Made by a program: the position numbers and the translations under genes
NCBI GenBank assembly: GCA_964623055.1
Contig: CAZURK010000044.1
Coordinates: 2,152-66,151, forward strand
Source: an uncultured Pirellulaceae bacterium
Lineage (GTDB): Bacteria > Planctomycetota > Planctomycetia > Pirellulales > Pirellulaceae
Direction of reading: 5' to 3'
Length of the DNA stretch: 64,000 bases
The notes under the pieces: generated by a model
Seen by the model: the letters and a program-made list of their open reading frames with translations, nothing else
The model's database searches: none
Told to the model about the DNA's origin: nothing
In this document: piece after piece, positions 1-64,000 of the stretch
Position numbering within the stretch: position 1 is the stretch's first letter
Layout: each line of letters opens with the position of its first letter

Positions 1-1229
1 GGGATTTGGTAACCGAGTTTCGAGACACCGTTCCCGACGTGGTCACACTGCCGCAGCACTTCAAGCAGAACGGCTACTACGCCGTGGGGATGGGAAAGAT
101 CTTCCACAATCCGTTTCCGGATCCGGAATCTTGGACGATCCCCGAGCAGCCGAAGCCCAAGGGGTACGCTTGGCATTCGGAGGAGACTCAAGAGCGTCTG
201 AAGCGGGCTCGGGACGAGGCCCGGCGGGCGGGAATGACCGAGCGGCAAATCGGCAATCGAATTCGTGGCCCGGCCACGGACATCGAAGACGTGCCCGACA
301 ATCGTCGGTTCGACGGCGCCTTGGGGGATCTTGCTCTGGAACATCTACGGAAGGCGGACGCCCAGCAGTCACCGTTCTTTCTCGCTGTGGGATTCATCTT
401 GCCCCATCTCCCTTGGACGCCGCCCAGGAAGTACTGGGATCTTTATGATCCAGCCGAGATTCCCATGGCGGCGAACGGCTTTCTACCCAAGGGGATGCCA
501 GCCGTAGCCTTCGGCGATAGGTCGATGGGCGGAATGTACGAACTGATGGATTGCATGGACATCAAAGATGCACCGAGCCCTTTCATGGGTAGCCTGACCG
601 AGGCCCAGCGTCGACGGCTCAAACACGGTTACTATGCATCGGTCAGTTTCGTGGACGCACAGATTGGCCGGCTGATAGAGGAATTGAAGCGACTCGGCCT
701 GGAGGACGATACGATCGTCGTGCTCTGGGGCGACCACGGTTGGAAGCTGGGCGAGCACAACGGATGGTGCAAGCAGACCAACTACGAAATCGACACGCGT
801 TCACCGCTGATCATCGCCGCTCCCGGTGCCAAGGCTAACGGGCAAACCAGCGACGCACTGGTGGAGTTTCTGGATATCTATCCCACGCTCTGCGAGTTGG
901 CCGGGCTGCCGCTTCCTGACCATCTGGAGGGCAAGAGCATGGCCCCCTTGCTCGACGATCCCAATCAGCCGTGGAAGACTGCCGCCTTCAGCCAGTTTCC
1001 GCGCCGCCACCAGGGCCGCAACTACGCAGGTTACGCCATGCGGACCGATCGGTATCGCTACGTCGAATGGATCGACCGCCGAACGCGCGACGTTGTTGCC
1101 ACCGAGTTGTACGACCACATGAGCGATTCTGCTGAAAACACGAACATTGCTGGCCAAGCGGAAAACAAACCCCTGCTTGCAAGACTCAGCCGTCAGATGT
1201 GGAATACATTACCGCAACCGCCGGACTAA
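1..1229 (+). CDS. Sulfatase (iduronate-2-sulfatase-like), 5' end cut by the window edge
   Basis: The ORF is open to position 1. It carries sulfatase C-terminal-half motifs LPHLPWTPPRKYWDLYD and VVLWGDHGWKLGEHNGW. The N-terminal CxPxR region must lie upstream of the window. Confidence 0.85.
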   Translation, partial: DLVTEFRDTVPDVVTLPQHFKQNGYYAVGMGKIFHNPFPDPESWTIPEQPKPKGYAWHSEETQERLKRARDEARRAGMTERQIGNRIRGPATDIEDVPDNRRFDGALGDLALEHLRKADAQQSPFFLAVGFILPHLPWTPPRKYWDLYDPAEIPMAANGFLPKGMPAVAFGDRSMGGMYELMDCMDIKDAPSPFMGSLTEAQRRRLKHGYYASVSFVDAQIGRLIEELKRLGLEDDTIVVLWGDHGWKLGEHNGWCKQTNYEIDTRSPLIIAAPGAKANGQTSDALVEFLDIYPTLCELAGLPLPDHLEGKSMAPLLDDPNQPWKTAAFSQFPRRHQGRNYAGYAMRTDRYRYVEWIDRRTRDVVATELYDHMSDSAENTNIAGQAENKPLLARLSRQMWNTLPQPPD

Positions 1230-1384
1230 GTTCCTCGCGGCGTCAACGTCGGCACGCGATCTTCCGAAATCGCGGGGACGTCCTGCTGACACTGTCCTGG
1301 AGAACACAAGGTTGATTCCCCGTTTTTCCTAAGACCCTCCGGTTTCACGATCGCCACGACAGAACCTGGTACTGCATCGAGGAG

Positions 1385-3295
1385 ATGACACCTATGAACT
1401 CGCAAGCGAAGCATCCATTACGCCGCCAGCAAACGCTACTCGTGTGTGTCGGCATTTTGGCGCTGTCATTCACTAGCATTTGCACGGGAGCACAAGGTGA
1501 GAGGCCAGCAGTTCCCGTCATCAAGGACGGTGAAGCGCAGATCGTTCCTGAATTCAAAGACCCCGATTTGTGGGTCCGCCACGATCTCTGGGTCGAAACG
1601 GAGTTCGATTCCGACGATGATGGCAAACCAGACCGCATGCACGTGGCCGTCACCCGGCCTCGGCAAACCGAGTCCGAGGGGCTCAAACTCCCGGTGATCT
1701 ACGTGTCGAGCCCTTACTTCGCGGGGACCATTCCAAAAGTGAAGGAGTACTTTTGGAACCCTCGGCACGAACTCGGCGCCACTCCGCCGAAGCGAAAGGT
1801 GGCTCCTCCGTTCAAACGCAGGGGCGTGCGTCCCATCATCTCCAAGTCGCATCTAAATGACTGGGTGCCGCGTGGCTTTGTTGTCGTCCACTCGTCGTCG
1901 CCAGGAACTGGGCTTTCGCAAGGTTGCCCCACCGTCGGCGGTGACAACGAATCGCTCGCGCCGAAAGCCGTTATTGATTGGCTGGGCGGTCGCGCGCCCG
2001 GATACACCACGCCCGACGGCGATGAAGAGGTTGTCGCCTACTGGTCTACCGGAAAGGTAGGAATGACAGGCACGTCCTACAACGGGACGATCCCACTGGC
2101 CGCTGCGACCACCGGCGTCGACGGCCTGGAAGCGATCATTCCCATCGCGCCAAATACGTCGTACTACCACTACTATCGCTCCCATGGATTGGTCCGCCAC
2201 CCGTACGGATATATGGGCGAGGACATCGACTGCCTCTACGACTACATCCACAGCGGCAATCCAGAAAAACGCGAGCACTGCGACTGCACTGTTCGGGACA
2301 AAGAGATGGCCAATGGATTCGATCGGGTGACCGGCGACTACAACGACTTCTGGGCTGGTCGAGACTATCTTAACGACCTGGTCCCGATGAAAGCCGCCAC
2401 GTTGATGGCCCACGCATTCAACGACTGGAACGTCATGCCGGAACACAGCGTGCGAATCTATCAAGCGCTCAAAGCCAAAGGCGTCCCGGTCCAGGCGTAC
2501 TTCCACCAGGGAGGTCATGGTGGGGCGCCTCCGATGAAGATGATGAATCGATGGTTTACTCGCTATCTGCACGGCGTCGAAAACGGCGTCGAGAAAGACT
2601 CGCGGGTCTGGATTGCTCGCGAGAACGCCGATAGAGCCAAACCGACTGCCTACGAAGACTACCCGAACCCTGGGGCGTCTCCTGTCTCGCTGTATCTTGT
2701 CGGCGGCAGCCCGGAGCAGGGACGGCTCAGCCCCGTCTCGATGCCCAAGCAGGGCACCGAAACGCTGGTAGACAACTTTTCGTTTAGCGGCGCCGCACTG
2801 GCAAAGGCCGAATGGACAGAACATCGCCTGATCTACGTGACCTCGAAGCTGACTGAAGCGGTTCACCTGTCAGGCACTCCGCGTATCACCATCCGACTAG
2901 CTAGCAGCAAACCCGCCGCCAACTTGTCGGTCTGGCTTGTATCTCTGCCGTGGAACGAGTCCAGGAACGCAAAGATTACGGACAATATTATCACGCGCGG
3001 CTGGGCCGATCCTCAGAATCATCGCTCGCTCACTGAAAGCGAAACCCTCGTGCCGGGCCAGTTCTACGAAATGGGCTTCGATCTCCAGCCGGACGACCAG
3101 ATCATCCCTAAAGGGCAGCAGATTGGCCTGATGATTTTCTCGAGCGACCGCGACTTCACGCTCTGGCCCACGCCGGGCACGGAGTTGACGGTCGACCTGG
3201 ACGCAACATCCATCGAGCTGCCGGTGCTGGGCGGTTCCGAGGCATTTGCGAAAGCCCTTGGGAAAGAGCCAAGCGAGCCAGATGCCACGGAATGA
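1385..3295 (+). CDS. S15-family Xaa-Pro dipeptidyl-peptidase / CocE-NonD-type serine hydrolase, secreted
   Basis: GGAG lies just before the ATG. The N-terminus is hydrophobic and signal-like. The nucleophile elbow GMTGTSYNGT is present. The 636-aa length and C-terminal beta-sandwich-like region are typical of PepX/CocE. Confidence 0.8.
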   Translation: MTPMNSQAKHPLRRQQTLLVCVGILALSFTSICTGAQGERPAVPVIKDGEAQIVPEFKDPDLWVRHDLWVETEFDSDDDGKPDRMHVAVTRPRQTESEGLKLPVIYVSSPYFAGTIPKVKEYFWNPRHELGATPPKRKVAPPFKRRGVRPIISKSHLNDWVPRGFVVVHSSSPGTGLSQGCPTVGGDNESLAPKAVIDWLGGRAPGYTTPDGDEEVVAYWSTGKVGMTGTSYNGTIPLAAATTGVDGLEAIIPIAPNTSYYHYYRSHGLVRHPYGYMGEDIDCLYDYIHSGNPEKREHCDCTVRDKEMANGFDRVTGDYNDFWAGRDYLNDLVPMKAATLMAHAFNDWNVMPEHSVRIYQALKAKGVPVQAYFHQGGHGGAPPMKMMNRWFTRYLHGVENGVEKDSRVWIARENADRAKPTAYEDYPNPGASPVSLYLVGGSPEQGRLSPVSMPKQGTETLVDNFSFSGAALAKAEWTEHRLIYVTSKLTEAVHLSGTPRITIRLASSKPAANLSVWLVSLPWNESRNAKITDNIITRGWADPQNHRSLTESETLVPGQFYEMGFDLQPDDQIIPKGQQIGLMIFSSDRDFTLWPTPGTELTVDLDATSIELPVLGGSEAFAKALGKEPSEPDATE

Positions 3296-3325
3296 CGGCG
3301 ACCCTACAAATAAATTGGGAAAACG

Positions 3326-5068
3326 ATGAACACCTCTCGGGAACATGTGAGCCTCGCGTTGACCGTGCTCGTTGTCATGCTGGCGACAGCGCGGGATGCG
3401 TCGGCCGACAAGCCGCAGCATCCCAATGTGCTGTTCATCTCTGTCGATGATCTCAATGACTGGACGGGCTGCCTCGGCGGGCACCCTCAGGCGAAGACAC
3501 CGAATATCGATCGGCTCGCGGCCAGCGGAGTTCTGTTCACGAATGCCCATTGTCCGGCCCCCGCCTGCAATCCCTCACGCACGGCCATCATGACGGGAAT
3601 CTCGCCGCACAAGTCCGGTCTGTATGACAACCGTCAGAAGATGCGGCAAATCCTCCCTGATGCCGAGCTGTTGCCGAAATATTTCGCTACTCACGGCTAC
3701 TGGGCGGGTGGGTCTGGGAAGATTCTGCACTACTTCATCGATGCACAATCGTGGGATGAATACTACCCGGCAAAGGAGACGGAAGATCCGTTTCCTCGTA
3801 CTCTGTATCCGGAACAACGGCCTGTCAGTTTGCCTCGCGGTGGCCCTTGGCAGTATGTCGAAACCGACTGGGGACCGCTGGATGCGACGGACGAGGAGTT
3901 TGGCGGCGATTGGCTCGTCTCGAAATGGATCGGTGAACAACTTCGGAAACGGCACGACAAGCCGTTCTTCCTGGCATGCGGCATCTATCGGCCCCATGAG
4001 CCGTGGTTTGTTCCGAAGAAGTACTTTGATCTTTTCCCCATCGAGGACATTCAACTGCCACCGGGCTACAAGGAGGATGATCTCGATGATCTTCCCCCCG
4101 CCGGTAAGCGTCGCGGCCCCAATCGCTATTTCGCCCATATCCGAGCCCACAAGCAGTGGAAGGAGGGAATTCGGGGCTACCTGGCGTCGATCGCATTTGC
4201 CGATGCCATGGTCGGTCGCGTTATCGACTCGCTCGAAAGCGGTCCGAATCGCGACAATACGATCGTCGTGCTGTGGAGCGATCACGGTTGGCATCTGGGC
4301 GAGAAGCAGCACTGGCAGAAGTTCACGGCTTGGCGAGTCTGCACTCGTGTTCCGCTGATTGTGCGAGTTCCCGCAGGAACTTCGGGACTGCCAGCCGGCA
4401 CGCGCCCTGGAAGCACCTGCGCATGGCCGGTCAATCTTCTAAGTCTGTTCCCAACACTGACTGAACTGGCCGGTCTGCCACATAAGCCGGACAACGACGG
4501 GCCCAGTATCGTTCCGCTCCTCAGAAACCCGAAAGCAGACTGGCCTCACGTTTCCATTACGTACCTGTCTGAACCCGGCAGTTATGGGCTCAGTGAGGAG
4601 CGTTGGCGGTATATCCACTACGCGAACGGTGACGAAGAGCTTTATGACTGCCAACAAGATCCCTATGAATGGACGAACCTCGGGGCCGCCGCGGATCACG
4701 CGGCCAGGCTGGAGGAATTTCGGGCACTGGCACCGCAGACATTTGCACCACGGGTGCCGCCCACGGACGAATCGCTGCCGAAACTGAAGTGGCACGCGGC
4801 TGCCGGGTCACCGGCGCCGGCCTCGAAGCCGGATGGCGACCCGTTCGACGTTGTCTTCTTCAACGAGCGCAGGGATCCAGTCAATCTCCACTGGATGGAC
4901 CGCCAAGGAAAGCCAAAACCCTACGGCGCCGTCGCTCCCGGCCAGCGCAAGCGTCAGAGAACTCGCCCAGGTGCAGTGTGGCTCATAACCGACTCACAGG
5001 ACAAACCTCTTGGGCACTTCATCGTCGATGATCGCACTGCCCGGGCCCTCATCCCGGAGAGTGAATGA
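3326..5068 (+). CDS. Cys-type sulfatase with an extra C-terminal pVHL-beta-like domain
   Basis: Signal peptide is present. The metal site is PNVLFISVDDLND. The formylglycine motif is C-N-P-S-R-TAIMTG. It also has VVLWSDHGWHLGEKQHW. The last ~76 aa (4838..5065) are not sulfatase-like. Confidence 0.9.
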   Translation: MNTSREHVSLALTVLVVMLATARDASADKPQHPNVLFISVDDLNDWTGCLGGHPQAKTPNIDRLAASGVLFTNAHCPAPACNPSRTAIMTGISPHKSGLYDNRQKMRQILPDAELLPKYFATHGYWAGGSGKILHYFIDAQSWDEYYPAKETEDPFPRTLYPEQRPVSLPRGGPWQYVETDWGPLDATDEEFGGDWLVSKWIGEQLRKRHDKPFFLACGIYRPHEPWFVPKKYFDLFPIEDIQLPPGYKEDDLDDLPPAGKRRGPNRYFAHIRAHKQWKEGIRGYLASIAFADAMVGRVIDSLESGPNRDNTIVVLWSDHGWHLGEKQHWQKFTAWRVCTRVPLIVRVPAGTSGLPAGTRPGSTCAWPVNLLSLFPTLTELAGLPHKPDNDGPSIVPLLRNPKADWPHVSITYLSEPGSYGLSEERWRYIHYANGDEELYDCQQDPYEWTNLGAAADHAARLEEFRALAPQTFAPRVPPTDESLPKLKWHAAAGSPAPASKPDGDPFDVVFFNERRDPVNLHWMDRQGKPKPYGAVAPGQRKRQRTRPGAVWLITDSQDKPLGHFIVDDRTARALIPESE

Positions 5069-5112
5069 TCAATGGTCTATAGGTCGTTCCGTTACCTGGA
5101 GGCGTCAATCAC

Positions 5113-5469
5113 ATGTTTCGAGTCTTCTTGTCGATAGGGCTATTTGGCTTCTTCACCATCATCGCTATTGCGGCTGGATCGTCTTCTGCCGCAGAGCGGC
5201 CAAACGTACTGTTTGTGATTGTGGACGACTTGCGCCCGGAGCTGGGAGACCAACTCAACACGCTCGCCAAAGAGTTGCTAGCTAGCGACGGCAAACGTGG
5301 AGCGAGAAAAGCCCACGGCGGCGGCCCCGCCATCGCCGTGGTGACAGGAGCCAAGTCGAAAGGCGACGCGATCGACACCCTACTCATCTACCACACAGCC
5401 GCCGCCCCGCTGACCTGCCCCAAGTGCATCCAGCCCCGCAAGAAAGCGAAGGGCGGCCAGCGATTTTGA
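5113..5469 (+). pseudogene. N-terminal remnant of a sulfatase gene; only about the first 45 codons are sulfatase-like
   Basis: The ORF opens MFRVFLSIGLFGFFTIIAIAAGSSSAAERPNVLFVIVDDLRPELG, a signal peptide plus the sulfatase N-terminal DD metal motif. Homology stops near 5250, before any CxPxR motif. The rest of the ORF is unrelated sequence. Confidence 0.7.
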
Positions 5470-5471
5470 AT

Positions 5472-6662
5472 TCAGACTGCGCCCCGCCCGTCACTTCCAT
5501 GCATGTTCTTCTTAGCGGCCCAATTGGACCAGCTTGCCATATTCTCTGGGTTCAACTCCGGTCGCATTTCGACCGGAAGGTTGGTGTAGTGACGGGCACA
5601 GTTCATCCAACAGGAGTCGTTGATCGTCGCAAACACCTCTGGGCTCGCACCAGAAAAAGTGTGCTGTTTCCAGTATTCCTGAAACGCCTCGGCGCGAGGA
5701 TCGTCGGTGATGATCAAGCCGCTGGCCATAGCCGAGGTAGCGATTTCTGCCAATGATTCGGGCGAAAGTGACTCAGCCTCTGTGAAAGCCCAGTTGTGCG
5801 TTGAAATGCGTAGGACGCCGTTGGGGCCAACGCCGGGATGGGAAAGGTTGTTGCGCGACATCGCATCGCTTGAGAGGGCCGACAAATACGCCGCAAACGC
5901 AAAGCTGTGTGCTGAATGAATTCGTAGCTGAAAAGAGTAGAGCCAGGCCGCCAACGACGGCATATCAACCTCCGCGTTATACGTCCATTTGTTCCACTTG
6001 AGCGTTACCGGTACGGACGCCGCCGGAGTCGGGCCCGCATCGGAAGCAGCACTTGCGTCAATCTGCGCGTTCTTCACGCGGATTTCTTGCTCAAGTTGAT
6101 GAACACGTTGTGCCAGTTCGTATTTCTCTGATTTCAGGCTCTGCACTTCCATTTCAATATCGCCGCGGACCCAACCGGGACGAGGGATTATCGCAATTGC
6201 CTTTGCCAATGAAGCAACAACTTTCGTGCTCAAATCAGACTTGTCACGCCAAAACGTGACTTGGTGCGTGTCAGTCACCTTTTTGCGGAATGCTCGTAGC
6301 AGCCGTTGGGCCTTTGCCGTCTTTTCTACCACTCCGGCTGGGAGTTTATCGATGTCTTCGTGTATGAACGCAAGGATCGGCACACCCTTGGATGATGCGT
6401 AATCAAATTCGCGTTCGACAAAACTCACGCCGACTTCACTGAGCGTCCCGTATCTTCCGGCTAAGACGAGCACGAAGTAATCCGACAGGTCAATCGTTCG
6501 CTCAATCACCGTCCAGCTGTCCTCGGCGTCCGAGCCGAACAACTCCATCCCCGCTGGGAAATGCCCCATTGCTTGGATTGCATTCGCGATTTCGTCCCGC
6601 TCAGGGCGCAGGTCCGCATAGGTGGAGCTTATGAAACTCTGAAATCGCTTCTTAAGTGCCAT
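5472..6662 (-). CDS. DUF4062-type (N-deoxyribosyltransferase/TIR-like fold) domain protein with a coiled coil and an unknown C-terminal domain
   Basis: Start chosen at MALKKRFQSFISSTYADLRPERDEIANAIQAMGHFPAGMELFGSDAEDSWTVIERTIDLSDYFVLVLAGRYGTL...SFVEREFDYA...PILAFI. This matches the DUF4062 pattern vFISStf-DL--ER------i---G--p-gmE-F-a------------I--cD--i-i-G-RYGs. A heptad-like segment EMEVQSLKSEKYELAQRVHQLEQEIRVKNAQ follows, then ~200 aa that I cannot place. The track ORF extends to 6893, but those extra 77 codons look non-coding. Confidence 0.75.
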   Translation of the reverse strand: MALKKRFQSFISSTYADLRPERDEIANAIQAMGHFPAGMELFGSDAEDSWTVIERTIDLSDYFVLVLAGRYGTLSEVGVSFVEREFDYASSKGVPILAFIHEDIDKLPAGVVEKTAKAQRLLRAFRKKVTDTHQVTFWRDKSDLSTKVVASLAKAIAIIPRPGWVRGDIEMEVQSLKSEKYELAQRVHQLEQEIRVKNAQIDASAASDAGPTPAASVPVTLKWNKWTYNAEVDMPSLAAWLYSFQLRIHSAHSFAFAAYLSALSSDAMSRNNLSHPGVGPNGVLRISTHNWAFTEAESLSPESLAEIATSAMASGLIITDDPRAEAFQEYWKQHTFSGASPEVFATINDSCWMNCARHYTNLPVEMRPELNPENMASWSNWAAKKNMHGSDGRGAV

Positions 6663-6913
6663 GGTGTCTCGGTGGCTAACGGAGTGCAGGCAAGACAGCC
6701 GGGAACTCAACATGGCGAGCTGGCTACTTGCTGGGCCCATTATATGCGGGGGGCAAACGAAAGGCCACACGGACGATACTGGGAATTGACGAACACGAGG
6801 CCAATACATACCATTTGGGTCCTTTCTGGCTTGGTTCCGGCCAAGAGCCCTACGGGAACCCTGCAAGTTTTTCTGTGTCTTAACACGTCTCATTTTTCAG
6901 GCATTTCCGCCAC

Positions 6914-7120
6914 GTGCAGTGGCACGATTGGGTCCACGAGGCTGGAGTAGCCGGAGAACTGAGAGCAATCGAGCTATACGATCAGCAAAGCGATCCCGAC
7001 GAGAACATCAACATTGCCAACCTTGTGGAGAATCGGGAATTGGTCCAAAAGCTCTCCAAACAAATGCAAACAATTTGGCCGAACGGCGTCTTACGACCAG
7101 ATGCTCGGAGGGAACGTTGA
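6914..7120 (+). pseudogene. C-terminal remnant of the same (or another) sulfatase gene
   Basis: ELRAIELYDQQSDPDENINIANLVENRELVQKLSKQMQTIW parallels the C-terminus of the sulfatase at 1..1229, ATELYDHMSDSAENTNIAGQAENKPLLARLSRQMWNTL. There is no sulfatase core upstream of it. Its reading frame differs from the N-terminal remnant. Confidence 0.7.
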
Positions 7121-7252
7121 TGTTTGCAGGCGACTCAGCCTCGCAATCCTTCAAACGGTTGGTATTCTGAAACGTGTTGCGTTCGAGTTCGCCCATTACG
7201 TGCGCCGGGGCTCGAACGCTTACCTCACCCTCAATGACACAAAGAAAACACC

Positions 7253-8179
7253 ATGAAACGTCTCTTTTTCTCGCTGCTGGTTATCCTCTCTGCGGCGGCC
7301 ACCGTCTGTGCGGCAGAAGACGCGAAGACCACGACCGTTACGTTCTATCACACGTCCGACCTGCACGAGCACTCCGCGCCAATGGCGCAAATCGCCGGGT
7401 TTGTCGAGGCCCGAAAGAAGGAACAGCCCAACGTCCTGCTGGTCGATACGGGCGACTGGTTCAACAAGGGCGATCTGACCGACTTGAACACCCGCGGCGA
7501 AGCGATGGCCGCCATGCTCGGCGTCTGCAAGTACGATGCGGTGATTCCGGGCAACCACGATTACTCGTTCGGCACCAGCCGGCTGGCTGAGTTGATTGAC
7601 GCGCACTCGCTGCCGATGGTGGCGGCCAACTGCCGATGGCCGGACGAGATCAAGCCGCGTCAAGCCGCACCGTTTCGCATCTTCAAACTCGAAGGAATCA
7701 CGGTTGGGATCATCGGCACGGCCACACCAATCTCGACCCAGCGGAAGGACAAGCTACTGGAAATCCTCCCGATCGGCGGGTCGCTCGGCGTCGTGGTGGC
7801 CGAGTTGGATCGGCAAGTCGACGTGATCGCGCTGCTGACGCATGTTGGCGTCGAGGCCGACCGCAAGCTGGCCCGTGCTCTGCCGCGTGTGGACGTGATC
7901 TTCGGCGGCCACAACCACAAGCGAATCGCGGAACTCGACTTCGACGCCGAGACGCAGACGGTGATTCAGCACAGCGGCGGAGTTGGCAAATGCATCGGAG
8001 AGTTGACGTTGACCTGGGACGGCGAGAAGATCGTCGACCGCAAGGTTAATCTGTTGAAAGTCACCGCAGAGATGCCATCATCGGCCGCGGTCGAGTCCGT
8101 ACGCGCCAAGTACGTTTCCAAGCCGCTGGCCGAAGAGCAACCTTCGCCGGCAGTGCAGGAGCCTGCGGAGACTCGGTAA
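7253..8179 (+). CDS. Secreted calcineurin-like metallophosphoesterase (5'-nucleotidase/UshA N-domain-like)
   Basis: Signal peptide is present. Metallophosphoesterase motifs occur in the expected order: HTSDLHEH, DTGDWFNKGD, GNHDYSFG, LLTHVG, GGHNH. Confidence 0.8.
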   Translation: MKRLFFSLLVILSAAATVCAAEDAKTTTVTFYHTSDLHEHSAPMAQIAGFVEARKKEQPNVLLVDTGDWFNKGDLTDLNTRGEAMAAMLGVCKYDAVIPGNHDYSFGTSRLAELIDAHSLPMVAANCRWPDEIKPRQAAPFRIFKLEGITVGIIGTATPISTQRKDKLLEILPIGGSLGVVVAELDRQVDVIALLTHVGVEADRKLARALPRVDVIFGGHNHKRIAELDFDAETQTVIQHSGGVGKCIGELTLTWDGEKIVDRKVNLLKVTAEMPSSAAVESVRAKYVSKPLAEEQPSPAVQEPAETR

Positions 8180-8374
8180 CGCCCACAAAAGGTCCGTGTG
8201 GGGTCACCCATAACCGCCATCGTGTCAATCCCGGGTTCTCGCGACTCTTCTGAGAACGGCCGTTTCTTGAATTGCCGACTATTCCCAAGAAATATTGCGT
8301 TAGATTCTCGGGTGACCGGGAGCCCATCTAGCCAGCGAGCTGCCAACGACCCACCCTCTGGGAGAATCGGCCTG

Positions 8375-8418
8375 TCTACTGTTTTTACCGTTGATATCTA
8401 CCGATTAAGCAGTAGAAT
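8375..8418 (+). promoter_or_regulatory. Possible sigma70-like promoter bracketed by a 7-bp inverted repeat, upstream of the BlaI gene
   Basis: TTGATA (8391-8396), a 16-nt spacer, then TAGAAT (8413-8418). TCTACTG (8375-8381) and CAGTAGA (8410-8416) are reverse complements, so they are a candidate repressor operator. This rests on sequence pattern only. Confidence 0.3.
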
Positions 8419-8473
8419 GCTGATAGTTTCACCAAAGAGCGAATACGCTGCCGCAAGCCATCAGGGACTTGTC

Positions 8474-8869
8474 ATGCCCCGACCCAAACACGAACATCCC
8501 ACGCCCGGCGAGTTGGAGGTCCTGAAGATCCTCTGGGATCGAGGGCCGTCAACCGTTCGGGAGGTGATGGAAATCCTCAATCACCAGCGCCGCCGGGCCT
8601 ACACGTCGGTGATGAGTCTGCTGGGCGTGATGACCGACAAAGGGTTGCTTGCTCGTCAGCCGCAGGGTCGAGCGTTCCTGTATCGGGCGGCGGTTGGGCG
8701 AGAAAAGACGCTTGGCGAGATGGTCAACGATCTTGTGGGGCGGGCCTTCGAGGGCTCGGCCAACGCCATGATCGTCCGACTGCTCGACCGGTCTGCTCCG
8801 TCGCCGGAGGAGATCGAGAAGATCCGCGAGACGATCGACGAGTATCGCCAACGCTCGGGAGAAGAATAG
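8474..8869 (+). CDS. BlaI/MecI/CopY-family winged-helix transcriptional repressor
   Basis: PTPGELEVLKILWDRGPSTVREVMEILNHQRRRAYTSVMSLLGVMTDKGLLARQPQGRAFLYRA is the typical BlaI fold signature. The product is ~131 aa. The gene sits immediately upstream of an M56 gene with a 2-nt gap. The track ORF start at 8198 is rejected as an upstream extension. Confidence 0.9.
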   Translation: MPRPKHEHPTPGELEVLKILWDRGPSTVREVMEILNHQRRRAYTSVMSLLGVMTDKGLLARQPQGRAFLYRAAVGREKTLGEMVNDLVGRAFEGSANAMIVRLLDRSAPSPEEIEKIRETIDEYRQRSGEE

Positions 8870-8871
8870 CA

Positions 8872-11514
8872 ATGCCGCTGCTCGACGTGCTCAGCCAACC
8901 CGTCTGGCAACGACTAACCTGGACGCTGCTGCATTTCCTGTGGCAGGGACTGGGGATTGCGGCGATGATGTTGGCCCTGTTCTGGCTGTTTCGCGTGCGT
9001 GGTGCGCATTTGCGGTATGCGATTTCTCTCTTCGCCATGCTGCTGATGGCGCTCTGCCCGCCGATAACGTTTATCGTGTTGGAGAGGTCGTCAGAACGGA
9101 CCGCGGCATCGGACTCGACGCCGGAGGAGATCGCGACACTCGACGCACTCCGACGGCAGCCCTCTTCCTCAAACACGGTTGCACCACAAGCCGCATCTGC
9201 CGGCCGGCCGGCAGACTCAGGTGGGACGGCCGAGCCGAACAGCGCAGTTGCCGACTACATTCGGCCGATCCATCCGTACTTGCTGATCGGTTGGATTGTC
9301 GGTGTGTTTCTGCTGGCCGGTCGGTTGCTGTTGGGGCAGTTGGGCGCGCATCGGATTCGGCGAAGTGGGCGGCCGATCACCGCGGAGTTGGCCGCTTGCG
9401 TGGCCCAACTCGGGCGGCGGATCGGACTGCGATCGGCCGCGTCGGTGTTCGGCTCGGAGAAGATTCGTGAGGCCGTGGTGGTGGGTGTGTTGCGGCCGGT
9501 TGTTCTACTGCCGGCCGGATGGCTAACCGGGATGACGCCCGAGATTCTCGAAGCGATCATCGCCCATGAACTGGCCCATGTTCGACGTTGGGACCTTTGG
9601 GCGAATCTCTTTCAGCGTTTGGTCGAGACGCTGTTGTTCTATCACCCGATCGTTTGGTGGCTGTCGCGGCGGATTCGCAGCGAGCGGGAGATGTGCTGCG
9701 ACGAGTTGGCCGTGGAAGCCACTGGAAAACGAGTAGTCTATGCAACCGCACTAGAACAGGCGGCCCGCCGTCGAGCCGATTCTGTACGGCCGGTGTTGGG
9801 GATGGCCATAGGAGGTGAAAAGATGACACTACTTGGTCGCGTCCGCAATGTCTTGGGGGTTTCTCCATCGCACGAGAAGGCCCGCTGGTGGCCGGCCGGT
9901 TTGTTAGCGCTGTTGGTGCCGCTACTGACCAGCGCGAGTATTGCCGAAACAGTGCTTACCTGGGAGGCAAATCCCTTCACCGACGTCCGGACCATCACGG
10001 TCGAGCAGAGGCGCGACGGTCCGGGCAAACCCAAGACCTATCTGATCGACGACCCCAAGACGGTAGCTTCACTGATCGCTCGATTGAAGATCCGCAGCAT
10101 CTGGAACAACCATCCGATTGGTCTGGAGGTGTCGACCCGGATCACGTTTCAGAAGAAAGACGGCACCACGCGGCGGGTGGAAGTGATGGATGACGACTAC
10201 CTGGAACTGGAAGGAAACGCCGTTTACGTCGACCGCGCGTTCATCGTTGCGTTGAATCGGCACTTGACGCAGCGAACCGGCAGGAAGGTCGACCTGATGG
10301 AGTTCCTGCCGGTTCGCCCGGAAGACAGACCGCCGCCGTACGTGGCCCCTTCGAGGCGATCGCTGACGGCCGGGATCGCGAGTCTCCAAGTGAAATACGA
10401 CTCGGGCGGGGGATTACGGGCAACCTGGATTCGGGAGCGGAAGGCGCTTGACGAGATCCAGCAGGCGTTGAAGATTCTCGAGCATGAACCCGACTGGACC
10501 GGGCAGTCCCGGGGCAGTGACTTCACACTCATCTCCAAGGACGGCAGCCAATTCCTCGGCACCTTCCTCAACGAGAAGCAGATTTCCGGCTTCAAGCTGG
10601 GCCGATTCACCGTGGAGCCGTCGTTCATCGAGGCGGTCAACCGGCACGTCAGCCGCATCGACGGGCGAACGATCGACATCTTGGCCGAGAACCCCTTGAC
10701 CGAGCGGCAACTCGAAGGCGAGCGGGAGTTCCGCGAGCTGCTCTCCGCGGCCACCGCCTTCCACTTTCCGGCCAAGGTGAGAGGCAAACCCCGGATCCTC
10801 CCGGTCACCGATCCCGATCAAGTGGCCGAACTTGTCGGTGTCTTGGACGACGTCGAGTTGCCGCTGAAGCAGCGAAAGCTGGCCAAGGACGATTTCTTCA
10901 TCGAGATCACAACCGAGGGGAACAAGAAAGTCCGCCTCAGCTATCTCCAAAGGGGCAACGACGACGAACTCGTGGATTCCGCGCCGTTTTGCTGCGATCT
11001 GATCGACGTGTCTGGTTTCGGCCAGATCTGGCTGGACAACCAGTGGAAATACCGCTTCCTCGACATCGTCTATTCGCGCGAGCAGGCGATCGAAGAGCGG
11101 GAGAAGCTCGCAACAATCAGGGTTGTCGCAGGCGATCTGCCGGGGTTTTTGAAGAAAGTCGTCAGTGTGACCGCCTGCTATCGAGAAGGCGGCGAGCAAC
11201 GTGTTTGGTGTCTGCCGACCGATCGCAGCCGCACGGTCATCGACGCCCTGAAGATCGACAAGGTCCAGCCGTTGGACTGGAACGCTTCGCGTTGGAAAGC
11301 GGAATTGACAAGGCTCTACGACGGCAAGGCCGGAACCTTGACGCTCACGCCCGGCGTGGGCTTCGATCTGCAGTTGGTCATCGTCGGCGAAAAGGAGTTG
11401 CTGATTCCCCGCTACGGCCGCGTGACGCTGAAGACCGGCCCCATCGAAGCGATCAAGAAGGCCGTCGCCGACGATCCCGACAAGCCGGACTCGGTGGGCC
11501 TCCTGCCGCTGTGA
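8872..11514 (+). CDS. BlaR1-like M56 peptidase signal transducer with a large repeat-containing C-terminal domain
   Basis: The N-terminal TM helices carry the HExxH site IIAHELAHVRRWD, followed by LFYHPIVWWL. The ~550-aa extracytoplasmic C-terminus contains tandem homologous modules. Confidence 0.9.
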   Translation: MPLLDVLSQPVWQRLTWTLLHFLWQGLGIAAMMLALFWLFRVRGAHLRYAISLFAMLLMALCPPITFIVLERSSERTAASDSTPEEIATLDALRRQPSSSNTVAPQAASAGRPADSGGTAEPNSAVADYIRPIHPYLLIGWIVGVFLLAGRLLLGQLGAHRIRRSGRPITAELAACVAQLGRRIGLRSAASVFGSEKIREAVVVGVLRPVVLLPAGWLTGMTPEILEAIIAHELAHVRRWDLWANLFQRLVETLLFYHPIVWWLSRRIRSEREMCCDELAVEATGKRVVYATALEQAARRRADSVRPVLGMAIGGEKMTLLGRVRNVLGVSPSHEKARWWPAGLLALLVPLLTSASIAETVLTWEANPFTDVRTITVEQRRDGPGKPKTYLIDDPKTVASLIARLKIRSIWNNHPIGLEVSTRITFQKKDGTTRRVEVMDDDYLELEGNAVYVDRAFIVALNRHLTQRTGRKVDLMEFLPVRPEDRPPPYVAPSRRSLTAGIASLQVKYDSGGGLRATWIRERKALDEIQQALKILEHEPDWTGQSRGSDFTLISKDGSQFLGTFLNEKQISGFKLGRFTVEPSFIEAVNRHVSRIDGRTIDILAENPLTERQLEGEREFRELLSAATAFHFPAKVRGKPRILPVTDPDQVAELVGVLDDVELPLKQRKLAKDDFFIEITTEGNKKVRLSYLQRGNDDELVDSAPFCCDLIDVSGFGQIWLDNQWKYRFLDIVYSREQAIEEREKLATIRVVAGDLPGFLKKVVSVTACYREGGEQRVWCLPTDRSRTVIDALKIDKVQPLDWNASRWKAELTRLYDGKAGTLTLTPGVGFDLQLVIVGEKELLIPRYGRVTLKTGPIEAIKKAVADDPDKPDSVGLLPL

Positions 11515-11557
11515 TGGGAAGACCTCGGCAACAGCGCGGAACGGGAGAAAGGACGCC

Positions 11558-12058
11558 ATGAGACGTTATGAGTATCCCGCCGACCTTGCGGCCGAACTCG
11601 GGCGAGAGCGCCGGCGACGCCTGGTATTGTGGTGCTGTATCGCTTCGGTCGTCTTGCTGGCCGCCGTCTACGCGGGCGTTCAGAACGACGCAATGCTGGG
11701 CTCGGCCGTGGGCGCGAGCCTGATGATCGCGATCCTGGGAGTCTTCGAGGCTGTGCTGAGCCGGTTTGCCCGACGAACGTCGCGCCTGGCCGGTCACGTG
11801 CTGGAGGTCGATGGAGACCGGGTTCGCCAGCTCGATCGCGACGGATCACTGGTCGATGAGATCGACTTGAGCCAGCCGTACGCTGTCAGCTACCCGTATC
11901 ACGTCTGCGGCAACGCCATCTACCACGTTCGGCAACGTTTGGATTCCGGCCAGTCGCGACAGATCGAGTTCAGCTCCCGAATCACCGACGCAAAACACCT
12001 GGTCATCGAGGTGCTGCAACACGACGAATGGCCACCCGGGGAGAACGACACGGCATGA
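11558..12058 (+). CDS. Hypothetical membrane protein (two TM helices plus a small soluble domain)
   Basis: GGGAGAAAGG lies upstream of the ATG. Two hydrophobic segments are present, LVLWCCIASVVLLAAVYAG and LGSAVGASLMIAILGVF. No family was recognised. Confidence 0.5.
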   Translation: MRRYEYPADLAAELGRERRRRLVLWCCIASVVLLAAVYAGVQNDAMLGSAVGASLMIAILGVFEAVLSRFARRTSRLAGHVLEVDGDRVRQLDRDGSLVDEIDLSQPYAVSYPYHVCGNAIYHVRQRLDSGQSRQIEFSSRITDAKHLVIEVLQHDEWPPGENDTA

Positions 12059-12132
12059 TTGTGCCCGCTGTGCGGCGCGTGATTCAAGCCAGGAACGCTT
12101 TAGGGATCAACTCAAATGAGAGGTATCGGATT

Positions 12133-12552
12133 ATGCTCATCACCTGTCTATTTCACACATGCATGTGCTCAGTAGTCCTGGCCGTGCCGGCTGAACCGTC
12201 ATGCGGCTGGCCTGAGACGGCAGGCCCGAATCCACCGACGGCCGTCCAGCAACCAGATCGAGTGGATACGTTGACCGACGCTGAACTGGCCAAGATCGAC
12301 TCCGACCTTAAGAGTCCTGACTGGCACATCAGGCGCCGCGCATTATGGCGAATGGCGCATGCAGGTTGTTCTGCCGATGCTGTGATCGACAAATACGTAG
12401 CCGTCGCCGCGCCTGCCCTTCAGTACCCCGGAGATTGCGCGCAAACGCCTATCAGTCAGGTTCTCCAAGTCCTCGGAAAACCGGCGTTTCCTCATAGCGA
12501 AGTGGCAGGCAGGGGGGAGAGCCGATCAACGGACACTCGACGAGCTCCTTAA
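12133..12552 (+). CDS. Hypothetical secreted HEAT-like repeat protein, N-terminal part (possibly frameshifted)
   Basis: Hydrophobic N-terminus. DWHIRRRALWRMAHAG is a HEAT/PBS-lyase-like repeat. The ORF ends shortly after a G6 run, and the +1 frame is open from 12401 onward. Confidence 0.45.
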   Translation: MLITCLFHTCMCSVVLAVPAEPSCGWPETAGPNPPTAVQQPDRVDTLTDAELAKIDSDLKSPDWHIRRRALWRMAHAGCSADAVIDKYVAVAAPALQYPGDCAQTPISQVLQVLGKPAFPHSEVAGRGESRSTDTRRAP

Positions 12553-12553
12553 G

Positions 12554-12994
12554 GTGGCCGGGGACCGTACGCGCCTGACTGACATCCTGCTGGCGAACCT
12601 CATGTACATGGCGGACCATTCGCTGAGCGCCGGCGATGTGCCGGCCTTGATAGCGCGGGCTGCGGATGAAACCGCCGAAGAAGACATTCGCGTTGGCGCG
12701 GTCAATTTGCTGGGACTGTGGGGGGCACTACCCAAAAACGCGACCAAGGCGTTTCTTCGACTGACGACATCCAAATCCGAAAGATTATCGCTCGCAGCGG
12801 CGGGCGCCATCGGCGCCGTCCTGGAAGACCCCAAGGATACCTCGCAACTCGTTCGCGCCGTCCAATCACGCGCCAAGAACGAGCAGCGCGTCCTTGTTCG
12901 GCAGGCCCTTGACGAGAGCGCAAGGATCCTCGTTGGAAGTTCCCAAGAGGAGCTCGATAGAAAACGCATGGAACGAGTTCAGAGGGGGTGGTAG
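12554..12994 (+). CDS. Hypothetical HEAT-like repeat protein, C-terminal part (may be continuous with 12133..12552)
   Basis: Alpha-helical repeat-like sequence, for example EDIRVGAVNLLGLWG and LSLAAAGAIGAVLED. It has only a GTG start and no convincing RBS. The frame remains open for 150 nt upstream. Confidence 0.45.
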   Translation: MAGDRTRLTDILLANLMYMADHSLSAGDVPALIARAADETAEEDIRVGAVNLLGLWGALPKNATKAFLRLTTSKSERLSLAAAGAIGAVLEDPKDTSQLVRAVQSRAKNEQRVLVRQALDESARILVGSSQEELDRKRMERVQRGW

Positions 12995-13359
12995 TATTCC
13001 TTCCGATGCGCCGTGCGACGTGATAGCCTGCAACGAAGCAGTCTGTAGATGATACACGGGTCAGTCTAAAACCAAGATCCCGACAGCGGCGCTCGATGAT
13101 CTTCAGCCATTCGCAGAAACTCGCCAAGAAGATCAACGTTACTCGGTGTGACGAATGACCGAATCCTACGAAAACGAAGCCGAACTTGCCGAGTTCACCG
13201 CTTTTGTAAAGCAGCGTAATCCATCCCGTCGTCTTCACGACCGCGAGCGATACGTGCTCAGTGTGTACAGGAAACACTTCGCGGAGATCAAGGCAAGAGT
13301 TGAAGGCGATCTTTCATAGATCGCTGCTATCGGAACCCGAGAGAGATGGGAGATTGAAG

Positions 13360-14262
13360 ATGTCACTCGTTACCGCTTCTTTACTCGTAATGTCGTTCGC
13401 CGGAAGTGCCGACGCGGAAATGCCTGCCGACTTCCTCAAAGTCGAGTCCAGAGCATGGAGCCGCTGGCTCGACGAAAACCTTCATGTGTTTTGGCATGGA
13501 ATCCCGCTCAGGGATGTGTTGGCGAGCGAATTTGGCGCTGCCGCCTTCACCGTTGATGACGTGAAAGCCCTTGGCACGCCGATCACTTTTGATGCCAGCA
13601 ACATGACGCGGGGAGCCTCGCTGTGGCGTCTAAGTCAGCGATACGGCTTCACCATACGATGGGCACAGAAGGATGAGCCAAGGATCTTTCTGGGCTTGTC
13701 CGAAGCCGAGCATCGTGAACACCAAGTAGGCGGCGTCACTTTGACTGCGATCACCCAGGTTATGCGGTCAGACTACAAGACCTACCAGGATTTGAAGCGG
13801 AGAGGGCAAGTCACCAAAGAAGAGATCATGGACGGTATCCTCTACTATGCCATTGATGTGGATCGTGACCTGAATTTCGGTGACGCCGCCGCCCATGTGA
13901 ATGAGGTACAACGCTACAAGACGAAGGTGCCGGGAGAAGCTGGAATCGAGGCACAATTCACTGCAAGGGTAAGATGGATCGAGACTATCGGCAGACGCAA
14001 CGCAGAGGTAGTCCCAATCGGAGTGGACCCTCGCTGGTTGGTGGGAATCGAAATACTCTCCATTCAGAAGCCTGCGGATCGGTTTGACAAGAAAGGCGAT
14101 ACTATTCTGGCGATCCACAATCCAGTGCGGGTTTTCCTCGATGATCGTGAGAAGACTCTTGGCAAGCTGTACGAATTCAAGACAGTGGGATTCCTGCATG
14201 ACGGTCGTCCCACCTACCTTCGCGTTGAGGCCCAAGAAAAAGACGAGACGGAACCGAAGTAG
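13360..14262 (+). CDS. Hypothetical secreted protein (STN-like N-terminal module)
   Basis: GGGAG RBS lies before the ATG at 13360. Signal peptide is MSLVTASLLVMSFAGSADA. IPLRDVLASEFGAAAFTVDD...ASLWRLSQRYGFTIRW resembles secretin/TonB short N-terminal domains. The region is AT-richer than its surroundings. Confidence 0.6.
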   Translation: MSLVTASLLVMSFAGSADAEMPADFLKVESRAWSRWLDENLHVFWHGIPLRDVLASEFGAAAFTVDDVKALGTPITFDASNMTRGASLWRLSQRYGFTIRWAQKDEPRIFLGLSEAEHREHQVGGVTLTAITQVMRSDYKTYQDLKRRGQVTKEEIMDGILYYAIDVDRDLNFGDAAAHVNEVQRYKTKVPGEAGIEAQFTARVRWIETIGRRNAEVVPIGVDPRWLVGIEILSIQKPADRFDKKGDTILAIHNPVRVFLDDREKTLGKLYEFKTVGFLHDGRPTYLRVEAQEKDETEPK

Positions 14263-14376
14263 TTGTCGCAACCCACTTCCGGTCTCAGATCTGAAGCTGG
14301 ATACCAAGCCGAAATCAGAGGCAAAGCTGCGTCCCCGGGCCGGAGCCGGCACCACACTAACGATCGGGGTAAGACA

Positions 14377-14886
14377 ATGGAGCATACGATGCCGACAATA
14401 ACGTACGTGTCAATCTGCTTCGCCGTGTTGCTCTCTTCATGTGGCCGTTGTGTCTCGTCACCCGAATACCAGGCGCACGAGAAGGTTCGGCAGCAGTTCA
14501 TCAAGCGCGCCAGGTCGTTCGTTCCCGAGGGTGAGCTGGACCAGATCGACGAGAGCTATTTTACCGGTGAGGGCTTCCGCGACTGGTTCCGGTTTCCGTT
14601 GGTCTACCCTTACGAAATGGAAATGATCGATGGCCTGGATGACGGTTCGATCGCGGGCGGAGACGCCGCCAGAATCACCGGTATTACTCATTGTGCATTC
14701 GACGCCCGCGTTCTTGTGGGGAAGTCCGAAGATGGATGGCTATTGTTTGAGTTTGAGAGCGGGGAACTCGGGTCCTTTACCTCCAAGCAAGACGTGATGG
14801 CGGAGGCCGTGAAACGCGGCTTCGACCCCAAGATTGAAATCCTCAGTGTGGAGGAGCAGTTTAGGCGATTCGCGAGTGACTGGTGA
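14377..14886 (+). CDS. Hypothetical lipoprotein
   Basis: Internal start MEHTMPTITYVSICFAVLLSSC carries a lipobox-like LSSC. No family was recognised. Confidence 0.55.
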   Translation: MEHTMPTITYVSICFAVLLSSCGRCVSSPEYQAHEKVRQQFIKRARSFVPEGELDQIDESYFTGEGFRDWFRFPLVYPYEMEMIDGLDDGSIAGGDAARITGITHCAFDARVLVGKSEDGWLLFEFESGELGSFTSKQDVMAEAVKRGFDPKIEILSVEEQFRRFASDW

Positions 14887-15053
14887 TTTGGCGGCCCGCT
14901 CGACAGGCAGCGTACGTGCCGGAATGAGGTCCTGCCCTTTGACTGAAATGCAGCCGTGCCGTACATCGAGAAACGACTCCCGAGCGATTCTGGCGGCGGC
15001 AAACGCCAGCGGACTGTCCTACGAGTGAAAACGGAACCCAAGGAGACTGACCG

Positions 15054-17876
15054 ATGAAGCAAACCTCTCGACGAACAAGCCGGATGCGTACGGCCGCCTG
15101 TTCGCTGTCCCTGTGCCTCGCTGCGGCGGCCGTGTTGACCGCCGCTGATGCCGACACGAGGCCTGCCGCGGAAGCGGACAGGGATGCGGCCGGGAAGCAA
15201 CGGCTGGAAGACAAAATCATGGAGGCCGTTCGGGCGTACGCCGAAGCCGACGATCACGTGGAGGCCATGTTGGCAGAAATGAAACAGGCCGAAAACGAGT
15301 TGGCCCAGTTTCTCAAGAATGCCCAAGAGAAGGGAATCCGGGTGAAGAGAACGGATCCTGAGTACGAGGCGTTGCTGGGGCGGGCCTCGCCCCGACGAAT
15401 ATGGAGGTACGCCGGCAGAAGGAGCCCGAAGGTCAGGGCTGCGATTGATCAGTGGATCGAGCGATATCCGCCCCGGCTCGGACGTGACTTTTTCTACATC
15501 GACACGCTGCCGATGGATAATCCCAACATCAAGGTCTTATTCCCAGACCCGAAAGCCACGACGCCGGAGACGTTCACGCACGTCATCAAAGACGGTGACA
15601 CCACCTATACGATCGACTATTCGCGTTTCAGCCTGTACACGCACGACTGCAAATTCCTCTATCCCGCGGGCGATCATCCGTGGGAGCTTGATCCGGCGAA
15701 ATTCCCCGCCTTCGATCATGGCCCGGACAGGACCTACGTCGGCAAGATACACGAATACCCCACGTGGTTTGCCATCGGGTACGTGCGAGAGGATGGCACG
15801 GTCCGCGGTTTGATCTACGGCGAGCGACGACAGGAATGGACGGATTTCGAAGGAACGAGGATCCTCAGACGCCACCTGGATAAGTGCCGTTTCCGAGATG
15901 ATTACTACACCTATGTGGACATCGAGGTGCCGGCACCCGGTTTCCGGGATGGGCCCATCTACGAAATCCCGATTGGAATTGAGATTTCCTACCAGAATCT
16001 GCTCAAGTCGAAAGGCAGCATTCCGATCCTGTTCGAAGTGCTGGAAATGGCGTGGCTGGAAGTCGCAACTGCCTATTGGGGACATTGTCGTATGCACGTC
16101 AGGCCGGCACAGGTGGTAGTGAGAACCGGCATGAAGACCTGCCCTCATGCAACCCGCTTCAAGGATTTCGACGAAACGACGACACCGGTATGGGCAGCCA
16201 AGTCGCTCGAACTACCGGAAGAGTATTTTCCCGAGCTTACGGCCGAAGAAAGGAGTTACGGGCCTGCAAACAACATTGGGCGGCAGGTCTGGCCGAAGGT
16301 GTGGCCAGAATTGAAGGTAGACAAGATCATCCATATCAATTTCGGTGCTGTTGCATCCCTCGGCGGGAACGTGTGTTCGACCCACTTCTACCCGTCAACG
16401 CGGTTGAAACCGTATAACAAGATTCCCTGTCGCGAACAAATCCTAACGCATACTCTGTTGCACGAGTTCAGCCATACCTATCGTGGAAGGCACTTCACCG
16501 GGTACGAGGAAGGATTGACCATGTATGCCCATGGGGGGCACAAGCCGAGCCCGACCCGGATTGTCGGCAGTCATGTGGTGAAATTCAGAAAGCACCATGA
16601 GGACACATACAGGGAGCACAACCGACCTGTGAGAATCGCCACCGATACCAGCGATGCTCCGTTGCCGCCTTACGCGTCTTTGGAAATGTTGCAGATAGTC
16701 AATACGGGCCAAAAGAAGATTGACGTACTAGCGAACGATCATGACTACAACGGCGATCCGATCCAGCTCGTTTTTGTGGACAAGACCTCGCGACGGGGAG
16801 GCACGGTAACCGTTTCCGCGGACCATACGGTGGTCTATACTCCTCCCGCGCACAAGATCGGGCTCGACCGTTTCAAGTATCGCATCGCTGACTCGACGGG
16901 CTACGAATCCGTCGGCTACGTGATTATCGACCTTGTCAATCCATCGCAGTATTACTACCCAGGCGGACCGGAAACCGCCGAGTCGCGCGGCTTCACCGGC
17001 GCTCAGGTGGCTTTCGTTCCGAGGACGAACCGGAGGAAAGCAACGGCCGTCGTGGCAGATACTCTGCCCGTGGAAATCATGGTTCCTGAAGCGGGACACT
17101 ACACGATCGACTTCAAGTTCTTCATCCGAGGTGATTGGAAGGCGGGAGTTGCCCCCAGGACACATCTCATTTCGGTCAACGGCAAGGCTTTCGAGGAAGT
17201 CGTGTTTCACTCGCCCCAACCCACGGACGAATGGAGACGTAAGAAGGTCTACAACCTTCCGCTGAAGAAGGGCGCGAACACACTGATGATCTCATCGCTT
17301 TCGGGTAATAAAGTCAGCGGAAAAGCGATAAGAGGAAACCTGCCGAGTACCGCTCCGACCACCTTCCGCAGAATTGCCGTGTCTTCAGCGGGCTCCTATA
17401 TCATCGGTTTTTCCGGTGCCGGAAGAAACGCGTCTTTCGACCTCATTGAGTCCGGGGAGTTGTTCAAGACCCACGTCAACGGACTGGAATACGGCTGGAG
17501 CAGTGAGAACGCTCCAAGCAGCGCTGGTGCGGTCGGATTCATGGATCGACGGGGGCAAGCAACTGGGAACAAATGGGAGATGGTCCTGCCGAACGGTACG
17601 TACAACGTGCTGTTGGGATGCAGAGGTGGTGAGTACGGTGCACTGGATTACCATGCGTACAAGACCGACATATTTCGAGAAGGTTCGGGCAAGGCCTCAA
17701 ACGTCAACAACTTCCGAGTCGAGGGAGTGCCTTTTCATGATACGGATGGCCCGGAGAACATTCTGAACCTGATCGAGCACCAAGTAACGGTCAAAGATGG
17801 CAGACTTACTGTTGAAGTTGGCGAAGGCGCTCTGGCCCCTCGGCTTTGCTACATCAATATCAGTAGAGTCAATTAG
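15054..17876 (+). CDS. Large secreted HExxH zinc-metallopeptidase-like protein with a VCBS/cadherin-like domain and CBM/malectin-like C-terminal domains
   Basis: AAGGAG RBS and a signal-like N-terminus. The HExxH motif is HTLLHEFSHTY. VLANDHDYNGDPIQLVFVD...GGTVTV...VVYTPP...GLDRFKYRIADSTG is typical of VCBS/cadherin-like repeats. The C-terminus has two beta-sandwich-like segments, GANTLMISS and LEYGWS...WEMVLPNGTYNVLLGCRGG. Confidence 0.7.
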   Translation: MKQTSRRTSRMRTAACSLSLCLAAAAVLTAADADTRPAAEADRDAAGKQRLEDKIMEAVRAYAEADDHVEAMLAEMKQAENELAQFLKNAQEKGIRVKRTDPEYEALLGRASPRRIWRYAGRRSPKVRAAIDQWIERYPPRLGRDFFYIDTLPMDNPNIKVLFPDPKATTPETFTHVIKDGDTTYTIDYSRFSLYTHDCKFLYPAGDHPWELDPAKFPAFDHGPDRTYVGKIHEYPTWFAIGYVREDGTVRGLIYGERRQEWTDFEGTRILRRHLDKCRFRDDYYTYVDIEVPAPGFRDGPIYEIPIGIEISYQNLLKSKGSIPILFEVLEMAWLEVATAYWGHCRMHVRPAQVVVRTGMKTCPHATRFKDFDETTTPVWAAKSLELPEEYFPELTAEERSYGPANNIGRQVWPKVWPELKVDKIIHINFGAVASLGGNVCSTHFYPSTRLKPYNKIPCREQILTHTLLHEFSHTYRGRHFTGYEEGLTMYAHGGHKPSPTRIVGSHVVKFRKHHEDTYREHNRPVRIATDTSDAPLPPYASLEMLQIVNTGQKKIDVLANDHDYNGDPIQLVFVDKTSRRGGTVTVSADHTVVYTPPAHKIGLDRFKYRIADSTGYESVGYVIIDLVNPSQYYYPGGPETAESRGFTGAQVAFVPRTNRRKATAVVADTLPVEIMVPEAGHYTIDFKFFIRGDWKAGVAPRTHLISVNGKAFEEVVFHSPQPTDEWRRKKVYNLPLKKGANTLMISSLSGNKVSGKAIRGNLPSTAPTTFRRIAVSSAGSYIIGFSGAGRNASFDLIESGELFKTHVNGLEYGWSSENAPSSAGAVGFMDRRGQATGNKWEMVLPNGTYNVLLGCRGGEYGALDYHAYKTDIFREGSGKASNVNNFRVEGVPFHDTDGPENILNLIEHQVTVKDGRLTVEVGEGALAPRLCYINISRVN

Positions 17877-17908
17877 ATTCATAGAAGGTGCTGCAGTACG
17901 AGTGTCGG

Positions 17909-17930
17909 GGTGGGGGCGGGCAACCCCACC
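17909..17930 (+). terminator. Weak GC-rich hairpin downstream of the 15054..17876 gene
   Basis: GGTGGGG - 8-nt loop - CCCCACC, located 33 nt after the stop codon. There is no T-tract, so its terminator function is uncertain. Confidence 0.3.
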
Positions 17931-18222
17931 AGTCGTAGCGACTGAAAACCGTTCAGTGGACGAAACTCGATGCAATTCAGCGTGGCGCGATGGAATTGTA
18001 ACAAGGGAGCGGAAGCATCCCCCTGTAGCTGCCCTTCACCCTGCTTTTCGCCGTGTCACATACGGTTTTCAATCTGTAACCGTGGATGGCCCCGTCTGCA
18101 GAGTGTAGCTTTTCGGGAGCGTGCGTAGGCTGAAGCGAAACCTGCGGCGGTTGGAGTTTGTCGGATATTGCTTCATGCAGAGACTGACCAATGACTTACA
18201 CAACCTCGGAGTGGAGGGGAAC

Positions 18223-19314
18223 ATGACACAGACGGCTATATTCCCAGGACGATACGTTCAAGGCGAAGGCGTTTTGGAGCGTCTCGGCGACGAGGTCACG
18301 CGGTTGGGCAGCCGTGCGTTGATCGTTGCCGGGAGGACTGCGGCGCAGGAGATCGTTCCAGGCTATCTCGACAAGTGGCAAGCGGTTTTTCAAGCTCATG
18401 TTGAACCGTTTGGCGGTGAATGCTCGGATCCTGAGATCGAACGCCTTTGCGCCTTGGCCTCCGAAAAGCAATGCGATGTCATTGTTGGGATGGGCGGCGG
18501 CAAGATTATCGATACGGCCAAGGCGGTTGGCCATCTGGCAAATGCACGCGTAGCCATTGTGCCCACCATCGCGTCGACCGACGCTCCAACAAGTGCCGTG
18601 TCGGTAATCTACACTGTCGACGGCGCATTTCAGCGGTATCTGTTTGTGCCGCGGAATCCAGACCTCGTGCTGGCCGATACCGCGGTGATCGCGCGGGCCC
18701 CGGTTCGCTTTCTGGTGGCTGGAATGGGTGACGCGCTGGCGACTTGGTTCGAGGCGGAATCGTGCCGACAAAGCTATGCTGAGAATCAGTGCGGGGGCAA
18801 CGGGACGCTCGCCGCCTACGCCATTGCTCGTTTGTGTTACGACACGATTCTTCAGCACGGAGTGGCGGCGAAGGCGGCATGCGCCGAGGGCGTTGTGACG
18901 CCGGCATTGTCGCACGTGGTCGAGGCAAACACGCTGCTCAGCGGACTTGGCTTCGAAAGCGGTGGGCTTGCTGCTCCGCATTCGATCCACAACGGTTTGA
19001 CTCGACTCGAAGGCACGCACGACTATTACCACGGCGAAAAGGTGGCCATCGGCGTGCTGGCCAGCCTGTTCCTTACCGACCGACCGAAGTCGCTGATCGA
19101 AGAAGCCTACGAGTTCTGCGAGTCGGTTGGCCTGCCGACCACGTTGGCCGATGTGGGCCTTGCCGACGTGACCAACGAAGATCTGATGCTGGTGGCCGAA
19201 GGAGCCTGCGCCGAGGGCGAAACGATCTACCATGAACCGTGTCCCGTTTCCCCAGCCGCGGTGCTGGCCGCGCTCAAAACGGCTGACCGTATCGGCCGGC
19301 AGCGGCAAGGTTGA
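18223..19314 (+). CDS. gldA: Glycerol dehydrogenase (iron/zinc-dependent alcohol dehydrogenase family III)
   Basis: GGAGGGGA RBS lies before the ATG at 18223. Motifs are IFPGRYVQGEGVL, GMGGGKIIDTAKAV, PTIASTDAPTSA and GDALATWFEA. The ~363-aa length matches GldA. Confidence 0.88.
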   Translation: MTQTAIFPGRYVQGEGVLERLGDEVTRLGSRALIVAGRTAAQEIVPGYLDKWQAVFQAHVEPFGGECSDPEIERLCALASEKQCDVIVGMGGGKIIDTAKAVGHLANARVAIVPTIASTDAPTSAVSVIYTVDGAFQRYLFVPRNPDLVLADTAVIARAPVRFLVAGMGDALATWFEAESCRQSYAENQCGGNGTLAAYAIARLCYDTILQHGVAAKAACAEGVVTPALSHVVEANTLLSGLGFESGGLAAPHSIHNGLTRLEGTHDYYHGEKVAIGVLASLFLTDRPKSLIEEAYEFCESVGLPTTLADVGLADVTNEDLMLVAEGACAEGETIYHEPCPVSPAAVLAALKTADRIGRQRQG

Positions 19315-19501
19315 CTACGATCTCGGCTATCGAGGCTACGTCGATGTGCGTTGCGTCTGAAGACCACGGAATCTTCCGCCATCGCCGTGTTCTCGCTCCC
19401 AAACAGCGCGAATCTGCTACAATATCCCATAGGTTCAGTTTGCACGGTCTCGTCACGTTAAGTGGCGACCAGTCTCTCCGTCTATCGTGGGGGAAGGTCA
19501 A

Positions 19502-20566
19502 ATGGAACTCGTTGCCGGTAGCCTGAACGTCGAAGTCGACGAGTACCTGCACGCTGGATATCTGTCCGCAAGTCCTCGGACTTTCAAAGATTATGGGGCC
19601 CATAGTCTCCAGCATGCCAAGACCAACCTGATCGATGTCAAGGCAGCCTTGCGGCTAGAGAGTGCTGAGAGTCAGTCCACACATCAGCCGACAGCCGAAG
19701 TCTCCGTCCGACCGACGGCATTGGCACCGGCTTCCATGGCCAGCGAAGGCTTTCTGTTGGCGACATTGTTCTTCTTCTTTGCTTATCTCATCGGCCTCTA
19801 CTATCGCCGCATCCGAAAAATGGAGAAGCCCGGATGGCGTCCTTGGCTATTGGCTGTGACGCCACTGCTGGTTGTCGTTGTCGGCTCCTGCGCGTATCAA
19901 GTCTATGAAGAGCACCGATTGAATAGCCTTCCTCCGCCATGGACGGGCGTCCCCGTCGAAGGTTACGAGAACCCGGTGGCGGCAACACAGGCGATCTTGC
20001 ATGGTTTGGTGGCAAACGCACTTCCAGGAAGCTCGGCGGACGTCAGGGAACTGGCCGCAATCCAGCACGAGGTGGCGTTTCCCGTCCCGACCGAGAATTA
20101 TACGCCCGGCATGTCCTACGCTCAGACAATGTACGGTCGCGATGGGTGGGGTAGGGAGTTCAAATTCGACCCACTCCCAAAAGGATGCTATCGCATCGTC
20201 AGTGCAGGCGCAGACGGATCGCATGGCACGTCGGACGACATCGTTCTGGTCACGCCCAAGAAGGACGCTGACAACTGGGAGCAATTGGTCAATGGAGTGT
20301 ACATGCGCCGGATGCCCGGAGATACGTATGCCTGTTTCATTCACCGTGTCACGCATGCTAACTTCCGCTGGATGGACTCGGCGATGGCTCGGGATCTAAC
20401 CGGAACAGAGGTGTTCGATACGTTCAGCTTTGATGATCAGTCGCGTGGCACAAAGGAGGAACATCCTATTTTGGCTCAACTGAGGGAGCATCAGGAATCC
20501 CACCCGCTCGACCAAGAGTCAGATCCGCTGTTTTTCGTCCACATTGCGCCTACCGAGGATGGTTGA
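19502..20566 (+). CDS. Hypothetical bitopic/polytopic membrane protein, first gene of the CPBP-rSAM operon
   Basis: GGGGGAAGG lies before the ATG at 19502. About 85 aa are cytoplasmic, followed by two TM helices, FLLATLFFFFAYLIGLYY and WLLAVTPLLVVVVGSCAY. The periplasmic domain carries RIVSAGADGSHGTSDDIVLV, reminiscent of the GspG pseudopilin C-terminal motif. Confidence 0.6.
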   Translation: MELVAGSLNVEVDEYLHAGYLSASPRTFKDYGAHSLQHAKTNLIDVKAALRLESAESQSTHQPTAEVSVRPTALAPASMASEGFLLATLFFFFAYLIGLYYRRIRKMEKPGWRPWLLAVTPLLVVVVGSCAYQVYEEHRLNSLPPPWTGVPVEGYENPVAATQAILHGLVANALPGSSADVRELAAIQHEVAFPVPTENYTPGMSYAQTMYGRDGWGREFKFDPLPKGCYRIVSAGADGSHGTSDDIVLVTPKKDADNWEQLVNGVYMRRMPGDTYACFIHRVTHANFRWMDSAMARDLTGTEVFDTFSFDDQSRGTKEEHPILAQLREHQESHPLDQESDPLFFVHIAPTEDG

Positions 20567-21293
20567 CGAACCGGCAGCCGCGGCTGGAGAGCATCAATCG
20601 CCAACCGATGCCTCTCCCAAAAGACTGATGCGCGAAGCACTGTCGCTTGCGCTGATCTTGGGTCTTACGCTCGGCGTGTCGGCGCTGGAACGACGCGATC
20701 TCATTCCGTGGCAGGGCTATCCGTCGTCCTTGCTTCTTCTGATTCTCTGTCTGTGGCACTGGAAGCATTTTCGTATTGACCTCCGGCTCTTTCGCCCACA
20801 GACACAGCGCCGGGTATTTCCACTCGTTTTCTCTGCCGTGCTTGTGGCGACGCTGCTGCTTTTCGCGAATGTACCGCTTTCGCCCAGGGTCGGTTATGCT
20901 CCCTCGTACTGGCAGTTGCTGCACTTGATCGTGGTTGTGCCTCTATCCGAAGAGTTGTATTTCAGGGGATTGCTTCTGGAGCATTTGCGTAGAGGATTCT
21001 CTGCCATTCACGCCGTCGTGCTTTGTACGTTGTTGTTTGGTCTTCTCCATCTGCCGGCCGGGGCGGGGTTCCTGGCCGGAGGACTTTCGTTGGTCGCGTG
21101 TATACTGGTGTTAAGAAACGGCTCGCTCGTCTACGCCTTTCAGCTACACGTGGCGTGGAACGCGATGACGCAAATCGCCCGTATCAATGACCGCTCGTCG
21201 CGGTGGCTTTGGGCAGCCACGGCATCCGCCATTATCGCCGCGTTGGCGGCCGGTCTGTTCACTGGACGATCGACTCGTGATTCAACTCCATGA
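20559..21293 (+). CDS. CPBP-family (CAAX/Abi) intramembrane glutamic endopeptidase
   Basis: All three CPBP motifs are present: SEELYFRG (EExxxR), FGLLH (FxxxH) and HVAWN (HxxxN). The product is a multi-TM protein. The ATG at 20559 overlaps the upstream stop (ATGGTTGA). Confidence 0.85.
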   Translation: MVDEPAAAAGEHQSPTDASPKRLMREALSLALILGLTLGVSALERRDLIPWQGYPSSLLLLILCLWHWKHFRIDLRLFRPQTQRRVFPLVFSAVLVATLLLFANVPLSPRVGYAPSYWQLLHLIVVVPLSEELYFRGLLLEHLRRGFSAIHAVVLCTLLFGLLHLPAGAGFLAGGLSLVACILVLRNGSLVYAFQLHVAWNAMTQIARINDRSSRWLWAATASAIIAALAAGLFTGRSTRDSTP

Positions 21294-22662
21294 CCACCTC
21301 GAAGCCCGGAAAGCGTCCCTGCACGAAGAGCGTGACGAACGACACCTCTTCGTCTGGGGAGATCTCGGCCAATGGCTGGTGGTCGACGACGAGGCCGCGA
21401 TCCTGCTAAAGTGCTTTGCCGAATCACGGTCGGTTGCCGAGGCGTTGACGGAATACTCCCGCGCGGTCAACAAGAGTCGCGACGCTGCGGTGCAAGAAGC
21501 CTTGCCCGTGGTTGACGCTCTGGTTGAACGGGGAATTCTCGGCTCGCCACCGCCATCGCCGTCGCCACCCGAAGAGCGTTTGCGGGTCTCGAACCTGACT
21601 TTCAACATCACCAATCAGTGCAATTTGCGCTGTCCTTGGTGCTACAATCCGCGTTCGGAAGACTGCGAGATCCCAGTTTCTGATCTGATGAACTGGTTGG
21701 ACAAGGGGGCCGAAGCACTTGACCGCGACGCTGCGTTCATCATTCTCGGTGGCGAACCTTTTCTCGACGAAGCGCGGTTGCTGTCAACCGTTCAAGAAGT
21801 TCGCGAGCGATCGTCCGGCGAGATCCTCGTATCGACCAACGGAACGCTCCTCGGCGATCAAGCCCCAGGGGAACTTGCTGCGGCCGACGCGACCGTGCAG
21901 ATCTCTCTCGACAGTCCCTCGCCAGAGCGACACAATGCGATCCGCGGCAACCGTGTGTTCGAGCGTGCTGTGTCGACCACCAAGCGACTGATCGATGCAG
22001 GCGTACATACCGTTCTTTCCATGGTCTTGACGCAGTCGAGCGAAGAGGAGCTTGAGGCATACTTCGATCTGGCCGTCGAGATCGGTGCACACGAGGTGCG
22101 TTTTGTTCCGCTTCGCCGGATTGGTTGCGGAGTCGACTATTCTGATGTGGCCCCGGATCTGTACGAGTGTTTTCGAAGACTTGTGGAAATCCTGAGACGA
22201 AGGCCCGAACTGGCCCAATTGCTACATCGTGACTTCTTCTCCATCCTCATGACCGTGTGTCGCTTCAGCCGCCTCCGCAGCAATTGCGGGATCGGTCGCC
22301 GGTGTTTGTTTGTCGATGCCAGCGGAGATATCTTCCCGTGTCCGAATCATCGCGGCAGCAAGTATTCCTGCGGCAACGTGAGCACGGCACCCCTTGCCCA
22401 GTTACTTGAGGACTCGATGGTGCTAAATGACCTTCGAGGCCGATACCATCTCGACGGTATGCCAACGTGTGCGCGGTGTGCGTACCGCTACTGGTGTGCG
22501 GGGGACTGCCGTGCCGAAGCCCTTGCCACCACCGGCAGGCCAAACGCGCCCTCGCCATACTGCGATGCCATCAAAAAAGTAATGACGGAGATGTTCTGGT
22601 TGATGGCCGACGGCTGGCAGGGAATGGGCAACCGAGAACAGGTAGTCCGACCCTGGAGTTGA
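21277..22662 (+). CDS. Radical SAM / SPASM-domain maturase with an N-terminal PqqD-like RiPP recognition element
   Basis: The CxxxCxxC cluster is NQCNLRCPWCYN (Cys codons at 21619, 21631, 21640). The SAM-binding GGE motif is IILGGEPF. The SPASM cysteines are CGIGRRCLFVDASGDIFPCPN and CARCAYRYWCAGDCRAEA. The N-terminal segment WLVVDDEAAILLKCFAESRSVAEALTEYSR...ALPVVDALVERGIL is PqqD-like. The start is uncertain: I chose the GTG at 21277, which overlaps the CPBP stop, while the track ORF begins at 21187. Confidence 0.85.
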   Translation: MIQLHDHLEARKASLHEERDERHLFVWGDLGQWLVVDDEAAILLKCFAESRSVAEALTEYSRAVNKSRDAAVQEALPVVDALVERGILGSPPPSPSPPEERLRVSNLTFNITNQCNLRCPWCYNPRSEDCEIPVSDLMNWLDKGAEALDRDAAFIILGGEPFLDEARLLSTVQEVRERSSGEILVSTNGTLLGDQAPGELAAADATVQISLDSPSPERHNAIRGNRVFERAVSTTKRLIDAGVHTVLSMVLTQSSEEELEAYFDLAVEIGAHEVRFVPLRRIGCGVDYSDVAPDLYECFRRLVEILRRRPELAQLLHRDFFSILMTVCRFSRLRSNCGIGRRCLFVDASGDIFPCPNHRGSKYSCGNVSTAPLAQLLEDSMVLNDLRGRYHLDGMPTCARCAYRYWCAGDCRAEALATTGRPNAPSPYCDAIKKVMTEMFWLMADGWQGMGNREQVVRPWS

Positions 22663-22724
22663 GATGACTCGTGACGAATCGCAGTTTATAATGGAAGGCC
22701 GTTCGGCCTCCTCCGGAGAGAGAC

Positions 22725-23549
22725 ATGTCACAGTCCTCGGTGGCTTGCCCGCATTGCCAACATCACCTGGCCAATTCTCCCGAATTGGCCGGTCTGGCCG
22801 TCAATTGCCCTGAGTGCGGTGGTCAGTGTCTCATGCCTGCGGCGAACCCAGTTGCAGCCCCTCCGCCGCCTAAGGCCAAACCGGCCGCAGCACGTCCTGC
22901 CCCGGCGAAGAACCCAAGACCCGCGGCCCCTGCCACCGCTGGCCCCACCGTCGCGCCACCTGGTGCGGAAACACCTTTGATCAACACCGACCCTGCCGCG
23001 CCCAAAACCAAACGATCGACGCCGCGCGGTCGAAGACGCAAGTCCCCGGCTTCGGCTTGGGGGCTGGCCGGACTGTTGGTCACACCGGCAATCATCGGTC
23101 TTGTCGTTGTGTTGCTGGTCGTTGGGCTGAAGGAGAATAAGAACGCGGAACAGCGGTTGTTCGGGACTTGGGAGGTCGATTTGGACGATCTTGCCCGCCA
23201 GGGACTGGGCACGGGGGTTGGTGCTGGATTCCACAGCCGCGAAAACCCTGGCGACGCCCTTCGCGATGCGGGAATCAGGGTCGGCATCCGCTTCCAGAAA
23301 GACGGACGTGTCTTCCTGGATTCCCGCGTCCCGGACGAGTCGGAGCGGGCGTGGGGTAGCTGGAAAGTGGTGCGATCCAAGAAGACATCGATGCGAGTTT
23401 CGATCGACTGGGACGACGAATTCGGACGCGAACTCGTCGACATCGAGTTTCTATCCCAGGATCGTTATAGGGCGAAATCCACTGCGCTCTTTGACCGCAC
23501 CACGCTGGTTTATCAACGCCTCGAGCCCCCCAGCACGGCTAACAAGTAA
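22725..23549 (+). CDS. Hypothetical zinc-ribbon / proline-rich linker / single-TM protein
   Basis: GGAGAGAG RBS. The zinc ribbon is CPHC...CPEC. A ~90-aa Pro/Ala-rich linker follows, then the TM helix GLAGLLVTPAIIGLVVVLLVVGL and a ~140-aa C-terminal domain. Confidence 0.6.
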   Translation: MSQSSVACPHCQHHLANSPELAGLAVNCPECGGQCLMPAANPVAAPPPPKAKPAAARPAPAKNPRPAAPATAGPTVAPPGAETPLINTDPAAPKTKRSTPRGRRRKSPASAWGLAGLLVTPAIIGLVVVLLVVGLKENKNAEQRLFGTWEVDLDDLARQGLGTGVGAGFHSRENPGDALRDAGIRVGIRFQKDGRVFLDSRVPDESERAWGSWKVVRSKKTSMRVSIDWDDEFGRELVDIEFLSQDRYRAKSTALFDRTTLVYQRLEPPSTANK

Positions 23550-23599
23550 GCCGTGCCACGCGCCTGCACACAAGGCACAGCCAAGGAAGGAAACTGCAC

Positions 23600-26500
23600 A
23601 TGCTTGCACGATACGCGTTCTGGACCATCCTCTTGGCTCCCCTCGCCTCCAGCGTCGCTGGCGAACTGCTACCGCGTGCTTCAGAGCCCGTCGAAGTCGT
23701 ACTTCCCGATTTCGGTGCGGAAGTGCGAGCCTTCGACGCGCCGGACCGTCGGCCTGTGGCGTGGTGGCCGCATGTGGTCAATGCCGCTTGGGGCGGCGGT
23801 CGCGGCGGGCCGGAACGCCGGGGCGGGTGGCTGGACGAGCATTGGGAAATGGTCGACTACTTGGACCGTTCGGCTGATTACACGACTCACGAGTATCTCA
23901 AGCACCGCGGAATCTGGTACGAAGTGTATGGCAGCAACGAGTACCAGGAGACTATCCACTTCCACGAGGAGGGCGCCCGCGAACTGCTCTGGGAGAACGG
24001 TATCGCCCGCGACATGCTTGGTAAGCACGTGCTCAGCGAGCACTACAACACCGGGGTCGACTGGTGGCGCGAGCGTATCGGCTGGGATGCGTACATCGTC
24101 TGCAACAACGCGCCGCGCTGGTGGTCGGTGATCAACTACGACTGGCTCACCAGCCCGCTTCTTGGCTTTGCCATCAGCCAGGACAACATCGGCGGTCCGA
24201 CGTCGCGGATCGGCGCCGGCGGACACGGCCGCTATTGCGACTACTGCAACGCCAAGTTCTTTCACCACCTCGCCCAAGCCGATCGGCTGCCGGAATTCCG
24301 CCGCCAGTACAAGCACATTCGGGGCTACGTCCAAGCCAACATGATGGACGTGGTTCACCAATTGCCACCGCACGCACAGCATCGCTGGAACGCGGCCGAG
24401 GCCGAATTGATGGCACGCATGTGCGAACCGCCCGTGATGTCGGAGTACCACAAATTCCTTTACATCTCCCACCTGCACAACTTCATCCGGCACTACCAGG
24501 ACGCCAAGTTGATCGCCCAGCGGCAGGGACGCCAATACGACGTGCACGGGAATCAGGGCGGGTCGTTCATCGGGCCGAACCCGTATCAAGTGGCACTGTC
24601 CGACTTCGTCGACACCGTCTGGTTCGAGAGCAAAGGGATTTCGACGTACGACATGTTCAAGTTCGGCTGGAACAATGCATCGGGCGCCTTCCGGTACAAG
24701 ATGGGCCGGGCCATGACTCGCGGCGTGAAGCCGTTCATGTCGATGACCGGCTTCCACAAGCACACGGCAGACATCGTCGAACACGAAATGGCCGAAGCCT
24801 GCGCTGGCGGCGGTGTGTTGTTCGTGAACCAACAAGCGTTCGAGCAAGAGCCGATTCTGCTGGACAAACTGACCGAGTACTTCCGCCTGCGCCACAATCA
24901 CCGCGCGATCTACGCCAATCACACAAAGCAACCGTATGCCCGGGTCGCCCTGGCGTACTCGATCCCCACGATGATGTACCGCAACTACCAGTACACCGGC
25001 GACGCCCCGCCGAACAACGCCCTGCCCGGCACGGCCCGAGCGTTGGAGGAAGGTCACATCCCGTTCGAAGTCGTTATCCTGAACCACCCGGAAATCCACG
25101 CCGACCGCGTGACGCTGGAACAGCTCAAGCTGTACCGAATGATCATACTCCCGGCACTGGAATGTCTCAGTGACGCACAGATCGACTTGTTCACCCGGTA
25201 TGTGCAGACCGGCGGCACTTTGGGACTGATCGGCCAGTCCGGCATCCGCGACGAGAACAATCTGCCGCGTTCCGGTTCGGCGGAGCCCCAATGGCAGAAG
25301 GCAGGCCGCGTCATCGACATCCTTCCCGGTCGCAACTTTCTGCCGACTCGCACGCGCGAAAACGATCAGACGCGCGAGCTGACGGCAGTGGCGCTCGAAG
25401 CGCTGCGCCAAGGTCTCGACAGCGATACGATCATCTCAGGCAATCTACCGCGGTTGCTCTGGATCAACACGTGGAATCACGGAAATGACTTCATCAGCGT
25501 TCACTTCGTCAACTACAACGTCGACTTCGAATCCGGCAATGCCACGCCGACCGAGTCGGCGGAAGTGACCGTGACGCTACCGCCGGATATCCCAGCCGAA
25601 CAGGCTGCCTGGCTTGGACCTGACGGCACACGGCGAACACTGCGAATGGTGGTTCAAGGAACGAAAGTCACGGTGACACTGCCGCCGGTCCGGGTCTACG
25701 GCGTGCTGATCGTGGGTCGCAAAGAACTGGATCGAGCATACAACTCATTGGTACGCGGCGACGCCCTGATGGCACGTGCCACGATGGCCTGCGACGGACA
25801 ATGGAACGAGTTAGAGGACCGTGCGGATGCGCTCGCTGCCAGACGTACGGTCGTCGCGACTGAGTTGAACCGAAACGGCGGAGTGGCTGCAGCCGAAGAC
25901 TATGCCCGGCAGGCGTCGGCTCTCATCCAGGAGATCCAGCGTTCACAGGATGTCGCCTACATGTGCCGCGTAAGTGAAAGTGTCAATACGGACGGCGCAG
26001 TGCTGGCGCTCGATTTCGGTGGATCACGCGAACAGCCTCTGTGGCGCATCGTGGAGCCAACAACCACTTACGATCCGCAGACCGGTTTTGGCTGGCTTCC
26101 GTGGAATGACGAAACCGACGCCACGCCCGAGGAGCGATACTACGCGATGGCGCAGAAGTACGGCGGCAGCATGGCAACCCAGGTAACCGCTGGTCGATTG
26201 CTGTTCTGGCCCTACCGCCAGCCGCCTCCCGCGCCACTCAGCACGAACCTCGCGTGCGGCATGTCTCGTAGGTTTCGCATCGACATCGAACCGGGCGATT
26301 ACACCGTGCGCGTGGTGACCACGAATCCGTCATGGACCAATCGCAATTTCTTCGTTTCCGGCATGGTACGTCTGAACGACGAGTATCGACTGTTGGACGC
26401 GGTACACGACAAAGGAACTCTGGAATCGCGCGAATTCTTCGTCAAAACACCCGACGGCAAGCTCGATTTCACCTTCGGCGGCCCAACCGGTTGGGGTGTG

Positions 26501-27004
26501 GCCGCTCTGATAATCCGACGCGGCGGTCGTTCCACGAGCGATCACCAAACGACCGAAGGCTTGCGTGCTTGGCACGTCAGTCCGCGCTTTGCCAATCCCG
26601 ACTGGTACCCAATCACTCAGGTGACCTGCCCACCGGAACGTCGACTTGCCAGTCTCCCCGAGGCCGACTGGACCATGATCAAGGCCCCCGTCGCCGGTCT
26701 TCCCGTGGTCGATATGGGCACGAACCGCCAAGCCGAGATCGGCGACGTCGTATACGCTGCTACGACGATCGAGTCACCAACAGCGCGAGATGTCCATTTC
26801 CATTTTGGCGCCACCAGCCAAGCGCAGTTGTGGCTCAACGGCAAGTCAATCGGATACGCGCCGAACGAAAAGGGCTTGCGACGCGACGAGTTGGTCGTTC
26901 CGGTACATCTCGCCGAAGGAGAGAATACGCTGGTGGTCAAAATCCAGCGATTCTGGGAACGTCGTTGGATGTTCTACGCCAGCCTGACCGACGGGGGCGA
27001 TTAG
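23600..27004 (+). CDS. Large secreted hypothetical protein, glycoside-hydrolase-like architecture (unknown family)
   Basis: AAGGAAGGA RBS and a signal peptide. The middle segment IPFEVVILNHPEIHADRVTLEQLKLYRMIILPALECLSDAQIDLFTRYVQTGGTLGLIG resembles the GH42-type trimerisation/glutamine-amidotransferase-like domain. The C-terminal segment FHFGATSQAQLWLNGKSIGY...GENTLVVKI resembles a galactose-binding-like domain. Confidence 0.65.
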   Translation: MLARYAFWTILLAPLASSVAGELLPRASEPVEVVLPDFGAEVRAFDAPDRRPVAWWPHVVNAAWGGGRGGPERRGGWLDEHWEMVDYLDRSADYTTHEYLKHRGIWYEVYGSNEYQETIHFHEEGARELLWENGIARDMLGKHVLSEHYNTGVDWWRERIGWDAYIVCNNAPRWWSVINYDWLTSPLLGFAISQDNIGGPTSRIGAGGHGRYCDYCNAKFFHHLAQADRLPEFRRQYKHIRGYVQANMMDVVHQLPPHAQHRWNAAEAELMARMCEPPVMSEYHKFLYISHLHNFIRHYQDAKLIAQRQGRQYDVHGNQGGSFIGPNPYQVALSDFVDTVWFESKGISTYDMFKFGWNNASGAFRYKMGRAMTRGVKPFMSMTGFHKHTADIVEHEMAEACAGGGVLFVNQQAFEQEPILLDKLTEYFRLRHNHRAIYANHTKQPYARVALAYSIPTMMYRNYQYTGDAPPNNALPGTARALEEGHIPFEVVILNHPEIHADRVTLEQLKLYRMIILPALECLSDAQIDLFTRYVQTGGTLGLIGQSGIRDENNLPRSGSAEPQWQKAGRVIDILPGRNFLPTRTRENDQTRELTAVALEALRQGLDSDTIISGNLPRLLWINTWNHGNDFISVHFVNYNVDFESGNATPTESAEVTVTLPPDIPAEQAAWLGPDGTRRTLRMVVQGTKVTVTLPPVRVYGVLIVGRKELDRAYNSLVRGDALMARATMACDGQWNELEDRADALAARRTVVATELNRNGGVAAAEDYARQASALIQEIQRSQDVAYMCRVSESVNTDGAVLALDFGGSREQPLWRIVEPTTTYDPQTGFGWLPWNDETDATPEERYYAMAQKYGGSMATQVTAGRLLFWPYRQPPPAPLSTNLACGMSRRFRIDIEPGDYTVRVVTTNPSWTNRNFFVSGMVRLNDEYRLLDAVHDKGTLESREFFVKTPDGKLDFTFGGPTGWGVAALIIRRGGRSTSDHQTTEGLRAWHVSPRFANPDWYPITQVTCPPERRLASLPEADWTMIKAPVAGLPVVDMGTNRQAEIGDVVYAATTIESPTARDVHFHFGATSQAQLWLNGKSIGYAPNEKGLRRDELVVPVHLAEGENTLVVKIQRFWERRWMFYASLTDGGD

Positions 27005-27027
27005 GGACACTAGCCAGGAATAGGATC

Positions 27028-27102
27028 CCAACGAATTTAGGGAGACGACGAATGGCAGATGTATTCGTGGACTCCTATTCGTCGTCTCCCTAAATTCGTT
27101 GG
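27028..27102. terminator. Perfect 26-bp inverted repeat (hairpin) between convergent genes; likely bidirectional terminator or a REP/MITE-like element
   Basis: CCAACGAATTTAGGGAGACGACGAAT (27028-27053) and ATTCGTCGTCTCCCTAAATTCGTTGG (27077-27102) are exact reverse complements separated by 23 nt. The hairpin lies between the stop at 27004 (+) and the stop at 27125 (-). Confidence 0.5.
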
Positions 27103-27124
27103 ATTCCGTTCTCGACTGCTACCG

Positions 27125-30100
27125 CTACTTGGCATGTGCCGCCACTTCGACCAGGTGTCGGCCGGTGTTGGCGGAGTTGTGGGGTTGGGTGATGCGGATG
27201 TAGCGAGTGGGGCGCGGGTCGAAGCGGCAGATGTAGCCTTCCGCGGTTGAAAGCTCTTTGTTGTCCAAGTGGTCGGCGACCGTGGTCCATGTCTCGCCGT
27301 CCAATGAGGTTTCGACGGTGAAGCCGTAGTGGCGCTGATCGGCGTAGTAGCCCACCACGACGACGCGCCCGATCGTTGTGGGTTGTTCCAGGTCCACCTG
27401 CCACCAAGCGGCCTTGTCCTGTGACACGTCGGTCGCCCAGAATTGATCCGTGTTTCGTGACCAGCCGTCGTTTGCCAAGTGGGCTGGGTGCGGCGGCAAT
27501 GCGTGGGAACAGGTGACGGGTTTGCCGGTGGTGAGACTGATCATGTCCGGCTCGAAGGCTCTCTCGTATTTTTTCCATAGTTTGCGGGCCACAACGACAC
27601 TGTCACCGCGCGGTTCAGTTGCGTAGGTTTCGCGCTGGTCCGACCAGGCGGCCATCCATGGCCGGAGTTTTTCGTTGAACGCCTTGCTGTCGAACGGCTC
27701 GTTGGCCTTCAACGATTGAGCCGCCTCGTCTAGGAACGGCTCCCAACGCTTGAGATAGTAGCCGCTGAGCAAGCCGGACCATTCCTTGCGCGCGTAGTCG
27801 TCAATCGCTGGACCCTCGCCCCAAAGGGTTAGCACGCGACGGGCGTTCCACTCGAATCGAGCCCGTTCGTCGTCGGTCGTGCCCCATCGTTTGGCGTCTT
27901 CCAGACAACGGCCCAGCAAGAATTCGCGACGCGTGGCCAGCAGTTCGTCCAGGTCACGGATCAGTTGCAGGAATCGCTGCGAAGCTTGTACGAACGCCTG
28001 ATGATCTTTGGCCCGGTGCGCGGCTACCACTTCGTTCTGCAGGTCGGCAGCGTGATTGCTAAGCGACTGGCGCGCAACGTTCACCAGATCGAAGCGGTAC
28101 GTATCCACGTCGCCCAAATCGTCGCCCGCCCGCAACAGAGCTTCCCACGCTTGGGCCACACGACCCGTGTGGTAGGGTGCGGCTCGGGCCGGGCTGAGCG
28201 TCGGCAGGCTACTGATTATCGAGCGTGTGCGATACGGCGCGATGTAGACCGTGTCCTTGAGAATCTGCCATGACCGCTCGGCATCCGCGTCAGATTGGCC
28301 GTAACGGTGGTGTGCGAAATCGCGAATCCACGTGTCCAAGTCGACTGGCTCGTTGCGCCAAGCCGTTTCGTACATGATGTCGTAGACCACTGGGTTGTAG
28401 CCCAATCCTTCATTGACAAAGCCCAAACCGGACAGCTTGCCGCCTTTCACGTCGCATCGGGCCAAGTGAGGATTCTGATTCGTCCGAGGCAACGAACCGC
28501 CCAGATACACGGTGCAGCCGAAGTTATGCACATTGCACCACACCCAGGGCTTTCCGAAGAACGCCTCAGTTTCGCTCCACATGGGCCGCGATTCGCAGAA
28601 CAAGTCCAGCACCAACATGCGATCGTCGGGGACGGCTCCCAGAAACGCCTTGATCCGTGGCTGCGTCCAGAACGAACGTTTGAACGAGAACGTCCAGCCC
28701 TGCAGCACCCAGACGGCTTGCGGATCGGTCTTGGCCATTCCGTCGTAGATCGCTCGGCTCAGATCGGCCAGGTCTTTCAATTCGCCGGTGGGCGGAGTCA
28801 TCTCGATAAACGTATCGGCGTCGTACAGATGATCCGTGCCGAAGCGTTTCGTCTGTTCCTCCATGAACAGGCGTGCGATCTTGGGGAACAGCGGATCGAG
28901 CGGATCGAGCAAGTTCGTTTGCCATTCGATCCAGTGAATCTGGTGTAACTTCGCGTCCGGGTACTTCTCGGCAACTGCGGCTGGTACGTGCCCAGTAAAA
29001 CCTTGCAGGATCGGAGTCATCCCCAATTGTCGCTGCCGGGCCAGAATCTGCTTCTCCAAATCCTCGTGGCGGTCGATCCAACTTTGCGGTAACGGCCCGC
29101 CCCAGCCGTCCAGGCAGCCCATCCATTGAAACGGCAAGAACGGCGGTCCGGACAGGAACTGCGAGATTTGTTCGTCCGTGATTCCAAGCTGTTTACACAC
29201 AGCCTGCCAGACCGCCTCCTGTCCGGTGACCGCTAGCGGTGCGTTGATTCCGTTCAGGGCCATCCAGTCGATTAACCTCTCCCACTGGTCCCAATCCCAC
29301 CACGGTAGCGAGTAGCCAAAGCAGCAGTAGTTCAGGAAGTAACGGTATCGCGCCCACGTCACGCGTCGCACCTTCGATTGGACCTCTGGCAGAGGATCGG
29401 GCAGATTCAATTGGGTGCCGCACCACGACACATGGCAGTGGCAGTGGTTTTCCAGGTACCAGTTCAGCCCCGTGGCCATAGCCACGCCCGTATTACCGCG
29501 AATCACGATTCGGTCGTCGCGGCTTTCGACCTCGAAGACATCTCGCCCGTGGGCTGGCGGAATCACCTCGAAAACGAACCGATCGACATATTCCGGCAGC
29601 AGTCGCTGGACCAGTGCGCGTGCGGCCACCGGCGCGTCCGGGTCCGTCCGGCCCTTCCAACTCATCGGCTTTTTGTCCAACGGGCGATAGTTCACGCCCG
29701 CCGCCTTCAGCCGCTTCAAATGATGATCCAGACGGACCTGGAATAGCTCGTAGTTGCGGTTCTCCTTGGGCGACCACACTACCTCGCTCAACGCACAAGC
29801 GCGAGGGAACGCCATGTACTGCAGGTGTTTCGCATCGGGGATATATTCTCGCCAATGCTGAGCTTGCGCACCGAGCACGTGTTTCGCCTGCTCGGCCGAG
29901 AGTGCGGCGGGGATTGGTTCGTACCCATACACCTTCTCCAGCGGGAGATTTCCGCCGATTGCGAGAGGTTCGGATTCGGCGGGTCCCTGATAGTAGTCGA
30001 AATACGTGTGCGACGTGGGGGCCATGATCACGTCGTGGCCGGCCTGCGCGGCTGTGATGCCGCCTTTCTCGCCACGCCAGCTCATTACCACGGCCCCCGG

Positions 30101-31330
30101 CGCAAGACCGCCTTCGAGAATCTCGTCCCAACCGACCAGTCGGCGGCCGTGTTCGGTCAGAAACGCGTCGATCTGCCGAGTGAACCAGGCCTGAAGCTCC
30201 GCCTCGTCCTTAAGCTTCAGATCGCGGATCATCTGTTGGATTTCGTCGCTGGCTTTCCATTGCGTCTTGTGTGCCTCGTCGCCACCGATGTGGATGTAGC
30301 GACTAGGGAACATATCCATGACTTCCGTCAACACGTCTTTGCAGAACTCAATCGTCTGCGGTCGCGGTGCGAGGATATCGTCACTGATGCCCCAGTGTGT
30401 CCACGGCTTGATACCCTTCTGTTTCTCGGGAAAGACTCCCAGATGTGGATAGGAGGCGATTGCTGCTCGTGCGTGACCGGGCATCTCGATCTCGGGCATG
30501 ATCGTGATGTGTCGATCCGCCGCGTACTGGACGATCTCGCGCATGTCGTCCTGCGTGTAGAAACCGCCGTGGCGTTTGCCGTCGAACTGCCACGGCTTGT
30601 CTCTGTAGTGGCCGATCAACGTTTCGTCACGCCACGCACCAATTTCGGTCAGCCGCGGATATTTCTTGATCTCGATTCGCCAGCCCTGATCGTCGGTCAG
30701 GTGAAGCTGCAAACGGTTGAACTTGTGCAGCGCCATCGCGTCGATGAACCGCAGCATGTCCGCCTTGGGAAGGAAATGCCGCGCCGGATCAAGCAACAGC
30801 CCGCGCCAGGCGAACCTCGGAAAATCGATAATCCGAACGCAGGGAACAACCCAGTCGACGCCCTCGGCCTTCGCCTTGCCAAACGCTTGCGGTGGCAGCA
30901 ACTGACGCAGCGTCTGGCCGCCATAGAACAACCCGGGAGATCCGGCGGCATGGATTTCAATCCGTCTTGTCGTGACATCCAGTATGTAGCCCTCTTTCCC
31001 GAGCTTCTCCTTCAACGATTCGTCCAAGGTCAGCGTGACAAAGCTATCGGCGTTTGACGCCGTCTCCAACGTCTCCGAACGGAAGCCCATCGCCGGTGCC
31101 AATGCATCGACAAGCTTCAAAGCTTCTGCCTTTGCTTCACCAACAGCCACTACCTCGGTTGTCGAAGAGAGCTGGAAGACGCCCTGTTTCATTTCCAGCG
31201 TAACAGGCTGTGGGATCACCAATGGCATTGACTGGGGAGTGCTCGCCGTGTCGCCATGTACCGGCATTGCCACCAAGCAACCGAGAGCGGTAGACCGTAC
31301 GATAACTGATACAGCAATCTTCTTTGTCAT
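27125..31330 (-). CDS. Multidomain glycosidase: GH20 beta-N-acetylhexosaminidase + GH89 alpha-N-acetylglucosaminidase (NAGLU-like) + F5/8 type C (CBM32-like) domain
   Basis: GH20 motifs are FAWRGLLLDPARHF, LHLTDDQGWRIEIKKYP and IHIGGDEA. For GH89, AARALVQRLLPE...IVIRGNTGVAMATGLNWYLENHCHCHVSWCGTQLNLPDPLPEV parallels human NAGLU, [40 protein letters not shown]. The C-terminal 138 aa, NDGWSRNTDQFWATD...WWQVDLEQPTTIGRVVV, is discoidin-like. Confidence 0.9.
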   Translation of the reverse strand: MTKKIAVSVIVRSTALGCLVAMPVHGDTASTPQSMPLVIPQPVTLEMKQGVFQLSSTTEVVAVGEAKAEALKLVDALAPAMGFRSETLETASNADSFVTLTLDESLKEKLGKEGYILDVTTRRIEIHAAGSPGLFYGGQTLRQLLPPQAFGKAKAEGVDWVVPCVRIIDFPRFAWRGLLLDPARHFLPKADMLRFIDAMALHKFNRLQLHLTDDQGWRIEIKKYPRLTEIGAWRDETLIGHYRDKPWQFDGKRHGGFYTQDDMREIVQYAADRHITIMPEIEMPGHARAAIASYPHLGVFPEKQKGIKPWTHWGISDDILAPRPQTIEFCKDVLTEVMDMFPSRYIHIGGDEAHKTQWKASDEIQQMIRDLKLKDEAELQAWFTRQIDAFLTEHGRRLVGWDEILEGGLAPGAVVMSWRGEKGGITAAQAGHDVIMAPTSHTYFDYYQGPAESEPLAIGGNLPLEKVYGYEPIPAALSAEQAKHVLGAQAQHWREYIPDAKHLQYMAFPRACALSEVVWSPKENRNYELFQVRLDHHLKRLKAAGVNYRPLDKKPMSWKGRTDPDAPVAARALVQRLLPEYVDRFVFEVIPPAHGRDVFEVESRDDRIVIRGNTGVAMATGLNWYLENHCHCHVSWCGTQLNLPDPLPEVQSKVRRVTWARYRYFLNYCCFGYSLPWWDWDQWERLIDWMALNGINAPLAVTGQEAVWQAVCKQLGITDEQISQFLSGPPFLPFQWMGCLDGWGGPLPQSWIDRHEDLEKQILARQRQLGMTPILQGFTGHVPAAVAEKYPDAKLHQIHWIEWQTNLLDPLDPLFPKIARLFMEEQTKRFGTDHLYDADTFIEMTPPTGELKDLADLSRAIYDGMAKTDPQAVWVLQGWTFSFKRSFWTQPRIKAFLGAVPDDRMLVLDLFCESRPMWSETEAFFGKPWVWCNVHNFGCTVYLGGSLPRTNQNPHLARCDVKGGKLSGLGFVNEGLGYNPVVYDIMYETAWRNEPVDLDTWIRDFAHHRYGQSDADAERSWQILKDTVYIAPYRTRSIISSLPTLSPARAAPYHTGRVAQAWEALLRAGDDLGDVDTYRFDLVNVARQSLSNHAADLQNEVVAAHRAKDHQAFVQASQRFLQLIRDLDELLATRREFLLGRCLEDAKRWGTTDDERARFEWNARRVLTLWGEGPAIDDYARKEWSGLLSGYYLKRWEPFLDEAAQSLKANEPFDSKAFNEKLRPWMAAWSDQRETYATEPRGDSVVVARKLWKKYERAFEPDMISLTTGKPVTCSHALPPHPAHLANDGWSRNTDQFWATDVSQDKAAWWQVDLEQPTTIGRVVVVGYYADQRHYGFTVETSLDGETWTTVADHLDNKELSTAEGYICRFDPRPTRYIRITQPHNSANTGRHLVEVAAHAK

Positions 31331-31613
31331 AGTTCACCTCGACGGGTTGCCGACAAGCAGCCAATTCAAAGACGTTTGTTCACAAGAGGTCTTGTTGATT
31401 CCGTCAGACCCGTACGCGATTATACCGAAACCGTGTGATGATTTGGTGCCAATACGCGGCTATTTCGAACGGTTGCGCTTTACAGGTGTCGTTGTCCCGG
31501 GGGAGAATTACCGTGTTGGGTACAACGATCGCTCGCAGGCGATCATATACGATCGGTTCCCGGTAACTGCGAGATGACTCGATACCACTGCCACGTGAGA
31601 ACGGAGCGGACCC

Positions 31614-33821
31614 ATGAGATCCTTATTCGTTTGGCTGACACCCTGCGTTCTGGTAGTGTCCGTCCATGCGCAGGAACGCTTCAGCGCGCCGTACAAGTTA
31701 GAGGACGTGAAGTACATCGACCGTTTTGTCGGCTCGAAAGCAGAAAAGGAGTTGTTGGCGAAGCAGGGATTCGTGGTTACCCGCCAGCATTTCACGCAGA
31801 TATTCGCCGCGTACCTCAAGCTTGCGCAAAGCGAACCCTGGTTGCCGAACTACGTCACGGTGGACAGCGCATGGCATGCGTATCATGTGCTTCTGGAAGA
31901 GGGTATCCGTCAGTTGGAGGAGCATCAGGCAGCGGTCCTTCGACGATTCTCGGCGCGGCTACTGGAGGCGACTCTGGAGAAGAGCCGGGGGTCGGGAGAC
32001 TTGTATTGGGACTTGGCCGCATTCGCCGCCGTCGGATTGGCGTTGCAGGATTCGGACTCCGTCTCGACGCGGGAGCCGAACTTGCGCAAGGTCGTTTCCG
32101 GAATCACCGACGCGATCGAATCCGGAGACGGACCGGCGCGAGTGTTGTTTTTCGGGCTTCCGATCGCTCCAGCACACTTTCGTGCGGCGAGTTTCTACAC
32201 AAAGAGTCCCAGACTTCGCGCCTACTTCGTTGCGCGACAGTGGTACGCGAAGTGCGTCTTCCGCCTCAAGTCGCCTGCCGAGACGGAACGGGCGGTGCAC
32301 CTGGCGCTGCTGATCGACGGAGACGAGAAGTTGAAGACACTTCACGATCAGCTTTGTGAGCCCTACGACCTATTGCTCGGCCCTCCGGACGATGCGGGCG
32401 TGACGGAGTACGTGGAGCTGGCGCGAGATTCCATTGGACCGGAACCTCGCGCAGACCAGATCTCGAAGGTCTTGGACACGTTCCGCCAGAGGGCTTCGCA
32501 CCTGCCCGACCCGAAGCTCAACGACCAACTCTTACCGCCGGAGCAGTACGCGAGGTTTGCCGAAGAAACCAGAGGATTCCGCCTGCTGCCGGCGCGACGA
32601 TGTCCTTCGGCAGTATTATTCCACAGGACCTCCGACCCGATGATCCCGGGCCGAATACTACCCTCCGGCGTCGATTTCTTCGCTGTTGGACCGTTGGCAT
32701 GTGAAGCGGCTCGCCGCGCTTTGCGGGCATCGGTGGAAGAGGAAGGCGTTTACGATGCAATCATACGTGCGGAAGCCGAACCGCTCCCCGACAGTCTTCA
32801 CGGTAAAGCGTTGGAACTACTGAAACTGCTACAGCAGCCGCTGCCAAGAACCGCCCCAGCCCCATTGCGGACTGTTGCCTGGCAGGACAAGCAGCTTTGG
32901 ACCGCGCTGGGCGCATGGGCCGAACAACGCCACACATGGGCCGCGCAATTGAAGCTCAGCGTACTGGTCCTCGACGGGGACAAACAGCCACCGGGGTACG
33001 TGTCGCCGTATCCGAAATTCTTCAAAGAGCTAGGAGAACTCGCCCGCCAGACGGTGGCAATGCTTGAGAATTATCGTTTTGAGCCCCATGCCGAGGTCGC
33101 CGGCCAAGAGATTCTGGATGTCTTGGGCCAATCCAAAGACCTGATCAAGCGGGCTGAAGCGGGACAGCCGTACGAACGCGGGGTCCTGGAGTCGATGTTA
33201 CAACCGCTCCGCAATCTGCACGGCACCTACTGTCGCCGAACCGGGACGCGCGATCAAACTGACCAACGGGAATGGCTGCGTGGCGCCGGAACCTTGGAAC
33301 GACTTGCCCGGAGATGGATCGAAGGGAAAGACCTTGGCGCGGTCGACCGGGAGTTGATCCGGCTATGGGCGACGCCGGAAGGACGTGATCCCATAAAGCT
33401 GCTGCCCCAATTTGCCGACACATGCGATCGGCTGGCTGAGATCGCCCGGAAGCAGTTGGATGGCCAGCCGCTCGACGCCGAGGACGCCGAATTCATCCAA
33501 TACTATGGCCAGACGCTCGCCCGATTCCACTTCTACGACGACCACGCCTGGCTGTTTCCCCAAGACGATTTCCCGCTGGTGACACCGGTTGTTGTCAGCC
33601 CCATAACCGGCCAGATCCTCTACGCCGGTCTCAGCCGGCCCGAGGCGCTGTACGTGATCTTGGACGTGGACGGCCATCCGGTACTGCACCGCGGCGCCGT
33701 CCTCTCCTATCGCGAGTTCCCAAGGCCGCTGAACGAACTCTTGGACGACGACTCGTGGACCAAAGATGTAAAGGCCGGGAAAGCCCCTCCGCCGCCAGCG
33801 TTCACATCTTCTTTTCGATGA
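31614..33821 (+). CDS. Hypothetical secreted protein (possibly DUF3160-like)
   Basis: Signal peptide MRSLFVWLTPCVLVVSVHA. GFVVTRQHFTQIF...PNYVTVDSAWHAYHVLLEE resembles the N-terminal pattern I associate with DUF3160 proteins, but this family call is weak. Confidence 0.5.
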   Translation: MRSLFVWLTPCVLVVSVHAQERFSAPYKLEDVKYIDRFVGSKAEKELLAKQGFVVTRQHFTQIFAAYLKLAQSEPWLPNYVTVDSAWHAYHVLLEEGIRQLEEHQAAVLRRFSARLLEATLEKSRGSGDLYWDLAAFAAVGLALQDSDSVSTREPNLRKVVSGITDAIESGDGPARVLFFGLPIAPAHFRAASFYTKSPRLRAYFVARQWYAKCVFRLKSPAETERAVHLALLIDGDEKLKTLHDQLCEPYDLLLGPPDDAGVTEYVELARDSIGPEPRADQISKVLDTFRQRASHLPDPKLNDQLLPPEQYARFAEETRGFRLLPARRCPSAVLFHRTSDPMIPGRILPSGVDFFAVGPLACEAARRALRASVEEEGVYDAIIRAEAEPLPDSLHGKALELLKLLQQPLPRTAPAPLRTVAWQDKQLWTALGAWAEQRHTWAAQLKLSVLVLDGDKQPPGYVSPYPKFFKELGELARQTVAMLENYRFEPHAEVAGQEILDVLGQSKDLIKRAEAGQPYERGVLESMLQPLRNLHGTYCRRTGTRDQTDQREWLRGAGTLERLARRWIEGKDLGAVDRELIRLWATPEGRDPIKLLPQFADTCDRLAEIARKQLDGQPLDAEDAEFIQYYGQTLARFHFYDDHAWLFPQDDFPLVTPVVVSPITGQILYAGLSRPEALYVILDVDGHPVLHRGAVLSYREFPRPLNELLDDDSWTKDVKAGKAPPPPAFTSSFR

Positions 33822-33822
33822 G

Positions 33823-34878
33823 TCATCCGCTTGGCATCATGGCTATTCCTTGTGCCAGGAGGCAGACACCGGCGATCAGCAGGGCGATGCCCAGGATGAT
33901 CCAGATGATGCTCTCGCGGCTGGCGCCTTTCCATTCGTGCGTGCGGAAGCCGTGGAAGTTACCGACGATGATAGCGAACGACATGAAGACTGGGTAACCG
34001 ACTGAGACTCCAAGGTCGCCCACATTCAGCGCACCTAGCCCGAAAAAGAAAATCGCTGCGTCGTGCAACACGGCCATGATGGCGGCCAACAGCAGGATTC
34101 GGCCCACGCCGGGTCTGGAAAGGCGTCCCCAGGTCCTGTTCCTGGTCAGTTGGACGGCACAGTACAGGCAGGATGAAACGGCTCCGCCCCAGAGGATCAT
34201 GGCCGTTACGGCCCATGCCGCTGCCCACTTGGGATTGCTCAATTCGGCCTGATCGCCGATCGGACCTGCGAAGCGCACCGCCACTGCGTAACAGGCGCAG
34301 AGGACACCAGAAACGACGGCGATCACAAGCCCGATGAGTATTTTGGGCTGCTTCGTGGCCGAAGAATCGGCCTTGTCCGAGTCAAAGCCATCTTCCTTGA
34401 GGCTGCGGTCTTTCAGAATGCCAGCCCGTCCGGAAACGGTCACGCCGATCAGACAGACTGCCACGCCGGCCAAGAACAGGCAACCGTGGGACGTGAGAAT
34501 CTGATGCGCGTCGAACAGCAGCATGGGGATCAGGAAACCGAACGCCATTTGCGCCCCGTAGTTCAAAGCGTAAGCCAGAGAGAGTCCAATAAAGGAGAAA
34601 CTCATCCCCAGCGTCATCGACCCCAGCCCCCAGAGCAGCCCGAAAACCAATACGGGGATGATCGTAGACGTGCCGACGCGAGAGTAGACGCCGCCCAGAT
34701 CGTTGACCACCAGCGGAGCCACCACGACGGGAATCAGAATCGTCACGAAGAAGAAGAACGGACCCCAAAGCACCTCCCAAGGCGTGTCCTTCTTGACGAA
34801 TTTGCTGGGCAACCCGAAAGAGCCTCCGCAAATCGCTCCGATGATCAAAAACCCAAATCCCAGCACTTGTTCATGCAT
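33823..34878 (-). CDS. RhaT-family sugar:proton symporter (L-rhamnose transporter-like)
   Basis: AGGAGG RBS lies before the ATG at 34878. The product has ~10 TM helices. Segments match E. coli RhaT: FGLLWGLGSMTLGMSFSFIG versus [20 protein letters not shown], and GVTVSGRAGILKDR versus GVGIVTRAGQLKER. Confidence 0.8.
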   Translation of the reverse strand: MHEQVLGFGFLIIGAICGGSFGLPSKFVKKDTPWEVLWGPFFFFVTILIPVVVAPLVVNDLGGVYSRVGTSTIIPVLVFGLLWGLGSMTLGMSFSFIGLSLAYALNYGAQMAFGFLIPMLLFDAHQILTSHGCLFLAGVAVCLIGVTVSGRAGILKDRSLKEDGFDSDKADSSATKQPKILIGLVIAVVSGVLCACYAVAVRFAGPIGDQAELSNPKWAAAWAVTAMILWGGAVSSCLYCAVQLTRNRTWGRLSRPGVGRILLLAAIMAVLHDAAIFFFGLGALNVGDLGVSVGYPVFMSFAIIVGNFHGFRTHEWKGASRESIIWIILGIALLIAGVCLLAQGIAMMPSG

Positions 34879-35869
34879 GGTTCCCCTCCTGCTTAGCCCT
34901 TTGTTGGCCGGTTTGGAGTTCTTCGAGATATGATCTGTATAACGCAACCGCTTGGTCGTCCGAGATCATCCGCCCAACAACTAGCCGCGCCCGCGCCGTG
35001 CTGGCTTGATTGGCCTGCAAATCGCGACCGAACAGGGACAGGTAGAGCGAACGATGACTCTCCTCGCCGTAGGGCGTTGCCACGGCAAAGCAGTCTTCCG
35101 CCGGCGCCATCACCAGACCAGCTAGGCCGGTTTCCGTATCGCGTCGCATGGCCAGCGGCGCGGCAAGGCGGGGCATGATTTTCCATTCGACCGGGCTTGG
35201 CGGCCGTCGCCAGCGGCCGTCATGGATGATCTCGACCGCTTTGTCGTCGCGGGGGAACATCTGCCACTTGGCGTATGATTCCTTGGCCTCCAGAAAGCCC
35301 GGCATGCCATTCGTTTCGGGGCAACCATCGACATAGACCAACGACTTCGCAAAGCCCTGGAAATACGAAGACAGGAACACCTCGAATCGCTTGAGGTCCT
35401 TCTGCGGAACCACAGTGGTCGTGACATCGAGCGTATTGCGAGCCGCCCAACGGTGGACTGCCTTCATGTCAAAGGGATGCTCGTCGTCCGCCGACCACCG
35501 TACTTCGGACGCTCCGCAGGGAAGCACCCGCGCCTGGCTGGCCCAGTCCCACGCGGCATGCCCGTATCGGGCCCGGTCGTCTAGGAGCCGGTAGTGGGAA
35601 AACAATCCGTAAGCGCGAGCAATCGCCGTTCCAGATGTGGAGTCCACCAAGGACGTCAATCCGAGCGATCGGCCCTGAGACCGCAGCGTTCCTCGAAGAG
35701 CACCGGTATCGAAGTGATATTCTCTCCCCTGTGCTGTGAAAGTCAGGCTGGCCTCAGCTATCTCTTTCGGTTTCGATTCTGCGGCCGGTAGATATCGACT
35801 GTGGCATAATGCCAGGCTTGCCGCCGCAGTCGTGCCGAGAAAACGTCGTCGGTTCAGGTGCTTGTTCAT
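34871..35869 (-). CDS. Hypothetical TAT-exported protein
   Basis: The internal start MNKHLNRRRFLGTTAAASLAL carries a twin-arginine signal. No family was recognised. The upstream 52 codons of the track ORF run through a REP-like palindrome and are rejected. Confidence 0.6.
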   Translation of the reverse strand: MNKHLNRRRFLGTTAAASLALCHSRYLPAAESKPKEIAEASLTFTAQGREYHFDTGALRGTLRSQGRSLGLTSLVDSTSGTAIARAYGLFSHYRLLDDRARYGHAAWDWASQARVLPCGASEVRWSADDEHPFDMKAVHRWAARNTLDVTTTVVPQKDLKRFEVFLSSYFQGFAKSLVYVDGCPETNGMPGFLEAKESYAKWQMFPRDDKAVEIIHDGRWRRPPSPVEWKIMPRLAAPLAMRRDTETGLAGLVMAPAEDCFAVATPYGEESHRSLYLSLFGRDLQANQASTARARLVVGRMISDDQAVALYRSYLEELQTGQQRAKQEGNHA

Positions 35870-35911
35870 GGTGCGCCTTCTCTCGTTGTCTGTTGAGTGT
35901 GACGGGAACAC

Positions 35912-35982
35912 GGGAGGGCGAAGCTCCTGCTGAGCCGGCTCCCCCGTGCAAATATCCGGCTCGGCCGGAGCCTCGCCCTCCC
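35912..35982. repeat. GC-rich imperfect palindromic (REP-like) element in an intergenic spacer
   Basis: The outer arms are GGGAGGGCGAAGCTCC (35912-35927) and GGAGCCTCGCCCTCCC (35967-35982). The inner arms are GAGCCGG and CCGGCTC. It translates to the EAPAEP/RPP/SAGASPSR-type junk peptides commonly seen in spurious ORFs. Confidence 0.5.
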
Positions 35983-36006
35983 ATCGGCTTTCTCTGCCCC
36001 CCTGTT

Positions 36007-38352
36007 TCATTCCGGTAGTCGCCATTCCAGGATGCCGCCCGAGAAACTCTCCTGGAGTTGAACCTCAAGGCGGATGGCCGTCGCAGTGACCGACTCGAAA
36101 GTCACTCGGTTGAACTTGTCTTTCTCAACACTGTACGGCGAGGCGGCCTCGACCGGTTTCCACTGGTCGCCGTCTTTCCAGAGCAATCGCCAGCTTGCCG
36201 GCACGCGGCACTGTCCGCGGCCCGTGTCGTCGAACCAGTAGATCTCGGCCTTCGACAGCGTTTTAGGCTTCTCGAATTCATAGCCTACCCACTCGGTCGT
36301 GCCTCGGTGATCCCACCACGTGAATCTGGGGATATCATGGTCGATCGAGTTCTTGGGCAGGATATTGTCATTCAAGGCGAATTCGCTGTCGCGGGGGCAG
36401 CGGTGTGAAGAGGACGTCTTCGCAACGATTGCCACCGTCGCTCCTTCCGGGTCTGCGGCATCGGGCAATTCGGCTGGGACCCAAACGACCATTTGCCCCG
36501 GCTCGCGGTTATCCCATGCATAGTAGGGAATCGCTGTGAGATCGACATCGCGGCTTTCCACGCGGAATCCGTCATCCGTCTCCACGACGCCTTGCTGCCG
36601 ACCCTTAACCTTGACCACCGTGACGCCGCCGAGCAGGTTGGACCGGAATTCCGTCTCGAACTTCGCGTCTTTGGGAATCGCAACTTGATCCACGTAACAC
36701 GGGTTGTCCGTGTCCTCCAAGCAGTAGACGACCGGCCCGCGCATGATGGCCAGTCGACCTGCGTTCTCTTCGACATTGGGATCGGACGCGACTTGGCGGA
36801 CGGTCATTGGGAAGTTCTGCGTGATAGTGTCACCCGCCTTCCACGCGCGTCGCAGTGACACAAAACCGTCTTTGGGCGTTGCGTTCACATCTTCACCATT
36901 CACGGCAACGGTCGCGTCTTCGCACCATCCGGGGACGCGTAGTCGCACGGTGAATTCCTCGGCCACGTCCGGCTCGACGACGATCGTCACCGCGCCGTCC
37001 CAGGGATAGCTTGTGTTTTGCACGAGTTGTACCTTGCCATTCTTCAGTGGCACCGTGCCCGTGCCTCCGACGTACTGCAGCACGCACACGCCTTCGCCGT
37101 CGGCCATCGTGCCGTAGACGTACTGCCCAAGCGAAGCGATAAAGCGGACCACATTCGTCGGGCAACACGCGCATCCGTACCATGGCTGCCGATGGTGGCC
37201 CCCGCGGCTGGCCAATGGATTTACGTAGAAGAACTTCGAGCCGTCGAGCGAGATGCCGGAAATGGCACCGTTGTACAGCAGTCGTTCGACCAGATCGGCG
37301 AAACGACCCTCGCCGTGCAGCAGGGCCAGGCGATGATTCCAGAACACCATGCCGATCGAAGCACAGGTTTCGCAATAAGCGTTGTAGTTGGGCAGATAAT
37401 ACGGTCGAGCGAAACCCTCGCCGTGCCCCTGCACGCCGACGCCGCCGGTGACATACATCTTCTTGTTGACGATAAACTGCCAAAGCCGCTCCATCGTGTC
37501 GATATAGCCTTGATCGCCGTCGACGGCCGCCAGATCAGCCACGCCGCTGTAGAAGTACAGGAAACGAACGGCGTGGCCCACAGGTTCGTCCTGCTCGCGC
37601 ACCGGCTTGTGGTCCTGGCAGTAACCGCCGAACAACCGCCGATGCTCGTCGTTCCCGTGTTCTTCCACAAGGTAACGGGCCAATTCCAAATAACGGTCTT
37701 CGCCCGTCGCTCGCCAGAGTTTCACCAGGGCCAGTTCGATCTCGGGATGTCCGGCGACGCCGTGCCGCTTATCGGGCCCGAAGACGGTGCCGATGTAGTC
37801 GGCGAACTTGCAGGCCACATCCAGAAAGGTCCGTTTGCCGGTTGCGTGGTAATGGGCGACCGCGGCCTCGAACATATGACCCGCACAGTACAGTTCGTGG
37901 GCATGCTGCAGATTCTGCCATCGTTTCTCCGGCTCCTTGACCGAAAACCACGTGTTCAGATAGCCATCAGGCTCTTGCGAGCGGCGGATGTTGTCCACGA
38001 TCTCGTCCAGCCGCGCGGCCAGTTCGGGATCGGGATGTGTGTGCAGCGAGTAGGCGACGCCTTCCAGCACCTTGTAGACATCCGAGTCGTGGAATATGTG
38101 GCCGCGAAACGGACCGATGGTGGCAACCCCACCAGCATGCCGGAAGTTGTCAAGCCGTCCCGTCTCCTCGCACGTGTCCAAGTTGTGCGGGATCGACACC
38201 GTGCGATTAGTCTCCATACGGGGCGACCAGAAACCGCTTTGGATCGTCACGTCGCTGAAGTTTACGGGCGTCATCTTCGCCACTTCGCCCGCGCGGGCCG
38301 AGTACGCAAGGATCGCCAGCACCGAGCCGCATAGAATAGTTCTCGTTTTCAT
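36007..38352 (-). CDS. GH127-family beta-L-arabinofuranosidase-like protein (DUF1680) with a C-terminal discoidin-like domain
   Basis: AGGAG RBS and signal peptide MKTRTILCGSVLAILAYSARA. Motifs are HDSDVYKVLEGVAYSL, HPEIELALVKLWRATGEDRYLELARY and the Cys-rich site YGCACCPTNVVRF. The C-terminal segment is TEWVGYEFEKPKTLSKAEIYWFDD. Confidence 0.85.
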   Translation of the reverse strand: MKTRTILCGSVLAILAYSARAGEVAKMTPVNFSDVTIQSGFWSPRMETNRTVSIPHNLDTCEETGRLDNFRHAGGVATIGPFRGHIFHDSDVYKVLEGVAYSLHTHPDPELAARLDEIVDNIRRSQEPDGYLNTWFSVKEPEKRWQNLQHAHELYCAGHMFEAAVAHYHATGKRTFLDVACKFADYIGTVFGPDKRHGVAGHPEIELALVKLWRATGEDRYLELARYLVEEHGNDEHRRLFGGYCQDHKPVREQDEPVGHAVRFLYFYSGVADLAAVDGDQGYIDTMERLWQFIVNKKMYVTGGVGVQGHGEGFARPYYLPNYNAYCETCASIGMVFWNHRLALLHGEGRFADLVERLLYNGAISGISLDGSKFFYVNPLASRGGHHRQPWYGCACCPTNVVRFIASLGQYVYGTMADGEGVCVLQYVGGTGTVPLKNGKVQLVQNTSYPWDGAVTIVVEPDVAEEFTVRLRVPGWCEDATVAVNGEDVNATPKDGFVSLRRAWKAGDTITQNFPMTVRQVASDPNVEENAGRLAIMRGPVVYCLEDTDNPCYVDQVAIPKDAKFETEFRSNLLGGVTVVKVKGRQQGVVETDDGFRVESRDVDLTAIPYYAWDNREPGQMVVWVPAELPDAADPEGATVAIVAKTSSSHRCPRDSEFALNDNILPKNSIDHDIPRFTWWDHRGTTEWVGYEFEKPKTLSKAEIYWFDDTGRGQCRVPASWRLLWKDGDQWKPVEAASPYSVEKDKFNRVTFESVTATAIRLEVQLQESFSGGILEWRLPE

Positions 38353-38404
38353 TCGTTCGTTTGCTCCTATGGCAGTCAGAAGTGTCAATCTCGGTCGGCC
38401 GCCG

Positions 38405-39163
38405 TCATTGCAGCGGACCCCAAATCTCGACCAACAGGTCGTGTATCGCTGGATCGTGCTCCTTCAGTTCCGCTCGCACAAACGGATAAAAATCGTTGCG
38501 GTAGAAATACGCCTCGGTTGCTTCGGCAAAGTACTCTTTGTGGTCCTTCATCGCGTAGTGGCGCACGTGTTTGCCGGTGTACAGCAACACCTTTTCGTAG
38601 GTCCCGGCCGACTTTGCCTTTTCATACGCCCGGATGATGTCCGGACGATCGAAGCTTAGCACTTGATCGTGATAGGAATGGGCTAATTCGTGCAGCACAA
38701 CCGCCGGGTGTTTTACTAATTGGTGCCGGGAAAGAAGAGTGCTTGCCCGCGTGATGTGCACTTTCTTCGCCAGTCGTGGATCGTGGCCGTGGGATTTGAG
38801 CCATTCGATGTTCGGGTGGTACTGCATGGCTCCGAGCGTCGGATGGTGATGCTCGATCCAGATCTCCAGCTTCCGCACGTCGCGCAGCCGATCTTCCGGC
38901 ATCAGCAGAGCGATCCGCTGCAGATGATTGGCCAACATGCCCAAAACGCGAGCCCCTTCCTCCTGATGCTCTCCATCCAAGAGTGCGGGATCCACATGGA
39001 CCGTCCAGCCTTCGATCTCTTTCACGACGGGATCGAAACGGACGCCCGCGGCTCGTTCCGGCTTACCGCCCGAAACTGCCCTCGCCTCGCCTCCCGCGAC
39101 AGACCGTCCCGTCGCCAAGAGCAGCAGGCAGCCAATCAACCATCCGATGTTCACTGACTTCAT
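38405..39163 (-). CDS. Secreted putative zinc metallopeptidase (HExxH)
   Basis: Signal peptide MKSVNIGWLIGCLLLLATGRSVAG. The HExxH motif is VVLHELAHSYHD, with a downstream EYFAEATEAYF that could supply the third ligand Glu. The family is not identified. Confidence 0.6.
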   Translation of the reverse strand: MKSVNIGWLIGCLLLLATGRSVAGGEARAVSGGKPERAAGVRFDPVVKEIEGWTVHVDPALLDGEHQEEGARVLGMLANHLQRIALLMPEDRLRDVRKLEIWIEHHHPTLGAMQYHPNIEWLKSHGHDPRLAKKVHITRASTLLSRHQLVKHPAVVLHELAHSYHDQVLSFDRPDIIRAYEKAKSAGTYEKVLLYTGKHVRHYAMKDHKEYFAEATEAYFYRNDFYPFVRAELKEHDPAIHDLLVEIWGPLQ

Positions 39164-39316
39164 TCGTTTTCCTTCGCAGAGTGTGGCGTTCAACAGGCAA
39201 ACCGTTATAGAATCTAGACGCCACGCTCCGTTATCGCAAGAAGCCCGTGGTTTAGAGTATCATTGTTATGCAGCCATCAGCTATGCCCTCGCCGACAAAG
39301 GAGAAGGAGTTATCCG

Positions 39317-42300
39317 ATGACTCGTCGAATCCAACTGGCAGCGATCTTGGCCCTGTTGGCCCCGTCCGGCCAGCTCCCCGCGGCTGGGGTCGATTCAAGC
39401 AGGAATACTGATGGTGTGCTGACCTGGCATATGGGCACTATCCAACCTGGTCAGTCGACGCGCCAAGTGGTACTGTTCGCATACGCCGAGTCGCCACAAG
39501 GCGTAGCCAAACACCTGGATGCTGCGCGGCGACAATTCGCGCAGCCATCCGACCCGCCGGCCGTGCCCACCGACCAGCCGGCTCCGTCGCTGGTGTGGAT
39601 CGAGAACAACGTGACCGACTTCGCCCTGGCCGGTCCGGGACATTTCTTCTGGGAAGGTGTGAAACGGCAGAGTCTCGTTTGTTCCAAGGGCGGGCAGTTG
39701 AGTCGGTTCGGCTACTATCTCGGTTACCACGACGGTGCCGCGCGACGGGCCGGAACACTCATCAACTCCACGAAGTTGGAGAACTTGCAGATCGTCCAGC
39801 CGATGCGGCCCATCGACGGCAAGCAAGCGGTAGGCATCGTCGAGACCGCCGACAAGAAGCTGCGCACGCGAATTCGTCCCGTGATGGGCGAAGGCCCGGT
39901 AGTGGCGGTCGAATTCGTGATGACCAACCTCTCGGGCCAGCCACTTGACCAGATGCGGCTTTCGGTCTACTCGAACCTCGAATCGGCCCACACGCACGAA
40001 GGCGACTACAGCACGCTGGACCGCCTGACCGACGGTCTGCTGGTGTTCGATCCGGCAACAAGGATGTGCGTCGTGATGGCCGGGTTGTCCACGCCCTCGT
40101 TGGGCTATTCGGGCAACTGGGCGTCGCAAAGGCAGCTTGCCGAGGGTACGGGCATCGCCCCGGACAAATGGAACGAGTTCACCGGATCGGGAGAAGATCT
40201 CAAAGAGCTGCTCGCCAAGTTGCCAAAGCCCAACGTGCCACACCCGATCGCCGCGCCGAGCGGTGGTCCGGCCACGCCCGAGACTCGCGACCTGACTCCC
40301 ACCGAGGCGCGCGACGTCTTGCACCGCGATTGGCTGTTTCAGACCGATGGCAAGCCAACGGTGGCCCGCGCGCTCGAAGAGATCGGTTGGGCCCGCGAGT
40401 TGGCCGCCCGATTCGGCCGCCATCCGCAACCGCCCGATCTGTCGGCCGAGTTGTCGTGCCTAGCCGATCTGGAAAAGCGGCTTGCCGCTGTCGATGCGAA
40501 CGCAGCCGACCCGGTCACGGTGCAGGAGTTGTACTTGGCCGTGCGTGCCGCAAAGCGTGAGGTGGTCCTCAAGAACCCGGCGATTAACTTCACCAGCGTG
40601 CTGCTGATCGACAACCCCAATCCGCAAGGCGCCGAGTGGCCGCATCAGGCCCGGCATCGCAACGGCATGATGGCCGTTCCGGGCGGCCGGTTGCTGGTGC
40701 TGGAAGGATTGCACCCCGGCGGACACCTGCGGCAGTTGGCCCCCGACAAACCTGGCAGCTTCTGGCGACCCGACGTCTCCTTTGACGGCCAGCGGGTGCT
40801 GTTCTGCTACAAGGCACACGACGATATCAGCTTCCATTTGTACGAGATCAATATCGACGGAACTGGACTGAGGCAGCTTACGGCGGGCGATTACGACGAC
40901 ATCGACCCGATCCACCTGCCCGACGGGCATATCGTCTTCACCACCACGCGAGCTAACACGTACGTCCGCTGCATGCCTTACACTTACTGCTACGTGCTGG
41001 CCCGGTGCGATGCTGACGGCAAGAACGTCTACATCATCAGCCGCAACAACGAGCCCGACTGGTGTCCGGCGGTGCTGAACGACGGGCGTGTCTGCTACTC
41101 GCGGTGGGAGTATCACGACAAGGCCCTGTGGCGGATTCAGAGCCTGTGGTCCATGAATCAGGACGGCACCGGCGTGGCCACGTTTTGGGGCAACCAGAGC
41201 GTCTGGCCCGATCACCTGGCTGAACCGCGGCCCATCCCAGGCAGTTATCGCGTGATGTTTACCGGCGTGGCGCACCACAACTGGTTTGCGGGCTCGATCG
41301 GCATTCTTGATACGGCTAAGGGCCGCAATTTCCCGTTCGGGCTGACCAAAGTCACCTGCGATATGCCCTGGCCCGAGTGCGGAACACCTCCGCTGGACCC
41401 GCACGAGGCCGACGACTATCACGCCTCGGGCCGGTTCACCGCCTACAAATCGCCGTACCCGATCTCGGAGGAGGATTTCCTCGTGTCGGCCAATCGCGAC
41501 GGCAAGTTCCATCTGTACCTGATGGACGTACACGGCAACCGCGAACTGATCTACGAAGCAGTCCACAACGCCTGGTATGCAATGCCGGCGTCGGCGCGGC
41601 CCATGCCGCAACCACACGCCGACCGCGTCGTCTGGCCCGGCACGGGCGACGAGCGCCAGCCGGCCGAGCCGGGCGTGATCTACAGCGCCAACGTATATCA
41701 AGGTGTACACGATTTGCCGGAGGGGATCGTCAAGTACCTCCGTGTCATCCAGATGGACGCCCGAACCTACTCGACCTGGACGCGCGACGGGCGTTTCTCG
41801 GGCCCGGTGGTTTCGGCCATCCAGGACGACGGCGTGAAGCGAATCCTGGGTACCACGCCCGTGCTGGCCGACGGCTCGGTGTCGGTCAAGGTGCCGGCCG
41901 GCAAGGCGTTGCATTTCCAACTACTGGACGAACGCTATCGGGCGCTGCACACGATGCGTTCGTTCACCGGCGTGATGCCGGGCGAGCGTCGCGGCTGCGT
42001 CGGCTGCCACGAGCTACACAGCAACTCGCCGGTCAACCAGCAAAGCCTGGCCGCTCGACGTCCACCGGTCGAACTGACCACGCCGCCGTGGGGCACGGAG
42101 AGCATCAGCTACGAACAGCTCGTCCAACCGGTGCTGGACCGTTACTGCGGCGAATGCCACCAGGGCGACGGCGAGGCGCGCAAGGATTTCGACCTGACCT
42201 TGCGCTCCGGCAAAAGCCCTTTCAAAGAGCCGTACCTGAGCCTGGTCGGTTACGCCCACTATTTTCGTGGCGTCTCCGACGTCAAAGACGAGGGCATCGC

Positions 42301-42598
42301 CGGAGCGCTGAAAGCCGAGAACTTCGACCAGAGCGACCCGACCAGCTACCTCACGTTCCGTCCGATGAAATATCTGTCGTACAAGAGCCGCCTGATCGAG
42401 ATGGCCTCCAGCGGTAAGCACTACGACGTGAAGCTCGACGCGACCAGCCTGAGGCAACTGATCGGTTGGGTCGACGCCAACTGTCCCTACCGTGGCGACC
42501 ACGAGGTGCGCGCCATCCCCGACCCCAACTTCGCGGGAATCGAGGCATTGCCCATCCGACCGAGAACGAAAACGGCACCGCGGATTGCGCGACCGTAA
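39317..42598 (+). CDS. Large secreted TolB/HzsA-middle-domain-like beta-propeller protein with two CxxCH haem-binding motifs
   Basis: GAAGGAG RBS and a signal peptide. The PD40-like segments include FDGQRVLFCYK, LYEINIDGTGLRQLT and DGKNVYIISRNNEPDWCPAVLNDGRVCYSRWEY. The CxxCH motifs are RGCVGCHE and DRYCGECHQGDG, the latter PSCyt-like. Confidence 0.7.
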   Translation: MTRRIQLAAILALLAPSGQLPAAGVDSSRNTDGVLTWHMGTIQPGQSTRQVVLFAYAESPQGVAKHLDAARRQFAQPSDPPAVPTDQPAPSLVWIENNVTDFALAGPGHFFWEGVKRQSLVCSKGGQLSRFGYYLGYHDGAARRAGTLINSTKLENLQIVQPMRPIDGKQAVGIVETADKKLRTRIRPVMGEGPVVAVEFVMTNLSGQPLDQMRLSVYSNLESAHTHEGDYSTLDRLTDGLLVFDPATRMCVVMAGLSTPSLGYSGNWASQRQLAEGTGIAPDKWNEFTGSGEDLKELLAKLPKPNVPHPIAAPSGGPATPETRDLTPTEARDVLHRDWLFQTDGKPTVARALEEIGWARELAARFGRHPQPPDLSAELSCLADLEKRLAAVDANAADPVTVQELYLAVRAAKREVVLKNPAINFTSVLLIDNPNPQGAEWPHQARHRNGMMAVPGGRLLVLEGLHPGGHLRQLAPDKPGSFWRPDVSFDGQRVLFCYKAHDDISFHLYEINIDGTGLRQLTAGDYDDIDPIHLPDGHIVFTTTRANTYVRCMPYTYCYVLARCDADGKNVYIISRNNEPDWCPAVLNDGRVCYSRWEYHDKALWRIQSLWSMNQDGTGVATFWGNQSVWPDHLAEPRPIPGSYRVMFTGVAHHNWFAGSIGILDTAKGRNFPFGLTKVTCDMPWPECGTPPLDPHEADDYHASGRFTAYKSPYPISEEDFLVSANRDGKFHLYLMDVHGNRELIYEAVHNAWYAMPASARPMPQPHADRVVWPGTGDERQPAEPGVIYSANVYQGVHDLPEGIVKYLRVIQMDARTYSTWTRDGRFSGPVVSAIQDDGVKRILGTTPVLADGSVSVKVPAGKALHFQLLDERYRALHTMRSFTGVMPGERRGCVGCHELHSNSPVNQQSLAARRPPVELTTPPWGTESISYEQLVQPVLDRYCGECHQGDGEARKDFDLTLRSGKSPFKEPYLSLVGYAHYFRGVSDVKDEGIAGALKAENFDQSDPTSYLTFRPMKYLSYKSRLIEMASSGKHYDVKLDATSLRQLIGWVDANCPYRGDHEVRAIPDPNFAGIEALPIRPRTKTAPRIARP

Positions 42599-42633
42599 CC
42601 AAAGTAGGACGGAATGCGTGCAGAAGAGATGGG

Positions 42634-43911
42634 ATGAACAACAGCAGCACGAGAAGAGAGTTTTTGCAGCGGACCTCCAGCACGGCGTTCGGACTTGCCG
42701 TCGCGGCGCCGGTGGTGATTAGTGCTTCTGCACTCGACGGGAAGGCGCCGGCACCGAGCGAGCGGATCAACGTGGCGTGCATCGGCGTAGGGGGCCAGGG
42801 CGCTCCGGTTGATATGAAGGCCTATCTCAGCCTGCCCGAGGCCCGGGTGGCGGCCGTGTGTGACGTCGATGGCAAGCGTCTTGCCGCGGCCAAACAGACA
42901 GTAGACCAAACTTACGGCAACCGGGGCTGCGCAGCGATCCGCGATTTTCGCGAGATTCTGGCCCGGCCCGATATCGACGCCGTGCATATCGCAACTCCCG
43001 ATCATTGGCACGTACCGATGGCAGTCGCCGCGTGCAAGCAGGGCAAGGATGTGTACTGCCAGAAACCGCTGTCGCTGACGGTGCGCGAGGCGCGCAGAGC
43101 CGTCGAGGTGGCCCGACGTTACGAGCGGGTCTTCCAGGTGGGCACACAGAACCGCTCGAATGCCAGTGCCCGCCGCGCGTGCGAGTTGGTTCGCAACGGA
43201 CGACTTGGCGAACTGGAATACATCGAGGTCGGCACGTGGCACATCTCGTATCCGTGCTCCCTGCCGGGCGAGCCCGTTCCATCACACGTCGACTGGGAGA
43301 TGTTCCTCGGGCCGGCGCCCTGGCGGCCGTTCCACCGCGAGATCCAGAGGCCCAAGGGCTGGATCCGATTCTTCGACTACAGCGGCGGCGGCGTGACCGA
43401 CTGCGGCGCGCACTTCTACGATCTGGTGCAATGGGCTCTCGGCACCGAAGACACCGGCCCGGTCGAGATTATCCCGCTGGATCCTCGGAAAGACGGCGGA
43501 CGGTTCGTCAGCTACCGATACGCCAACGGCGCAACTGTGTACCGTACGAACGGGAATCACATGCGACTAGTCGGCACGGAAGGCACAATAGACTTGGACG
43601 TCTGCGCCTGGGCGGCCATCAAGAAGGCCGAACCAGCGACACTTGCCCGGGAAACGACTTTGCCCGAGGAAGTACACCTGGGGGAAAGCACTCATCACTA
43701 TGCGGATTTCATCGAGTGCGTCCGCACTCGAAAGAAACCGGCGGCCGACGTCGAACTGGGCTGTCGGGCCGCAACCATCTGCCACATCGGCAACATTGCC
43801 GAGTGGCTCGGGCGTCCGCTTAGGTGGAATCCGCACAAAGAGGAATTCCTCAACGATCCGGAAGCCAACCTCTGGCTGGATCGCGCCAAACGGGAACCGT
43901 GGAGCGTTTGA
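42634..43911 (+). CDS. TAT-exported Gfo/Idh/MocA-family oxidoreductase
   Basis: The twin-arginine signal is MNNSSTRREFLQRTSSTAFGLAVAA. The Rossmann motif is INVACIGVGGQG. Also present are HIATPDHWH and CQKPL, typical of the family. Confidence 0.85.
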   Translation: MNNSSTRREFLQRTSSTAFGLAVAAPVVISASALDGKAPAPSERINVACIGVGGQGAPVDMKAYLSLPEARVAAVCDVDGKRLAAAKQTVDQTYGNRGCAAIRDFREILARPDIDAVHIATPDHWHVPMAVAACKQGKDVYCQKPLSLTVREARRAVEVARRYERVFQVGTQNRSNASARRACELVRNGRLGELEYIEVGTWHISYPCSLPGEPVPSHVDWEMFLGPAPWRPFHREIQRPKGWIRFFDYSGGGVTDCGAHFYDLVQWALGTEDTGPVEIIPLDPRKDGGRFVSYRYANGATVYRTNGNHMRLVGTEGTIDLDVCAWAAIKKAEPATLARETTLPEEVHLGESTHHYADFIECVRTRKKPAADVELGCRAATICHIGNIAEWLGRPLRWNPHKEEFLNDPEANLWLDRAKREPWSV

Positions 43912-43913
43912 CG

Positions 43914-45431
43914 TCACAGCCGGGCTAGGTCTTCGTACACGTCGATAAGGGCGTGGTAACACTTCTGGAAGATCGGCTTCATCTTCGCGTACTGCTTCGC
44001 CGTTTGTGGGTCGGGATCGTGTACGCTGTCCACGCTGATGAAGCGGTCGACCACGCCAAAATCTTCGAACACGCCGGCCGCGACGCCTGCGGTTACAGCC
44101 GCGCCCATCGAGGTTGCTTCCTCCAGCACGCTGAGCTTCCGGATCTGACAGCCGTAGATGTCGGCCATCATCTGCCGCCACACGGCGCCCTTCGCCCCGC
44201 CGCCGATGACGGTCACGCCGTCGAACGCCACGTGTTCGCGCAGGATATCGGCGATGATGCACAGATTGTACGTCACGCCCTCGAGCACCGCCCGTAGCAT
44301 GTCGGCTCGCGTGTGGCTGAGCGTCAGGCCGATGAACGCACCGCGAGCGTTCGGGTTCCACCACGGCGTTCGCTCGCCCAGCAGATACGGCAGGAATACC
44401 AGCCCGTTCGCGCCGGGCGGCGACTGCGCGATCTTCTCGTTGATCAACTCGTATGGGCTCACTCCCTGCGCCTCCGCCTCGGCGACCTCCGCCCGGCACA
44501 CCTCGTTTTTGAGCCACTGGTACGACGAACCCGCCGTCTGCATCGTCCCGGCGGGTTGAAGGTAGCCCGGCACAACGTGAGCCCAGTTCATCGTGCGCAT
44601 CTGCGGGTCCACGATGGGCTTGTCCGACGTTAGCGCAATCCACGACGACGACCCGACGTACCCGTACGCCGTCCCAGGCTGGATGCAGCCGACGCCCACG
44701 GCCGCGCAGCTTCCGTCGCCCCCGCCGACCGCCACCGGCGTGCCTTCCTTCAGGCCCGTCGCCCGCGCGGCTTCGCTTGTGACCGTACCGAGAACTTCGG
44801 TCGAGGGGCGCGCCTCGGGAAGCATGGCACCATCCACTTCGGCGGCATCGACGATCTTTGCTGACCACTGAAACGTGTTCAGGTCGAAGGCATTCGTGCC
44901 AGACGCGTCCGAGTAGTCCGTCGCAATCCGCCCAGTTAGCTTATAGTTGATGTAGTCCTTGGCGTTGAGCATGCTCGCTGTGGCGGCGTACACGTCCGGT
45001 TCGTTGGCCTTAAGCCACATCAGCTTCTCGATCGAGTACGACGGGCTGACGCGGTGGCCCACGATGCCGTAGAACTCCTCCGCGCCAATCTTGTCGAGCA
45101 ACCGATCGGCCTCGACCGTAGCCCGCTGGTCGCAGTAGATGATCGACGGTCGCAGCGGCGCGCCGTCGGCGTCGACCGGCAGGCAGCCCATCATCTGCCC
45201 ACTGAGCGCCACCGCCACTACATCGCCCGGATCGACGTCGGCCAAGAGCGCCTGCGACGACTCGCACACGGCCCGCCACCAGTCCGCCGGATCTTGTTCC
45301 GCCCAGTTGTTGTGAAAGAACTTCGTCTCATATGCGCTCGTCCGGCTGACCACCATGCTGCCATCGCTGTCGAACAGCGTGGCCTTGTTTCCGGACGTAC
45401 CCAGGTCGTGTGCGAGCAGATATTGTGCCAT
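43914..45431 (-). CDS. FGGY-family carbohydrate kinase (xylulokinase-like)
   Basis: The N-terminus is YLLAHDLGTSGNKATLFD...WAEQDPADWW. VAVGGGDGSCAAVG and VIGGGAKGAVWRQMMADI are the FGGY phosphate-binding motifs. Confidence 0.85.
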   Translation of the reverse strand: MAQYLLAHDLGTSGNKATLFDSDGSMVVSRTSAYETKFFHNNWAEQDPADWWRAVCESSQALLADVDPGDVVAVALSGQMMGCLPVDADGAPLRPSIIYCDQRATVEADRLLDKIGAEEFYGIVGHRVSPSYSIEKLMWLKANEPDVYAATASMLNAKDYINYKLTGRIATDYSDASGTNAFDLNTFQWSAKIVDAAEVDGAMLPEARPSTEVLGTVTSEAARATGLKEGTPVAVGGGDGSCAAVGVGCIQPGTAYGYVGSSSWIALTSDKPIVDPQMRTMNWAHVVPGYLQPAGTMQTAGSSYQWLKNEVCRAEVAEAEAQGVSPYELINEKIAQSPPGANGLVFLPYLLGERTPWWNPNARGAFIGLTLSHTRADMLRAVLEGVTYNLCIIADILREHVAFDGVTVIGGGAKGAVWRQMMADIYGCQIRKLSVLEEATSMGAAVTAGVAAGVFEDFGVVDRFISVDSVHDPDPQTAKQYAKMKPIFQKCYHALIDVYEDLARL

Positions 45432-45679
45432 CAGTGGTTCCTTTCCTTCGCCGACAAGACCCCCATAGGGAAGTCTTGGAACGACTGGTTCTTACTGTTG
45501 GCCAGCTTCGGCCGGTAGGGAGCGGTTTCTTGCGCAGAGAGTACCGACGTTAGTAGCAGTGTGCAACAGAGAGATTGCAGCCATCAATGTCACGTTCTTG
45601 ATTCTCATTCGATTTTTCCTGCAAGAGTCCTTGGATTCTACGCTTGCGGGCTACGCTGCCCTGAAGGAACATGGTGTGC

Positions 45680-47401
45680 CTATTCAAAGTCTCCCAGCGG
45701 CACGTCCATCCAGTCTTCCACTTCGACCGCGCGGGTGGTCCAGTCGCCAAGCACGTCCCAACGCGGGTAGTAATGCATCGCTTCCAAGCCGCGACCGCCG
45801 GTGACGGCCGTGTCGGGGTCGATCTTGCCGGTGGCCAGGCGAACGTCCCAGACGTATTGCCATTGGGCCCATCCGTAGGGCGGGCGGTAGGGCTCGTTCC
45901 AGGTGTGGATCGAGTGCCACGACTGCCGGTCCAGCCCCTTGCGCCGGTGCAGCGTGCCTTCCGCCGGCAGGCCCGGCGCGTCGGGGCGGGCCAGCCGCTT
46001 GCGGACGCGCTCGAGGTATTTGCCCTTCACTGACCCGTTCACTCCTTCCGCGAGGCTCTTGCCGCGCAGCGGCAAGGTCAGCTCCTCGTCGATGCACCGC
46101 CGGGCCGCGGCCAGGCGCACTTCGAGGTACTCGTGTGGCGAGTACTCCTTCGGACCGCGATACCATTGGCGCAGTGCCTCCAGACCACCGGACTTCAATT
46201 GGGCCAATACCTTCTCCGTGTCGGCCAGTTGCACCTTGGACCGGTTGATCTTCTTCCATGGGGCGTCGGTCCACTGTTGGGGCCAGGTGTCCGGCTGGTC
46301 GTAACGATAGATTTTGCCTTGCCAGGTGAAAATCTCCGAACCATCGGGTAGGTACTGGTAGGCCCAACCGCCGCCCAGCGGATAGTCGTCGGGATGCTCC
46401 TGCGCCTTGAGCCATCGGTAGCTCTCCTCGAGCAAAGTGCGATAGCGTTCGTTGCCAGTCATTCCGTAGAACCACGTGAGCATCGGGCCGATGAACCGGT
46501 TGAACGTCCTGGGACCGATCACTGCCCCCTCGAAACCGCGGGCGCTGGCCGGCGTGTTATCGGCCTTGTACTGCTGGCACCAGCCGCGGACGTCGCCCTT
46601 GCCGAGTTGGGTGTCGAATATCCACTGTCCGATCTTCGCCGTGCGTTTCAGGTATTTCTTGTCGCCGGTCACGTGATACATCATGATCGTCATTCGCATG
46701 GGGTCGGTCGTGGCATAGTCGTTGTACGACCCTCCGTCGGATTGGTAGTGACGGTGGCGCCGCAAAGCGCCGGCATTGTAGATGTCCCCGCACCAGCCGT
46801 ACTCAGGATCCTGGACATGCTCGGCGAACAGGTCGGCGCACCGCTTGGCGGCATCGAGATGCTTCTGCTCGCCAGTATGCCGATAGGCATACAGCAGGTA
46901 GGCAAAGGGGCGGAACTGGCAGCCGTCTTGAACTCGGGCCATGTTCCGATCTCCGCCTACACTCACACGGCCATTGCGGTCGACGGTGTGGGGCCCGCCG
47001 GCAAAGTGGCCATTGGGCTGTTGCACCACGAGCAGAGCATCGGCCGTCTTGAGAGCCTGCTTCAGGTACTTCTGGTCGCCAAGCATCTCGTAGGCGCGAA
47101 ACAACTGGGCCCCTGCGTCGCAGATCCCGCCGCGGCTCAAGTTGAACTGGGCCCGGTCGCCCTCGACCCGGACGTGGCCAAGCAGATCGGGGTAGACGCC
47201 GAAATCGCCGTACGTGGCGATGCGGGCATCGAGCCAGGCGCGGATGTCGGCCTCGCCCTGCTCGTAAAGTTGCATGTCGATTTTCGTGATAGCCGCGTCC
47301 AGTTCGGTTTGCGTGTCGGCCTGGGCTTGCGAGTCGGCAAGCACCAGCAATCCAAATACCGCTGCGGCCAGTGCGAGCGGGAGTAGGTAGCGTCTTCTCA
47401 C
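45680..47401 (-). CDS. Secreted alpha/alpha-toroid protein, possibly polysaccharide lyase PL10-like (paralog of 56173..58194)
   Basis: AAAGGAG lies 7 nt before the GTG at 47401. Signal peptide is RRRYLLPLALAAAVFGLLVLADSQAQA. WCQQYKADNTPASARGFEGAVIGPRTFNRFIGPMLTWF resembles the PL10 W-QQhD---P--AR-yE motif. The lyase assignment is tentative. Confidence 0.6.
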   Translation of the reverse strand: MRRRYLLPLALAAAVFGLLVLADSQAQADTQTELDAAITKIDMQLYEQGEADIRAWLDARIATYGDFGVYPDLLGHVRVEGDRAQFNLSRGGICDAGAQLFRAYEMLGDQKYLKQALKTADALLVVQQPNGHFAGGPHTVDRNGRVSVGGDRNMARVQDGCQFRPFAYLLYAYRHTGEQKHLDAAKRCADLFAEHVQDPEYGWCGDIYNAGALRRHRHYQSDGGSYNDYATTDPMRMTIMMYHVTGDKKYLKRTAKIGQWIFDTQLGKGDVRGWCQQYKADNTPASARGFEGAVIGPRTFNRFIGPMLTWFYGMTGNERYRTLLEESYRWLKAQEHPDDYPLGGGWAYQYLPDGSEIFTWQGKIYRYDQPDTWPQQWTDAPWKKINRSKVQLADTEKVLAQLKSGGLEALRQWYRGPKEYSPHEYLEVRLAAARRCIDEELTLPLRGKSLAEGVNGSVKGKYLERVRKRLARPDAPGLPAEGTLHRRKGLDRQSWHSIHTWNEPYRPPYGWAQWQYVWDVRLATGKIDPDTAVTGGRGLEAMHYYPRWDVLGDWTTRAVEVEDWMDVPLGDFE

Positions 47402-47555
47402 GGGTGACTCCTTTCGAGAAAGGGCGGGTGCTCCGAAATAGCCAACATTATGACGGCAAGAGACAGCGGCAGTTTGCTCATCATCGTTGATAAATAACCG
47501 GCCCACATAGTTTCACTTGCTTCACGATGATACGCTCCTTTCGCTGATGTTGGTT

Positions 47556-48677
47556 TCATCGTTCAAAGTCCTTGCAGGCCGCCATGCCAATCACTGTGTC
47601 GGCCGCCCCGTAGTAAAGTAGCCATCTCCCTTTGAAGAGGACTAGACCGTTGGCCACCGTGGTGTGGCCGGTCATTCCCCGCTTTTCCCAGTCATATTCC
47701 GGATAGAGAAACGGCTCCTTCTGCTCTTTCAACACGGTCTTCATGTCGTTGCGATCGATCAAGGATTGACGGAGCACCCAGGTGCCGAGCGAATGGTGCC
47801 CCCCTTGTGTCATCAGCAAGATGCCGTCGTCGCGCAGTAGTGCGATGGCGCCGGCCTCGCGTCCTCCCCCCGGCCAGACGGCTTTGCCGGTCGGCGTCCA
47901 GTCGATGAGGTTTTCGCTCCAAGCCAGAGCGCAGGGGTGCGTGTAGTACATCCAGTACTTGCCGTCGATCTTCGCGGCGATAAGCCGATCACCTTCCCGC
48001 CGGGAAACGACCACCCCGGTCCGCGATCCAGGCACTTTCTCCGGTGCAGCTTTACGGAAGGCCGGGCCGTGCTTGGTCCAGGAAACCAGGTCGCGGGACG
48101 TTGCCACGGACATGGTGTCTCGCTTGCCGTTCCAGGTCGTGTAGTTCATGTAATAGGTGCCGTCTTCGCCCTCGATGATATGCAGATCTTCGCAACCGCC
48201 TTCCCACTCGTACTTCTTCCACTGGTCGTTGGCCGGGTAGACGACCGGTTCTGGGTGGCGGGTGAAGTTGACACCGTCCTCGCTATAGGCTAGGCCGATG
48301 CGGCACGTGCGGCCCCAGCCTAAATCAGGGCTACGGTCGTCCGCCCGGTAGAGAATATAGACTTTGTCGTCTTTGACCACGGCTGCCGGATTGTAGGTAT
48401 TCCGTTCCTCCCAGCGAACTTCCTTGCCGCGAATAGGACATGTAAAGACGGAGTCGGGCGTTGGACGCAGGACCGGCTCGTTGCGTTTAATAAACGGCCC
48501 AATGTCCCAGTCGTTCCTTGCGGTTTGGCTCGACGCGGGCGAAGGGAAGAAAATGGGCGCGGCGACGGTCGATGCCGCAACGCCCATGTTGCGCAGGAAA
48601 TCCCGCCGCGTCGCTTGGTGATTACACATACGTTCTGTCAGTCTTTTCATCTTGTTCTTCCTCAGTTGTTTCCTCAC
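47556..48677 (-). CDS. TAT-exported GH130-like glycoside phosphorylase/hydrolase (5-bladed beta-propeller)
   Basis: The TAT signal is RRDFLRNMGVAASTVAA. NTYNPAAVVKDDKVYILYRADD, IGLAYSEDGVNFTRHPEPV and WEGGCEDLHII are GH130-like. The exact start is uncertain. Confidence 0.7.
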   Translation of the reverse strand: MRKQLRKNKMKRLTERMCNHQATRRDFLRNMGVAASTVAAPIFFPSPASSQTARNDWDIGPFIKRNEPVLRPTPDSVFTCPIRGKEVRWEERNTYNPAAVVKDDKVYILYRADDRSPDLGWGRTCRIGLAYSEDGVNFTRHPEPVVYPANDQWKKYEWEGGCEDLHIIEGEDGTYYMNYTTWNGKRDTMSVATSRDLVSWTKHGPAFRKAAPEKVPGSRTGVVVSRREGDRLIAAKIDGKYWMYYTHPCALAWSENLIDWTPTGKAVWPGGGREAGAIALLRDDGILLMTQGGHHSLGTWVLRQSLIDRNDMKTVLKEQKEPFLYPEYDWEKRGMTGHTTVANGLVLFKGRWLLYYGAADTVIGMAACKDFER

Positions 48678-48681
48678 ACGA

Positions 48682-50154
48682 CTAAGGCAGCATTCTGCGA
48701 AGTGTCATGCCGCTGTCGTTGGATCGGTAGAGGCCATCCGTCCCCAGGATCCACCAGTTGTTGCCCGTTGCCGATGCTGTCTGGTCGCCGGCGACGATGG
48801 CTATCAGGCCTTTGGGAATATCGCCTTTGCACGTCGTCCACGACCATACGTCACCGCCCAGATCGCAGCGGGACAGGCGGCCCGGCGCTTTGGGGTCCAG
48901 GGCCTGGACAAACTTGCGAGTGCATAGCTGGGAACCGGCAATGCTGCCACCCAAGGCGGTAAAAGGCCGGAGCGATTCCAGCGGAAGCGACGTAGCGAAC
49001 AAGCAGCTCTCCGCCCCTTGCGACAAGGAGTGGAGCAGGCCGTGCGTTGTGCCGGAGATCCACACGTGAGGATTGCAGCGGAGCGAGTGCGCGCCCAGAT
49101 AGCCCAGATCGGTCCGCGAGGAAATCGCGCGGAAGGTCTTGCCGTTGTCGTGAGATATGTGGACGATCGACGATTGCTCCGTCGTGGGAAAGGCCGGCCT
49201 GCCGCGTCCCAAGAGCGACATGAAACGGTCCGGACAGGTTACCGCTTGAATGACCGTCTGACCGAATTGGTTGCGAAAGTAGGGATTTACGTGCAGGGCC
49301 GTAAAACGTTGTCCTTCCGCAGCAACGCGCTCCCACGTGTCCCCGCCATCGCCCGTGCGATGCAGTCCGAGCGTCTCACAGCCGACCAGCAGTGTGTTCG
49401 GCTCCATCGGCAGATAGGCCACCACTTCACCGCAGAGCGCCGACGGGCCAACGGCGTCGAAATCGCACACAAGGGACAACTTCCGCCAACTTCTGCCCGC
49501 GTCACTCGTCTTGTACAGTCCCCCTTCGAACTTGCCGTGGGCGTTGGTCTTGCCCGCCGCGCGTACCATGACATCGGGATTGGCCGGATGGATGGCGACG
49601 CTGCGGACGGCATTGGCGGCTCCTTGCAGCTTTCCATTGGCAGCGTTCCAGGTCTTGCCGCCGTTTTCCGAACGCAACAGGCCACGGTCCGTTGTGCGTA
49701 CCACGACGACCTGCGGGTCCGATGGTGCCACGACCACACCCGTTAGACGAGCCGACTGCGTCCCGGTCGCCGCGATGACCGGTGTGTGGAGATCCTCGGC
49801 CGCGCCGGGTTGTAACGAAACGTGCGAGACAGATGCCCGAAAGTACATTTGGGCGTCTTGCGGCAAAGCCCGGAAGACGACTCCGGCACCGACTTTCGGC
49901 GCGACCTGCTTGAAGTGGCACGTGCCGAACTGCCAGGTGCGCCCGTCGGCCGAGGTCCACGCGCTGAAAAGACTGCCCCGGCGGACGATCCGCAACCAGC
50001 GGTGACCGTCGGGAAACCGTTGAAAACTCTGACGCGTTCCTGCGCCGTCTCCCTGGTCGGGTGTTGTGCGGAGTCCGTTGGCGGCCACCTGCATCAGTCC
50101 AAATTCCTTCCCCCAGCCATAATTGTTCCTCTCGGGACGTTCACGAACCGTCAA
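48682..50154 (-). CDS. BNR/Asp-box beta-propeller protein; appears to be the C-terminal part of a gene split by an in-frame stop (see 50203..52428)
   Basis: Five Asp-box-like repeats are present: [40 protein letters not shown]. The N-terminal ~110 aa, [24 protein letters not shown], is the distal half of a LamG/concanavalin-like domain. The only start at the ORF head is a TTG. Confidence 0.65.
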
Positions 50155-50202
50155 GCCGACCCAGGAACTTCCGTTGACCGGTTCACCACGAAGGCCCAGG
50201 CA

Positions 50203-52428
50203 TTAGTCGATCTTGCAGGTTAAGGTGAAATCACCTTCGATTGGGCGGCTGATCACGTACTCCCCCTCGCCAACGAACGAGAAGGCGTCGGGGGCCGTTT
50301 GGAGAATGTTGAACGTCGCCTTCGATTCGCCGGCGATTCCCAAGTCCCAGTTGTCGAGCCGCTTCATTGCCACGGTGACAGGCACCGCTTGCGTGTCGAG
50401 TGTGTGGGGCGGCTGGGCCGCCAACCGAATGCGAGCTTCCGCTCGGTTGCCTTTGTCCGCTCCCGTTGGTCGCTCGGATTTGTCGAGAATTTCAGAATCA
50501 TGACGGTTAGTAGTATAGTAGACCCGAGCCCACACTTTGTGTTTGCCGGCCGGAAGGACCCCGGCATACTTAAGCGAGTCGCCTTCGGCGGAACTGATCT
50601 GCATCTTGTCAAAGAAGAAATGGATCTTCTCGATCTTGTGGCCGCGGGGGGATGTCTTCACTTCCGCCGTGATGCCGCCACGATCGTCTGCCTGGCCCGC
50701 GAGAGTGGCCTCCGGCATCGTGTCGCCCGCCTCGTGCAACAGCAACGGCGGTGGAATCTCCTGACGCTCGATGCCCGGACCTTCCCATTCCAACTGGAAG
50801 AACGGCTTATGGCGGTCGACGAAGTAGTCGACCGCCAGAGGATGATCTCCTCGGGCAAGATGGAGACCGGCAACTTTGTCCTCAGGCCCGTGCAAGCCGT
50901 CCCAGACGATCGCGTCCTGACCGTCCAGTTGGATTCGATAACCGTCGGTCCCTTTCATCCGGAGCAGGTAGAATCCCGTCTCGGGAACTCGCAACAGTCC
51001 CCGAAAACGGAAAGCATAGCCGGTACGTCGCTGGCCCCGCAGTTCGATATCGAAGCCGCGGCAGGTGCCCCGCTGGACGAGTCGGCCGTCCTCCAATTCA
51101 TCGAGCGACACCCAAATATGGCGTTCGCGGCGACTCTGCTCGGCCTTTTCGCAGGGAGGATAGACGACGTTGACGTGTCGATCGGTGTCCTTGACCCAAA
51201 GTTCATACTCTAGCCCGGGAGCCGTTTTCACGGCAACCGGTTCTGTGGGCGGTGTTGTCGTGCTCGCCTGCACGACAATCGGCTCGATCGGCTGGTCGAA
51301 GATGTCGGTCATTGAAAATCGGATCGTGGGATTTTCAACCGCTGCGGCCAAAACGACGTTGCGCGTGACGGGCATGCGCTCCTCGCGTACCGCAACGGGT
51401 TGCCCCGAGCACCGAGGATTATCGAACACCTCGATCTTAAACTGGTATTGAGGCGACGCGGAATCGGGCACTTCCCACGAGACCATCACCTGCTTCCCGT
51501 TGGATCGCGCCTGCACGCGTTCGACGCGGGGCTGATCGAGCGTGGGCCGGTCGGGTTGCTTGACCGTGAATGAATACTTTTTCCCTTCGGCCAGCGGCTC
51601 GCCTTCTAGCAATTGCGGCACCATAGCCCGGTTGCTGCTCAGTTCCATCGCCACGGTGCGACCATCGTCTATTTTGTTGACGGCCCAATAGTTCTTGAGC
51701 GTCAGCCCCTTTTGAACGTCGATGGTGACGGTGTCGGATTTGCGCCAACGGCCGTCCTTTCGATAGTAGCCAAGCCTGCGATGAATCGCTCGCGCCGACC
51801 GGCATTCGTTGCCAAAGTCTTCCAGAAACCCGGCGTTGCCATTGAAGGCCTGGGCGGCGATCGGCAGGCGCATGATGCCGTAAAGATACCAGCGACCGTC
51901 TTCGACGTCTTTCACCCAGCGACCGATGTATGAGACGTTCGGTTCATCATCGCCGAGCGGCGTCCAGATGCGCATCATCATCGTATACCAGCGATTCTGC
52001 TGGATGACCGGCCACGTGCCGAACAGGGCGCCGCTCGCGCCTTCGCCGATGTACTGATAGGCGAATGTATGCTGCGAAGCGGCCACCACGCGGACCGGCT
52101 CCCGTTGGGCGTTGCTCCCCCAGAACGACCAGATCGAACCGGGCCGAAACGCCGCCTGGACCTCAGGATCGAGGTTCGGGCGATGGTCGGGCCCGACCGT
52201 CGCCACCGATCCGGCGAAACCGCCGTACGCACTCACCCCAGGCGGCGTCGTTCCGAAATTCCAGTTGGCCGAGTAGGTCGATTCGGCCCACCACGGCCAG
52301 CGAAGGTCCATCATCATAATGTCCGCGCCGTTTTCGACGTTCTCGCCGTACCAAGTGGCGTGCGCGGCCGGCGGGAACATGGCAAATGAGAATATGGCGA
52401 GCACCAACACGCATGAGAACTTTGTCAC
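50203..52428 (-). CDS. Secreted multidomain protein (N-terminal beta-sandwich of unknown function, PA14 domain, start of a LamG-like domain); terminated by TAA inside a domain
   Basis: Signal peptide MTKFSCVLVLAIFSFAMFPPAAHA. The PA14-like segment is GYAFRFRGLLRVPETGFYLLRMKGTDGYRIQLDGQDAIVWDG...GDHPLAVDYFV. The ORF ends ...RPIEGDFTLTCKID followed by TAA, in the same frame as the next ORF. Confidence 0.7.
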   Translation of the reverse strand: MTKFSCVLVLAIFSFAMFPPAAHATWYGENVENGADIMMMDLRWPWWAESTYSANWNFGTTPPGVSAYGGFAGSVATVGPDHRPNLDPEVQAAFRPGSIWSFWGSNAQREPVRVVAASQHTFAYQYIGEGASGALFGTWPVIQQNRWYTMMMRIWTPLGDDEPNVSYIGRWVKDVEDGRWYLYGIMRLPIAAQAFNGNAGFLEDFGNECRSARAIHRRLGYYRKDGRWRKSDTVTIDVQKGLTLKNYWAVNKIDDGRTVAMELSSNRAMVPQLLEGEPLAEGKKYSFTVKQPDRPTLDQPRVERVQARSNGKQVMVSWEVPDSASPQYQFKIEVFDNPRCSGQPVAVREERMPVTRNVVLAAAVENPTIRFSMTDIFDQPIEPIVVQASTTTPPTEPVAVKTAPGLEYELWVKDTDRHVNVVYPPCEKAEQSRRERHIWVSLDELEDGRLVQRGTCRGFDIELRGQRRTGYAFRFRGLLRVPETGFYLLRMKGTDGYRIQLDGQDAIVWDGLHGPEDKVAGLHLARGDHPLAVDYFVDRHKPFFQLEWEGPGIERQEIPPPLLLHEAGDTMPEATLAGQADDRGGITAEVKTSPRGHKIEKIHFFFDKMQISSAEGDSLKYAGVLPAGKHKVWARVYYTTNRHDSEILDKSERPTGADKGNRAEARIRLAAQPPHTLDTQAVPVTVAMKRLDNWDLGIAGESKATFNILQTAPDAFSFVGEGEYVISRPIEGDFTLTCKID

Positions 52429-52466
52429 TTCAATCTCCTATACAAAGAGCACTCACGACGTTCGAC

Positions 52467-54566
52467 CTAATCGAGCGACACGCCCATCTCCTCGAATTGG
52501 GCGGCCGCGTTGAGGAAGTGGGCTGTCTGCCAATAGACGGTCCAGTCTTCCCGGTAGGTGCCGCGCATCTTGTGTACGTCCTGAATGTGGTTCATGCCTT
52601 GCACGAAGTTCGTGTGGTTGAGTTGTTCGCCCTGGCTGCCGTCCGAATCGAGCATTTGTCCACACGTGCGATACATGACGATCGCCAGTTTCTTCAGGTC
52701 GTCGCGCTGAAGGTATTCGCCCATGCGATAGACCTCGGGCGTGTAGAGCACGCCGTAGACGTCGAGGTGTTGATTCTGGGCCGAGACGGTGGTCCAGCCG
52801 CGCGTCTTCAAACCGTGGTCGTGCAACCGGCCCGCCGGCATGTCGATGTCCCAAACGACGGTGTAGGTAAGCGTCACGTCCATCGCGTGCTCGGCCCACT
52901 CGAGGTACTTGGGGTCGTCGGTCATCTCGTAGACGGCCAGGAACGCTTGGAAGCAGCCCCAGGCACCTTCATTGTCCTCGCAGCTTGCATCCAGCGTACC
53001 GCCCCAATACGGTTCGGTCATGTCGAGGTGGCGGTCCGCGTAGTGCTCGGCCGCCTTGATCGCGGCACGGCGATACGACGGCGTACCGAACAACCCGAAC
53101 GCCTTGCACAGGGGCGAGATGAGAAACCCTTCGTTCGTCGATTTCGGCCGCCAGCCGTCGTCGAGGATGCGTGCCGCATGAACGTCGCACGCCTTGCGCA
53201 GGAAGGCCTCCCACTTCGTTGTGTCGACCGCATCCATCTTCCGGCCGGCGAGAATGGCCCGGGCAAATGTCTCCATCGCCTGGCCCTGCGATACGGGATC
53301 CGGTGCGTACCACTTGTTCTGGTCGGGGTTGTAGCGGACGGGGAAACCGTGCGGGCCGACCGGCGAGGTCGAGAGATGGTCCAAAATCCGTTGGGCCATG
53401 GCGACGGCGTCCGGAGCGCTGAGCCTATCGGCAAGCACCAAAAGGGCATAGCCGGGCGCGCCCGACTGGCCGGCCCAACCCATCACGTACTCGTTCCGGT
53501 CGGGATACATTTGGATACCGGCAGAGTGCGGGCCCTCGTGCCAGCGCGACAGGGTGAAACGATATTTTGCGCGAAGAATGTCTGCATACGTCGGCAGGCC
53601 GTCCGTACTGAGCGGGTGGTGGATGTCGAGCGTCTCTCGCAGGGGGACACCGAATCCCGAGCCTTTCTTCTCGACCGGATACGTCTGAAGATAGAACGTC
53701 TTTTCGATCACCGCCCCGGGCGGCACTGTCAGATGCGTGTCGGTATAGGGGAACAGCTTCCTCTGGTTGGCTTTGACGTACCCGCGCTGCCCGTTCATCG
53801 AACAGGGGCCGGAAAGCAGCGACAACTCGGTCGCCCGATCGACTGCCACCAACCCCAATGACCACCATTGGTCGGTCTTGTTCGCATGCGAGGCCATCGA
53901 CGGAAGCGTGTGCAATGCCGCGCCACAGAACCGTTTTCCGTCCGGCCACTCGACCGAAACAAAGGGCATCGGCAACCGGTGTTCTTCGCAGAACAACTCG
54001 TCGCCCGGCCGACCCGCGTAGGCGGCGACGCTTCCGGGCCGAGTGGCATTGCCCGACGGGTTGCCGTGGTAGCAAACCCCGGGCAACACGACCGCAGCAC
54101 CGGACGGCGGCACCTGCCAGCGGACCGAAAGCGTCACATGCCGGGCCGGCTCGCCGCCTTTCCACTGCCAGCGGCGAACGCAGCGAATGCGTTTGCCTTC
54201 GGCGACGTACGAATCCTGCACCAGCCAATCGCCCTGGTCGGTTGCCACGACACCCGAGACCACCAGCCACGCGCCCTTGCGTTCGCACGTCTGCACTTGC
54301 CCGTGTTTCCAGCCGGTGGGCCAATTGTTCTCCCACCCCGTCGCCACCGACCAAAGCCCCTCGGCCGGTTGTCTCAGTCGGCCGCCGTCTTTGTTGTGCA
54401 GCAGTACCCCATAACCCTGGCTCGTTGGCGCGACCACAAGACGGCCGGTGCCGGAATCGAGCGTCTGCAGGCGCGGAGTACCATCGGCCCATGCGTTCCC
54501 CGACGCCAGGGTTCCCATAAACAGGATTGCGGTAATCGTGTGCGACATGCAGGTGCTGTTTCTCAT
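52467..54566 (-). CDS. Hypothetical secreted protein, probably a beta-sandwich plus (alpha/alpha)6-barrel glycan-active enzyme
   Basis: It has a signal peptide. The helical C-terminal half has regularly spaced aromatic/Gly motifs: GWAGQSGAPGYALLVLADRL, EGAWGCFQAFLAVYEMTDDPKYLEWAEHA. The gene sits within a CAZyme operon. The family is not identified. Confidence 0.55.
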   Translation of the reverse strand: MRNSTCMSHTITAILFMGTLASGNAWADGTPRLQTLDSGTGRLVVAPTSQGYGVLLHNKDGGRLRQPAEGLWSVATGWENNWPTGWKHGQVQTCERKGAWLVVSGVVATDQGDWLVQDSYVAEGKRIRCVRRWQWKGGEPARHVTLSVRWQVPPSGAAVVLPGVCYHGNPSGNATRPGSVAAYAGRPGDELFCEEHRLPMPFVSVEWPDGKRFCGAALHTLPSMASHANKTDQWWSLGLVAVDRATELSLLSGPCSMNGQRGYVKANQRKLFPYTDTHLTVPPGAVIEKTFYLQTYPVEKKGSGFGVPLRETLDIHHPLSTDGLPTYADILRAKYRFTLSRWHEGPHSAGIQMYPDRNEYVMGWAGQSGAPGYALLVLADRLSAPDAVAMAQRILDHLSTSPVGPHGFPVRYNPDQNKWYAPDPVSQGQAMETFARAILAGRKMDAVDTTKWEAFLRKACDVHAARILDDGWRPKSTNEGFLISPLCKAFGLFGTPSYRRAAIKAAEHYADRHLDMTEPYWGGTLDASCEDNEGAWGCFQAFLAVYEMTDDPKYLEWAEHAMDVTLTYTVVWDIDMPAGRLHDHGLKTRGWTTVSAQNQHLDVYGVLYTPEVYRMGEYLQRDDLKKLAIVMYRTCGQMLDSDGSQGEQLNHTNFVQGMNHIQDVHKMRGTYREDWTVYWQTAHFLNAAAQFEEMGVSLD

Positions 54567-54602
54567 AGCGTCCCTTCCTACCTCTTCCAGATGGACTTCA
54601 AT

Positions 54603-56132
54603 TCATTCAGTTATTTCCTGGCGTGGACACTCGTAGGAAGTCGAAACCGGCCGGAGTCGGCACGGCGTCGGTGCGGCGTCGGTGCTGCGGACGGCAAACA
54701 GGCCGAACGCGGCGGCCGACCAGGCGTTGCGTTTCTTGATGCCGATCCAACCGAGGTCGGGATCGCCGCCGCGACCGTTGCGGAGGTCCTGCCAACTGTC
54801 ACCGAAGTAGATGCTCTTCCCCAGTTGCGTCCACTGCCGACCATCCGGGCCATAAAAGAACGTGGCGGTCTCGGCGCCGTCGACGTCGATCCGCAGATGA
54901 ACGTCTGTGCCGATGGTGTTCTCGGCTGTCCACAGCAACTCGCGTTGTCCGTTGTTCGTTTTGCCAACCGCGAAGACCTTCTTACCATCGCGATGGGTCG
55001 TGATCAGCCAGAAGTTCATGCCCGGATCGTGGTACATGCACAAGCCGGCAGCGTGGCCGGGAGCTGCAGCGTCGAACATGACCCTCGTGGAAAATTGAAA
55101 CCGCTTGTCGATCACGCGCTGCAGGAACACGGCCGGCAGCGAGTCCATTTCTATCGGCCGGGCGGCAGGCGGGTGAATCCTCAACCAGCCTGGACGTTGC
55201 GAAAGGGACCAGCGGCGGCCGTCTTCCTCCGGCTTGCAGTGGAAAAACCATTGCAGGTCAAGCTGCTTCGAATCGAACTCATCGGACTGTGCCAGGGCAT
55301 AGTCACAGGCGGGCAAGTTGGGAGCCTTGGACCGTTGCGGTGGTGCTTTGCCGTGGCGCGGCCGCCACCAGCCGTCGTCGGTCGCATACAGGACGGGATT
55401 GCCGGGATCCTCTTTCCACGGCCCTTCGATTCGCCGCGACCGCAGCACCGAAACCGTGCTCGGCTGATGTGGCCGCGTACCGCCGTCGGAATAGAGGATG
55501 TAGTACCAGTCGTTACGTCTGAAAATGTCCGGCCCCTCGAAGAACTTGTAGGGGCTGGTATCGATTTTCGTGACTAGTCGTTTCACACTCAGGCCGTCCC
55601 GTTCCAACTCGTAGATCTCTCCCTTGTACATCACCAAGTAGAGCCGGCCATCGGTATCGACGAAGAATCCGGGATCGATTCCCAGCTTGCCGAGGTGTTG
55701 TACCTGGTAGGGGCCCTCGGGACGCTGCGAATGGTAGACGTAGAGTTCGCGATTGGCCAGCGGGGCGTAGATCAGGAACATCTTGGTGTGCGGGTTGTAT
55801 CCCAACTCCAAGCCGTACACGCCGCCGCTTGACACGCCCCTCTGCAGATGCGGATTCGATCGGAATGCGTGGCCGATGTAACGCCAATGCACTAGGTCCT
55901 TCGAATGGATGATGGGGATGCCGGGCTGCCAGTTGTTGGTGGAACAAACGGAATAGTAATCGTCGCCCACGCAAACGACGCCCGGGTCGCTCCAGTCGCC
56001 GCGCACAATTGGGTTGGAATAGGTGTCGAGCAACTCTTGCAGTGAACCAGCGGGCGACCTTGGCGACGCGACTTGCGCCGCGGTCGCACTGGCCAGGATC
56101 ACCAAAAAGGCGAAGCATGAACAGGTCTTCAT
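54603..56132 (-). CDS. GH43-family glycoside hydrolase (beta-xylosidase/alpha-L-arabinofuranosidase-like) with a C-terminal beta-sandwich
   Basis: Signal peptide MKTCSCFAFLVILASATA. NPIVRGDWSDPGVVCVGDDYYSVCSTNNWQPGIPIIHSKDLVHWRYIG and FEGPDIFRRNDWYYILYSDGG are classical GH43 blades. The C-terminal domain is LamG-like. Confidence 0.85.
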   Translation of the reverse strand: MKTCSCFAFLVILASATAAQVASPRSPAGSLQELLDTYSNPIVRGDWSDPGVVCVGDDYYSVCSTNNWQPGIPIIHSKDLVHWRYIGHAFRSNPHLQRGVSSGGVYGLELGYNPHTKMFLIYAPLANRELYVYHSQRPEGPYQVQHLGKLGIDPGFFVDTDGRLYLVMYKGEIYELERDGLSVKRLVTKIDTSPYKFFEGPDIFRRNDWYYILYSDGGTRPHQPSTVSVLRSRRIEGPWKEDPGNPVLYATDDGWWRPRHGKAPPQRSKAPNLPACDYALAQSDEFDSKQLDLQWFFHCKPEEDGRRWSLSQRPGWLRIHPPAARPIEMDSLPAVFLQRVIDKRFQFSTRVMFDAAAPGHAAGLCMYHDPGMNFWLITTHRDGKKVFAVGKTNNGQRELLWTAENTIGTDVHLRIDVDGAETATFFYGPDGRQWTQLGKSIYFGDSWQDLRNGRGGDPDLGWIGIKKRNAWSAAAFGLFAVRSTDAAPTPCRLRPVSTSYECPRQEITE

Positions 56133-56172
56133 GTTGTGCGAGCGCATTCGCATCTCGATGCTCCAATCGTGT

Positions 56173-58194
56173 TTACTCCGTCACCGTCACCTCGCAGGTA
56201 GCGGTGTGTTTACCGTCGGTCGAGGTGAACGTGATGGTCGCCTTGGCCGGAAAACGGTGCGGCAGGCCGGCATGGACCATGATCTTTCCTTCCCGTGGGT
56301 AGGTAGGGCGGACCACGGCCGGGTCAATCTCTTTGAGCATGTGCGGCTGAACCCAGCAGGCGTCACTACTGACGCTCCATGTACCGGTTCGGCAGGTGGC
56401 GTCCTCGGGCGTGAAAACCGGTTTGATTTCTCTGACTTGGGCCAGCTTGAGGGTCATCGCGGCCGGCTCCAACTGGACACCTTCGACATGCGTGAAGGAT
56501 ACATCCAGTGGGATATCGAGCCAATTCTCCGCCTCCACGGCCTTGGTCGACCAGTCGCCCACGGTGTCCCACTGCGGAAAGAACCAGGTCGGCGCGCCGG
56601 CCGACTCGAGCCCGCGGCCGCCCCAGGCGGCGACGTCGGAGTCGATCTTGCCCAGCGCCACACGGACGTCCCACACATATTGCCAGGTCGCCCAGCCGCG
56701 ATACGGATAAGGACGCTCCGGATGCCACCACAACCAGATCCACCCTTTGTTCAGGCCCAAGTCGGGCGATTGGAGCGGACGCCGACGCACCCGCTGCAGG
56801 AACTTGCCCGTCACCGGGGCGAGCTCCTCCATCGAACAGAGGCGCGCGGTCAGGTCTTCGTCGGTCGCCCGCTGCGCCGCCTCGATACGGGCGGCCAGGT
56901 ATTGCGCGTCGTCGTACTTCACCGGCCGCGGTCCGTACCGGGCCCGCAGCGCCGTGACGCCGCCGTCTTCGGTCACCTCCAGCACCTGTTCGGCGCAATC
57001 GAGCACGACTTTGGCCCGCCCATGCACGTCGGGCCGCTGCATGTTGCGGTAGGCTCCCGTAAAGGCCTCGCGCCCGTCGTAGGTGTATTTGTAGGCCCAG
57101 CCGTCGCGATGCTCCACGCTCCGCAGCCAGTCGTACGACTCGCGGACCATGTTGAGCCCCACGTCCTTGTTCATCACGGCCGAGAAATAGGTGAGCATCG
57201 GGCAGGCGAAGCGGTTGAAGTTTCGCGGGTCGATCAGCGGTCCCTCGAACCGCCGCTGCCAAGTGGTTTCGTTCCAGGCGTCGGTCTGTCCACGCCAGCC
57301 CCGCACGTTGCCCAGCCCGACGTTGGCGTTGAGGATGTAGGTCGGCAGCAGATGGATCCGCTCGATGAACTTCCTCTCGCCGCTGAGCTTAAAGGCCATG
57401 ATCATCGTCCGCATGCCGTCCCACGTAGCGTAGTCGTTGAGCATGTATCCCGGCTCGTAGCCGCCGCCCCCCTTCCACGGCTCGGCCCGGTTGTGCCAAG
57501 TGTGAGGCCACGGTCCCTGCCAGAGTTCGTTGCGGGCCGGATCCTGGCATAATCGCACCGCCTCGGCGTGTTTCAGGGCGGCATCGAGATACTCCTTGTC
57601 GCCCGTCAATTTGTAGGCGTAACAGACCAGGGCGAATTGGGTGAAGCTATGAGCATCTTCGAACCGCCCCCAGCCGCCGCGGCCCGCGCCCGTCGAACGG
57701 CCGCTGCGCTGCAGCGCTGCGCCGGGGGGGAATATCCCGTCCTCGCGTTGCGTCTGGAGAATCGCATCGACGAAGTCGAGCCCGGCCTGGCGGTAGGTTT
57801 CCTCGCCGAGCATCTCATAGCCGCGGAACCACATCGCGCAGACCGCGCCATGGCCGCCGCAATCGTAGCCGGTCTGCAACGTCTGGCCCGGCTTCCAATA
57901 AGTCTCGATCAGTTGGTCGAGCAGGCCTCGCACGTCGGCCTCGCTCTGCTCGTAGAGCTGCATGTCGATCTTGGCGAGCGCCGCGTCCAATTCGGCCTGC
58001 GTGCCGGCCCGAGCGCGCGTATTGCCGGACGCCACGATGCCCAACAACAAAAATCCCAAAGCGGCCGCGACGTTGGGCAGAAACCTGGCGAGGCAGGGCC
58101 TCGGACCACTGACGAGCTGCCGCTCGGTTGCCAAACCTCGACCAAGATGCAACAACTTTGCCCAGACAAGATATCTAGATGGGAAGCACGTCAT
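56173..58194 (-). CDS. Secreted alpha/alpha-toroid (PL10-like) protein with a C-terminal Ig-like (Big_2-type) domain; paralog of 45680..47401
   Basis: It shares AELDAALAKIDMQLYEQSEADVRGLLD, VRGWRGQTDAWNETTWQRRFEGPLIDPRNFNRF and RGWATWQYVWDVRVALGKID with the paralog. The C-terminal ~90 aa, ATITFTSTDGKHTATCEVTVTE, is Ig-like. The start was moved to the ATG at 58194 because the upstream gene ends at 58227. Confidence 0.65.
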   Translation of the reverse strand: MTCFPSRYLVWAKLLHLGRGLATERQLVSGPRPCLARFLPNVAAALGFLLLGIVASGNTRARAGTQAELDAALAKIDMQLYEQSEADVRGLLDQLIETYWKPGQTLQTGYDCGGHGAVCAMWFRGYEMLGEETYRQAGLDFVDAILQTQREDGIFPPGAALQRSGRSTGAGRGGWGRFEDAHSFTQFALVCYAYKLTGDKEYLDAALKHAEAVRLCQDPARNELWQGPWPHTWHNRAEPWKGGGGYEPGYMLNDYATWDGMRTMIMAFKLSGERKFIERIHLLPTYILNANVGLGNVRGWRGQTDAWNETTWQRRFEGPLIDPRNFNRFACPMLTYFSAVMNKDVGLNMVRESYDWLRSVEHRDGWAYKYTYDGREAFTGAYRNMQRPDVHGRAKVVLDCAEQVLEVTEDGGVTALRARYGPRPVKYDDAQYLAARIEAAQRATDEDLTARLCSMEELAPVTGKFLQRVRRRPLQSPDLGLNKGWIWLWWHPERPYPYRGWATWQYVWDVRVALGKIDSDVAAWGGRGLESAGAPTWFFPQWDTVGDWSTKAVEAENWLDIPLDVSFTHVEGVQLEPAAMTLKLAQVREIKPVFTPEDATCRTGTWSVSSDACWVQPHMLKEIDPAVVRPTYPREGKIMVHAGLPHRFPAKATITFTSTDGKHTATCEVTVTE

Positions 58195-58226
58195 GTGAAA
58201 TCTCCGCAACAAAAGCGTTTTTATTG

Positions 58227-60008
58227 TCAGCGACTGGATTGCGGCTGCTCCAACGGTGTCGGGATCGTGACGAACTCGATCGTCTGATAGCCGTCCTTCT
58301 CGAAGAGTAGACCGATCGCCCCATTGGGCAAAATCGTCAAGTCGCAGTAGGCAGAGGGACCTTTGTAGACGACCGCCGAGTAAGGCCACGTTTCTCCGTC
58401 GTCGTAGCTTGCGCGGAGTGTCATGCGGACACGGCCCTTCTGCGTACCAGGATTCGCGAACAGAATGACGCCGGGTTCGCCGCCTTCGGGCCAGGAGTAA
58501 CGCCGGATCGACGCCTGGCAATGTGGTTCGGGCAACTGCTCATCGCGGCGGAAGAGCTTCGGGTCAAACGTTTCTCCGCCATCGTGCGACACGGAAACAC
58601 CTCGAAACTTCGCCGCATGGCGATGGTTGCGGCTGTTGACCATCACGTCGCCGTTGGATAGTTCAACCGCTTCGCATTCGTTCAGCCCGACCGGTGAGAC
58701 CGCTCCGATTCGCCAGTTTTCGCCGTTGTCGTCGCTGTAGATGATGTGGCTGTAGTAGTTGTTGCCGACGGAGCAATCGCAGGGAACGATCACGCGACCC
58801 TTGTATTTCCCGCGGGTCAGTTGAATGCCGGCGCCCGGCCCGGTGGCATACCAGTGCCAGCTTGGATGCTTGGTCTGTTCGGTAATGTCGCGAGGTTCGC
58901 TCCACGTCAGGCCGTCATCGTCACTGTGGGTGATAAAGACAGTTCGCCCACCTTCGCCCGCGCCGTGCGGATTCCGGCAGGTGAGCAAGAGAATGCGCCC
59001 GCTGTCCAGAACGACCGGACAAGGGTTTCCCGAGGTGCATCTTCCTTGATCGACGACCTTGATTTCCGGTCCCCAATTCTGCCCGTTATCACTGCTTCGC
59101 CGCAGAACGATGTCAATGTCGCAGTCGTCTCTTCCGGAATCACGGCGCGCTTCAGCAAAGGCGAACACGGTGTTCTTCTTGGAGACGACCAGCGCCGGAA
59201 TGCGGTACCGGAACGCCAGACCCCGCTCCTGAGACGGCTTCGCGGAACTTTCGTAGACCGTGCAAGCGGGGTATTGCGTCGTGTATTTCTTCTCGATCGG
59301 TTCGACGAACTTCCCGGCCGAAAGCACGATGGAACTGACCCGCGGATTCGAAATGTGAGGCATGAGGGCAAATTGGATGGGTTCGCCCGAAGGCAGCGGG
59401 CGTTCAGCAACCTGGTGGTCGTCGACATAGAAGGAAGCGACGTCGCCCACTCGTTTGATCGATAGGGTGACCGGTTTGCCATCGGCGATATTTCGCGGAC
59501 AAGGGTAGCTACCGTCCTCGAAGCCTTCCGGCATCTTCGAGCTGTGGATGCGAACCCCCTTGTTGCCTTGAAGATCGAAGTAACCCCAATTCGGTATTTG
59601 GATGAAGGGACCGGTCTGGACGGCGCCGTAGCTGAGCGTGACGCGATACTCGCAGTCGCCAACGGCGCTCTTCCGTGAGATTAGCCAGCAGCCTCGCTGC
59701 GCATATCCGCCAACGAAGTGAAGCTCCTCGCCAACGGTTTTCCAGAACGGCGCGTTGGCAAGGTTGGGGTGCTCGTCACGGTTCTTTTCGGTATAGCGAA
59801 AGGCCCCGTGTTCCGCCACCAGTCCTCCTCGCTCGACGATCTTGCGTTCTTCCGCGGATGATTTTGACGAGCCTATCGCCGGCATTAACACCGTCCCCAC
59901 CAGAAGCAAACACCGAACTCCCAGATAGTGCGCGCTCTTGCGTGGTTGCGTGTCGATGCCGGAATTGGGTTTGGCGACGCTGTAATCGGTCCGCATTGCA
60001 GTGCTCAT
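58227..60008 (-). CDS. GH33 exo-alpha-sialidase with an N-terminal LamG/concanavalin-like domain
   Basis: The FRIP-type motif is FRYRIPALVV. Asp-boxes are SSDNGQNW, SDDDGLTW, SDDNGENW, SHDGGETF and SYDDGETW. About 240 aa of beta-sandwich-like N-terminal domain precede them. Confidence 0.85.
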   Translation of the reverse strand: MSTAMRTDYSVAKPNSGIDTQPRKSAHYLGVRCLLLVGTVLMPAIGSSKSSAEERKIVERGGLVAEHGAFRYTEKNRDEHPNLANAPFWKTVGEELHFVGGYAQRGCWLISRKSAVGDCEYRVTLSYGAVQTGPFIQIPNWGYFDLQGNKGVRIHSSKMPEGFEDGSYPCPRNIADGKPVTLSIKRVGDVASFYVDDHQVAERPLPSGEPIQFALMPHISNPRVSSIVLSAGKFVEPIEKKYTTQYPACTVYESSAKPSQERGLAFRYRIPALVVSKKNTVFAFAEARRDSGRDDCDIDIVLRRSSDNGQNWGPEIKVVDQGRCTSGNPCPVVLDSGRILLLTCRNPHGAGEGGRTVFITHSDDDGLTWSEPRDITEQTKHPSWHWYATGPGAGIQLTRGKYKGRVIVPCDCSVGNNYYSHIIYSDDNGENWRIGAVSPVGLNECEAVELSNGDVMVNSRNHRHAAKFRGVSVSHDGGETFDPKLFRRDEQLPEPHCQASIRRYSWPEGGEPGVILFANPGTQKGRVRMTLRASYDDGETWPYSAVVYKGPSAYCDLTILPNGAIGLLFEKDGYQTIEFVTIPTPLEQPQSSR

Positions 60009-60077
60009 AGGGCCTCCTTCGTCAGGGGTTCTTCGGTGGCCTGGGGATCATGCGACGCAGCGGGTATTTTTCAAATG

Positions 60078-61262
60078 TCACTCGTCTTCTACTAGCCATT
60101 CCGGCAGCTCGTCGTCACCGGTCTCTTCGCCTTTCAACAGCCAGCTCAGGTTGAAGCGTGCCATCGTAGCGCCGCCTTTGGGGCCGCCTTCGAAGAAAAG
60201 GTAGATTTGGCCTTCCGTCTTCGTGTCGGGCCGACCTGCATACAACGAGGAGTATGCAAACGCCCCCTCGAATACCAATCGCTTCAGCGGCCAGGTCTTT
60301 CCGCCGTCGACGCTGACCCAGACGGTCCCGTGATGCCGGCCGCCGGGCGAATCGCAGTTGCTGAAGAGCACGATGTCTCGGCCCTTGACCGGCAGTCGCG
60401 TCATTCCGCCCATGCAGCCGTAGGTCGTATCCTGGGGTCCGTCGGGCAGGACTTCGACCACCTGCCAGTCACGCCAAGTTTCCCCGCCGTCGTCGCTCCA
60501 GGCGTGGCGGCGCCTCTTCGGCGGCTTGTGCTTGTTCCAGTGGCTACGGGAGTTGTAGTACAGCCGGCCGTCGGACAATTCGACAACGCAGGCCTCGCCG
60601 GTCGCTGTCTCGGCGAACGGCTTGCTCGTATCCCAGGTCTTGCCGCCGTCGTCGCTGTAGATCGCGGTCGTGTAGTGAGTGGGCCAATACTTGCGGTCGT
60701 TGCTTACGCCGTAGTGCCGCGCTGGTCGGACGAGCCGGCCTGCGTGTTCGCCGTGCCGCAGCGTGATGCCGTGCTCGTTCATGCACATGGACGGAACGTT
60801 GCCGTTTGCATCCGGTCGAATCGCCGTCTCCTGCACCTTCCACGTCTTGCCGCTGTCCTGGCTGCGGTAGACAGTCAAAGGCGCGGGCGGGTGTCTGTCT
60901 TCAACGAAAACGAGAACATCGCCGCTGGTTTCGTCGACGGTTGCCCCGCCAGCCTGAATTCCAGGTCCAACCGTGATTGGTTCACCCCAAGTCGCCCCAG
61001 CGTCTTGACTGCGGCGCACGCGGAGACTCGTGCGCCCCCACGTGGCTAGGACAGTGCCATCGGTCGCCACGACAACGTTTGGAAACCGCTCTCCTTCGAA
61101 GACCTGCGTGAAATCGAGCCTGGGTTCTCCCAAGAACGCGTCGATTTTTCCCTCCGCCGGATATCCCGCCGCGGTTACCTCAGCTTTTGCCGGCGCTGGC
61201 CCAGCCACTGCCGGTACGGTCAGACACAGCGAAGCAACGACGTAAGATGTTATTCTGGTCAT
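60078..61262 (-). CDS. GH33-like sialidase / BNR-repeat beta-propeller
   Basis: It has a signal peptide. Asp-boxes are SQDAGATW, SQDSGKTW, SDDGGKTW, SDDGGETW and SVDGGKTW. No canonical RIP motif was seen, so its activity is less certain. Confidence 0.75.
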   Translation of the reverse strand: MTRITSYVVASLCLTVPAVAGPAPAKAEVTAAGYPAEGKIDAFLGEPRLDFTQVFEGERFPNVVVATDGTVLATWGRTSLRVRRSQDAGATWGEPITVGPGIQAGGATVDETSGDVLVFVEDRHPPAPLTVYRSQDSGKTWKVQETAIRPDANGNVPSMCMNEHGITLRHGEHAGRLVRPARHYGVSNDRKYWPTHYTTAIYSDDGGKTWDTSKPFAETATGEACVVELSDGRLYYNSRSHWNKHKPPKRRRHAWSDDGGETWRDWQVVEVLPDGPQDTTYGCMGGMTRLPVKGRDIVLFSNCDSPGGRHHGTVWVSVDGGKTWPLKRLVFEGAFAYSSLYAGRPDTKTEGQIYLFFEGGPKGGATMARFNLSWLLKGEETGDDELPEWLVEDE

Positions 61263-61395
61263 GGGTCTGTCTCCTCAGGGCCTGCTTCTGTTGCTTGAAT
61301 TGTAGTGTATGTCCCGATAGGCTCAATGAAGTACATTCAGCGCGCACACGAATGCGTCCCCAAAGTCCACACACCGGCATGCGAAGGAGCCTCCG

Positions 61396-63648
61396 ATGGT
61401 GACAGTCAGCAAGCGAGTTCCCATAGCGATCGTGTTCTTTCTCTTCCTGTCCGTCGTCTCCGCAGCACAATCGGACGATGCCGCAGCGCCTAGTGTTGCC
61501 GTCGTGGTCGGCTCGACGGTCGACAAGTTGGAGCGTTTTGCTGCCGAGGAGCTATGCGGCTATCTCGACAAGCTGTACGGCATCGGGTCGCGGCCCAGGA
61601 CGGAGGTGCCCGAATCGGCCGAGACGATTCTGCTGATAGGAAGCCCGCAGACGAACTCCGCCGTTTCGAAGGCATTGGGCGAAGGCGGCTGGCCGAAAGT
61701 CAGCGATCAAGGGATTGTCTTGAAGCGGGCGAAGCTCGACGACAAACCGGCGATCGTGATCGGCGGCGGCAGTCCCGTCGCGACATTGTGGGCCATCTAC
61801 GAACTGGTCGAGCGGTGGGGCGTGCGCTATCTGATCGACCGTGACGTCTATCCGGCAAAGCGAAACGAGCCCGGATCATCGGAAAAGCCGGACTTCTGGT
61901 CAGATCTCCCGGAACTGGACGTGGTCATGGAACCCAACATGCGCATTCGCTGCTGGCGGCTGGTGAACGACTTGGCCCACGGACCGGTATCGTGGCCTTT
62001 GGAGGAGAACCGTCGGTTTCTGCGCCAAATCGCCAAGATGAAGTACAACCGCATTCATGTTTCCCTTTGGCCAACGCAACCATTCGTACACTACCAGTTT
62101 CGCGGGATGGAAAAGCCGCCAGGCGTGTTGTACTTTGGGCAGCGGCACCCGATCGACGGCGATACGATCGGGCGCGAGAGGTTCGCGGGCATGAGCGTCT
62201 TCACAAACCCGGAGTTCATCGGTGCGGACTCGCCGGAAGAGGTACGGCGGCGAGCGATTGGTCTGGTACGGGGCATTCTCCAAGAAGCCCGTGAACTTGG
62301 TTTCCAAACGGGGCTTTCGATTCAGCCGTTCGAGTGGCCGAAAGAGTTCATCAAGGTGCTGCCAGGTTCTGAGCCAGCCCATCAACTTGGCAGCCTGACC
62401 GCCGGACCAGGCAGCAAGCAATCGATGGACGACCCGCTGATCGGCGAAATGGTGGCGACAATCGTCCTCGCCTATGTCGAAACGTACCCAGAGATTGACT
62501 ACATCCATATTGGCACGCCCGAGTTCCGCGGTTGGACCGGCCAGGCGGAAGAGGCGTATCGGAGGCTTGACGCCCGATACAAGCTGGCGGACTTGGGCAC
62601 CTACGAGCAGTTGTGCGCGACGGCGCGCGGCCGGACCACGTTTCCTGGCGGAGGCGGCCGCGTGGAGGCCATGTTGAAAGGCGACTTGGCCTCGCTCTGG
62701 TTCTTCGATTCACTGCTGCGGGAAAAGCGGCTTCTGCGGCGACCCGGGGGCGGTGACGACATCAAGATTGTGTACAACGGCGTTGTGGCCGAACTTTTTC
62801 CGCTGGTCGCCCGGATGGTTCCGCCGGGCGGCGAGGTGCTAAGTTTTGTCGACTACACGGCCAGCCGACAACTTCAACAGCGTGACCTGCTTCGTCAGAC
62901 GCCACCCAATGAGGTTCCTGCCAGCCTGATCTTCACCCTGGCCGACGATAATGTAGGTGTTCTGCCTCAGTTGGCCACCGGCTCGTTACACGCGTTGATG
63001 GGCGAACTTCGTGAGAACGGCTGGGCCGGCTTCTACACGCGCTACTGGACCGTCGGCGACTTGGACCCAACGGTTCACTATCTGGCCCGCGCAAGCTGGG
63101 ACGAGTCCCTGACGCCGCAACGGGCATACACGGACCAAGTCGAACACGTCTGCGGTCGCGACGCGGTCCGGCCAGCGCTGGAAGCGTTTGCTCTCATTGA
63201 ACGGATCACGGTGGACTTGGACCAACACGGCTTGGGATTCGGCTTTCCCGTGCCAGGCATGATGACCAAACACTATCGTAGTGGCGGACTGTCGGCCGCG
63301 CTGAAGCGAGACCATGAACTGTATCTCTACGCCCTGAGGCGAATGGAAGAAGTTCAGAAGCACAGCCGGCCTGAAGGTCGTGATTACGCAGACCACCTCG
63401 TCGGTCGCCTTCGGTTCGCGGCCTGCTATCTCGACGCCGCCGAAGCCTACGGAGCAACGTCGCGCGCCGAGAAAGCGAACAAACCGGCCGAAGCCCGTGA
63501 TCAAGCCGAGGCCGCGCATGTGTTCATCCGCGAAGCCCTTAAAACCTATGCCCACGTCGCAAAGGACCACGGCGACCTGGGCGCGGTCGCGTTGATGAAC
63601 GAATACTGCTATCGTCCCATCCGAGACAAATTGAAGGAACTCCGATGA
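61396..63648 (+). CDS. Secreted glycoside-hydrolase-like protein (GH20b/GH67/GH115/DUF4838-type N-terminal domain plus TIM-barrel-like core)
   Basis: It has a signal peptide. VAVVVGSTVDKLERFAAEELCGYLDKLYG...ETILLIGSPQTN is the typical zincin-like N-domain of these families. NRIHVSLW and YIHIGTPEFRGW resemble barrel strands. The family is unresolved. Confidence 0.6.
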   Translation: MVTVSKRVPIAIVFFLFLSVVSAAQSDDAAAPSVAVVVGSTVDKLERFAAEELCGYLDKLYGIGSRPRTEVPESAETILLIGSPQTNSAVSKALGEGGWPKVSDQGIVLKRAKLDDKPAIVIGGGSPVATLWAIYELVERWGVRYLIDRDVYPAKRNEPGSSEKPDFWSDLPELDVVMEPNMRIRCWRLVNDLAHGPVSWPLEENRRFLRQIAKMKYNRIHVSLWPTQPFVHYQFRGMEKPPGVLYFGQRHPIDGDTIGRERFAGMSVFTNPEFIGADSPEEVRRRAIGLVRGILQEARELGFQTGLSIQPFEWPKEFIKVLPGSEPAHQLGSLTAGPGSKQSMDDPLIGEMVATIVLAYVETYPEIDYIHIGTPEFRGWTGQAEEAYRRLDARYKLADLGTYEQLCATARGRTTFPGGGGRVEAMLKGDLASLWFFDSLLREKRLLRRPGGGDDIKIVYNGVVAELFPLVARMVPPGGEVLSFVDYTASRQLQQRDLLRQTPPNEVPASLIFTLADDNVGVLPQLATGSLHALMGELRENGWAGFYTRYWTVGDLDPTVHYLARASWDESLTPQRAYTDQVEHVCGRDAVRPALEAFALIERITVDLDQHGLGFGFPVPGMMTKHYRSGGLSAALKRDHELYLYALRRMEEVQKHSRPEGRDYADHLVGRLRFAACYLDAAEAYGATSRAEKANKPAEARDQAEAAHVFIREALKTYAHVAKDHGDLGAVALMNEYCYRPIRDKLKELR

Positions 63649-64000
63649 ACCGTAGAGACAACCGATGATGGGAGACATGGCGATGGAGAATTCGGCGAGA
63701 AGACCGCGACCGGAGAACCTCGAGGAACGATGGATGTATCCCAGAGGGACCATCAATCCTCAAGGCGGACTGAGTTGGCTCCGAGAGCACTTCGTAACCT
63801 GGCGCGGTACGGCGTGTTTCGACAACCCGGACGAACACCGACGGTTGTTCGGCAACCAGTTTCTCTCGAAACGCAAGAAATAGGCAGTTGCCAAACGCAC
63901 ATCGATTGGATGTCCCAACGAAGTCATTCGACCCCTGTCCCCTTCTGCGGCTCGTCAGGGGAGCTTCCAGCATTCGATGCGGCTCTTCCAACCAGCCCTG

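Follow-up and report, generated by a model that had tools for sequence, protein, structure and literature searches.

Probable replacement of the core of a Pirellulaceae sulfatase gene by DNA carrying a predicted DUF4062 NADase gene

Organization of the locus

In a contig from an uncultured Pirellulaceae bacterium, two pieces of a sulfatase gene (here called X) are separated by 1,665 bp of unrelated DNA (Table 1). This filler (5248-6911) has three parts: a gene fragment, an intact gene encoding a DUF4062 protein, and non-coding DNA upstream of that gene. A sequence-only reading of the 64-kb window (the whole stretch of DNA analysed) had described a ~1.65-kb segment holding one minus-strand gene and an orphan coding-like stretch, and this layout is borne out, with the stretch placed at 5248-5466. 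The arrangement is not an assembly artefact, because 4.9 kb including the locus are 100% identical in contigs of three separate JGI samples. Neighbours of the DUF4062 gene in the window are sulfatases, a peptidase, a phosphoesterase and BlaI/BlaR, and there is no defence island here.

Table 1. Features at and next to the locus, in window coordinates
Feature	Position	Strand	Remarks
Sulfatase with VHL-beta-like C-terminal region (sulfatase-VHL), intact upstream neighbour	3326..5068	+	Used as synteny anchor
N-terminal remnant of sulfatase X	5113..5247	+	Signal peptide and metal-binding DD motif PNVLFVIVDDLRPELG; ends before CxPxR
Left end of filler, 73 codons and stop	5248..5469	+	Continues the reading frame of the N-terminal remnant; GC 63%
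G+C-rich hairpin followed by T-run, possible terminator	5315..5333	-	~140 nt downstream of the DUF4062 stop; consensus match only
Intact DUF4062 gene, 396 aa	5472..6662	-	PF13271 and KpSwz match
Right end of filler, non-coding, ~250 bp upstream of the DUF4062 gene	6663..6911	-	Coding score negative in all six frames
C-terminal remnant of sulfatase X (...VQWHDW...ELYDQQSDPDENINIA...)	6912..7120	+	Stop at 7118-7120; frame differs from that of the N-terminal remnant

Two remnants of a sulfatase gene

The N-terminal remnant opens an ORF of 118 aa (5113-5469) that begins with a Sec-type signal peptide, MFRVFLSIGLFGFF, and continues as ...AAERPNVLFVIVDDLRPELG. Despite the DD motif that follows the signal peptide, this ORF has no Pfam match. 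The earlier claim of a signal peptide and an N-terminal sulfatase motif at 5113, with similarity stopping near 5250, agrees with the alignments: residues 47-72 of X from the related locus L018 align to 5167-5247 (63% identity over 27 aa, tblastn), and within this stretch PNVLFVIVDDLRPELG, at 5200-5247, aligns to X residues 57-72 with 87.5% identity over 16 aa. At the left junction DNA homology to the sulfatase stops at 5246, and in the tblastn comparison of X(L018) with the window nothing aligns after 5247 until the C-terminal remnant.

The ORF at 6914-7120 (68 aa, with the tail VQWHDWVHEAGVAG) had been matched to the C-terminus of the sulfatase at 1..1229, and the match is real: 20/39 residues are identical to the C-terminus of the window's own sulfatase 6-1229 (E = 2e-10). 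Against the Pfam profile SGSH_C the remnant, which keeps the last ~70 residues, scores 19.7 bits (E = 1e-3), under the 29.3-bit cut-off, and against X(L018) it shows 48% identity over 58 aa (E = 5.5e-16, tblastn). A closer relative, the contig L173, has 89.6% DNA identity to window positions 6912-7122; its homology begins exactly at 6912, and at that point L173 goes on as X while the window does not. This rules out a right junction at 6905, a candidate drawn from 'FRH' versus 'YHY'. As first proposed, the remnants lie in different frames (5113 versus 6914). X residues 73-482, which include SCAPSR, have no counterpart anywhere in 5000-7300; the loss of the catalytic core thus stands, and the first figure of ~390 missing codons becomes ~410 by comparison with X. 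Because the formylglycine motif and a contiguous catalytic domain are absent, the locus is a sulfatase pseudogene.

X in related genomes

Three related metagenome contigs (L018, L019 and L025) carry a full-length or nearly full-length X that matches both remnants and occupies this very slot, next after the sulfatase-VHL ortholog. L018 and L019 keep the S15-peptidase / sulfatase-VHL order, and L025 keeps the sulfatase-VHL gene. In the window 44 bp separate the sulfatase-VHL stop from the remnant start, and X is spaced similarly in L025. Among the ORFs of 80 related loci, X genes are the best match of the C-terminal remnant, at 66-72 bits against at most 43 bits for other sulfatases. Its 48% identity to X is what is expected of an ortholog, because the tail of X evolves ~2.3 times faster than the remaining protein. 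Importation of this remnant together with the cassette, suggested by its low GC, was ruled out by the ortholog-like divergence from X and by the low GC3 of the X tail in relatives. Nor do the remnants behave as independent small genes; the 73-codon tail fused to the first of them finds only its own ORF among 5.8 billion proteins. The sequence comparisons support the derivation of both remnants from one ancestral gene, X, in line with the initial view that a single gene had been hollowed out.

The remnants could also come from two different sulfatases, if a larger deletion had run from the 3' part of one, through any intervening genes, into the 5' part of a second paralog. Tandem sulfatases do follow sulfatase-VHL in four more distant loci (L037, L043, L044, L050), and the N-terminal stretch resembles sulfA-like genes (80% over 20 aa) much as it resembles X. 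Its Sec-type signal peptide also differs in type from the Tat-like signal (RRQF) of X(L018). Since the conserved 16-20 residues are common to many sulfatases, assignment of the N-terminal remnant to X rests mainly on position. However, the nearest syntenic loci have X right after sulfatase-VHL, and there X ends in the sequence of the C-terminal remnant. The 44-bp spacing fits X in L025, and the ceiling of 43 bits applies to every sulfA-like gene, which makes a two-gene origin quite improbable.

The check first proposed was whether relatives have an intact sulfatase between the sulfatase-VHL gene and the phosphoesterase at 7253. Such a gene is found after the sulfatase-VHL ortholog, but the phosphoesterase is syntenic in none of the relatives found. 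The upstream regions of its 11 relatives are uninformative (143 bp are available in L004 and 600 bp in L005, neither homologous). In the closest sulfatase-VHL relatives (L015-L017 and L022), the slot after sulfatase-VHL holds other genes. Because the slot differs in these relatives and the phosphoesterase is nowhere syntenic, the whole neighbourhood has been rearranged. In L019, L173 and L025, X also shows a frameshift or apparent internal deletions that change the frame: there are four apparent internal deletions in L019, with overlaps of 3-13 nt, and two in L173.

The DUF4062 protein

The intact gene of the filler, not named in the sequence-only reading, encodes a protein of 396 aa, with an N-terminal DUF4062 domain (NIR, TIR-like NADase), a helical stalk (~166-204) and an auxiliary domain (~205-396). 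PF13271 is matched over profile positions 3-82 of 82 (82.9 bits, E = 1.9e-23, cut-off 24.7), and residues 3-198 align with residues 2-196 of KpSwz (PDB 10wc/11cq/11cv) at 37% identity (phmmer, E = 1.8e-37). Glutamate E85 (VEREFDYA) falls opposite the alanine of the E97A KpSwz chain (TEKAFDYA). E85 is invariant in 9 homologs, E83 is likewise invariant, and the start ATG at 6662 is common to the homologs. In an AF2 model of moderate confidence (core pLDDT 65-86, overall 63.7), the top Foldseek matches in the PDB are the TIR domains of SARM1, RPS4/RRS1 and L7, together with DNPH1 (E ~2e-3, probability 1.0). The model thus gives moderate support to a TIR / nucleoside 2-deoxyribosyltransferase-like alpha/beta fold for the N-terminal domain. 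By analogy, the protein is a predicted NADase of the Swarozyc/Evangelion kind with a putative anti-phage role. PADLOC (2023) has no model for the gene.

The auxiliary domain (~190 aa) gives no match in Pfam over residues 205-396 and none in Foldseek. Among 1.84 billion representatives, it matches only 2 other 50%-identity clusters, both of its own family, and, weakly, one repeat protein; residues 66-146 of the domain show weak similarity to ~21-aa repeats in a 1609-aa helicase (P0122). Full-length homologs of the whole protein number 8 among 5.8 billion proteins. They lie in unrelated contexts and themselves have 44-52% GC, which in L101 and L104 is below that of their own flanks. A 59%-identical homolog, in L095, is adjoined by Mrr-like and AbiZ-like genes. 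At least one relative of the 396-aa protein sits on a planctomycete-type contig. Plasmids and 68 IMG/VR viral contigs also carry the N-terminal module.

Composition and source of the filler

The 73-codon stretch at the left end of the filler reads like host coding sequence, with a codon log-odds of 0.229 (host genes score 0.290 +/- 0.126 in frame and -0.343 +/- 0.137 off frame) and a GC3 of 0.757. These sequence properties suggest the 3' end of a third gene, the stop of which is 2 bp from the DUF4062 stop on the opposite strand. Searches of Pfam, NCBIfam and PADLOC with the 118-aa ORF and with the antisense ORF 5109-5387 were all empty. At the other end, the sequence 6663-6911 is not conserved upstream of DUF4062 homologs and presumably contains the promoter and 5' UTR of the DUF4062 gene. 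Terminator and promoter scans yielded site numbers within shuffle expectation.

Taken as a whole, the filler deviates modestly in composition from the 64 kb: its GC is 55.5%, whereas 1.65-kb segments of the 64 kb have 59.9 +/- 2.3%, which places it at the 5th percentile, and its tetranucleotide distance reaches z = 2.0. Over the 64 kb, GC is lowest and tetranucleotide usage most deviant in 1.65-kb windows that start at 5500-5800. GC3 is 0.615 in the DUF4062 gene and 0.66-0.79 in neighbouring genes. The suggestion of an AT-richer cassette therefore holds for the average, but not for the boundaries. The left 224 bp of the filler have 63% GC, the native C-terminal remnant and the spacer to 7252 have 52-53%, and the edges of the compositional shift lie elsewhere than the junctions; the signal is modest. 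Since the left 224 bp are host-like in GC and codon usage, the filler could partly stem from the same or a closely related genome.

Carried further, this would make the filler native: a DUF4062 gene already present, with part of the adjoining gene, would have moved within the genome into a decaying sulfatase, and low GC would be a trait of the family. The host-like 73-codon tail suits such a move, the family's GC is below its surroundings wherever flanks exist, and AT content is as high in the native C-terminal remnant and spacer as in the DUF4062 gene itself. However, the 64-kb window holds no second copy or source locus, and the family is very sparse and absent from the related loci recovered; we consider a native origin very improbable. 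Horizontal gain fits better, because the 8 full-length homologs are the only ones, their distribution is patchy and no related locus recovered carries the DUF4062 gene.

Search for a mobile element

The sequence-only reading had seen no transposase, integrase, tRNA or obvious repeats, and searches at the locus for all of these came back empty. There is no tRNA at the locus and no Rfam match. Terminal direct or inverted repeats of the filler do not exceed chance level, and no transposase, integrase, recombinase or other mobile-element gene is present in the neighbourhood, Pfam search included. The 241 nt downstream of the DUF4062 gene fold no better than shuffled sequence (z = -0.60) and so give no sign of an attC site. 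The flanks of the filler are not shared with the DUF4062 homologs in L095-L104, where homology ends with the coding region, and a 26-nt GC hairpin that seemed to match in homolog flanks failed on alignment. A 19-nt inverted repeat at the left junction (5227-5245 versus 6596-6614) was taken as chance, being 1 of 54 comparable pairs in 2.5 kb. 'DLRPE' is encoded by both of its arms, in the sulfatase remnant by the one and in the DUF4062 protein by the other, and the repeat was rejected as a junction because its use would have broken the DUF4062 gene.

These results bear on a two-step history, in which the DUF4062 gene came into X on an insertion sequence, transposon, integron cassette or island, and later deletions erased the element and most of X. 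DUF4062 genes have been reported on mobile elements, where the searches made here also place the N-terminal module. X and its neighbours also appear to gather internal deletions in related contigs (L019, L173). Yet the neighbourhood has no trace of an element in the form of repeats above chance, an attC-like fold, a tRNA or a recombinase. At its left end the filler has a piece of ordinary-looking coding sequence rather than the end of an element, and the flanks of the 8 homologs have nothing in common with the filler. A history of this kind appears unlikely.

Proposed history of the locus

It is probable that the core of X was replaced, by illegitimate recombination, with a horizontally acquired single-gene defence system. 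The ancestral X would have been a periplasmic sulfatase of ~547 codons standing directly after the 3326-5068 sulfatase. It would have lost codons ~73-482, at the spot where the unrelated DNA now lies. Because it combines a 73-codon gene end, a convergent gene 2 bp away and ~250 bp of upstream DNA, the filler resembles an arbitrary piece of another chromosome rather than a discrete mobile element. The most likely route would be illegitimate recombination of horizontally acquired DNA, at the level of microhomology or by end joining, either in a single deletion-plus-insertion event or by insertion into an already decaying gene. The analysis establishes the remnants and their orthology to X, where the junctions lie, an undamaged DUF4062 gene that keeps the catalytic glutamate, and the lack of mobile-element hallmarks. 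The foreign origin of the filler, the mechanism of recombination, the expression of the DUF4062 gene, its NADase activity and its role in defence are all steps that we infer. If it works like Swarozyc, Evangelion and Vulcan, the protein would detect some phage component through its auxiliary domain, and the TIR-like domain, with E85, would then hydrolyse NAD+ and abort infection.

The locus would be a base-level example of an immune gene gained at the cost of one sulfatase paralog, out of hundreds that are redundant, with no recognisable mobile element. It would also bring Planctomycetota into the range of the DUF4062/NIR NADase defence family, and the auxiliary domain, new and very rare, is presumably a sensing one. 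The DUF4062 identity lends the event a plausible selective meaning; otherwise it is fairly ordinary genome flux, one gene lost and one gained, and opens no long-standing question. A broader and rather doubtful reading is that, together with its 8 relatives, the 396-aa protein represents a new lineage of NADase defence proteins of the Swarozyc type, with a sensor domain not described before. In sulfatase-rich genomes such single-gene defences would spread not on mobile elements but as naked chromosome fragments overwriting dispensable paralogs by microhomology-level recombination. If so, the apparent deletions of X in L019 and L173 would be products of this ongoing deletion and insertion as well.

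Comparison with known systems

In illegitimate and homology-facilitated illegitimate recombination, recipient DNA is lost while foreign DNA is gained. The locus resembles these processes in its outcome, as a deletion joined to unrelated DNA without target-site duplication, terminal repeats or a recombinase gene. Neither a donor sequence nor anchor homology or microhomology at the junctions was found. It is also like the deletional decay of redundant paralogs in sulfatase-rich Planctomycetota, being a dispensable family member without its catalytic core, but here the gap is filled by a complete, apparently functional foreign gene. For an integron gene cassette, the ~250 bp of upstream DNA in the filler would be atypical as well.

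Three 2026 preprints (bioRxiv 10.64898/2026.05.01.722283, 10.64898/2026.06.25.731849, 10.64898/2026.09.04.749371) show that DUF4062 proteins, whose auxiliary domains vary, bring about abortive infection by depleting NAD+. Their genes are reported on plasmids, prophages, satellites and integrative elements. Vulcan, Vesta and Avs-NIR (10.64898/2026.09.04.749371) share with the planctomycete protein an NIR/DUF4062 NADase effector with a catalytic glutamate, but Vulcan has HEAT repeats and Avs-NIR a STAND NTPase, neither of which is present here. Vesta has an operon partner, vstB (an alkaline phosphatase), whereas the planctomycete gene has no same-strand partner. An analogy between vstB and the adjacent sulfatase is ruled out by the opposite strand, the pseudogene state and the secreted nature of the sulfatase: the only alkaline-phosphatase-superfamily sequence beside the DUF4062 gene is the destroyed sulfatase, and its presence is a coincidence. 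Evangelion (Eva01; 10.64898/2026.06.25.731849) is plasmid-borne and its auxiliary region is described as short, while the planctomycete gene is chromosomal and the auxiliary region of its product is long. Swarozyc (KpSwz of Klebsiella pneumoniae; 10.64898/2026.05.01.722283) is likewise a single protein with a DUF4062 domain, a GWVR strand and a helical stalk. The catalytic glutamate, E97 in KpSwz, E108 in PsAvs2 and E87 in Eva01, is kept as E85 in the planctomycete protein. The alignment with KpSwz stops at residue 198, beyond which its auxiliary domain, a portal sensor, is unlike the planctomycete one by sequence; the gene described here also comes from a planctomycete and lies outside a defence island.

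Gene order and sulfatase remnants

The contig is planctomycete-type and sulfatase-rich, and its genes have relatives on contigs from Pirellulaceae and Planctomycetota. Since 3300-8200 recurs at 100% identity in contigs of three separate JGI samples, its layout is not due to misassembly.

Features of the locus and its neighbors
Feature	Coordinates	Strand	Remark
Sulfatase	6-1229	+	
S15 peptidase	1385-3295	+	
Sulfatase-VHL (VHL-beta-like tail)	3326-5068	+	
N-terminal remnant	5113-5247	+	
Filler part (a)	5248-5466	+	73 codons and a stop, continuing the frame of the N-terminal remnant
Filler part (b)	5472-6662	minus	Intact DUF4062 gene, 396 codons
Filler part (c)	6663-6911		Non-coding in 6/6 frames
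C-terminal remnant	6912-7120	+	
Metallophosphoesterase, secreted	7253-8179	+	Directly after the remnant/filler locus
BlaI/BlaR-like genes	after 8179	+	Downstream of the metallophosphoesterase

After a Sec-type signal peptide, the N-terminal ORF (5113-5469) continues ...AAERPNVLFVIVDDLRPELG. The C-terminal ORF (6914-7120), which is in a different reading frame, reads ...VQWHDWVHEAGVAGELRAIELYDQQSDPDENINIANL...; it matches the C-terminal end of the sulfatase at 6-1229 in the window itself (E = 2e-10) and, weakly, Pfam SGSH_C. Scanning metagenomes with the sulfatase-VHL protein as query yielded 80 related loci. In three of these (L018, L019, and L025, with sulfatase-VHL 78, 77, and 80% identical to ours), the next gene is a sulfatase, here called X, which is intact in L018 (547 aa). 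The S15 peptidase is also present in L018 (74% identity) and L019. Residues 47-72 of X correspond to window 5167-5247 and residues 483-540 to 6905-7078, with no further piece of X between them. When the C-terminal remnant is compared with every ORF in the 80 loci, the three X genes score best (66-72 bits, versus 43 bits for the next best sulfatase). The conserved stretch of the N-terminal remnant is 87.5% identical to X, a figure that does not discriminate, as other, sulfA-like genes score similarly. The X proteins of L018 and L025 share 87.6% identity overall but only 71% over the last 72 residues. Scaled to the distance between the window and L018 (taken from sulfatase-VHL, 78%), this tail identity predicts ~49%, and 48% is observed, so the C-terminal remnant behaves as an ortholog of X without excess decay. 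The sequence-only reading had derived both remnants from one ancestral sulfatase, in different frames, and X bears this out. An intact or nearly intact sulfatase in relatives is found on the sulfatase-VHL side only: the phosphoesterase is syntenic with X in no locus found.

Nearest to the C-terminal remnant in a protein search is P0123, on the 531-bp contig L173, whose DNA is 89.6% identical to 6912-7122. Upstream of the position equivalent to 6912, X sequence goes on in L173 (KRYMGYSMVTARYHY), and the window diverges there. The junctions, previously put at ~5250 and ~6900, move to 5246-5248 and between 6911 and 6912, enclosing 1,665 bp of filler, and the loss from X grows from ~390 to ~410 codons, the SCAPSR formylglycine motif among them.

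Several observations concern the surroundings. The ~100-residue C-terminal extension of sulfatase-VHL matches the Pfam VHL beta domain PF01847 (E = 8e-6, 26.2 bits, cut-off 21) and is kept in 80 metagenome relatives, an unusual pairing. The planctomycete-type phosphoesterase has an ortholog (82% identity) on contig L004 (JABMRB010000520.1), where short tandem repeats (units CTCACTG / CTCATAG) precede it at the contig end (1-143); the bin label, Candidatus Nealsonbacteria, is probably wrong. After BlaR, an ORF run (11558-14886) without Pfam matches save one weak HEAT_2 overlaps the region ranking second-lowest in GC, also an outlier in tetranucleotides (windows starting at 12600-13100), and may be another acquired segment. 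Further tetranucleotide outliers among 1.65-kb windows lie at ~40400-42450 and ~56500-58150 (L1 distance 0.30-0.315, mean 0.236).

Structure and origin of the filler

Part (a) has a codon-usage log-odds of 0.229 (same-length host pieces: 0.290 +/- 0.126 in frame, -0.343 +/- 0.137 off frame) and a GC3 of 0.757, which mark it as a genuine coding remnant of host-like composition. A protein search with its 73 codons returned no homolog save itself. The stop codons of part (a) and the DUF4062 gene lie 2 bp apart. The gene starts at ATG 6662, common to homologs; a longer minus-strand ORF up to 6893 was rejected, being non-coding by codon usage. Made up of one gene's 3' end, a complete convergent gene and the region upstream of the latter, the filler looks like a random chromosomal fragment and is unlike a cassette or transposon. 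The ORF 5113-5469, also called as a gene by JGI, fuses the N-terminal remnant in frame to the filler's 73-codon tail (118 aa, signal peptide intact); its expression, convergent with that of the DUF4062 gene, could yield a small secreted chimera.

The filler had been thought AT-richer than its flanks, and its GC is indeed 55.5% against 59.9 +/- 2.3% in same-size windows (5th percentile). The lowest GC and most deviant tetranucleotides of the 64 kb fall in 1.65-kb windows starting at 5500-5800, and the GC3 of the DUF4062 gene (0.615) is below that of every neighboring gene (0.66-0.79). Across its family GC is 44-52%, lower than in the flanks wherever flanks exist. Against a foreign origin, however, the compositional edges lie off the junctions, and GC is 63% in part (a) but only 52-53% in the native C-terminal remnant and spacer. 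Horizontal acquisition of the DUF4062 gene is thus moderately supported; part (a) may be of foreign or of host origin. No flanks are conserved among its homologs. One of them (59% identical) adjoins Mrr-like and AbiZ-like genes on a 300-kb contig, L095, that also encodes a PSCyt1-domain protein, of a family associated with planctomycetes. Many plasmids and 68 IMG/VR viral contigs carry the N-terminal module by itself.

Mechanism of replacement

As the sequence-only reading had noted, mobile-element hallmarks are missing: searches found no terminal direct or inverted repeats above chance at the filler, no tRNA or Rfam match at the locus, and no recombinase, transposase or integrase among neighboring genes. 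Nor is there an attC-like fold (z = -0.6). A 19-nt inverted repeat (5227-5245 versus 6596-6614, 84% complementary), one arm of which ends exactly at the left junction, reflects DLRPE being encoded twice, in the sulfatase remnant (DDLRPELG) and in the DUF4062 protein (ADLRPERD); as a junction feature it was judged chance, as 2.5 kb contain 54 pairs of this kind.

Synteny breaks in the slot after sulfatase-VHL, which other genes occupy in L015, L016, L017, and L022. X itself has lost internal segments, with changes of frame, in L019 and L173, and is frameshifted in L025. L173:1-531 (ENA ERZ25748493 NODE_1050636, coverage 3.95) keeps only X residues 147-180, 331-387, and 471-540, with frame changes at the joins: a further "hollowed" X, independent of that in the window. 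L019:1316-5367 is collinear with L018:3004-8389 minus four internal segments (694, 101, 214, and 292 bp) that lie within or beside the S15 peptidase gene and within X, with 3-13 nt of overlap at each joint: either real microhomology-mediated decay or an assembly/amplification artefact. In L025:3322-8143, X is split into ORFs 6535-6933 and 6593-8143, and the sulfatase-VHL ortholog reads as a 1047-aa ORF fused to an upstream sulfatase. If the L019 and L173 deletions are real, X is dispensable and the clade prone to microhomology-level deletions, which fits illegitimate recombination here. We infer that such recombination would have replaced the core of X, one-step and two-step histories both fitting; the donor was not found. 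The earlier observation and interpretation hold, with junctions corrected and the compositional argument weaker.

Identity of the DUF4062 protein

The minus-strand gene of the filler, previously left without an identity, is intact and encodes a 396-aa protein matching Pfam DUF4062 (82.9 bits), with no PADLOC 2023 or NCBIfam match. Full-length homologs number only 8 among 5.8 billion proteins. The AF2 model (mean pLDDT 63.7, core 65-86) best matches the TIR domains of SARM1, RPS4/RRS1 and L7, and DNPH1 in the PDB. The auxiliary domain (~residues 205-396) has no Pfam match, and an exhaustive HMMER search over 1.84 billion representatives returned only two clusters of its own family and a weak helicase repeat match. 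The latter is P0122 (1609 aa), whose C-terminal part is a ResIII/DEAD helicase and whose N-terminal part carries ~21-residue repeats (hPGVSPEAVAAL...) in an array; these weakly match auxiliary-domain residues 66-146, which hints that the domain may contain a few such repeats.

As three 2026 preprints show, DUF4062, renamed NIR, is a TIR-like NADase, and single proteins joining it to variable auxiliary domains form horizontally spread, NAD+-depleting abortive-infection systems: Swarozyc (bioRxiv 10.64898/2026.05.01.722283), Evangelion (10.64898/2026.06.25.731849), and Vulcan (10.64898/2026.09.04.749371). The locus offers a predicted defence gene of known kind, probably acquired by an unremarkable but neatly documented replacement in a redundant paralog. 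By sequence, its cargo is a predicted Swarozyc/Evangelion-type DUF4062 NADase whose auxiliary domain is new and very rare. In a phmmer search of the PDB, residues 3-198 match the Klebsiella pneumoniae Swarozyc protein KpSwz (10wc, 11cq, 11cv; E = 1.8e-37, 37% identity), and the glutamate mutated in the KpSwz structure (E97A) corresponds to E85 of the window protein, invariant in 9/9 family members.

Follow-up and report, generated by a model that had tools for sequence, protein, structure and literature searches.

DUF4062 proteins in phage defence

Three preprints of 2026 identify DUF4062 as a TIR-like NADase and as the driver of abortive-infection defence against phages in the Swarozyc (10.64898/2026.05.01.722283), Evangelion (10.64898/2026.06.25.731849) and NIR/Vulcan/Vesta (10.64898/2026.09.04.749371) systems. 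The usual defence form in these three studies is a single gene, in which DUF4062 is followed by a variable C-terminal auxiliary (AUX) sensor. The AUX region is diversified and is needed for defence. All five of the bacterial DUF4062 systems that the preprints cover lower NAD+: depletion together with abortive infection was shown for KpSwz, PsAvs2, Vulcan and Vesta, and reduced NAD+ for Eva01. DUF4062 alone is no guarantee of activity, since the human proteins NWD1, NWD2 and NPHP3 carry it, yet have no NADase activity in vitro.

KpSwz, the Swarozyc protein of Klebsiella pneumoniae (Osinski et al. 2026), has been shown experimentally to be a NADase activated by the phage portal (10.64898/2026.05.01.722283). 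Like TEP1, it yields only ADP-ribose and nicotinamide. A regulatory BB loop occludes its active site, and the segment at the junction between head and stalk makes the intertwined β-sheet of the dimer; the five Swarozyc proteins tested have similar AUX domains (10.64898/2026.05.01.722283). Residues required for defence include E97 in KpSwz and F11, E87 and W162 in Eva01, where the W162A substitution abolishes protection (10.64898/2026.06.25.731849). The same study highlights a Q-W-E motif in Evangelion cores (10.64898/2026.06.25.731849).

An intact DUF4062 gene in a planctomycete chromosome

The window analysed here, a stretch of 64,000 nucleotides from an uncultured member of the Pirellulaceae, carries a chromosomal DUF4062 gene on its minus strand. 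The mechanical reading frame is open up to 6893, and a longer product of 473 aa was considered and rejected, the extension not being kept in homologues. An ATG at 6660-6662 (MALKKRFQ...) is the start common to seven full-length homologues (P0002-P0008), so the gene is placed at 5472-6662, with 396 codons and a stop codon at 5472-5474. These are the coordinates first proposed for it, and the reading frame is intact. The identical protein recurs in all six places listed (five from JGI samples, one from an ENA sample), and within the reach of each contig its flanking genes are the same too.

The 396-aa protein has three parts: a DUF4062 head, a one-helix heptad stalk and a tail that belongs to no known family. 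The preliminary description took this for an orphan architecture. It is instead the standard single-gene layout of Swarozyc and Evangelion proteins, in which DUF4062 and a stalk precede a variable AUX domain.

The head and its catalytic residue

Residues 1-160 (6183-6662, minus strand) form the predicted TIR-like DUF4062 (NIR) NADase core, a reading to which Pfam, AlphaFold2, Foldseek and the alignment with KpSwz all contribute. The family assignment made from the letters alone was confirmed by Pfam, which matches PF13271 (DUF4062) to residues 10-89 with E=1.4e-23 and a score of 83.3 bits, where the cut-off is 24.7. This match spans positions 3-82 of the 82 in the profile and, judged by its score, is far beyond chance. 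AlphaFold2 predicts a five-stranded parallel α/β core, mostly at pLDDT >90, with strands (8-13, 35-38, 62-67, 96-101 and 135-138) that alternate with helices. Foldseek matches this model to SPARTA TIR-APAZ, SARM1, RPP1 and AbTir at probability 1.0, and also to the CMP N-glycosidase BcmB and to DNPH1, which bears out the earlier placement in the TIR/N-ribosyltransferase-like fold group.

The catalytic residue is predicted to lie elsewhere than first proposed. Among the KpSwz structures compared (PDB 10wc/11cq/11cv), chain residues 2-196 of 10wc align with residues 3-198 of the present protein at 39% identity (phmmer E=1.8e-37). The deposited chain is the E97A mutant, and the alanine, chain residue 84, lines up with E85; R18 (chain R5) and W176 (chain W163) served to check the offset between the two numberings. 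E85, in the sequence SFVEREFDY (codon 6408-6410, minus strand), is thus the predicted catalytic glutamate, equivalent to E97 of KpSwz, E87 of Eva01 and E98 of Vulcan; the PsAvs2 counterpart is E108. It is invariant in 120/120 of the relatives listed, whereas the nearby E83 is kept in only 107. The glutamate of GMELF (E40), which the preliminary description had proposed to mutate in activity assays, falls in the BB-loop stretch: G38-M-E40-L-F...A46 (6525-6551, minus strand) lies between predicted strand 2 (35-38) and helix 2 (47-59) and corresponds to the BB loop of KpSwz. G38, M39, E40 and F42 are invariant in all 120 relatives listed, as is F10.

At the position of the Q-W-E motif the protein has S49-W50-T51, and its eight-member family has S49-W50-T/A/K51, with only the tryptophan retained. 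Among the 120 relatives listed, Q is present in 99, W in 88 and E in 51. The S-W-T of this subfamily, where most relatives have Q-W-E, may affect activity and is a point against the reading as a defence NADase.

The junction and the stalk

The head ends in the motif P160-R-P-G-W164-V-R-G-D (6159-6185, minus strand), in which W164 corresponds to W176 of KpSwz and W162 of Eva01. Its conservation among the relatives listed is nearly complete (G163 in 120/120, W164 in 119/120). The stalk that follows (residues 167-206; 6045-6164, minus strand) is predicted by AlphaFold2 as a single helix, and 8/11 of its a/d positions are hydrophobic in one register, in agreement with the heptad coiled coil noted at the outset. 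It aligns with the KpSwz stalk as far as residue 198.

An AUX domain confined to its own family

The AUX domain, the presumed sensor, comprises residues 216-396 (5475-6017, minus strand) and is predicted to contain a β-hairpin and about seven helices. It is Trp-rich (8 Trp) and mildly acidic (pI 5.8). The preliminary description could not place this region, and searches of Pfam, NCBIfam, PADLOC and PHROGs likewise leave residues ~216-396 unmatched. When a profile of the domain was run exhaustively against 1.84 billion representatives, nothing outside its own family emerged. The domain is found in only 8 protein clusters (among 5.8 billion), always fused to a DUF4062 head, and as far as profile searches can tell it is an orphan domain.

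This isolation extends to the AUX domains of related proteins. Comparison by hhalign with 23 other AUX clusters gave probabilities of at most 1.6%, and 0.8% for the Swarozyc-type cluster that includes P0011. Structure prediction and a fold search of the C-terminal domain, both proposed earlier, were carried out, and no fold assignment came of them: the AlphaFold2 model of the AUX alone is of low confidence (pLDDT 57.5), and Foldseek searches with this poor model turned up no match below E~0.6 in either PDB or BFVD, which with such a model is no evidence of a new fold. A zinc site was considered for the CxxxC of the AUX and discarded, as only the two Cys are invariant there and a nearby His is not. 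A membrane anchor was likewise rejected; the AUX has no transmembrane segment, and the maximum 19-residue Kyte-Doolittle score of the protein, 1.27, is located in the head.

By position and by analogy with the described systems, the AUX is presumed to act as a sensor. It probably recognises a virus signal different from those of the characterised proteins; a trigger other than the phage portal is likely because this AUX is unrelated to that of KpSwz. That it is mildly acidic and rich in Trp hints, weakly, at a phage protein rather than DNA as the trigger. A bolder proposal is possible, if doubtful: that the AUX has a new sensor fold confined to the eight-cluster family, that it responds to a class of trigger unseen among DUF4062 systems, such as some component of the phages of marine Planctomycetota, and that the S-W-T head has altered regulation or substrate preference.

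A modular family

The relatives are built in a modular way. All 120 of those listed share an N-terminal module of ~195 aa, and 115 of them then carry a C-terminal region of at least 60 aa; these C-terminal regions sort into 24 AUX clusters that are unrelated to one another. In a distance tree the head clade of the present gene co-segregates with its AUX. Full-length members of its family are 48-69% identical and have invariant positions in the AUX, and one relative, P0009, is truncated. The head module also matches the prophage/phage families phrog_15411 (E=7e-60) and phrog_9489. Scans of metagenome and viral contigs with the AUX profile gave no further loci and no viral contig.

A segment in place of a sulfatase core

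The gene lies in a 1657-bp segment (5248-6904) that replaces the core of a sulfatase gene and consists of the DUF4062 gene between two non-homologous flanks of ~240 bp. The breakpoints were placed by comparison with a 517-aa sulfatase paralogue and with two near-orthologues, P0128 and P0124, which are contig-truncated orthologue pieces. The 5′ remnant (5113-5247, plus strand) runs from the signal peptide to ...VDDLRPELG, and is 53% identical to the paralogue and 76% to P0128; within it, 5134-5247 (plus strand) aligns to paralogue residues 21-58. The 3′ remnant (6905-7120, plus strand) holds the last ~71 aa and the stop in a frame that differs from that of the 5′ remnant. It is 41% identical to the paralogue, with 6905-7081 (plus strand) aligned to residues 460-513, and 80% identical to P0124, and it has a weak Pfam match to SGSH_C (E=1e-3). 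Past the breakpoint P0128, which matches the N-terminal fragment, continues as normal sulfatase (CYGN...), as does P0124, which matches the C-terminal fragment, at the other end. Since the near-orthologues run as sulfatase past both breakpoints, ~400 aa have been lost and 5248-6904 stands in their place. The lost part includes the stretch where the paralogue has its CNPSR (CxPxR) motif, and the 118-aa ORF called at 5113-5469 is a read-through chimera of the 5′ remnant.

No uninterrupted sulfatase allele of the same lineage was found. Metagenomes scanned with the C-terminal fragment of the sulfatase gave no hit, and a genome scan with the neighbouring metallophosphoesterase recovered relatives of 44-82% identity, whose contigs either show no sulfatase upstream or end too soon. 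The view that the DUF4062 gene sits inside a destroyed housekeeping-type gene is half right: the disrupted gene is broken and its core replaced, but it is one of several sulfatase paralogues and not a housekeeping gene.

The composition of the insert is foreign, as had been suspected. At a GC content of 0.543 the DUF4062 gene falls at the 1.6th percentile of windows of the same length (window mean 0.600, sd 0.025), and its GC3 is 0.615 where neighbouring genes have 0.66-0.79; the 1657-bp segment as a whole has a GC content of 0.554. The low GC content and the replaced sulfatase core indicate acquisition of the segment.

There is no integrase, tRNA gene or Rfam match at the locus, the borders of the segment have no terminal direct or inverted repeats, and its flanks have no homology to the other family loci. 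No promoter is recognisable by the sigma-70 consensus, which is a poor guide for Planctomycetota. A candidate terminator-like hairpin with a T-run (5315-5333, minus strand) was picked out by consensus scan ~140 nt downstream of the stop codon, in a region where the hairpin count is not above shuffled expectation.

In this window no defence genes flank the DUF4062 gene. PADLOC assigned no family to the ten window proteins tested around it, the only matches being two weak ones on a BlaI-like protein, and the called neighbours include no defence-related Pfam families. The neighbourhood comparison covers the four family loci with context, and the neighbouring genes differ across all four. Within 4 kb, homologue P0006 has an Mrr-type IV restriction-like gene (E=7.8e-7; Pfam Mrr_cat 3.6e-19) and an AbiZ-like gene (E=6.9e-16); homologue P0003 has a patatin-like gene 2.4 kb away, a weak match.

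Comparison with described systems

Swarozyc KpSwz is similar in layout up to the end of the alignment. Both are single genes with a head, a PxxGW(V/I)R intertwining junction and a stalk, homologous between residues 3-198 here and residues 15-205 of KpSwz, both place the AUX C-terminal to the stalk, and E97, R18 and W176 of KpSwz correspond to E85, R6 and W164. Beyond residue 198 the alignment stops, whereas P0011 aligns with KpSwz over its full length. The KpSwz AUX is a winged-helix domain of ~130 aa that binds the phage portal; here an unrelated AUX of ~180 aa takes its place. The present protein further differs in having S-W-T for Q-W-E, in coming from a marine planctomycete and in having no defence genes beside it in the window.

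Evangelion, represented by Eva01 of pMW2-type plasmids of S. aureus (Ibarra-Chavez et al. 2026, 10.64898/2026.06.25.731849), likewise consists of one gene, with a DUF4062 core, a diversified AUX and no conserved partner gene. F11, E87 and W162 of Eva01 correspond to F10, E85 and W164 by position and motif rather than by alignment with Eva01 itself. DUF4062 proteins of staphylococcal plasmids, taken as Eva01 type, match the head at 36% identity (E~1e-22) over residues 4-177 and nothing beyond. Unlike the plasmid-borne Eva01, whose short AUX is implicated in sensing recombination or replication intermediates, the present gene is chromosomal, within a replaced sulfatase gene, and has a longer, acidic and unrelated AUX; its head is also nearer to KpSwz than to Eva01. 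By its sequence, the protein fits the broad Evangelion definition and falls outside the Eva01 clade.

Vulcan, Vesta and NIR-Avs2 (Le Mouellic et al. 2026, 10.64898/2026.09.04.749371) share the NIR/DUF4062 NADase effector with its catalytic Glu, and Vulcan, too, joins NIR to a C-terminal sensor in one protein. The Pfam search at E<=1 found neither the HEAT repeats of Vulcan nor the STAND NTPase or TPR of NIR-Avs2 in the present protein, and the conserved alkaline-phosphatase partner of Vesta is missing. A Vesta-like pairing with a phosphatase was considered and set aside: neither the sulfatase remnant nor the metallophosphoesterase shares the strand of the gene, and the family loci L007, L011 and L012 lack both.

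Canonical TIR NADases (SPARTA TIR-APAZ, ThsB-type, SARM1, AbTir) have in common with DUF4062 the fold, the location of the catalytic Glu where the third helix begins, and NAD+ cleavage under the control of oligomerisation. Their sequence identity to the head is only 14-23%, DUF4062 is a separate family, and the KpSwz structure has dimer interface AB rather than AE.

Function and alternatives

The gene probably encodes a single-protein abortive-infection system of the DUF4062 (NIR) class, Swarozyc/Evangelion-like in build, with a phage-triggered NADase, and was horizontally acquired. This reading is favoured because the head is intact, homologous to KpSwz and conserved at F10, E85 and W164. For this subfamily we infer NADase activity, defence and the trigger from homology. 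The suggestion of a single-gene, horizontally acquired, NAD-processing defence module has gained support, as it agrees with the function shown for close homologues and is backed by the KpSwz alignment and by the TIR NADases among the fold matches.

In an uninfected cell, contacts between heads and the pairing of the stalks would keep the protein in an autoinhibited state, dimeric or oligomeric, with the GMELF/BB loop blocking the active site. Upon infection, the AUX would bind a phage-derived trigger. Binding may then realign stalks and heads, and growth of the infected cell would halt before phage release. Horizontal transfer would have brought the gene into the planctomycete chromosome on the 1.66-kb segment, replacing the core of a redundant sulfatase paralogue.

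The alternative that survives best, although an unlikely one, is an active DUF4062 enzyme with another output. It would cleave the N-glycosidic bond of another nucleotide (CMP/dNMP, BcmB/DNPH1-like) or produce a signalling ADP-ribose derivative, and so serve nucleotide metabolism or signalling instead of NAD+-depletion immunity. The Foldseek matches to BcmB and DNPH1 fit such an enzyme, as does the earlier annotation of the Avs2 DUF4062 as a CMP hydrolase by Gao et al.; the departure of the subfamily from the Q/W/E motif (S49, T51) and the absence of defence neighbours at the window locus point the same way. However, every one of the bacterial DUF4062 systems in the three preprints lowers NAD+, the products of KpSwz and TEP1 are limited to the two named above, and the head is 39% identical to KpSwz over its whole length with the catalytic Glu kept. 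The stalk, the variable AUX and the patchy, rare distribution also fit a conflict gene and not metabolism.

It is improbable that the gene is a passenger, inactive or in decay, whose horizontally acquired DNA has lost its function in this host. Its solitary position in a broken gene, the failure to recognise a sigma-70 promoter, the extreme rarity of the family and the truncation of P0009 would suit a passenger, but the frame is intact and all key residues are conserved. Full length is kept in homologues at 48-69% identity, AUX positions too, and the protein recurs unchanged with its flanking genes in all six metagenome samples listed; the missing promoter carries little weight in Planctomycetota.

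A toxin for mobile-element addiction or inter-bacterial conflict is very improbable: NAD+-depleting domains do occur in toxins and the gene is solitary and horizontally acquired, but it has no signal peptide, no secretion-associated domain, no adjoining immunity or antitoxin gene (the sole neighbouring ORF is the chimeric sulfatase remnant) and no mobile-element genes nearby, and its nearest characterised relatives are all phage-triggered.

Implications

Read as a phage-triggered NADase, the gene would bring marine Planctomycetota within the range of the DUF4062/NIR NADase defence class, itself only recently described; the phage-host biology of the phylum is barely explored. The combination of DUF4062 head, stalk and variable AUX is known and no new mechanism is opened; what is new is the type of AUX, which would add to the class a sensor domain with no detectable relatives. 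For annotation, PADLOC 2023 has no model for this DUF4062 protein and misses the architecture, and mutagenesis should target E85 instead of the GMELF glutamate. The gene belongs to a series: among the 120 closest relatives listed, modules of head and stalk that are near-identical carry at least 24 unrelated AUX types. With so many AUX types on one module, it is a useful test case for how an effector scaffold may be re-targeted by sensor swaps.

Architecture of the DUF4062 protein

The DUF4062 gene ends at position 5472 of the minus strand, and its ORF can be extended mechanically up to 6893 in the ORF listing. Seven full-length homologues (P0002-P0008, 48-69% identity) start at the equivalent of the ATG at 6660-6662, which opens with MALKKRFQSFISSTYADL..., or a few residues earlier, and the longer extension of the ORF beyond it is not conserved. 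The coordinates 5472-6662 (396 aa) of the preliminary description are therefore correct. All six places shown, in five JGI samples and one ENA sample, carry an identical protein, and the genes on either side of it are the same in each as far as the contig extends. In the shortened relative P0009 (252 aa), head and stalk are normal, but beyond about residue 240 the sequence departs from that of the family and the protein stops prematurely. This reflects either a frameshift or truncation of the copy or, on a contig of 1.3 kb, an artefact of assembly.

The head is matched by Pfam DUF4062 (PF13271) at residues 10-89 (E=1.4e-23) and, in an AlphaFold2 model built from a 35-sequence alignment (mean pLDDT 78), forms a five-stranded alpha/beta core spanning residues 8-158, mostly at pLDDT >90. 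A short junction, P160-R-P-G-W-V-R-G-D, leads to a stalk consisting of a single long helix (167-206) in the same model, with a heptad register that places hydrophobic residues at 8 of 11 a/d positions. After a disordered linker, the modelled tail is a domain at 216-388 made of a beta-hairpin and about seven helices (pLDDT 55-83), for which PHROGs, Pfam, NCBIfam and PADLOC returned no match. The three parts first read from the DNA, namely a DUF4062 head, a coiled coil and a C-terminal domain that could not be placed, are thus all upheld.

Relation to Swarozyc and Evangelion

The function of DUF4062 is now described in three 2026 preprints. The domain is a TIR-like NADase, and in Swarozyc a single gene joins it to a helical stalk and a winged-helix auxiliary (AUX) domain; the Klebsiella pneumoniae protein KpSwz forms autoinhibited dimers whose active site is blocked by the BB loop, until binding of AUX to the phage portal leads to NAD+ depletion via E97 and abortion of the infection (Osinski et al., 10.64898/2026.05.01.722283). 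Evangelion comprises, by definition, single-gene systems in which a diversified AUX accompanies a conserved DUF4062 core, and defence by Eva01 requires F11, E87, W162 and AUX (Ibarra-Chavez et al., 10.64898/2026.06.25.731849). DUF4062 has also been renamed NIR, the NADase effector of Avs2, Vulcan (NIR and HEAT repeats) and Vesta (NIR and alkaline phosphatase), and NIR genes are enriched near defence genes, at 20% against 3.9% expected (Le Mouellic et al., 10.64898/2026.09.04.749371).

Residues 3-198 of the query align with the solved KpSwz chain (PDB 10wc, 11cq, 11cv) at E=1.8e-37 and 39% identity, across the head, the junction and most of the stalk, and the alignment ends at residue 198. The deposited chain is an E97A mutant in which chain position n is native residue n+13, an offset checked with R18 (chain R5), D16 (chain D3) and W176 (chain W163), all named in 10.64898/2026.05.01.722283. 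Position 84 of the chain, an Ala, therefore represents E97 and is aligned with query E85. Among the best 120 relatives, E85, F10, G163 and E40 are each invariant (120/120) and W164 is kept in 119, whereas E83 is kept in just 107. This makes E85, which lies in SFVEREFDY where the third helix (81-91) begins, the predicted catalytic residue. The preliminary description had favoured the Glu of GMELF, E40, and this did not hold: E40 sits between strand 35-38 and helix 47-59, in the stretch corresponding to the regulatory BB loop of KpSwz, where it is probably important.

Against the DUF4062 genes carried by Staphylococcus plasmids (197 of 226 matching plasmid records), taken here as the Eva01 type, the head shows 36% identity, and it is therefore closer to Swarozyc than to Eva01. 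At residues 49-51 (window 6510-6518, minus strand) the eight-member query family (P0001-P0008) carries S-W-T/A/K, S49-W50-T51 in the query itself, in place of the Q-W-E motif that is stressed for Evangelion and present in most relatives; among the best 120 relatives, Q occupies the first position in 99 and E the third in 51.

Foldseek searches with the whole model retrieved the TIR NADases SPARTA TIR-APAZ, SARM1, RPP1 and AbTir, as well as the CMP N-glycosidase BcmB and DNPH1. The residues required in KpSwz and Eva01 are conserved in the head. Chemistry on another nucleotide, or a role in signalling, is unlikely.

A family-specific AUX domain

The best 120 matches have a head-and-stalk module of about 195 aa in common. 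Their C-terminal regions of at least 60 aa (n=115) fall into 24 clusters without mutual BLAST similarity. One, with 32 members, is true Swarozyc, as its member P0011 aligns with KpSwz over the full length (E=8e-77); another, with 47 members (P0013), has only the head in common. The query AUX defines a cluster of eight, P0001-P0008. Comparison with each of the other 23 clusters by hhalign gave probabilities of at most 1.6%, and a profile search of 1.84 billion representative proteins, made with no word index, recovered only two representatives, both of its own family. A structure model of AUX alone is poor (pLDDT 57.5), and Foldseek with it found nothing below E~0.6 in PDB and BFVD.

With a pI of 5.8 (5.3-6.7 in seven of the eight family members), the domain is mildly acidic; it is also rich in Trp (5-8 residues) and devoid of transmembrane segments, features that weakly favour a protein ligand over DNA. 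A zinc site is weakly disfavoured, as only two Cys are invariant. In a distance tree of heads the query family is monophyletic and co-segregates with its own AUX, the pattern given for co-evolved core and AUX modules by the Evangelion authors (10.64898/2026.06.25.731849). This family-specific AUX is under conservation. That the gene is a non-functional passenger is improbable.

Genomic setting

The neighbouring genes encode sulfatases, an S15 peptidase, a metallophosphoesterase and a BlaI/BlaR1-like pair. Most of the best metallophosphoesterase relatives lie in Planctomycetota and Pirellulaceae MAGs, which makes a marine planctomycete the most likely host. The closest relative in the genome collection (82% identity) comes from a 3-kb contig assigned to Candidatus Nealsonbacteria (L013, JABMRB010000520.1), which is probably mis-binned because most of the others are in Planctomycetota MAGs. 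Directly downstream of the metallophosphoesterase, the BlaI-like repressor (Penicillinase_R, 8417-8869, +) and an 880-aa BlaR1-like M56 peptidase (8872-11514, +) are unrelated to the DUF4062 finding.

The GC content of the query gene, 0.543, is at the 1.6th percentile of windows of the same length (mean 0.600, sd 0.025), and its GC3 of 0.615 is lower than in all neighbouring genes tested bar one hypothetical. It lies between two plus-strand sulfatase remnants in different frames: a 5' remnant at 5134-5247, with the signal peptide and first motif (...RPNVLFVIVDDLRPELG), and a 3' remnant at 6905-7081, with the last ~60 aligned residues. The matching parts of the 517-aa paralogue, which lies two genes away, are residues 21-58 and 460-513. 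The remnants are 76% identical to P0128 and 80% identical to P0124, respectively, and these orthologues, contig-truncated proteins of other organisms, run on as normal sulfatase beyond both breakpoints. Simple insertion was rejected, since ~400 aa are lost, including the stretch that holds the CNPSR (CxPxR) motif in the paralogue, and 1657 bp at 5248-6904 stand in place, which makes this a replacement. Public assemblies call a gene at 5113-5469 (+), but this 118-aa ORF is a read-through chimera of the sulfatase signal peptide and first ~45 aa (to nt 5247) and ~70 codons in the acquired segment.

Another relative, P0126 (ENA, 202 aa), joins ~115 N-terminal residues straight to ~80 C-terminal residues; it appears to be an independent internal deletion in another organism, suggesting repeated loss of this sulfatase group. 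At ~12000-18000, a second low-GC stretch (0.55-0.57 against a window mean of 0.60), mostly of hypothetical genes, may be another acquired region; it carries a 940-aa ORF (15054-17876), called in locus L001 as 930 aa with Big_9/Cadherin_5 domains.

No terminal repeats, tRNA genes, Rfam matches or integrase mark the locus, and the flanks of the segment have no homology to other family loci. PADLOC assigned no family to the ten window proteins tested and gave only two weak matches, both to the BlaI-like protein. Four family loci have context, and the neighbours are different in every one; this fits a solitary, horizontally moving gene, but the loci are too few for a test of defence-gene enrichment. 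P0006 (locus L007) adjoins an Mrr-type IV restriction-like gene (11694-12647, +; Pfam Mrr_cat, 3.6e-19) and an AbiZ-like DUF6161 gene (14171-15169, -; PADLOC AbiZ, 6.9e-16), which stand among small hypothetical ORFs and together resemble a small defence island within a contig of 300 kb. P0003 has a patatin-like gene 2.4 kb away, and P0008 adjoins an S1/P1 nuclease gene.

Proposed mechanism

KpSwz homology covers the head, junction and stalk of the query, and by analogy we infer that the gene works like Swarozyc. The resting protein would be an autoinhibited dimer or oligomer; its AUX would bind a phage-derived trigger, stalks and heads would rearrange, and E85 would hydrolyse NAD+, aborting the infection. 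This sequence of events is probable as a whole, and a toxin for addiction or inter-bacterial conflict is very improbable beside it. The gene falls within the broad definition of Evangelion, whereas the Swarozyc-specific winged-helix AUX and the defining features of Vulcan, Vesta and NIR-Avs are absent. Effector and architecture have already been described, and what is new is confined to the AUX domain and, presumably, the trigger. To a specialist the gene itself would be no surprise; an orphan AUX in an under-studied phylum might be of interest.

Follow-up and report, generated by a model that had tools for sequence, protein, structure and literature searches.

Which molecule is modified by a radical SAM (rSAM) enzyme whose operon appears to carry no precursor peptide? 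The question is raised by a three-gene operon in the window, by which we mean the whole 64,000-nucleotide stretch analysed, from an uncultured Pirellulaceae bacterium. An earlier note on this DNA had described a translationally coupled operon of a membrane protein (here g1), a CPBP protease and an RRE-rSAM/SPASM maturase, with no visible precursor. Our comparison of related loci suggests that the g1 product is most likely the "missing" precursor, an assignment made from genomic context. On balance the operon probably belongs to a widespread, conserved, unnamed maturation system in which the g1 product is the substrate.

The three ORFs lie on the same strand and overlap (Table 1). At the g1/CPBP junction, which reads ATGGTTGA, the ATG (20559-20561) precedes the g1 stop TGA (20564-20566), and at the CPBP/rSAM junction the GTG (21277-21279) precedes the CPBP stop TGA (21291-21293); the coordinates and both overlaps bear out the translational coupling. 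The GTG was accepted as the rSAM start because homologues are ~461 aa long and align from residue 1, and the ATG at 19502 because the g1 relatives all start at the equivalent Met. The promoter-like block is kept in the upstream regions of the window and of two relatives, L001 and L002, with the remaining spacer diverged in L002, and we infer it to be the operon promoter.

Table 1. Features of the operon, with positions counted from the first letter of the window.
Feature	Position	Strand	Basis or remark
Promoter-like block, GCTCCCAAA ... TACAAT	19395..19423 (TACAAT 19418-19423)	+	upstream of operon; predicted
g1, 354-aa membrane protein, proposed substrate (long form)	19502..20566	+	adjoins rSAM in 42/46 loci (g1 family)
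N-terminal motif, g1 aa 1-24, MELVAGSLNVEVDEYLHAGYLSAS	19502..19573	+	proposed recognition strand and modification site
Invariant core HAGY (His17 ... Tyr20)	19550..19561	+	codons cac gct gga tat
TM hairpin, aa 83-141, basic connecting loop YYRRIRKMEKPGWRP	19748..19924	+	AF2 helices 83-105, 113-141
GspG-like segment, aa 198-246 (DGWG ... SAGADG ... TSDD)	20093..20239	+	inside globular C-terminal domain aa 158-348
CPBP (Rce1-like) intramembrane glutamic protease	20559..21293	+	Pfam PF02517; intact EExxxR, FxxxH, HxxxN
RRE-radical SAM/SPASM maturase, 461 aa	21277..22662	+	Pfam, AF2 model, Foldseek, PDB profile search
RRE (PqqD-like) domain, about aa 1-90, then P/S-rich linker	21277..21546	+	predicted fold
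CxxxCxxC radical SAM motif CNLRCPWC, aa 115-122	21619..21642	+	sequence and homologue alignment
SPASM region, seven Cys	22285..22563	+	C337, C355, C398, C401, C407, C411, C429

The rSAM product scored 74.6 bits against Pfam Radical_SAM (PF04055, threshold 29.5) and 31.8 bits against SPASM (PF13186, threshold 21.5), and carries GGEP at aa 158-161. Its seven SPASM Cys are invariant over 25 homologues, the set expected of a domain with two auxiliary clusters. In the AF2 model (mean pLDDT 91.8) the N-terminal domain has strands at residues 7-10, 15-19, 22-27 and 32-37 and helices at 38-45, 53-63 and 68-84, all at pLDDT 90-97, and so contains the three strands and three helices of a winged-helix RRE. 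Residues W27, W33, D37 and L82 are invariant among homologues. By sequence alone the Pfam PqqD model stayed under its threshold of 23.4 bits (12.8-16.7, with 12.8 for the window enzyme). Foldseek aligned the entire rSAM model with CteB, SuiB and TigE, which all bear an RRE, and also returned anSME and SkfB; a PDB profile search found CteB at E 1.5e-27, with the sequence alignment beginning at aa 35. Both the RRE-rSAM/SPASM assignment and the proposed PqqD/RRE fold of the N-terminal region are therefore upheld. Genomic context suggests that the RRE may bind a recognition sequence in the precursor.

The rSAM family is sharply bounded, with ~117 clusters at E<=1e-67 and then a gap to 1e-16. The enzyme reached no curated NCBIfam equivalog: all 76 matches fell far under their cut-offs, the best being StsB at 133.2 bits against 625. 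The named equivalogs compared were StsB, CbpB, MftC, GeoRSP, NirJ, AhbD, PapB, ScmE/F, DynA, QhpD, nif11, PqqE, anSME and HxsB, and the view that the three-gene system falls outside any named rSAM family stands.

The CPBP product scored 62.4 bits against the Rce1-like model (threshold 22.4) and retains all three motifs, as EELYFR (aa 131-136), FGLLH (160-164) and HVAWN (197-201), which confirms its assignment. A CPBP gene was present in 27/46 loci (~60%), always directly upstream of rSAM, and in one relative (P0039) it is fused in frame to rSAM, so that the CPBP C-terminus must be cytoplasmic. A Mrt/myxosortase-type CPBP was rejected, as the scores for MrtJ (35 against 75 bits), MrtS (27.8 against 130), Mrt_core (20.4 against 100) and the PEP-CTERM CAAX model (29.9 against 81) were all below cut-off. 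Substrates of Mrt-type CPBP proteases carry a C-terminal sorting signal, whereas the conserved signal of the g1 family is N-terminal. Instead of processing, CPBP might serve immunity or quality control.

We found no conserved small ORF in the flanking intergenic regions, where ORFs of at least 20 aa were read in 19200-19560. All-against-all clustering of ORFs of at least 30 aa within 5 kb of rSAM in 46 loci returned only g1, CPBP, rSAM and overlapping-frame shadows, in agreement with the earlier report of no small Cys/Ser/Gly-rich ORF nearby. No conserved transporter or other partner gene was found around rSAM across the loci. The zinc-ribbon gene at 22725-23549, once named as a candidate substrate, lies outside the system; it is preceded by a promoter-like site and is kept only in L002, the closest relative with downstream sequence. 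Membership of a known anti-phage defence system was also rejected, since in PADLOC the rSAM matched pVip only generically (54.7 bits over aa 108-237), and g1, CPBP and the zinc-ribbon gene gave no match.

A g1-family gene adjoins rSAM in 42/46 loci, lying upstream or downstream of it depending on the locus. These loci come from several bacterial phyla (Pirellulales, Phycisphaerae, Polyangia/Myxococcota, Thermodesulfobacteriota, Spirochaetia, Armatimonadota and Victivallales) and from Thorarchaeota. The synteny of rSAM with membrane-protein and CPBP genes, which the earlier note had set as a test of its proposal, thus holds across phyla. Four of the 46 loci carried no g1 gene: L009 and L022, which are incomplete, and L003 and L012, which are not obviously so. 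The family ranges from mini-proteins of 53-105 aa, with the N-terminal motif and one or two TM helices, to long forms of 330-410 aa such as that of the window. Thirteen loci have tandem arrays of two to five g1 paralogues directly 3' of rSAM (five each in L029 and L044), and on a 3.36-Mb contig an uncalled 53-aa motif ORF precedes CPBP-rSAM. At 50% identity and E<=1e-30 the long-form family comprised 140 clusters, whose alignments nearly all began at residue 1. A short precursor gene beside the maturase, often in multiple copies, is therefore found at the level of the family, and in the window itself the precursor signal sits on a 354-aa protein.

The sole element common to all g1-family proteins is the N-terminal motif together with a TM helix. 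The motif, M-x-[ILV]-x3-[SG]-x7-[YF]-x-H-x-G-Y-x-[SA]-A, is anchored at Met1. Among 58 unique motif sequences, with Met at -16, the His and the Tyr were present in 100%, [YF] at -2 in 94%, [SA] in 92%, and the Gly and the Ala in 89% each. A regular expression for the motif gave 49 matches in 520 kb of family loci and one in the window; the specificity control, 419 kb of rSAM loci outside the family, gave none. Scanning metagenome DNA with the motif only, we recovered 32 motif-plus-TM loci. The rSAM gene was present in 22/32, and in the other ten the DNA to one side of the motif genes ran to less than 1.2 kb; metagenome locus L145 showed no rSAM in the ~1.1 kb to either side. CPBP was found in just 4/32. 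There are ~17 loci with rSAM and motif genes and no nearby CPBP, and because the motif persists with rSAM in these loci, it is linked to rSAM rather than to CPBP. In nearly every case, genes of the rSAM family neighbour one or more genes for motif-plus-TM proteins.

The description of the operon as having no visible precursor was thus misleading: the signal is g1 residues 1-24, which in relatives sits on proteins down to 53 aa and in tandem arrays. Among the earlier options, a full-length protein as substrate, with the 85-aa tail of the membrane protein as candidate, is favoured by our data, specifically for the N-terminal tail; the signal is confined to residues 1-24 and does not extend over the whole tail. 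The entire conserved element lies within these 24 residues, and the recognised and modified parts are not separable by sequence. Residues 1-21 have pLDDT <50 in the AF2 model, a prediction of disorder for the motif region. Cys occurs in just 4/62 motif segments, which argues against the thioether mass shifts that had been suggested as one signature to seek. A sactipeptide or ranthipeptide class was rejected on the same count, as the core Cys that act as thioether donors are almost entirely lacking.

The hairpin connecting loop of the window g1 has a net charge of +5. Across the family the segment after TM1 carries at least +2 in 55/59 members and the N-tail averages -1.3, a positive loop against an acidic tail that predicts an N-out, loop-in, C-out topology. 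The N-tail, previously placed in the cytoplasm, is probably not there in the mature protein. If it is outside, the 82-residue tail of the long form would have to cross the membrane after modification without a signal peptide, which is demanding. Pfam T2SSG matched only aa 198-246 of g1, at 22.8 bits (cut-off 21), and this borderline match aside g1 has no Pfam or NCBIfam family. Profiles of relatives matched solved GspG structures, A3 (a medium form) to 29jd_A at E 1.1e-5 and to 5wda_A at E 0.0015, and A2 to 29jd_A at E 0.0068, and one g1 homologue is annotated as GspG by NCBI. The Foldseek search with the window g1 model gave only a local 37-column match to 3g20_A (E 0.32), TIGR01710 scored 18.4 bits against 88.85, and a GspG domain is missing from the shortest family members.

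In the cytoplasm, we propose, the enzyme's N-terminal RRE would bind the start of g1 (MELVAGS) as an extra beta-strand. This would place [YF]-x-H-x-G-Y, ~10 residues beyond the bound strand, in the radical SAM/SPASM active site, and such a fixed ruler from Met1 would account for the invariant spacing of the motif. The rSAM would install a Cys-independent modification at the His/Tyr motif; our guess, by analogy, is that this is most likely a C-C or C-N crosslink involving His17 and/or Tyr20. Insertion of the TM hairpin, its basic loop on the cytoplasmic side, would then bring both the modified N-tail, which is slightly acidic, and the GspG-like domain at the C-terminus to the outer membrane face without a dedicated transporter, and CPBP would cut the substrate at or in the membrane. 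We favour a product that remains membrane-anchored, because the long forms retain a large, well-conserved extracytoplasmic domain. The complete scheme, an undescribed system in which an rSAM/SPASM enzyme crosslinks an invariant His/Tyr pair at the N-terminal end of membrane-anchored proteins, a TM hairpin exports the tail and CPBP finishes a tethered extracytoplasmic product, is tentative, and we rate it as possible rather than probable. If true, the system would span at least six bacterial phyla and Asgard archaea, and the tethered product might be a His-Tyr site that is redox-active or binds metal, or might cap a pseudopilin-like protein.

The same genes could be read as making a diffusible RiPP, with the N-terminal 25-35 residues of g1 as the core and the hairpin and C-terminal domain as both follower and built-in export vehicle. 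CPBP would then clip at the outer membrane face and release a small crosslinked peptide as a signal, antibiotic or cofactor precursor. Tandem, diversified multicopy arrays are typical of natural-product precursors, the minimal g1 forms are motif and TM alone, the tail is predicted to be extracytoplasmic though no transporter gene is present, and the protease gene is coupled to the maturase. However, ~40% of loci have no nearby CPBP, and the long forms keep a ~190-residue globular domain over the 140 clusters. The residues after the motif, where a core would normally vary, are unremarkable and the motif itself is near-invariant across phyla, a pattern that suggests a functional site rather than a natural product under diversification. 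We regard this alternative as unlikely.

A different role for g1, as an accessory (anchor, docking partner, immunity protein or receptor) whose N-terminus recruits rSAM through the RRE, the true substrate being a peptide or other molecule encoded elsewhere, would suit the size of the long form, which is far bigger than a typical precursor, and RREs are able to serve as docking modules. Lipid-modifying rSAM/SPASM enzymes also exist, with a weak match to GDGT-MAS (7tol, E 6.6e-11), but peptide maturases are much nearer in sequence and fold. A scaffold would not be expected as five-paralogue arrays or 53-aa mini-proteins, and the clustering found no further conserved ORF within 5 kb in the 46 loci; we judge an accessory role quite improbable. 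A reading of the motif as a sorting or cleavage signal that CPBP recognises at the N-terminus, comparable with the C-terminal signals of Mrt/myxosortase systems, with an unrelated or regulatory role for rSAM, seems very improbable. The motif neighbours a TM helix as sorting signals do, and MrtJ, MrtS and the PEP-CTERM-associated protease are weak matches, but no Mrt model reached its cut-off and the motif follows rSAM in the metagenome scan and in the ~17 loci without CPBP.

With the g1 N-terminus as the preferred rSAM substrate, several known systems offer comparison. In the Qhp system the RRE-type rSAM/SPASM enzyme acts in the cytoplasm to crosslink a protein subunit, which is later cleaved by a protease and has its final location outside the cytoplasm. 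The likeness to QhpD/QhpC/QhpE (quinohemoprotein amine dehydrogenase small subunit) lies in a protein, not a free peptide, as substrate. The NCBIfam model quino_hemo_SAM aligns with the window rSAM over aa 66-464 at 83.5 bits against a cut-off of 453, as for a non-member. The QhpC crosslinks are Cys thioethers, whereas the g1 motif here has no Cys, and the subtilisin-type protease and ABC exporter of Qhp contrast with CPBP and a built-in TM hairpin.

The CteB/SCIFF, StsB and SkfB maturases are the best sequence and fold matches, all far under family cut-offs; CteB aligned in Foldseek at E 5e-18 and TM 0.69 over ~467 columns including the RRE. SkfC is a putative protease of the CPBP/CAAX type. 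In the skf operon the rSAM SkfB is paired with this putative protease (PMC8172795). Sactipeptide-type maturases form Cys-to-C-alpha/beta/gamma thioethers on small soluble precursors with an N-terminal leader and a C-terminal core, whereas here the proposed substrate is membrane-anchored and has its conserved site at the very N-terminus, and Cys is absent. The rSAM/SPASM enzymes DynA (dynobactin), DarE (darobactin) and those of triceptide cyclophanes crosslink aromatic residues independently of Cys. Given the His-Tyr N-C link present in dynobactin (PMC10288494), it is plausible on chemical grounds that H-x-G-Y could carry a His/Tyr crosslink. The DynA model scored 84.7 bits against the window rSAM, under its 450-bit cut-off, and unlike g1 the precursors of these products are short soluble peptides that have their cores at the C-terminus and rely on transporters for export.

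The likeness of g1 to type IV prepilins and pseudopilins (GspG) would lie in an anchored protein with a possibly GspG-like outer domain and an N-terminal extension cut by a dedicated polytopic membrane protease. The prepilin motif G|F-x-x-x-E was found by regular expression in 0/62 g1-family members, and genes for an assembly ATPase or platform were not found nearby. GspG has one TM helix and an aspartic prepilin peptidase, in contrast to two TM helices and CPBP here. PqqE/PqqA and MftC/MftA are RRE-dependent rSAM/SPASM systems whose target is an invariant Tyr in a ribosomally made peptide, and they produce Tyr-directed redox-cofactor precursors. MftC (106.5 bits against 265) and PqqE (74.1 against 381) are partial, sub-cut-off matches to the window rSAM, and the PqqE structure 6c8v was among its PDB profile and Foldseek matches. 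Their substrates are soluble peptides of ~25-30 aa with the Tyr near the C-terminus, and PqqD and MftB are separate proteins, whereas the RRE here is fused to the enzyme. Set beside these systems, the operon represents a new form of peptide maturation by rSAM enzymes, with its substrate assigned by genomic context.

Reading of the ORFs showed three genes on one strand at 19502-22662, encoding a membrane protein (g1), a CPBP protease (CPBP) and a radical SAM enzyme (rSAM). Both gene overlaps described in the earlier note were read directly in the window sequence. The g1 ATG is supported by its relatives, all of which begin at the equivalent Met, and the rSAM GTG agrees with homologues of ~461 aa, whose alignment to it begins at residue 1. 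A sequence block ~80 nt upstream of g1 was conserved in the window and its two closest relatives, loci L001 and the more diverged L002, and may be the operon promoter. A promoter-like site was also present between the rSAM stop and the zinc-ribbon gene, and the two sites, as consensus-level hints, fit an operon of exactly three genes. A flanking glycerol dehydrogenase gene was unrelated to the operon.

Features of the operon, its flanks and compared loci (window positions unless a locus is named)
Feature	Coordinates	Strand	Length	Remarks
Big_9/cadherin-like-domain protein	15054-17876		940 aa	Appears unrelated to operon
Conserved upstream block	19395-19423			GCTCCCAAA ... TACAAT (TACAAT at 19418-19423)
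g1	19502-20566	+	354 aa	TGA overlaps ATG of next gene; junction ATGGTTGA at 20559-20566
g1 N-terminal motif	19502-19573			MELVAGSLNVEVDEYLHAGYLSAS; His17 and Tyr20 at 19550-19561
CPBP gene	20559-21293	+		Stop TGA at 21291-21293, 14 nt past rSAM GTG (21277)
rSAM gene	21277-22662	+	461 aa	GTG start
Promoter-like site	22664-22692			Sigma-70-like, 10/12 (ATGACT-17-TATAAT)
Zinc-ribbon/Pro-Ala-rich/single-TM protein	22725-23549		274 aa	No Pfam or NCBIfam family
GH42-like protein	23600-27004		1134 aa	Weak GH42 trimerisation-domain match; appears unrelated to operon
Thorarchaeota variant-core protein	L026:9378-9617			
Thorarchaeota variant-core protein	L028:4113-4706			
Tandem CPBP paralogues	L034:5495-8019			
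Soluble motif-like protein	L124:4560-4808	-	82 aa	MRIISAAAHGDLSSFLHAGYCSASPGY...
Diverged copy of L124 protein	L154:1911-	+		
Uncalled g1-family ORF	L170:4034-4195	+	53 aa	MKIYSGSLKEPPGTFLHAGYLSAANENAIFVKTPIVLSALLVLLLLLKKIFRKP

The rSAM protein scored above threshold for the Pfam radical SAM and SPASM domains and carries CNLRCPWC and GGEP, and its seven SPASM Cys were invariant across 25 diverse homologues, as were the RRE residues W27, W33 and D37. The AlphaFold2 model (pLDDT 91.8) showed an N-terminus made of a strand-rich segment and three helices. Structure comparison aligned the model over its whole length (~450-490 columns) with CteB, SuiB and TigE, all of which have an N-terminal RRE, and the next matches were anSME, SkfB, ChlB and PqqE. 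The sequence profile gave the same ranking, with the CteB alignment beginning inside the RRE. Pfam PqqD was sub-threshold on the N-terminus, so the RRE call made in the earlier note rests on the predicted fold. The family was sharply bounded, with ~117 clusters (90% identity) at E<=1e-67 and the next matches only at 1e-16. None of the NCBIfam equivalogs came near its cut-off (best StsB, 133 bits vs 625), and no Pfam, NCBIfam or PADLOC model reached threshold for the rSAM subtype or for g1; assignment to a named family was thus rejected, in agreement with the note, which recognised no named rSAM/SPASM system in the three-gene combination.

The second gene, as the note proposed, encodes a CPBP protease; it is Rce1-like, its three catalytic motifs are all intact, and it falls in no named Mrt sorting family in NCBIfam. 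A crude eight-helix reading puts the EExxxR motif close to the end of helix 4 that faces the cytoplasm. A CPBP gene was directly upstream of rSAM in 27/46 loci. A single contig encodes an in-frame CPBP-rSAM fusion (P0039, 703 aa) with the motifs intact in both halves, and the CPBP C-terminus must therefore be cytoplasmic. Another single contig encodes a 281-aa hybrid (P0167) of two halves, the N-terminal one from a g1 homologue and the C-terminal one from a CPBP protein; it probably arose by misassembly or deletion. An Armatimonadia MAG (L034) has three CPBP paralogues in tandem ahead of rSAM.

We assembled the rSAM-family loci by scanning one genome per species, which gave 45 loci (L001-L045), all from MAGs and none from a cultured isolate. 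The MAG labels were Pirellulales, Phycisphaerae and Tepidisphaerales (Planctomycetota), Polyangia/Myxococcota, Thermodesulfobacteriota, "Rickettsiales", Spirochaetia, Armatimonadota, Victivallales and Thorarchaeota, and this confinement so far to uncultured lineages accounts for the family being without annotation. The five loci labelled Rickettsiales resemble Myxococcota-type long-form loci, and their bin taxonomy may be wrong. Neighbours were searched in 46 loci with the window proteins and iterated HMMs. A g1-family gene adjoined rSAM in 42/46 loci, upstream in Pirellulales and Polyangia (g1-CPBP-rSAM) and downstream in most other lineages, showing that the linkage survives rearrangement. 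Transporters, ATPases, regulators or other conserved neighbours were not found within the rSAM loci. The loci lacking CPBP were bare pairs of rSAM and putative substrate amid unrelated genes, and the motif described below remained with rSAM there.

Distant g1 relatives were short, some of 65-105 aa and others of 170-260 aa, and often stood in tandem right behind rSAM; 13 loci had at least two copies, and L029 and L044 had five each. These relatives and the window g1 all aligned from the first residue, and their common element was a Met1-anchored motif, M-x-[ILV]-x3-[SG]-x7-[YF]-x-H-x-G-Y-x-[SA]-A. Among 58 unique sequences, with positions counted from the His, His (0) and Tyr (+3) were each present in 100%, [YF] at -2 in 94%, [SA] at +5 in 92%, Gly at +2 and Ala at +6 in 89% each, [ILV] at -14 in 81%, [SG] at -10 in 80%, and Met at -16 in 77% (18% at -17). 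Behind the motif lies one TM helix or, more often, two, and medium and long forms additionally carry a domain that appears related to the pseudopilin GspG. The smallest member seen, on a 3.36-Mb contig, was an uncalled 53-aa ORF (L170) in an annotation gap directly upstream of CPBP-rSAM, in which a single TM helix and a basic tail follow the motif; the gene order there matches that of the window, with g1 pared to its essential part. The long-form family comprised 140 clusters (50% identity) at E<=1e-30, nearly all of which aligned starting at the first residue, and a word-indexed protein search with the medium-form alignment returned just 12 proteins, none of them named. In two Thorarchaeota (Asgard) loci, L026 and L028, proteins of 79-86 aa with a single TM adjoin rSAM with no CPBP present and have the variant core F-F-H-G-M-Y, with Met for Gly.

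The motif regex matched once in the 64-kb window, at the g1 start. The family loci (520 kb) gave 49 matches, spread over 37/45 loci; those with no match mostly have non-ATG starts. No match occurred in the 419 kb that surround 34 unrelated rSAM/SPASM genes. A reciprocal test, using a degenerate DNA pattern for the motif alone against a metagenome collection, returned 80 loci, 32 of which had an in-frame motif followed by a TM helix. In the DNA available, the rSAM family gene was present in 22 of these 32, and the other 10 had <1.2 kb of DNA on one side of the motif genes or solely tandem motif genes. In-frame matches lacking a TM were set aside as chance or unrelated, for example those in L129 and L146, which fell on an internal Met of a YcaO protein. 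One 82-aa soluble protein (L124) closely matches the long-form motif; its gene sits beside primase-like, DnaB-like and AAA genes in a replication module of phage-like type, and a diverged copy occurs in L154. The protein lacks a TM helix and its gene has no rSAM in the vicinity; the match could be due to chance, or the protein could be a decoy or mimic of the rSAM substrate carried by a phage. Linkage between the RRE-bearing rSAM/SPASM enzyme and proteins opening with the motif is tight and holds in both directions.

We infer from this linkage that the g1 N-terminus would be the rSAM substrate. The earlier note had seen no small precursor ORF. The intergenic regions flanking the operon held no conserved ORF of >=20 aa, and clustering of ORFs >=30 aa within 5 kb around rSAM over 46 loci left only the three operon genes conserved, which bears out that observation and led us to reject a hidden precursor. 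The downstream zinc-ribbon protein, which the note had offered as a candidate, was also rejected, as it has no family match and its gene recurred in the 46-locus neighbour search only in L002, the closest relative with downstream sequence. The note's other candidate, a cytoplasmic tail of the membrane protein, is favoured as regards the N-terminus but probably not as regards its side. The segment after TM1 was strongly basic in 55/59 family members (mean net charge +3.7), the N-tail net charge averaged -1.3, and single-TM mini-forms finish in a basic tail; by the positive-inside rule these charges place the putatively modified tail and the GspG-like domain, by prediction, on the outer face.

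The GspG-like domain raises the possibility of a genuine type IV prepilin. Pfam T2SSG was borderline on the family, profile matches to solved GspG structures reached E 1.1e-5, one homologue is named GspG by NCBI, and in independent gene calls rSAM preceded first a 59-aa gene and then one of 169 aa that matched T2SSG weakly. No g1-family protein has a prepilin cleavage/methylation motif, and membership was rejected. As for the chemistry, Cys is nearly absent from the motif, which argues against thioether formation, and sactipeptide or ranthipeptide chemistry was rejected.

For modification of the g1 N-terminus, the first residues would probably dock onto the RRE as a paired strand, and the fixed 16-residue spacing from Met1 may act as a ruler bringing [YF]-x-H-x-G-Y to the active site. 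As expected for a peptide substrate, the AF2 model predicted disorder across the motif region. Residues 41-50 of the tail were confident (pLDDT ~95) between disordered stretches, which would fit packing on the C-terminal domain on the same side. As no transporter is encoded, the TM hairpin itself would be the export device. Given the position of its EExxxR motif, CPBP may cleave the g1 tail ahead of export, or else the basic loop. To our knowledge the substrates of bacterial CPBP proteases are mostly unknown. PqqE and MftC are Tyr-directed rSAM enzymes. By analogy with these and with the His-Tyr link in dynobactin (PMC10288494), our guess, and the weakest step, is a crosslink at His17 and/or Tyr20.

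The g1 motif and the cassette are undescribed in Pfam, NCBIfam, PADLOC and the searchable full-text literature (subscription-only papers fall outside this scope), and gene callers can hide such precursors, the signal lying inside a large ORF in the window and in an uncalled ORF in L170. On evidence that is entirely comparative, we rate the system as an rSAM/RRE peptide maturation whose substrate architecture would be unprecedented. New peptide chemistry comes mainly from rSAM/SPASM-RRE enzymes, and nearly all those known to us use small soluble precursors whose cores are C-terminal. In contrast, the site here would be N-terminal and Met1-anchored, Cys-free and centred on an invariant His and Tyr, and carried on membrane-anchored proteins from 53 aa to GspG-like proteins of ~400 aa, in a cluster encoding no transporter. 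If confirmed, this would be a new substrate class, probably with a new crosslink, and a possible function for a CPBP protease, and the sequence signature of the family is sharp and testable. The closest system in logic is QhpD/QhpC, in which an rSAM enzyme crosslinks a protein before its processing and export. The closest in sequence and fold are CteB, StsB and SkfB, although every family-specific membership test fails, and skfB/skfC likewise pairs an rSAM enzyme with a putative protease (PMC8172795). The GspG-like domain and the putatively processed N-terminal extension are reminiscent of prepilins, but the signal that defines prepilins is absent here.
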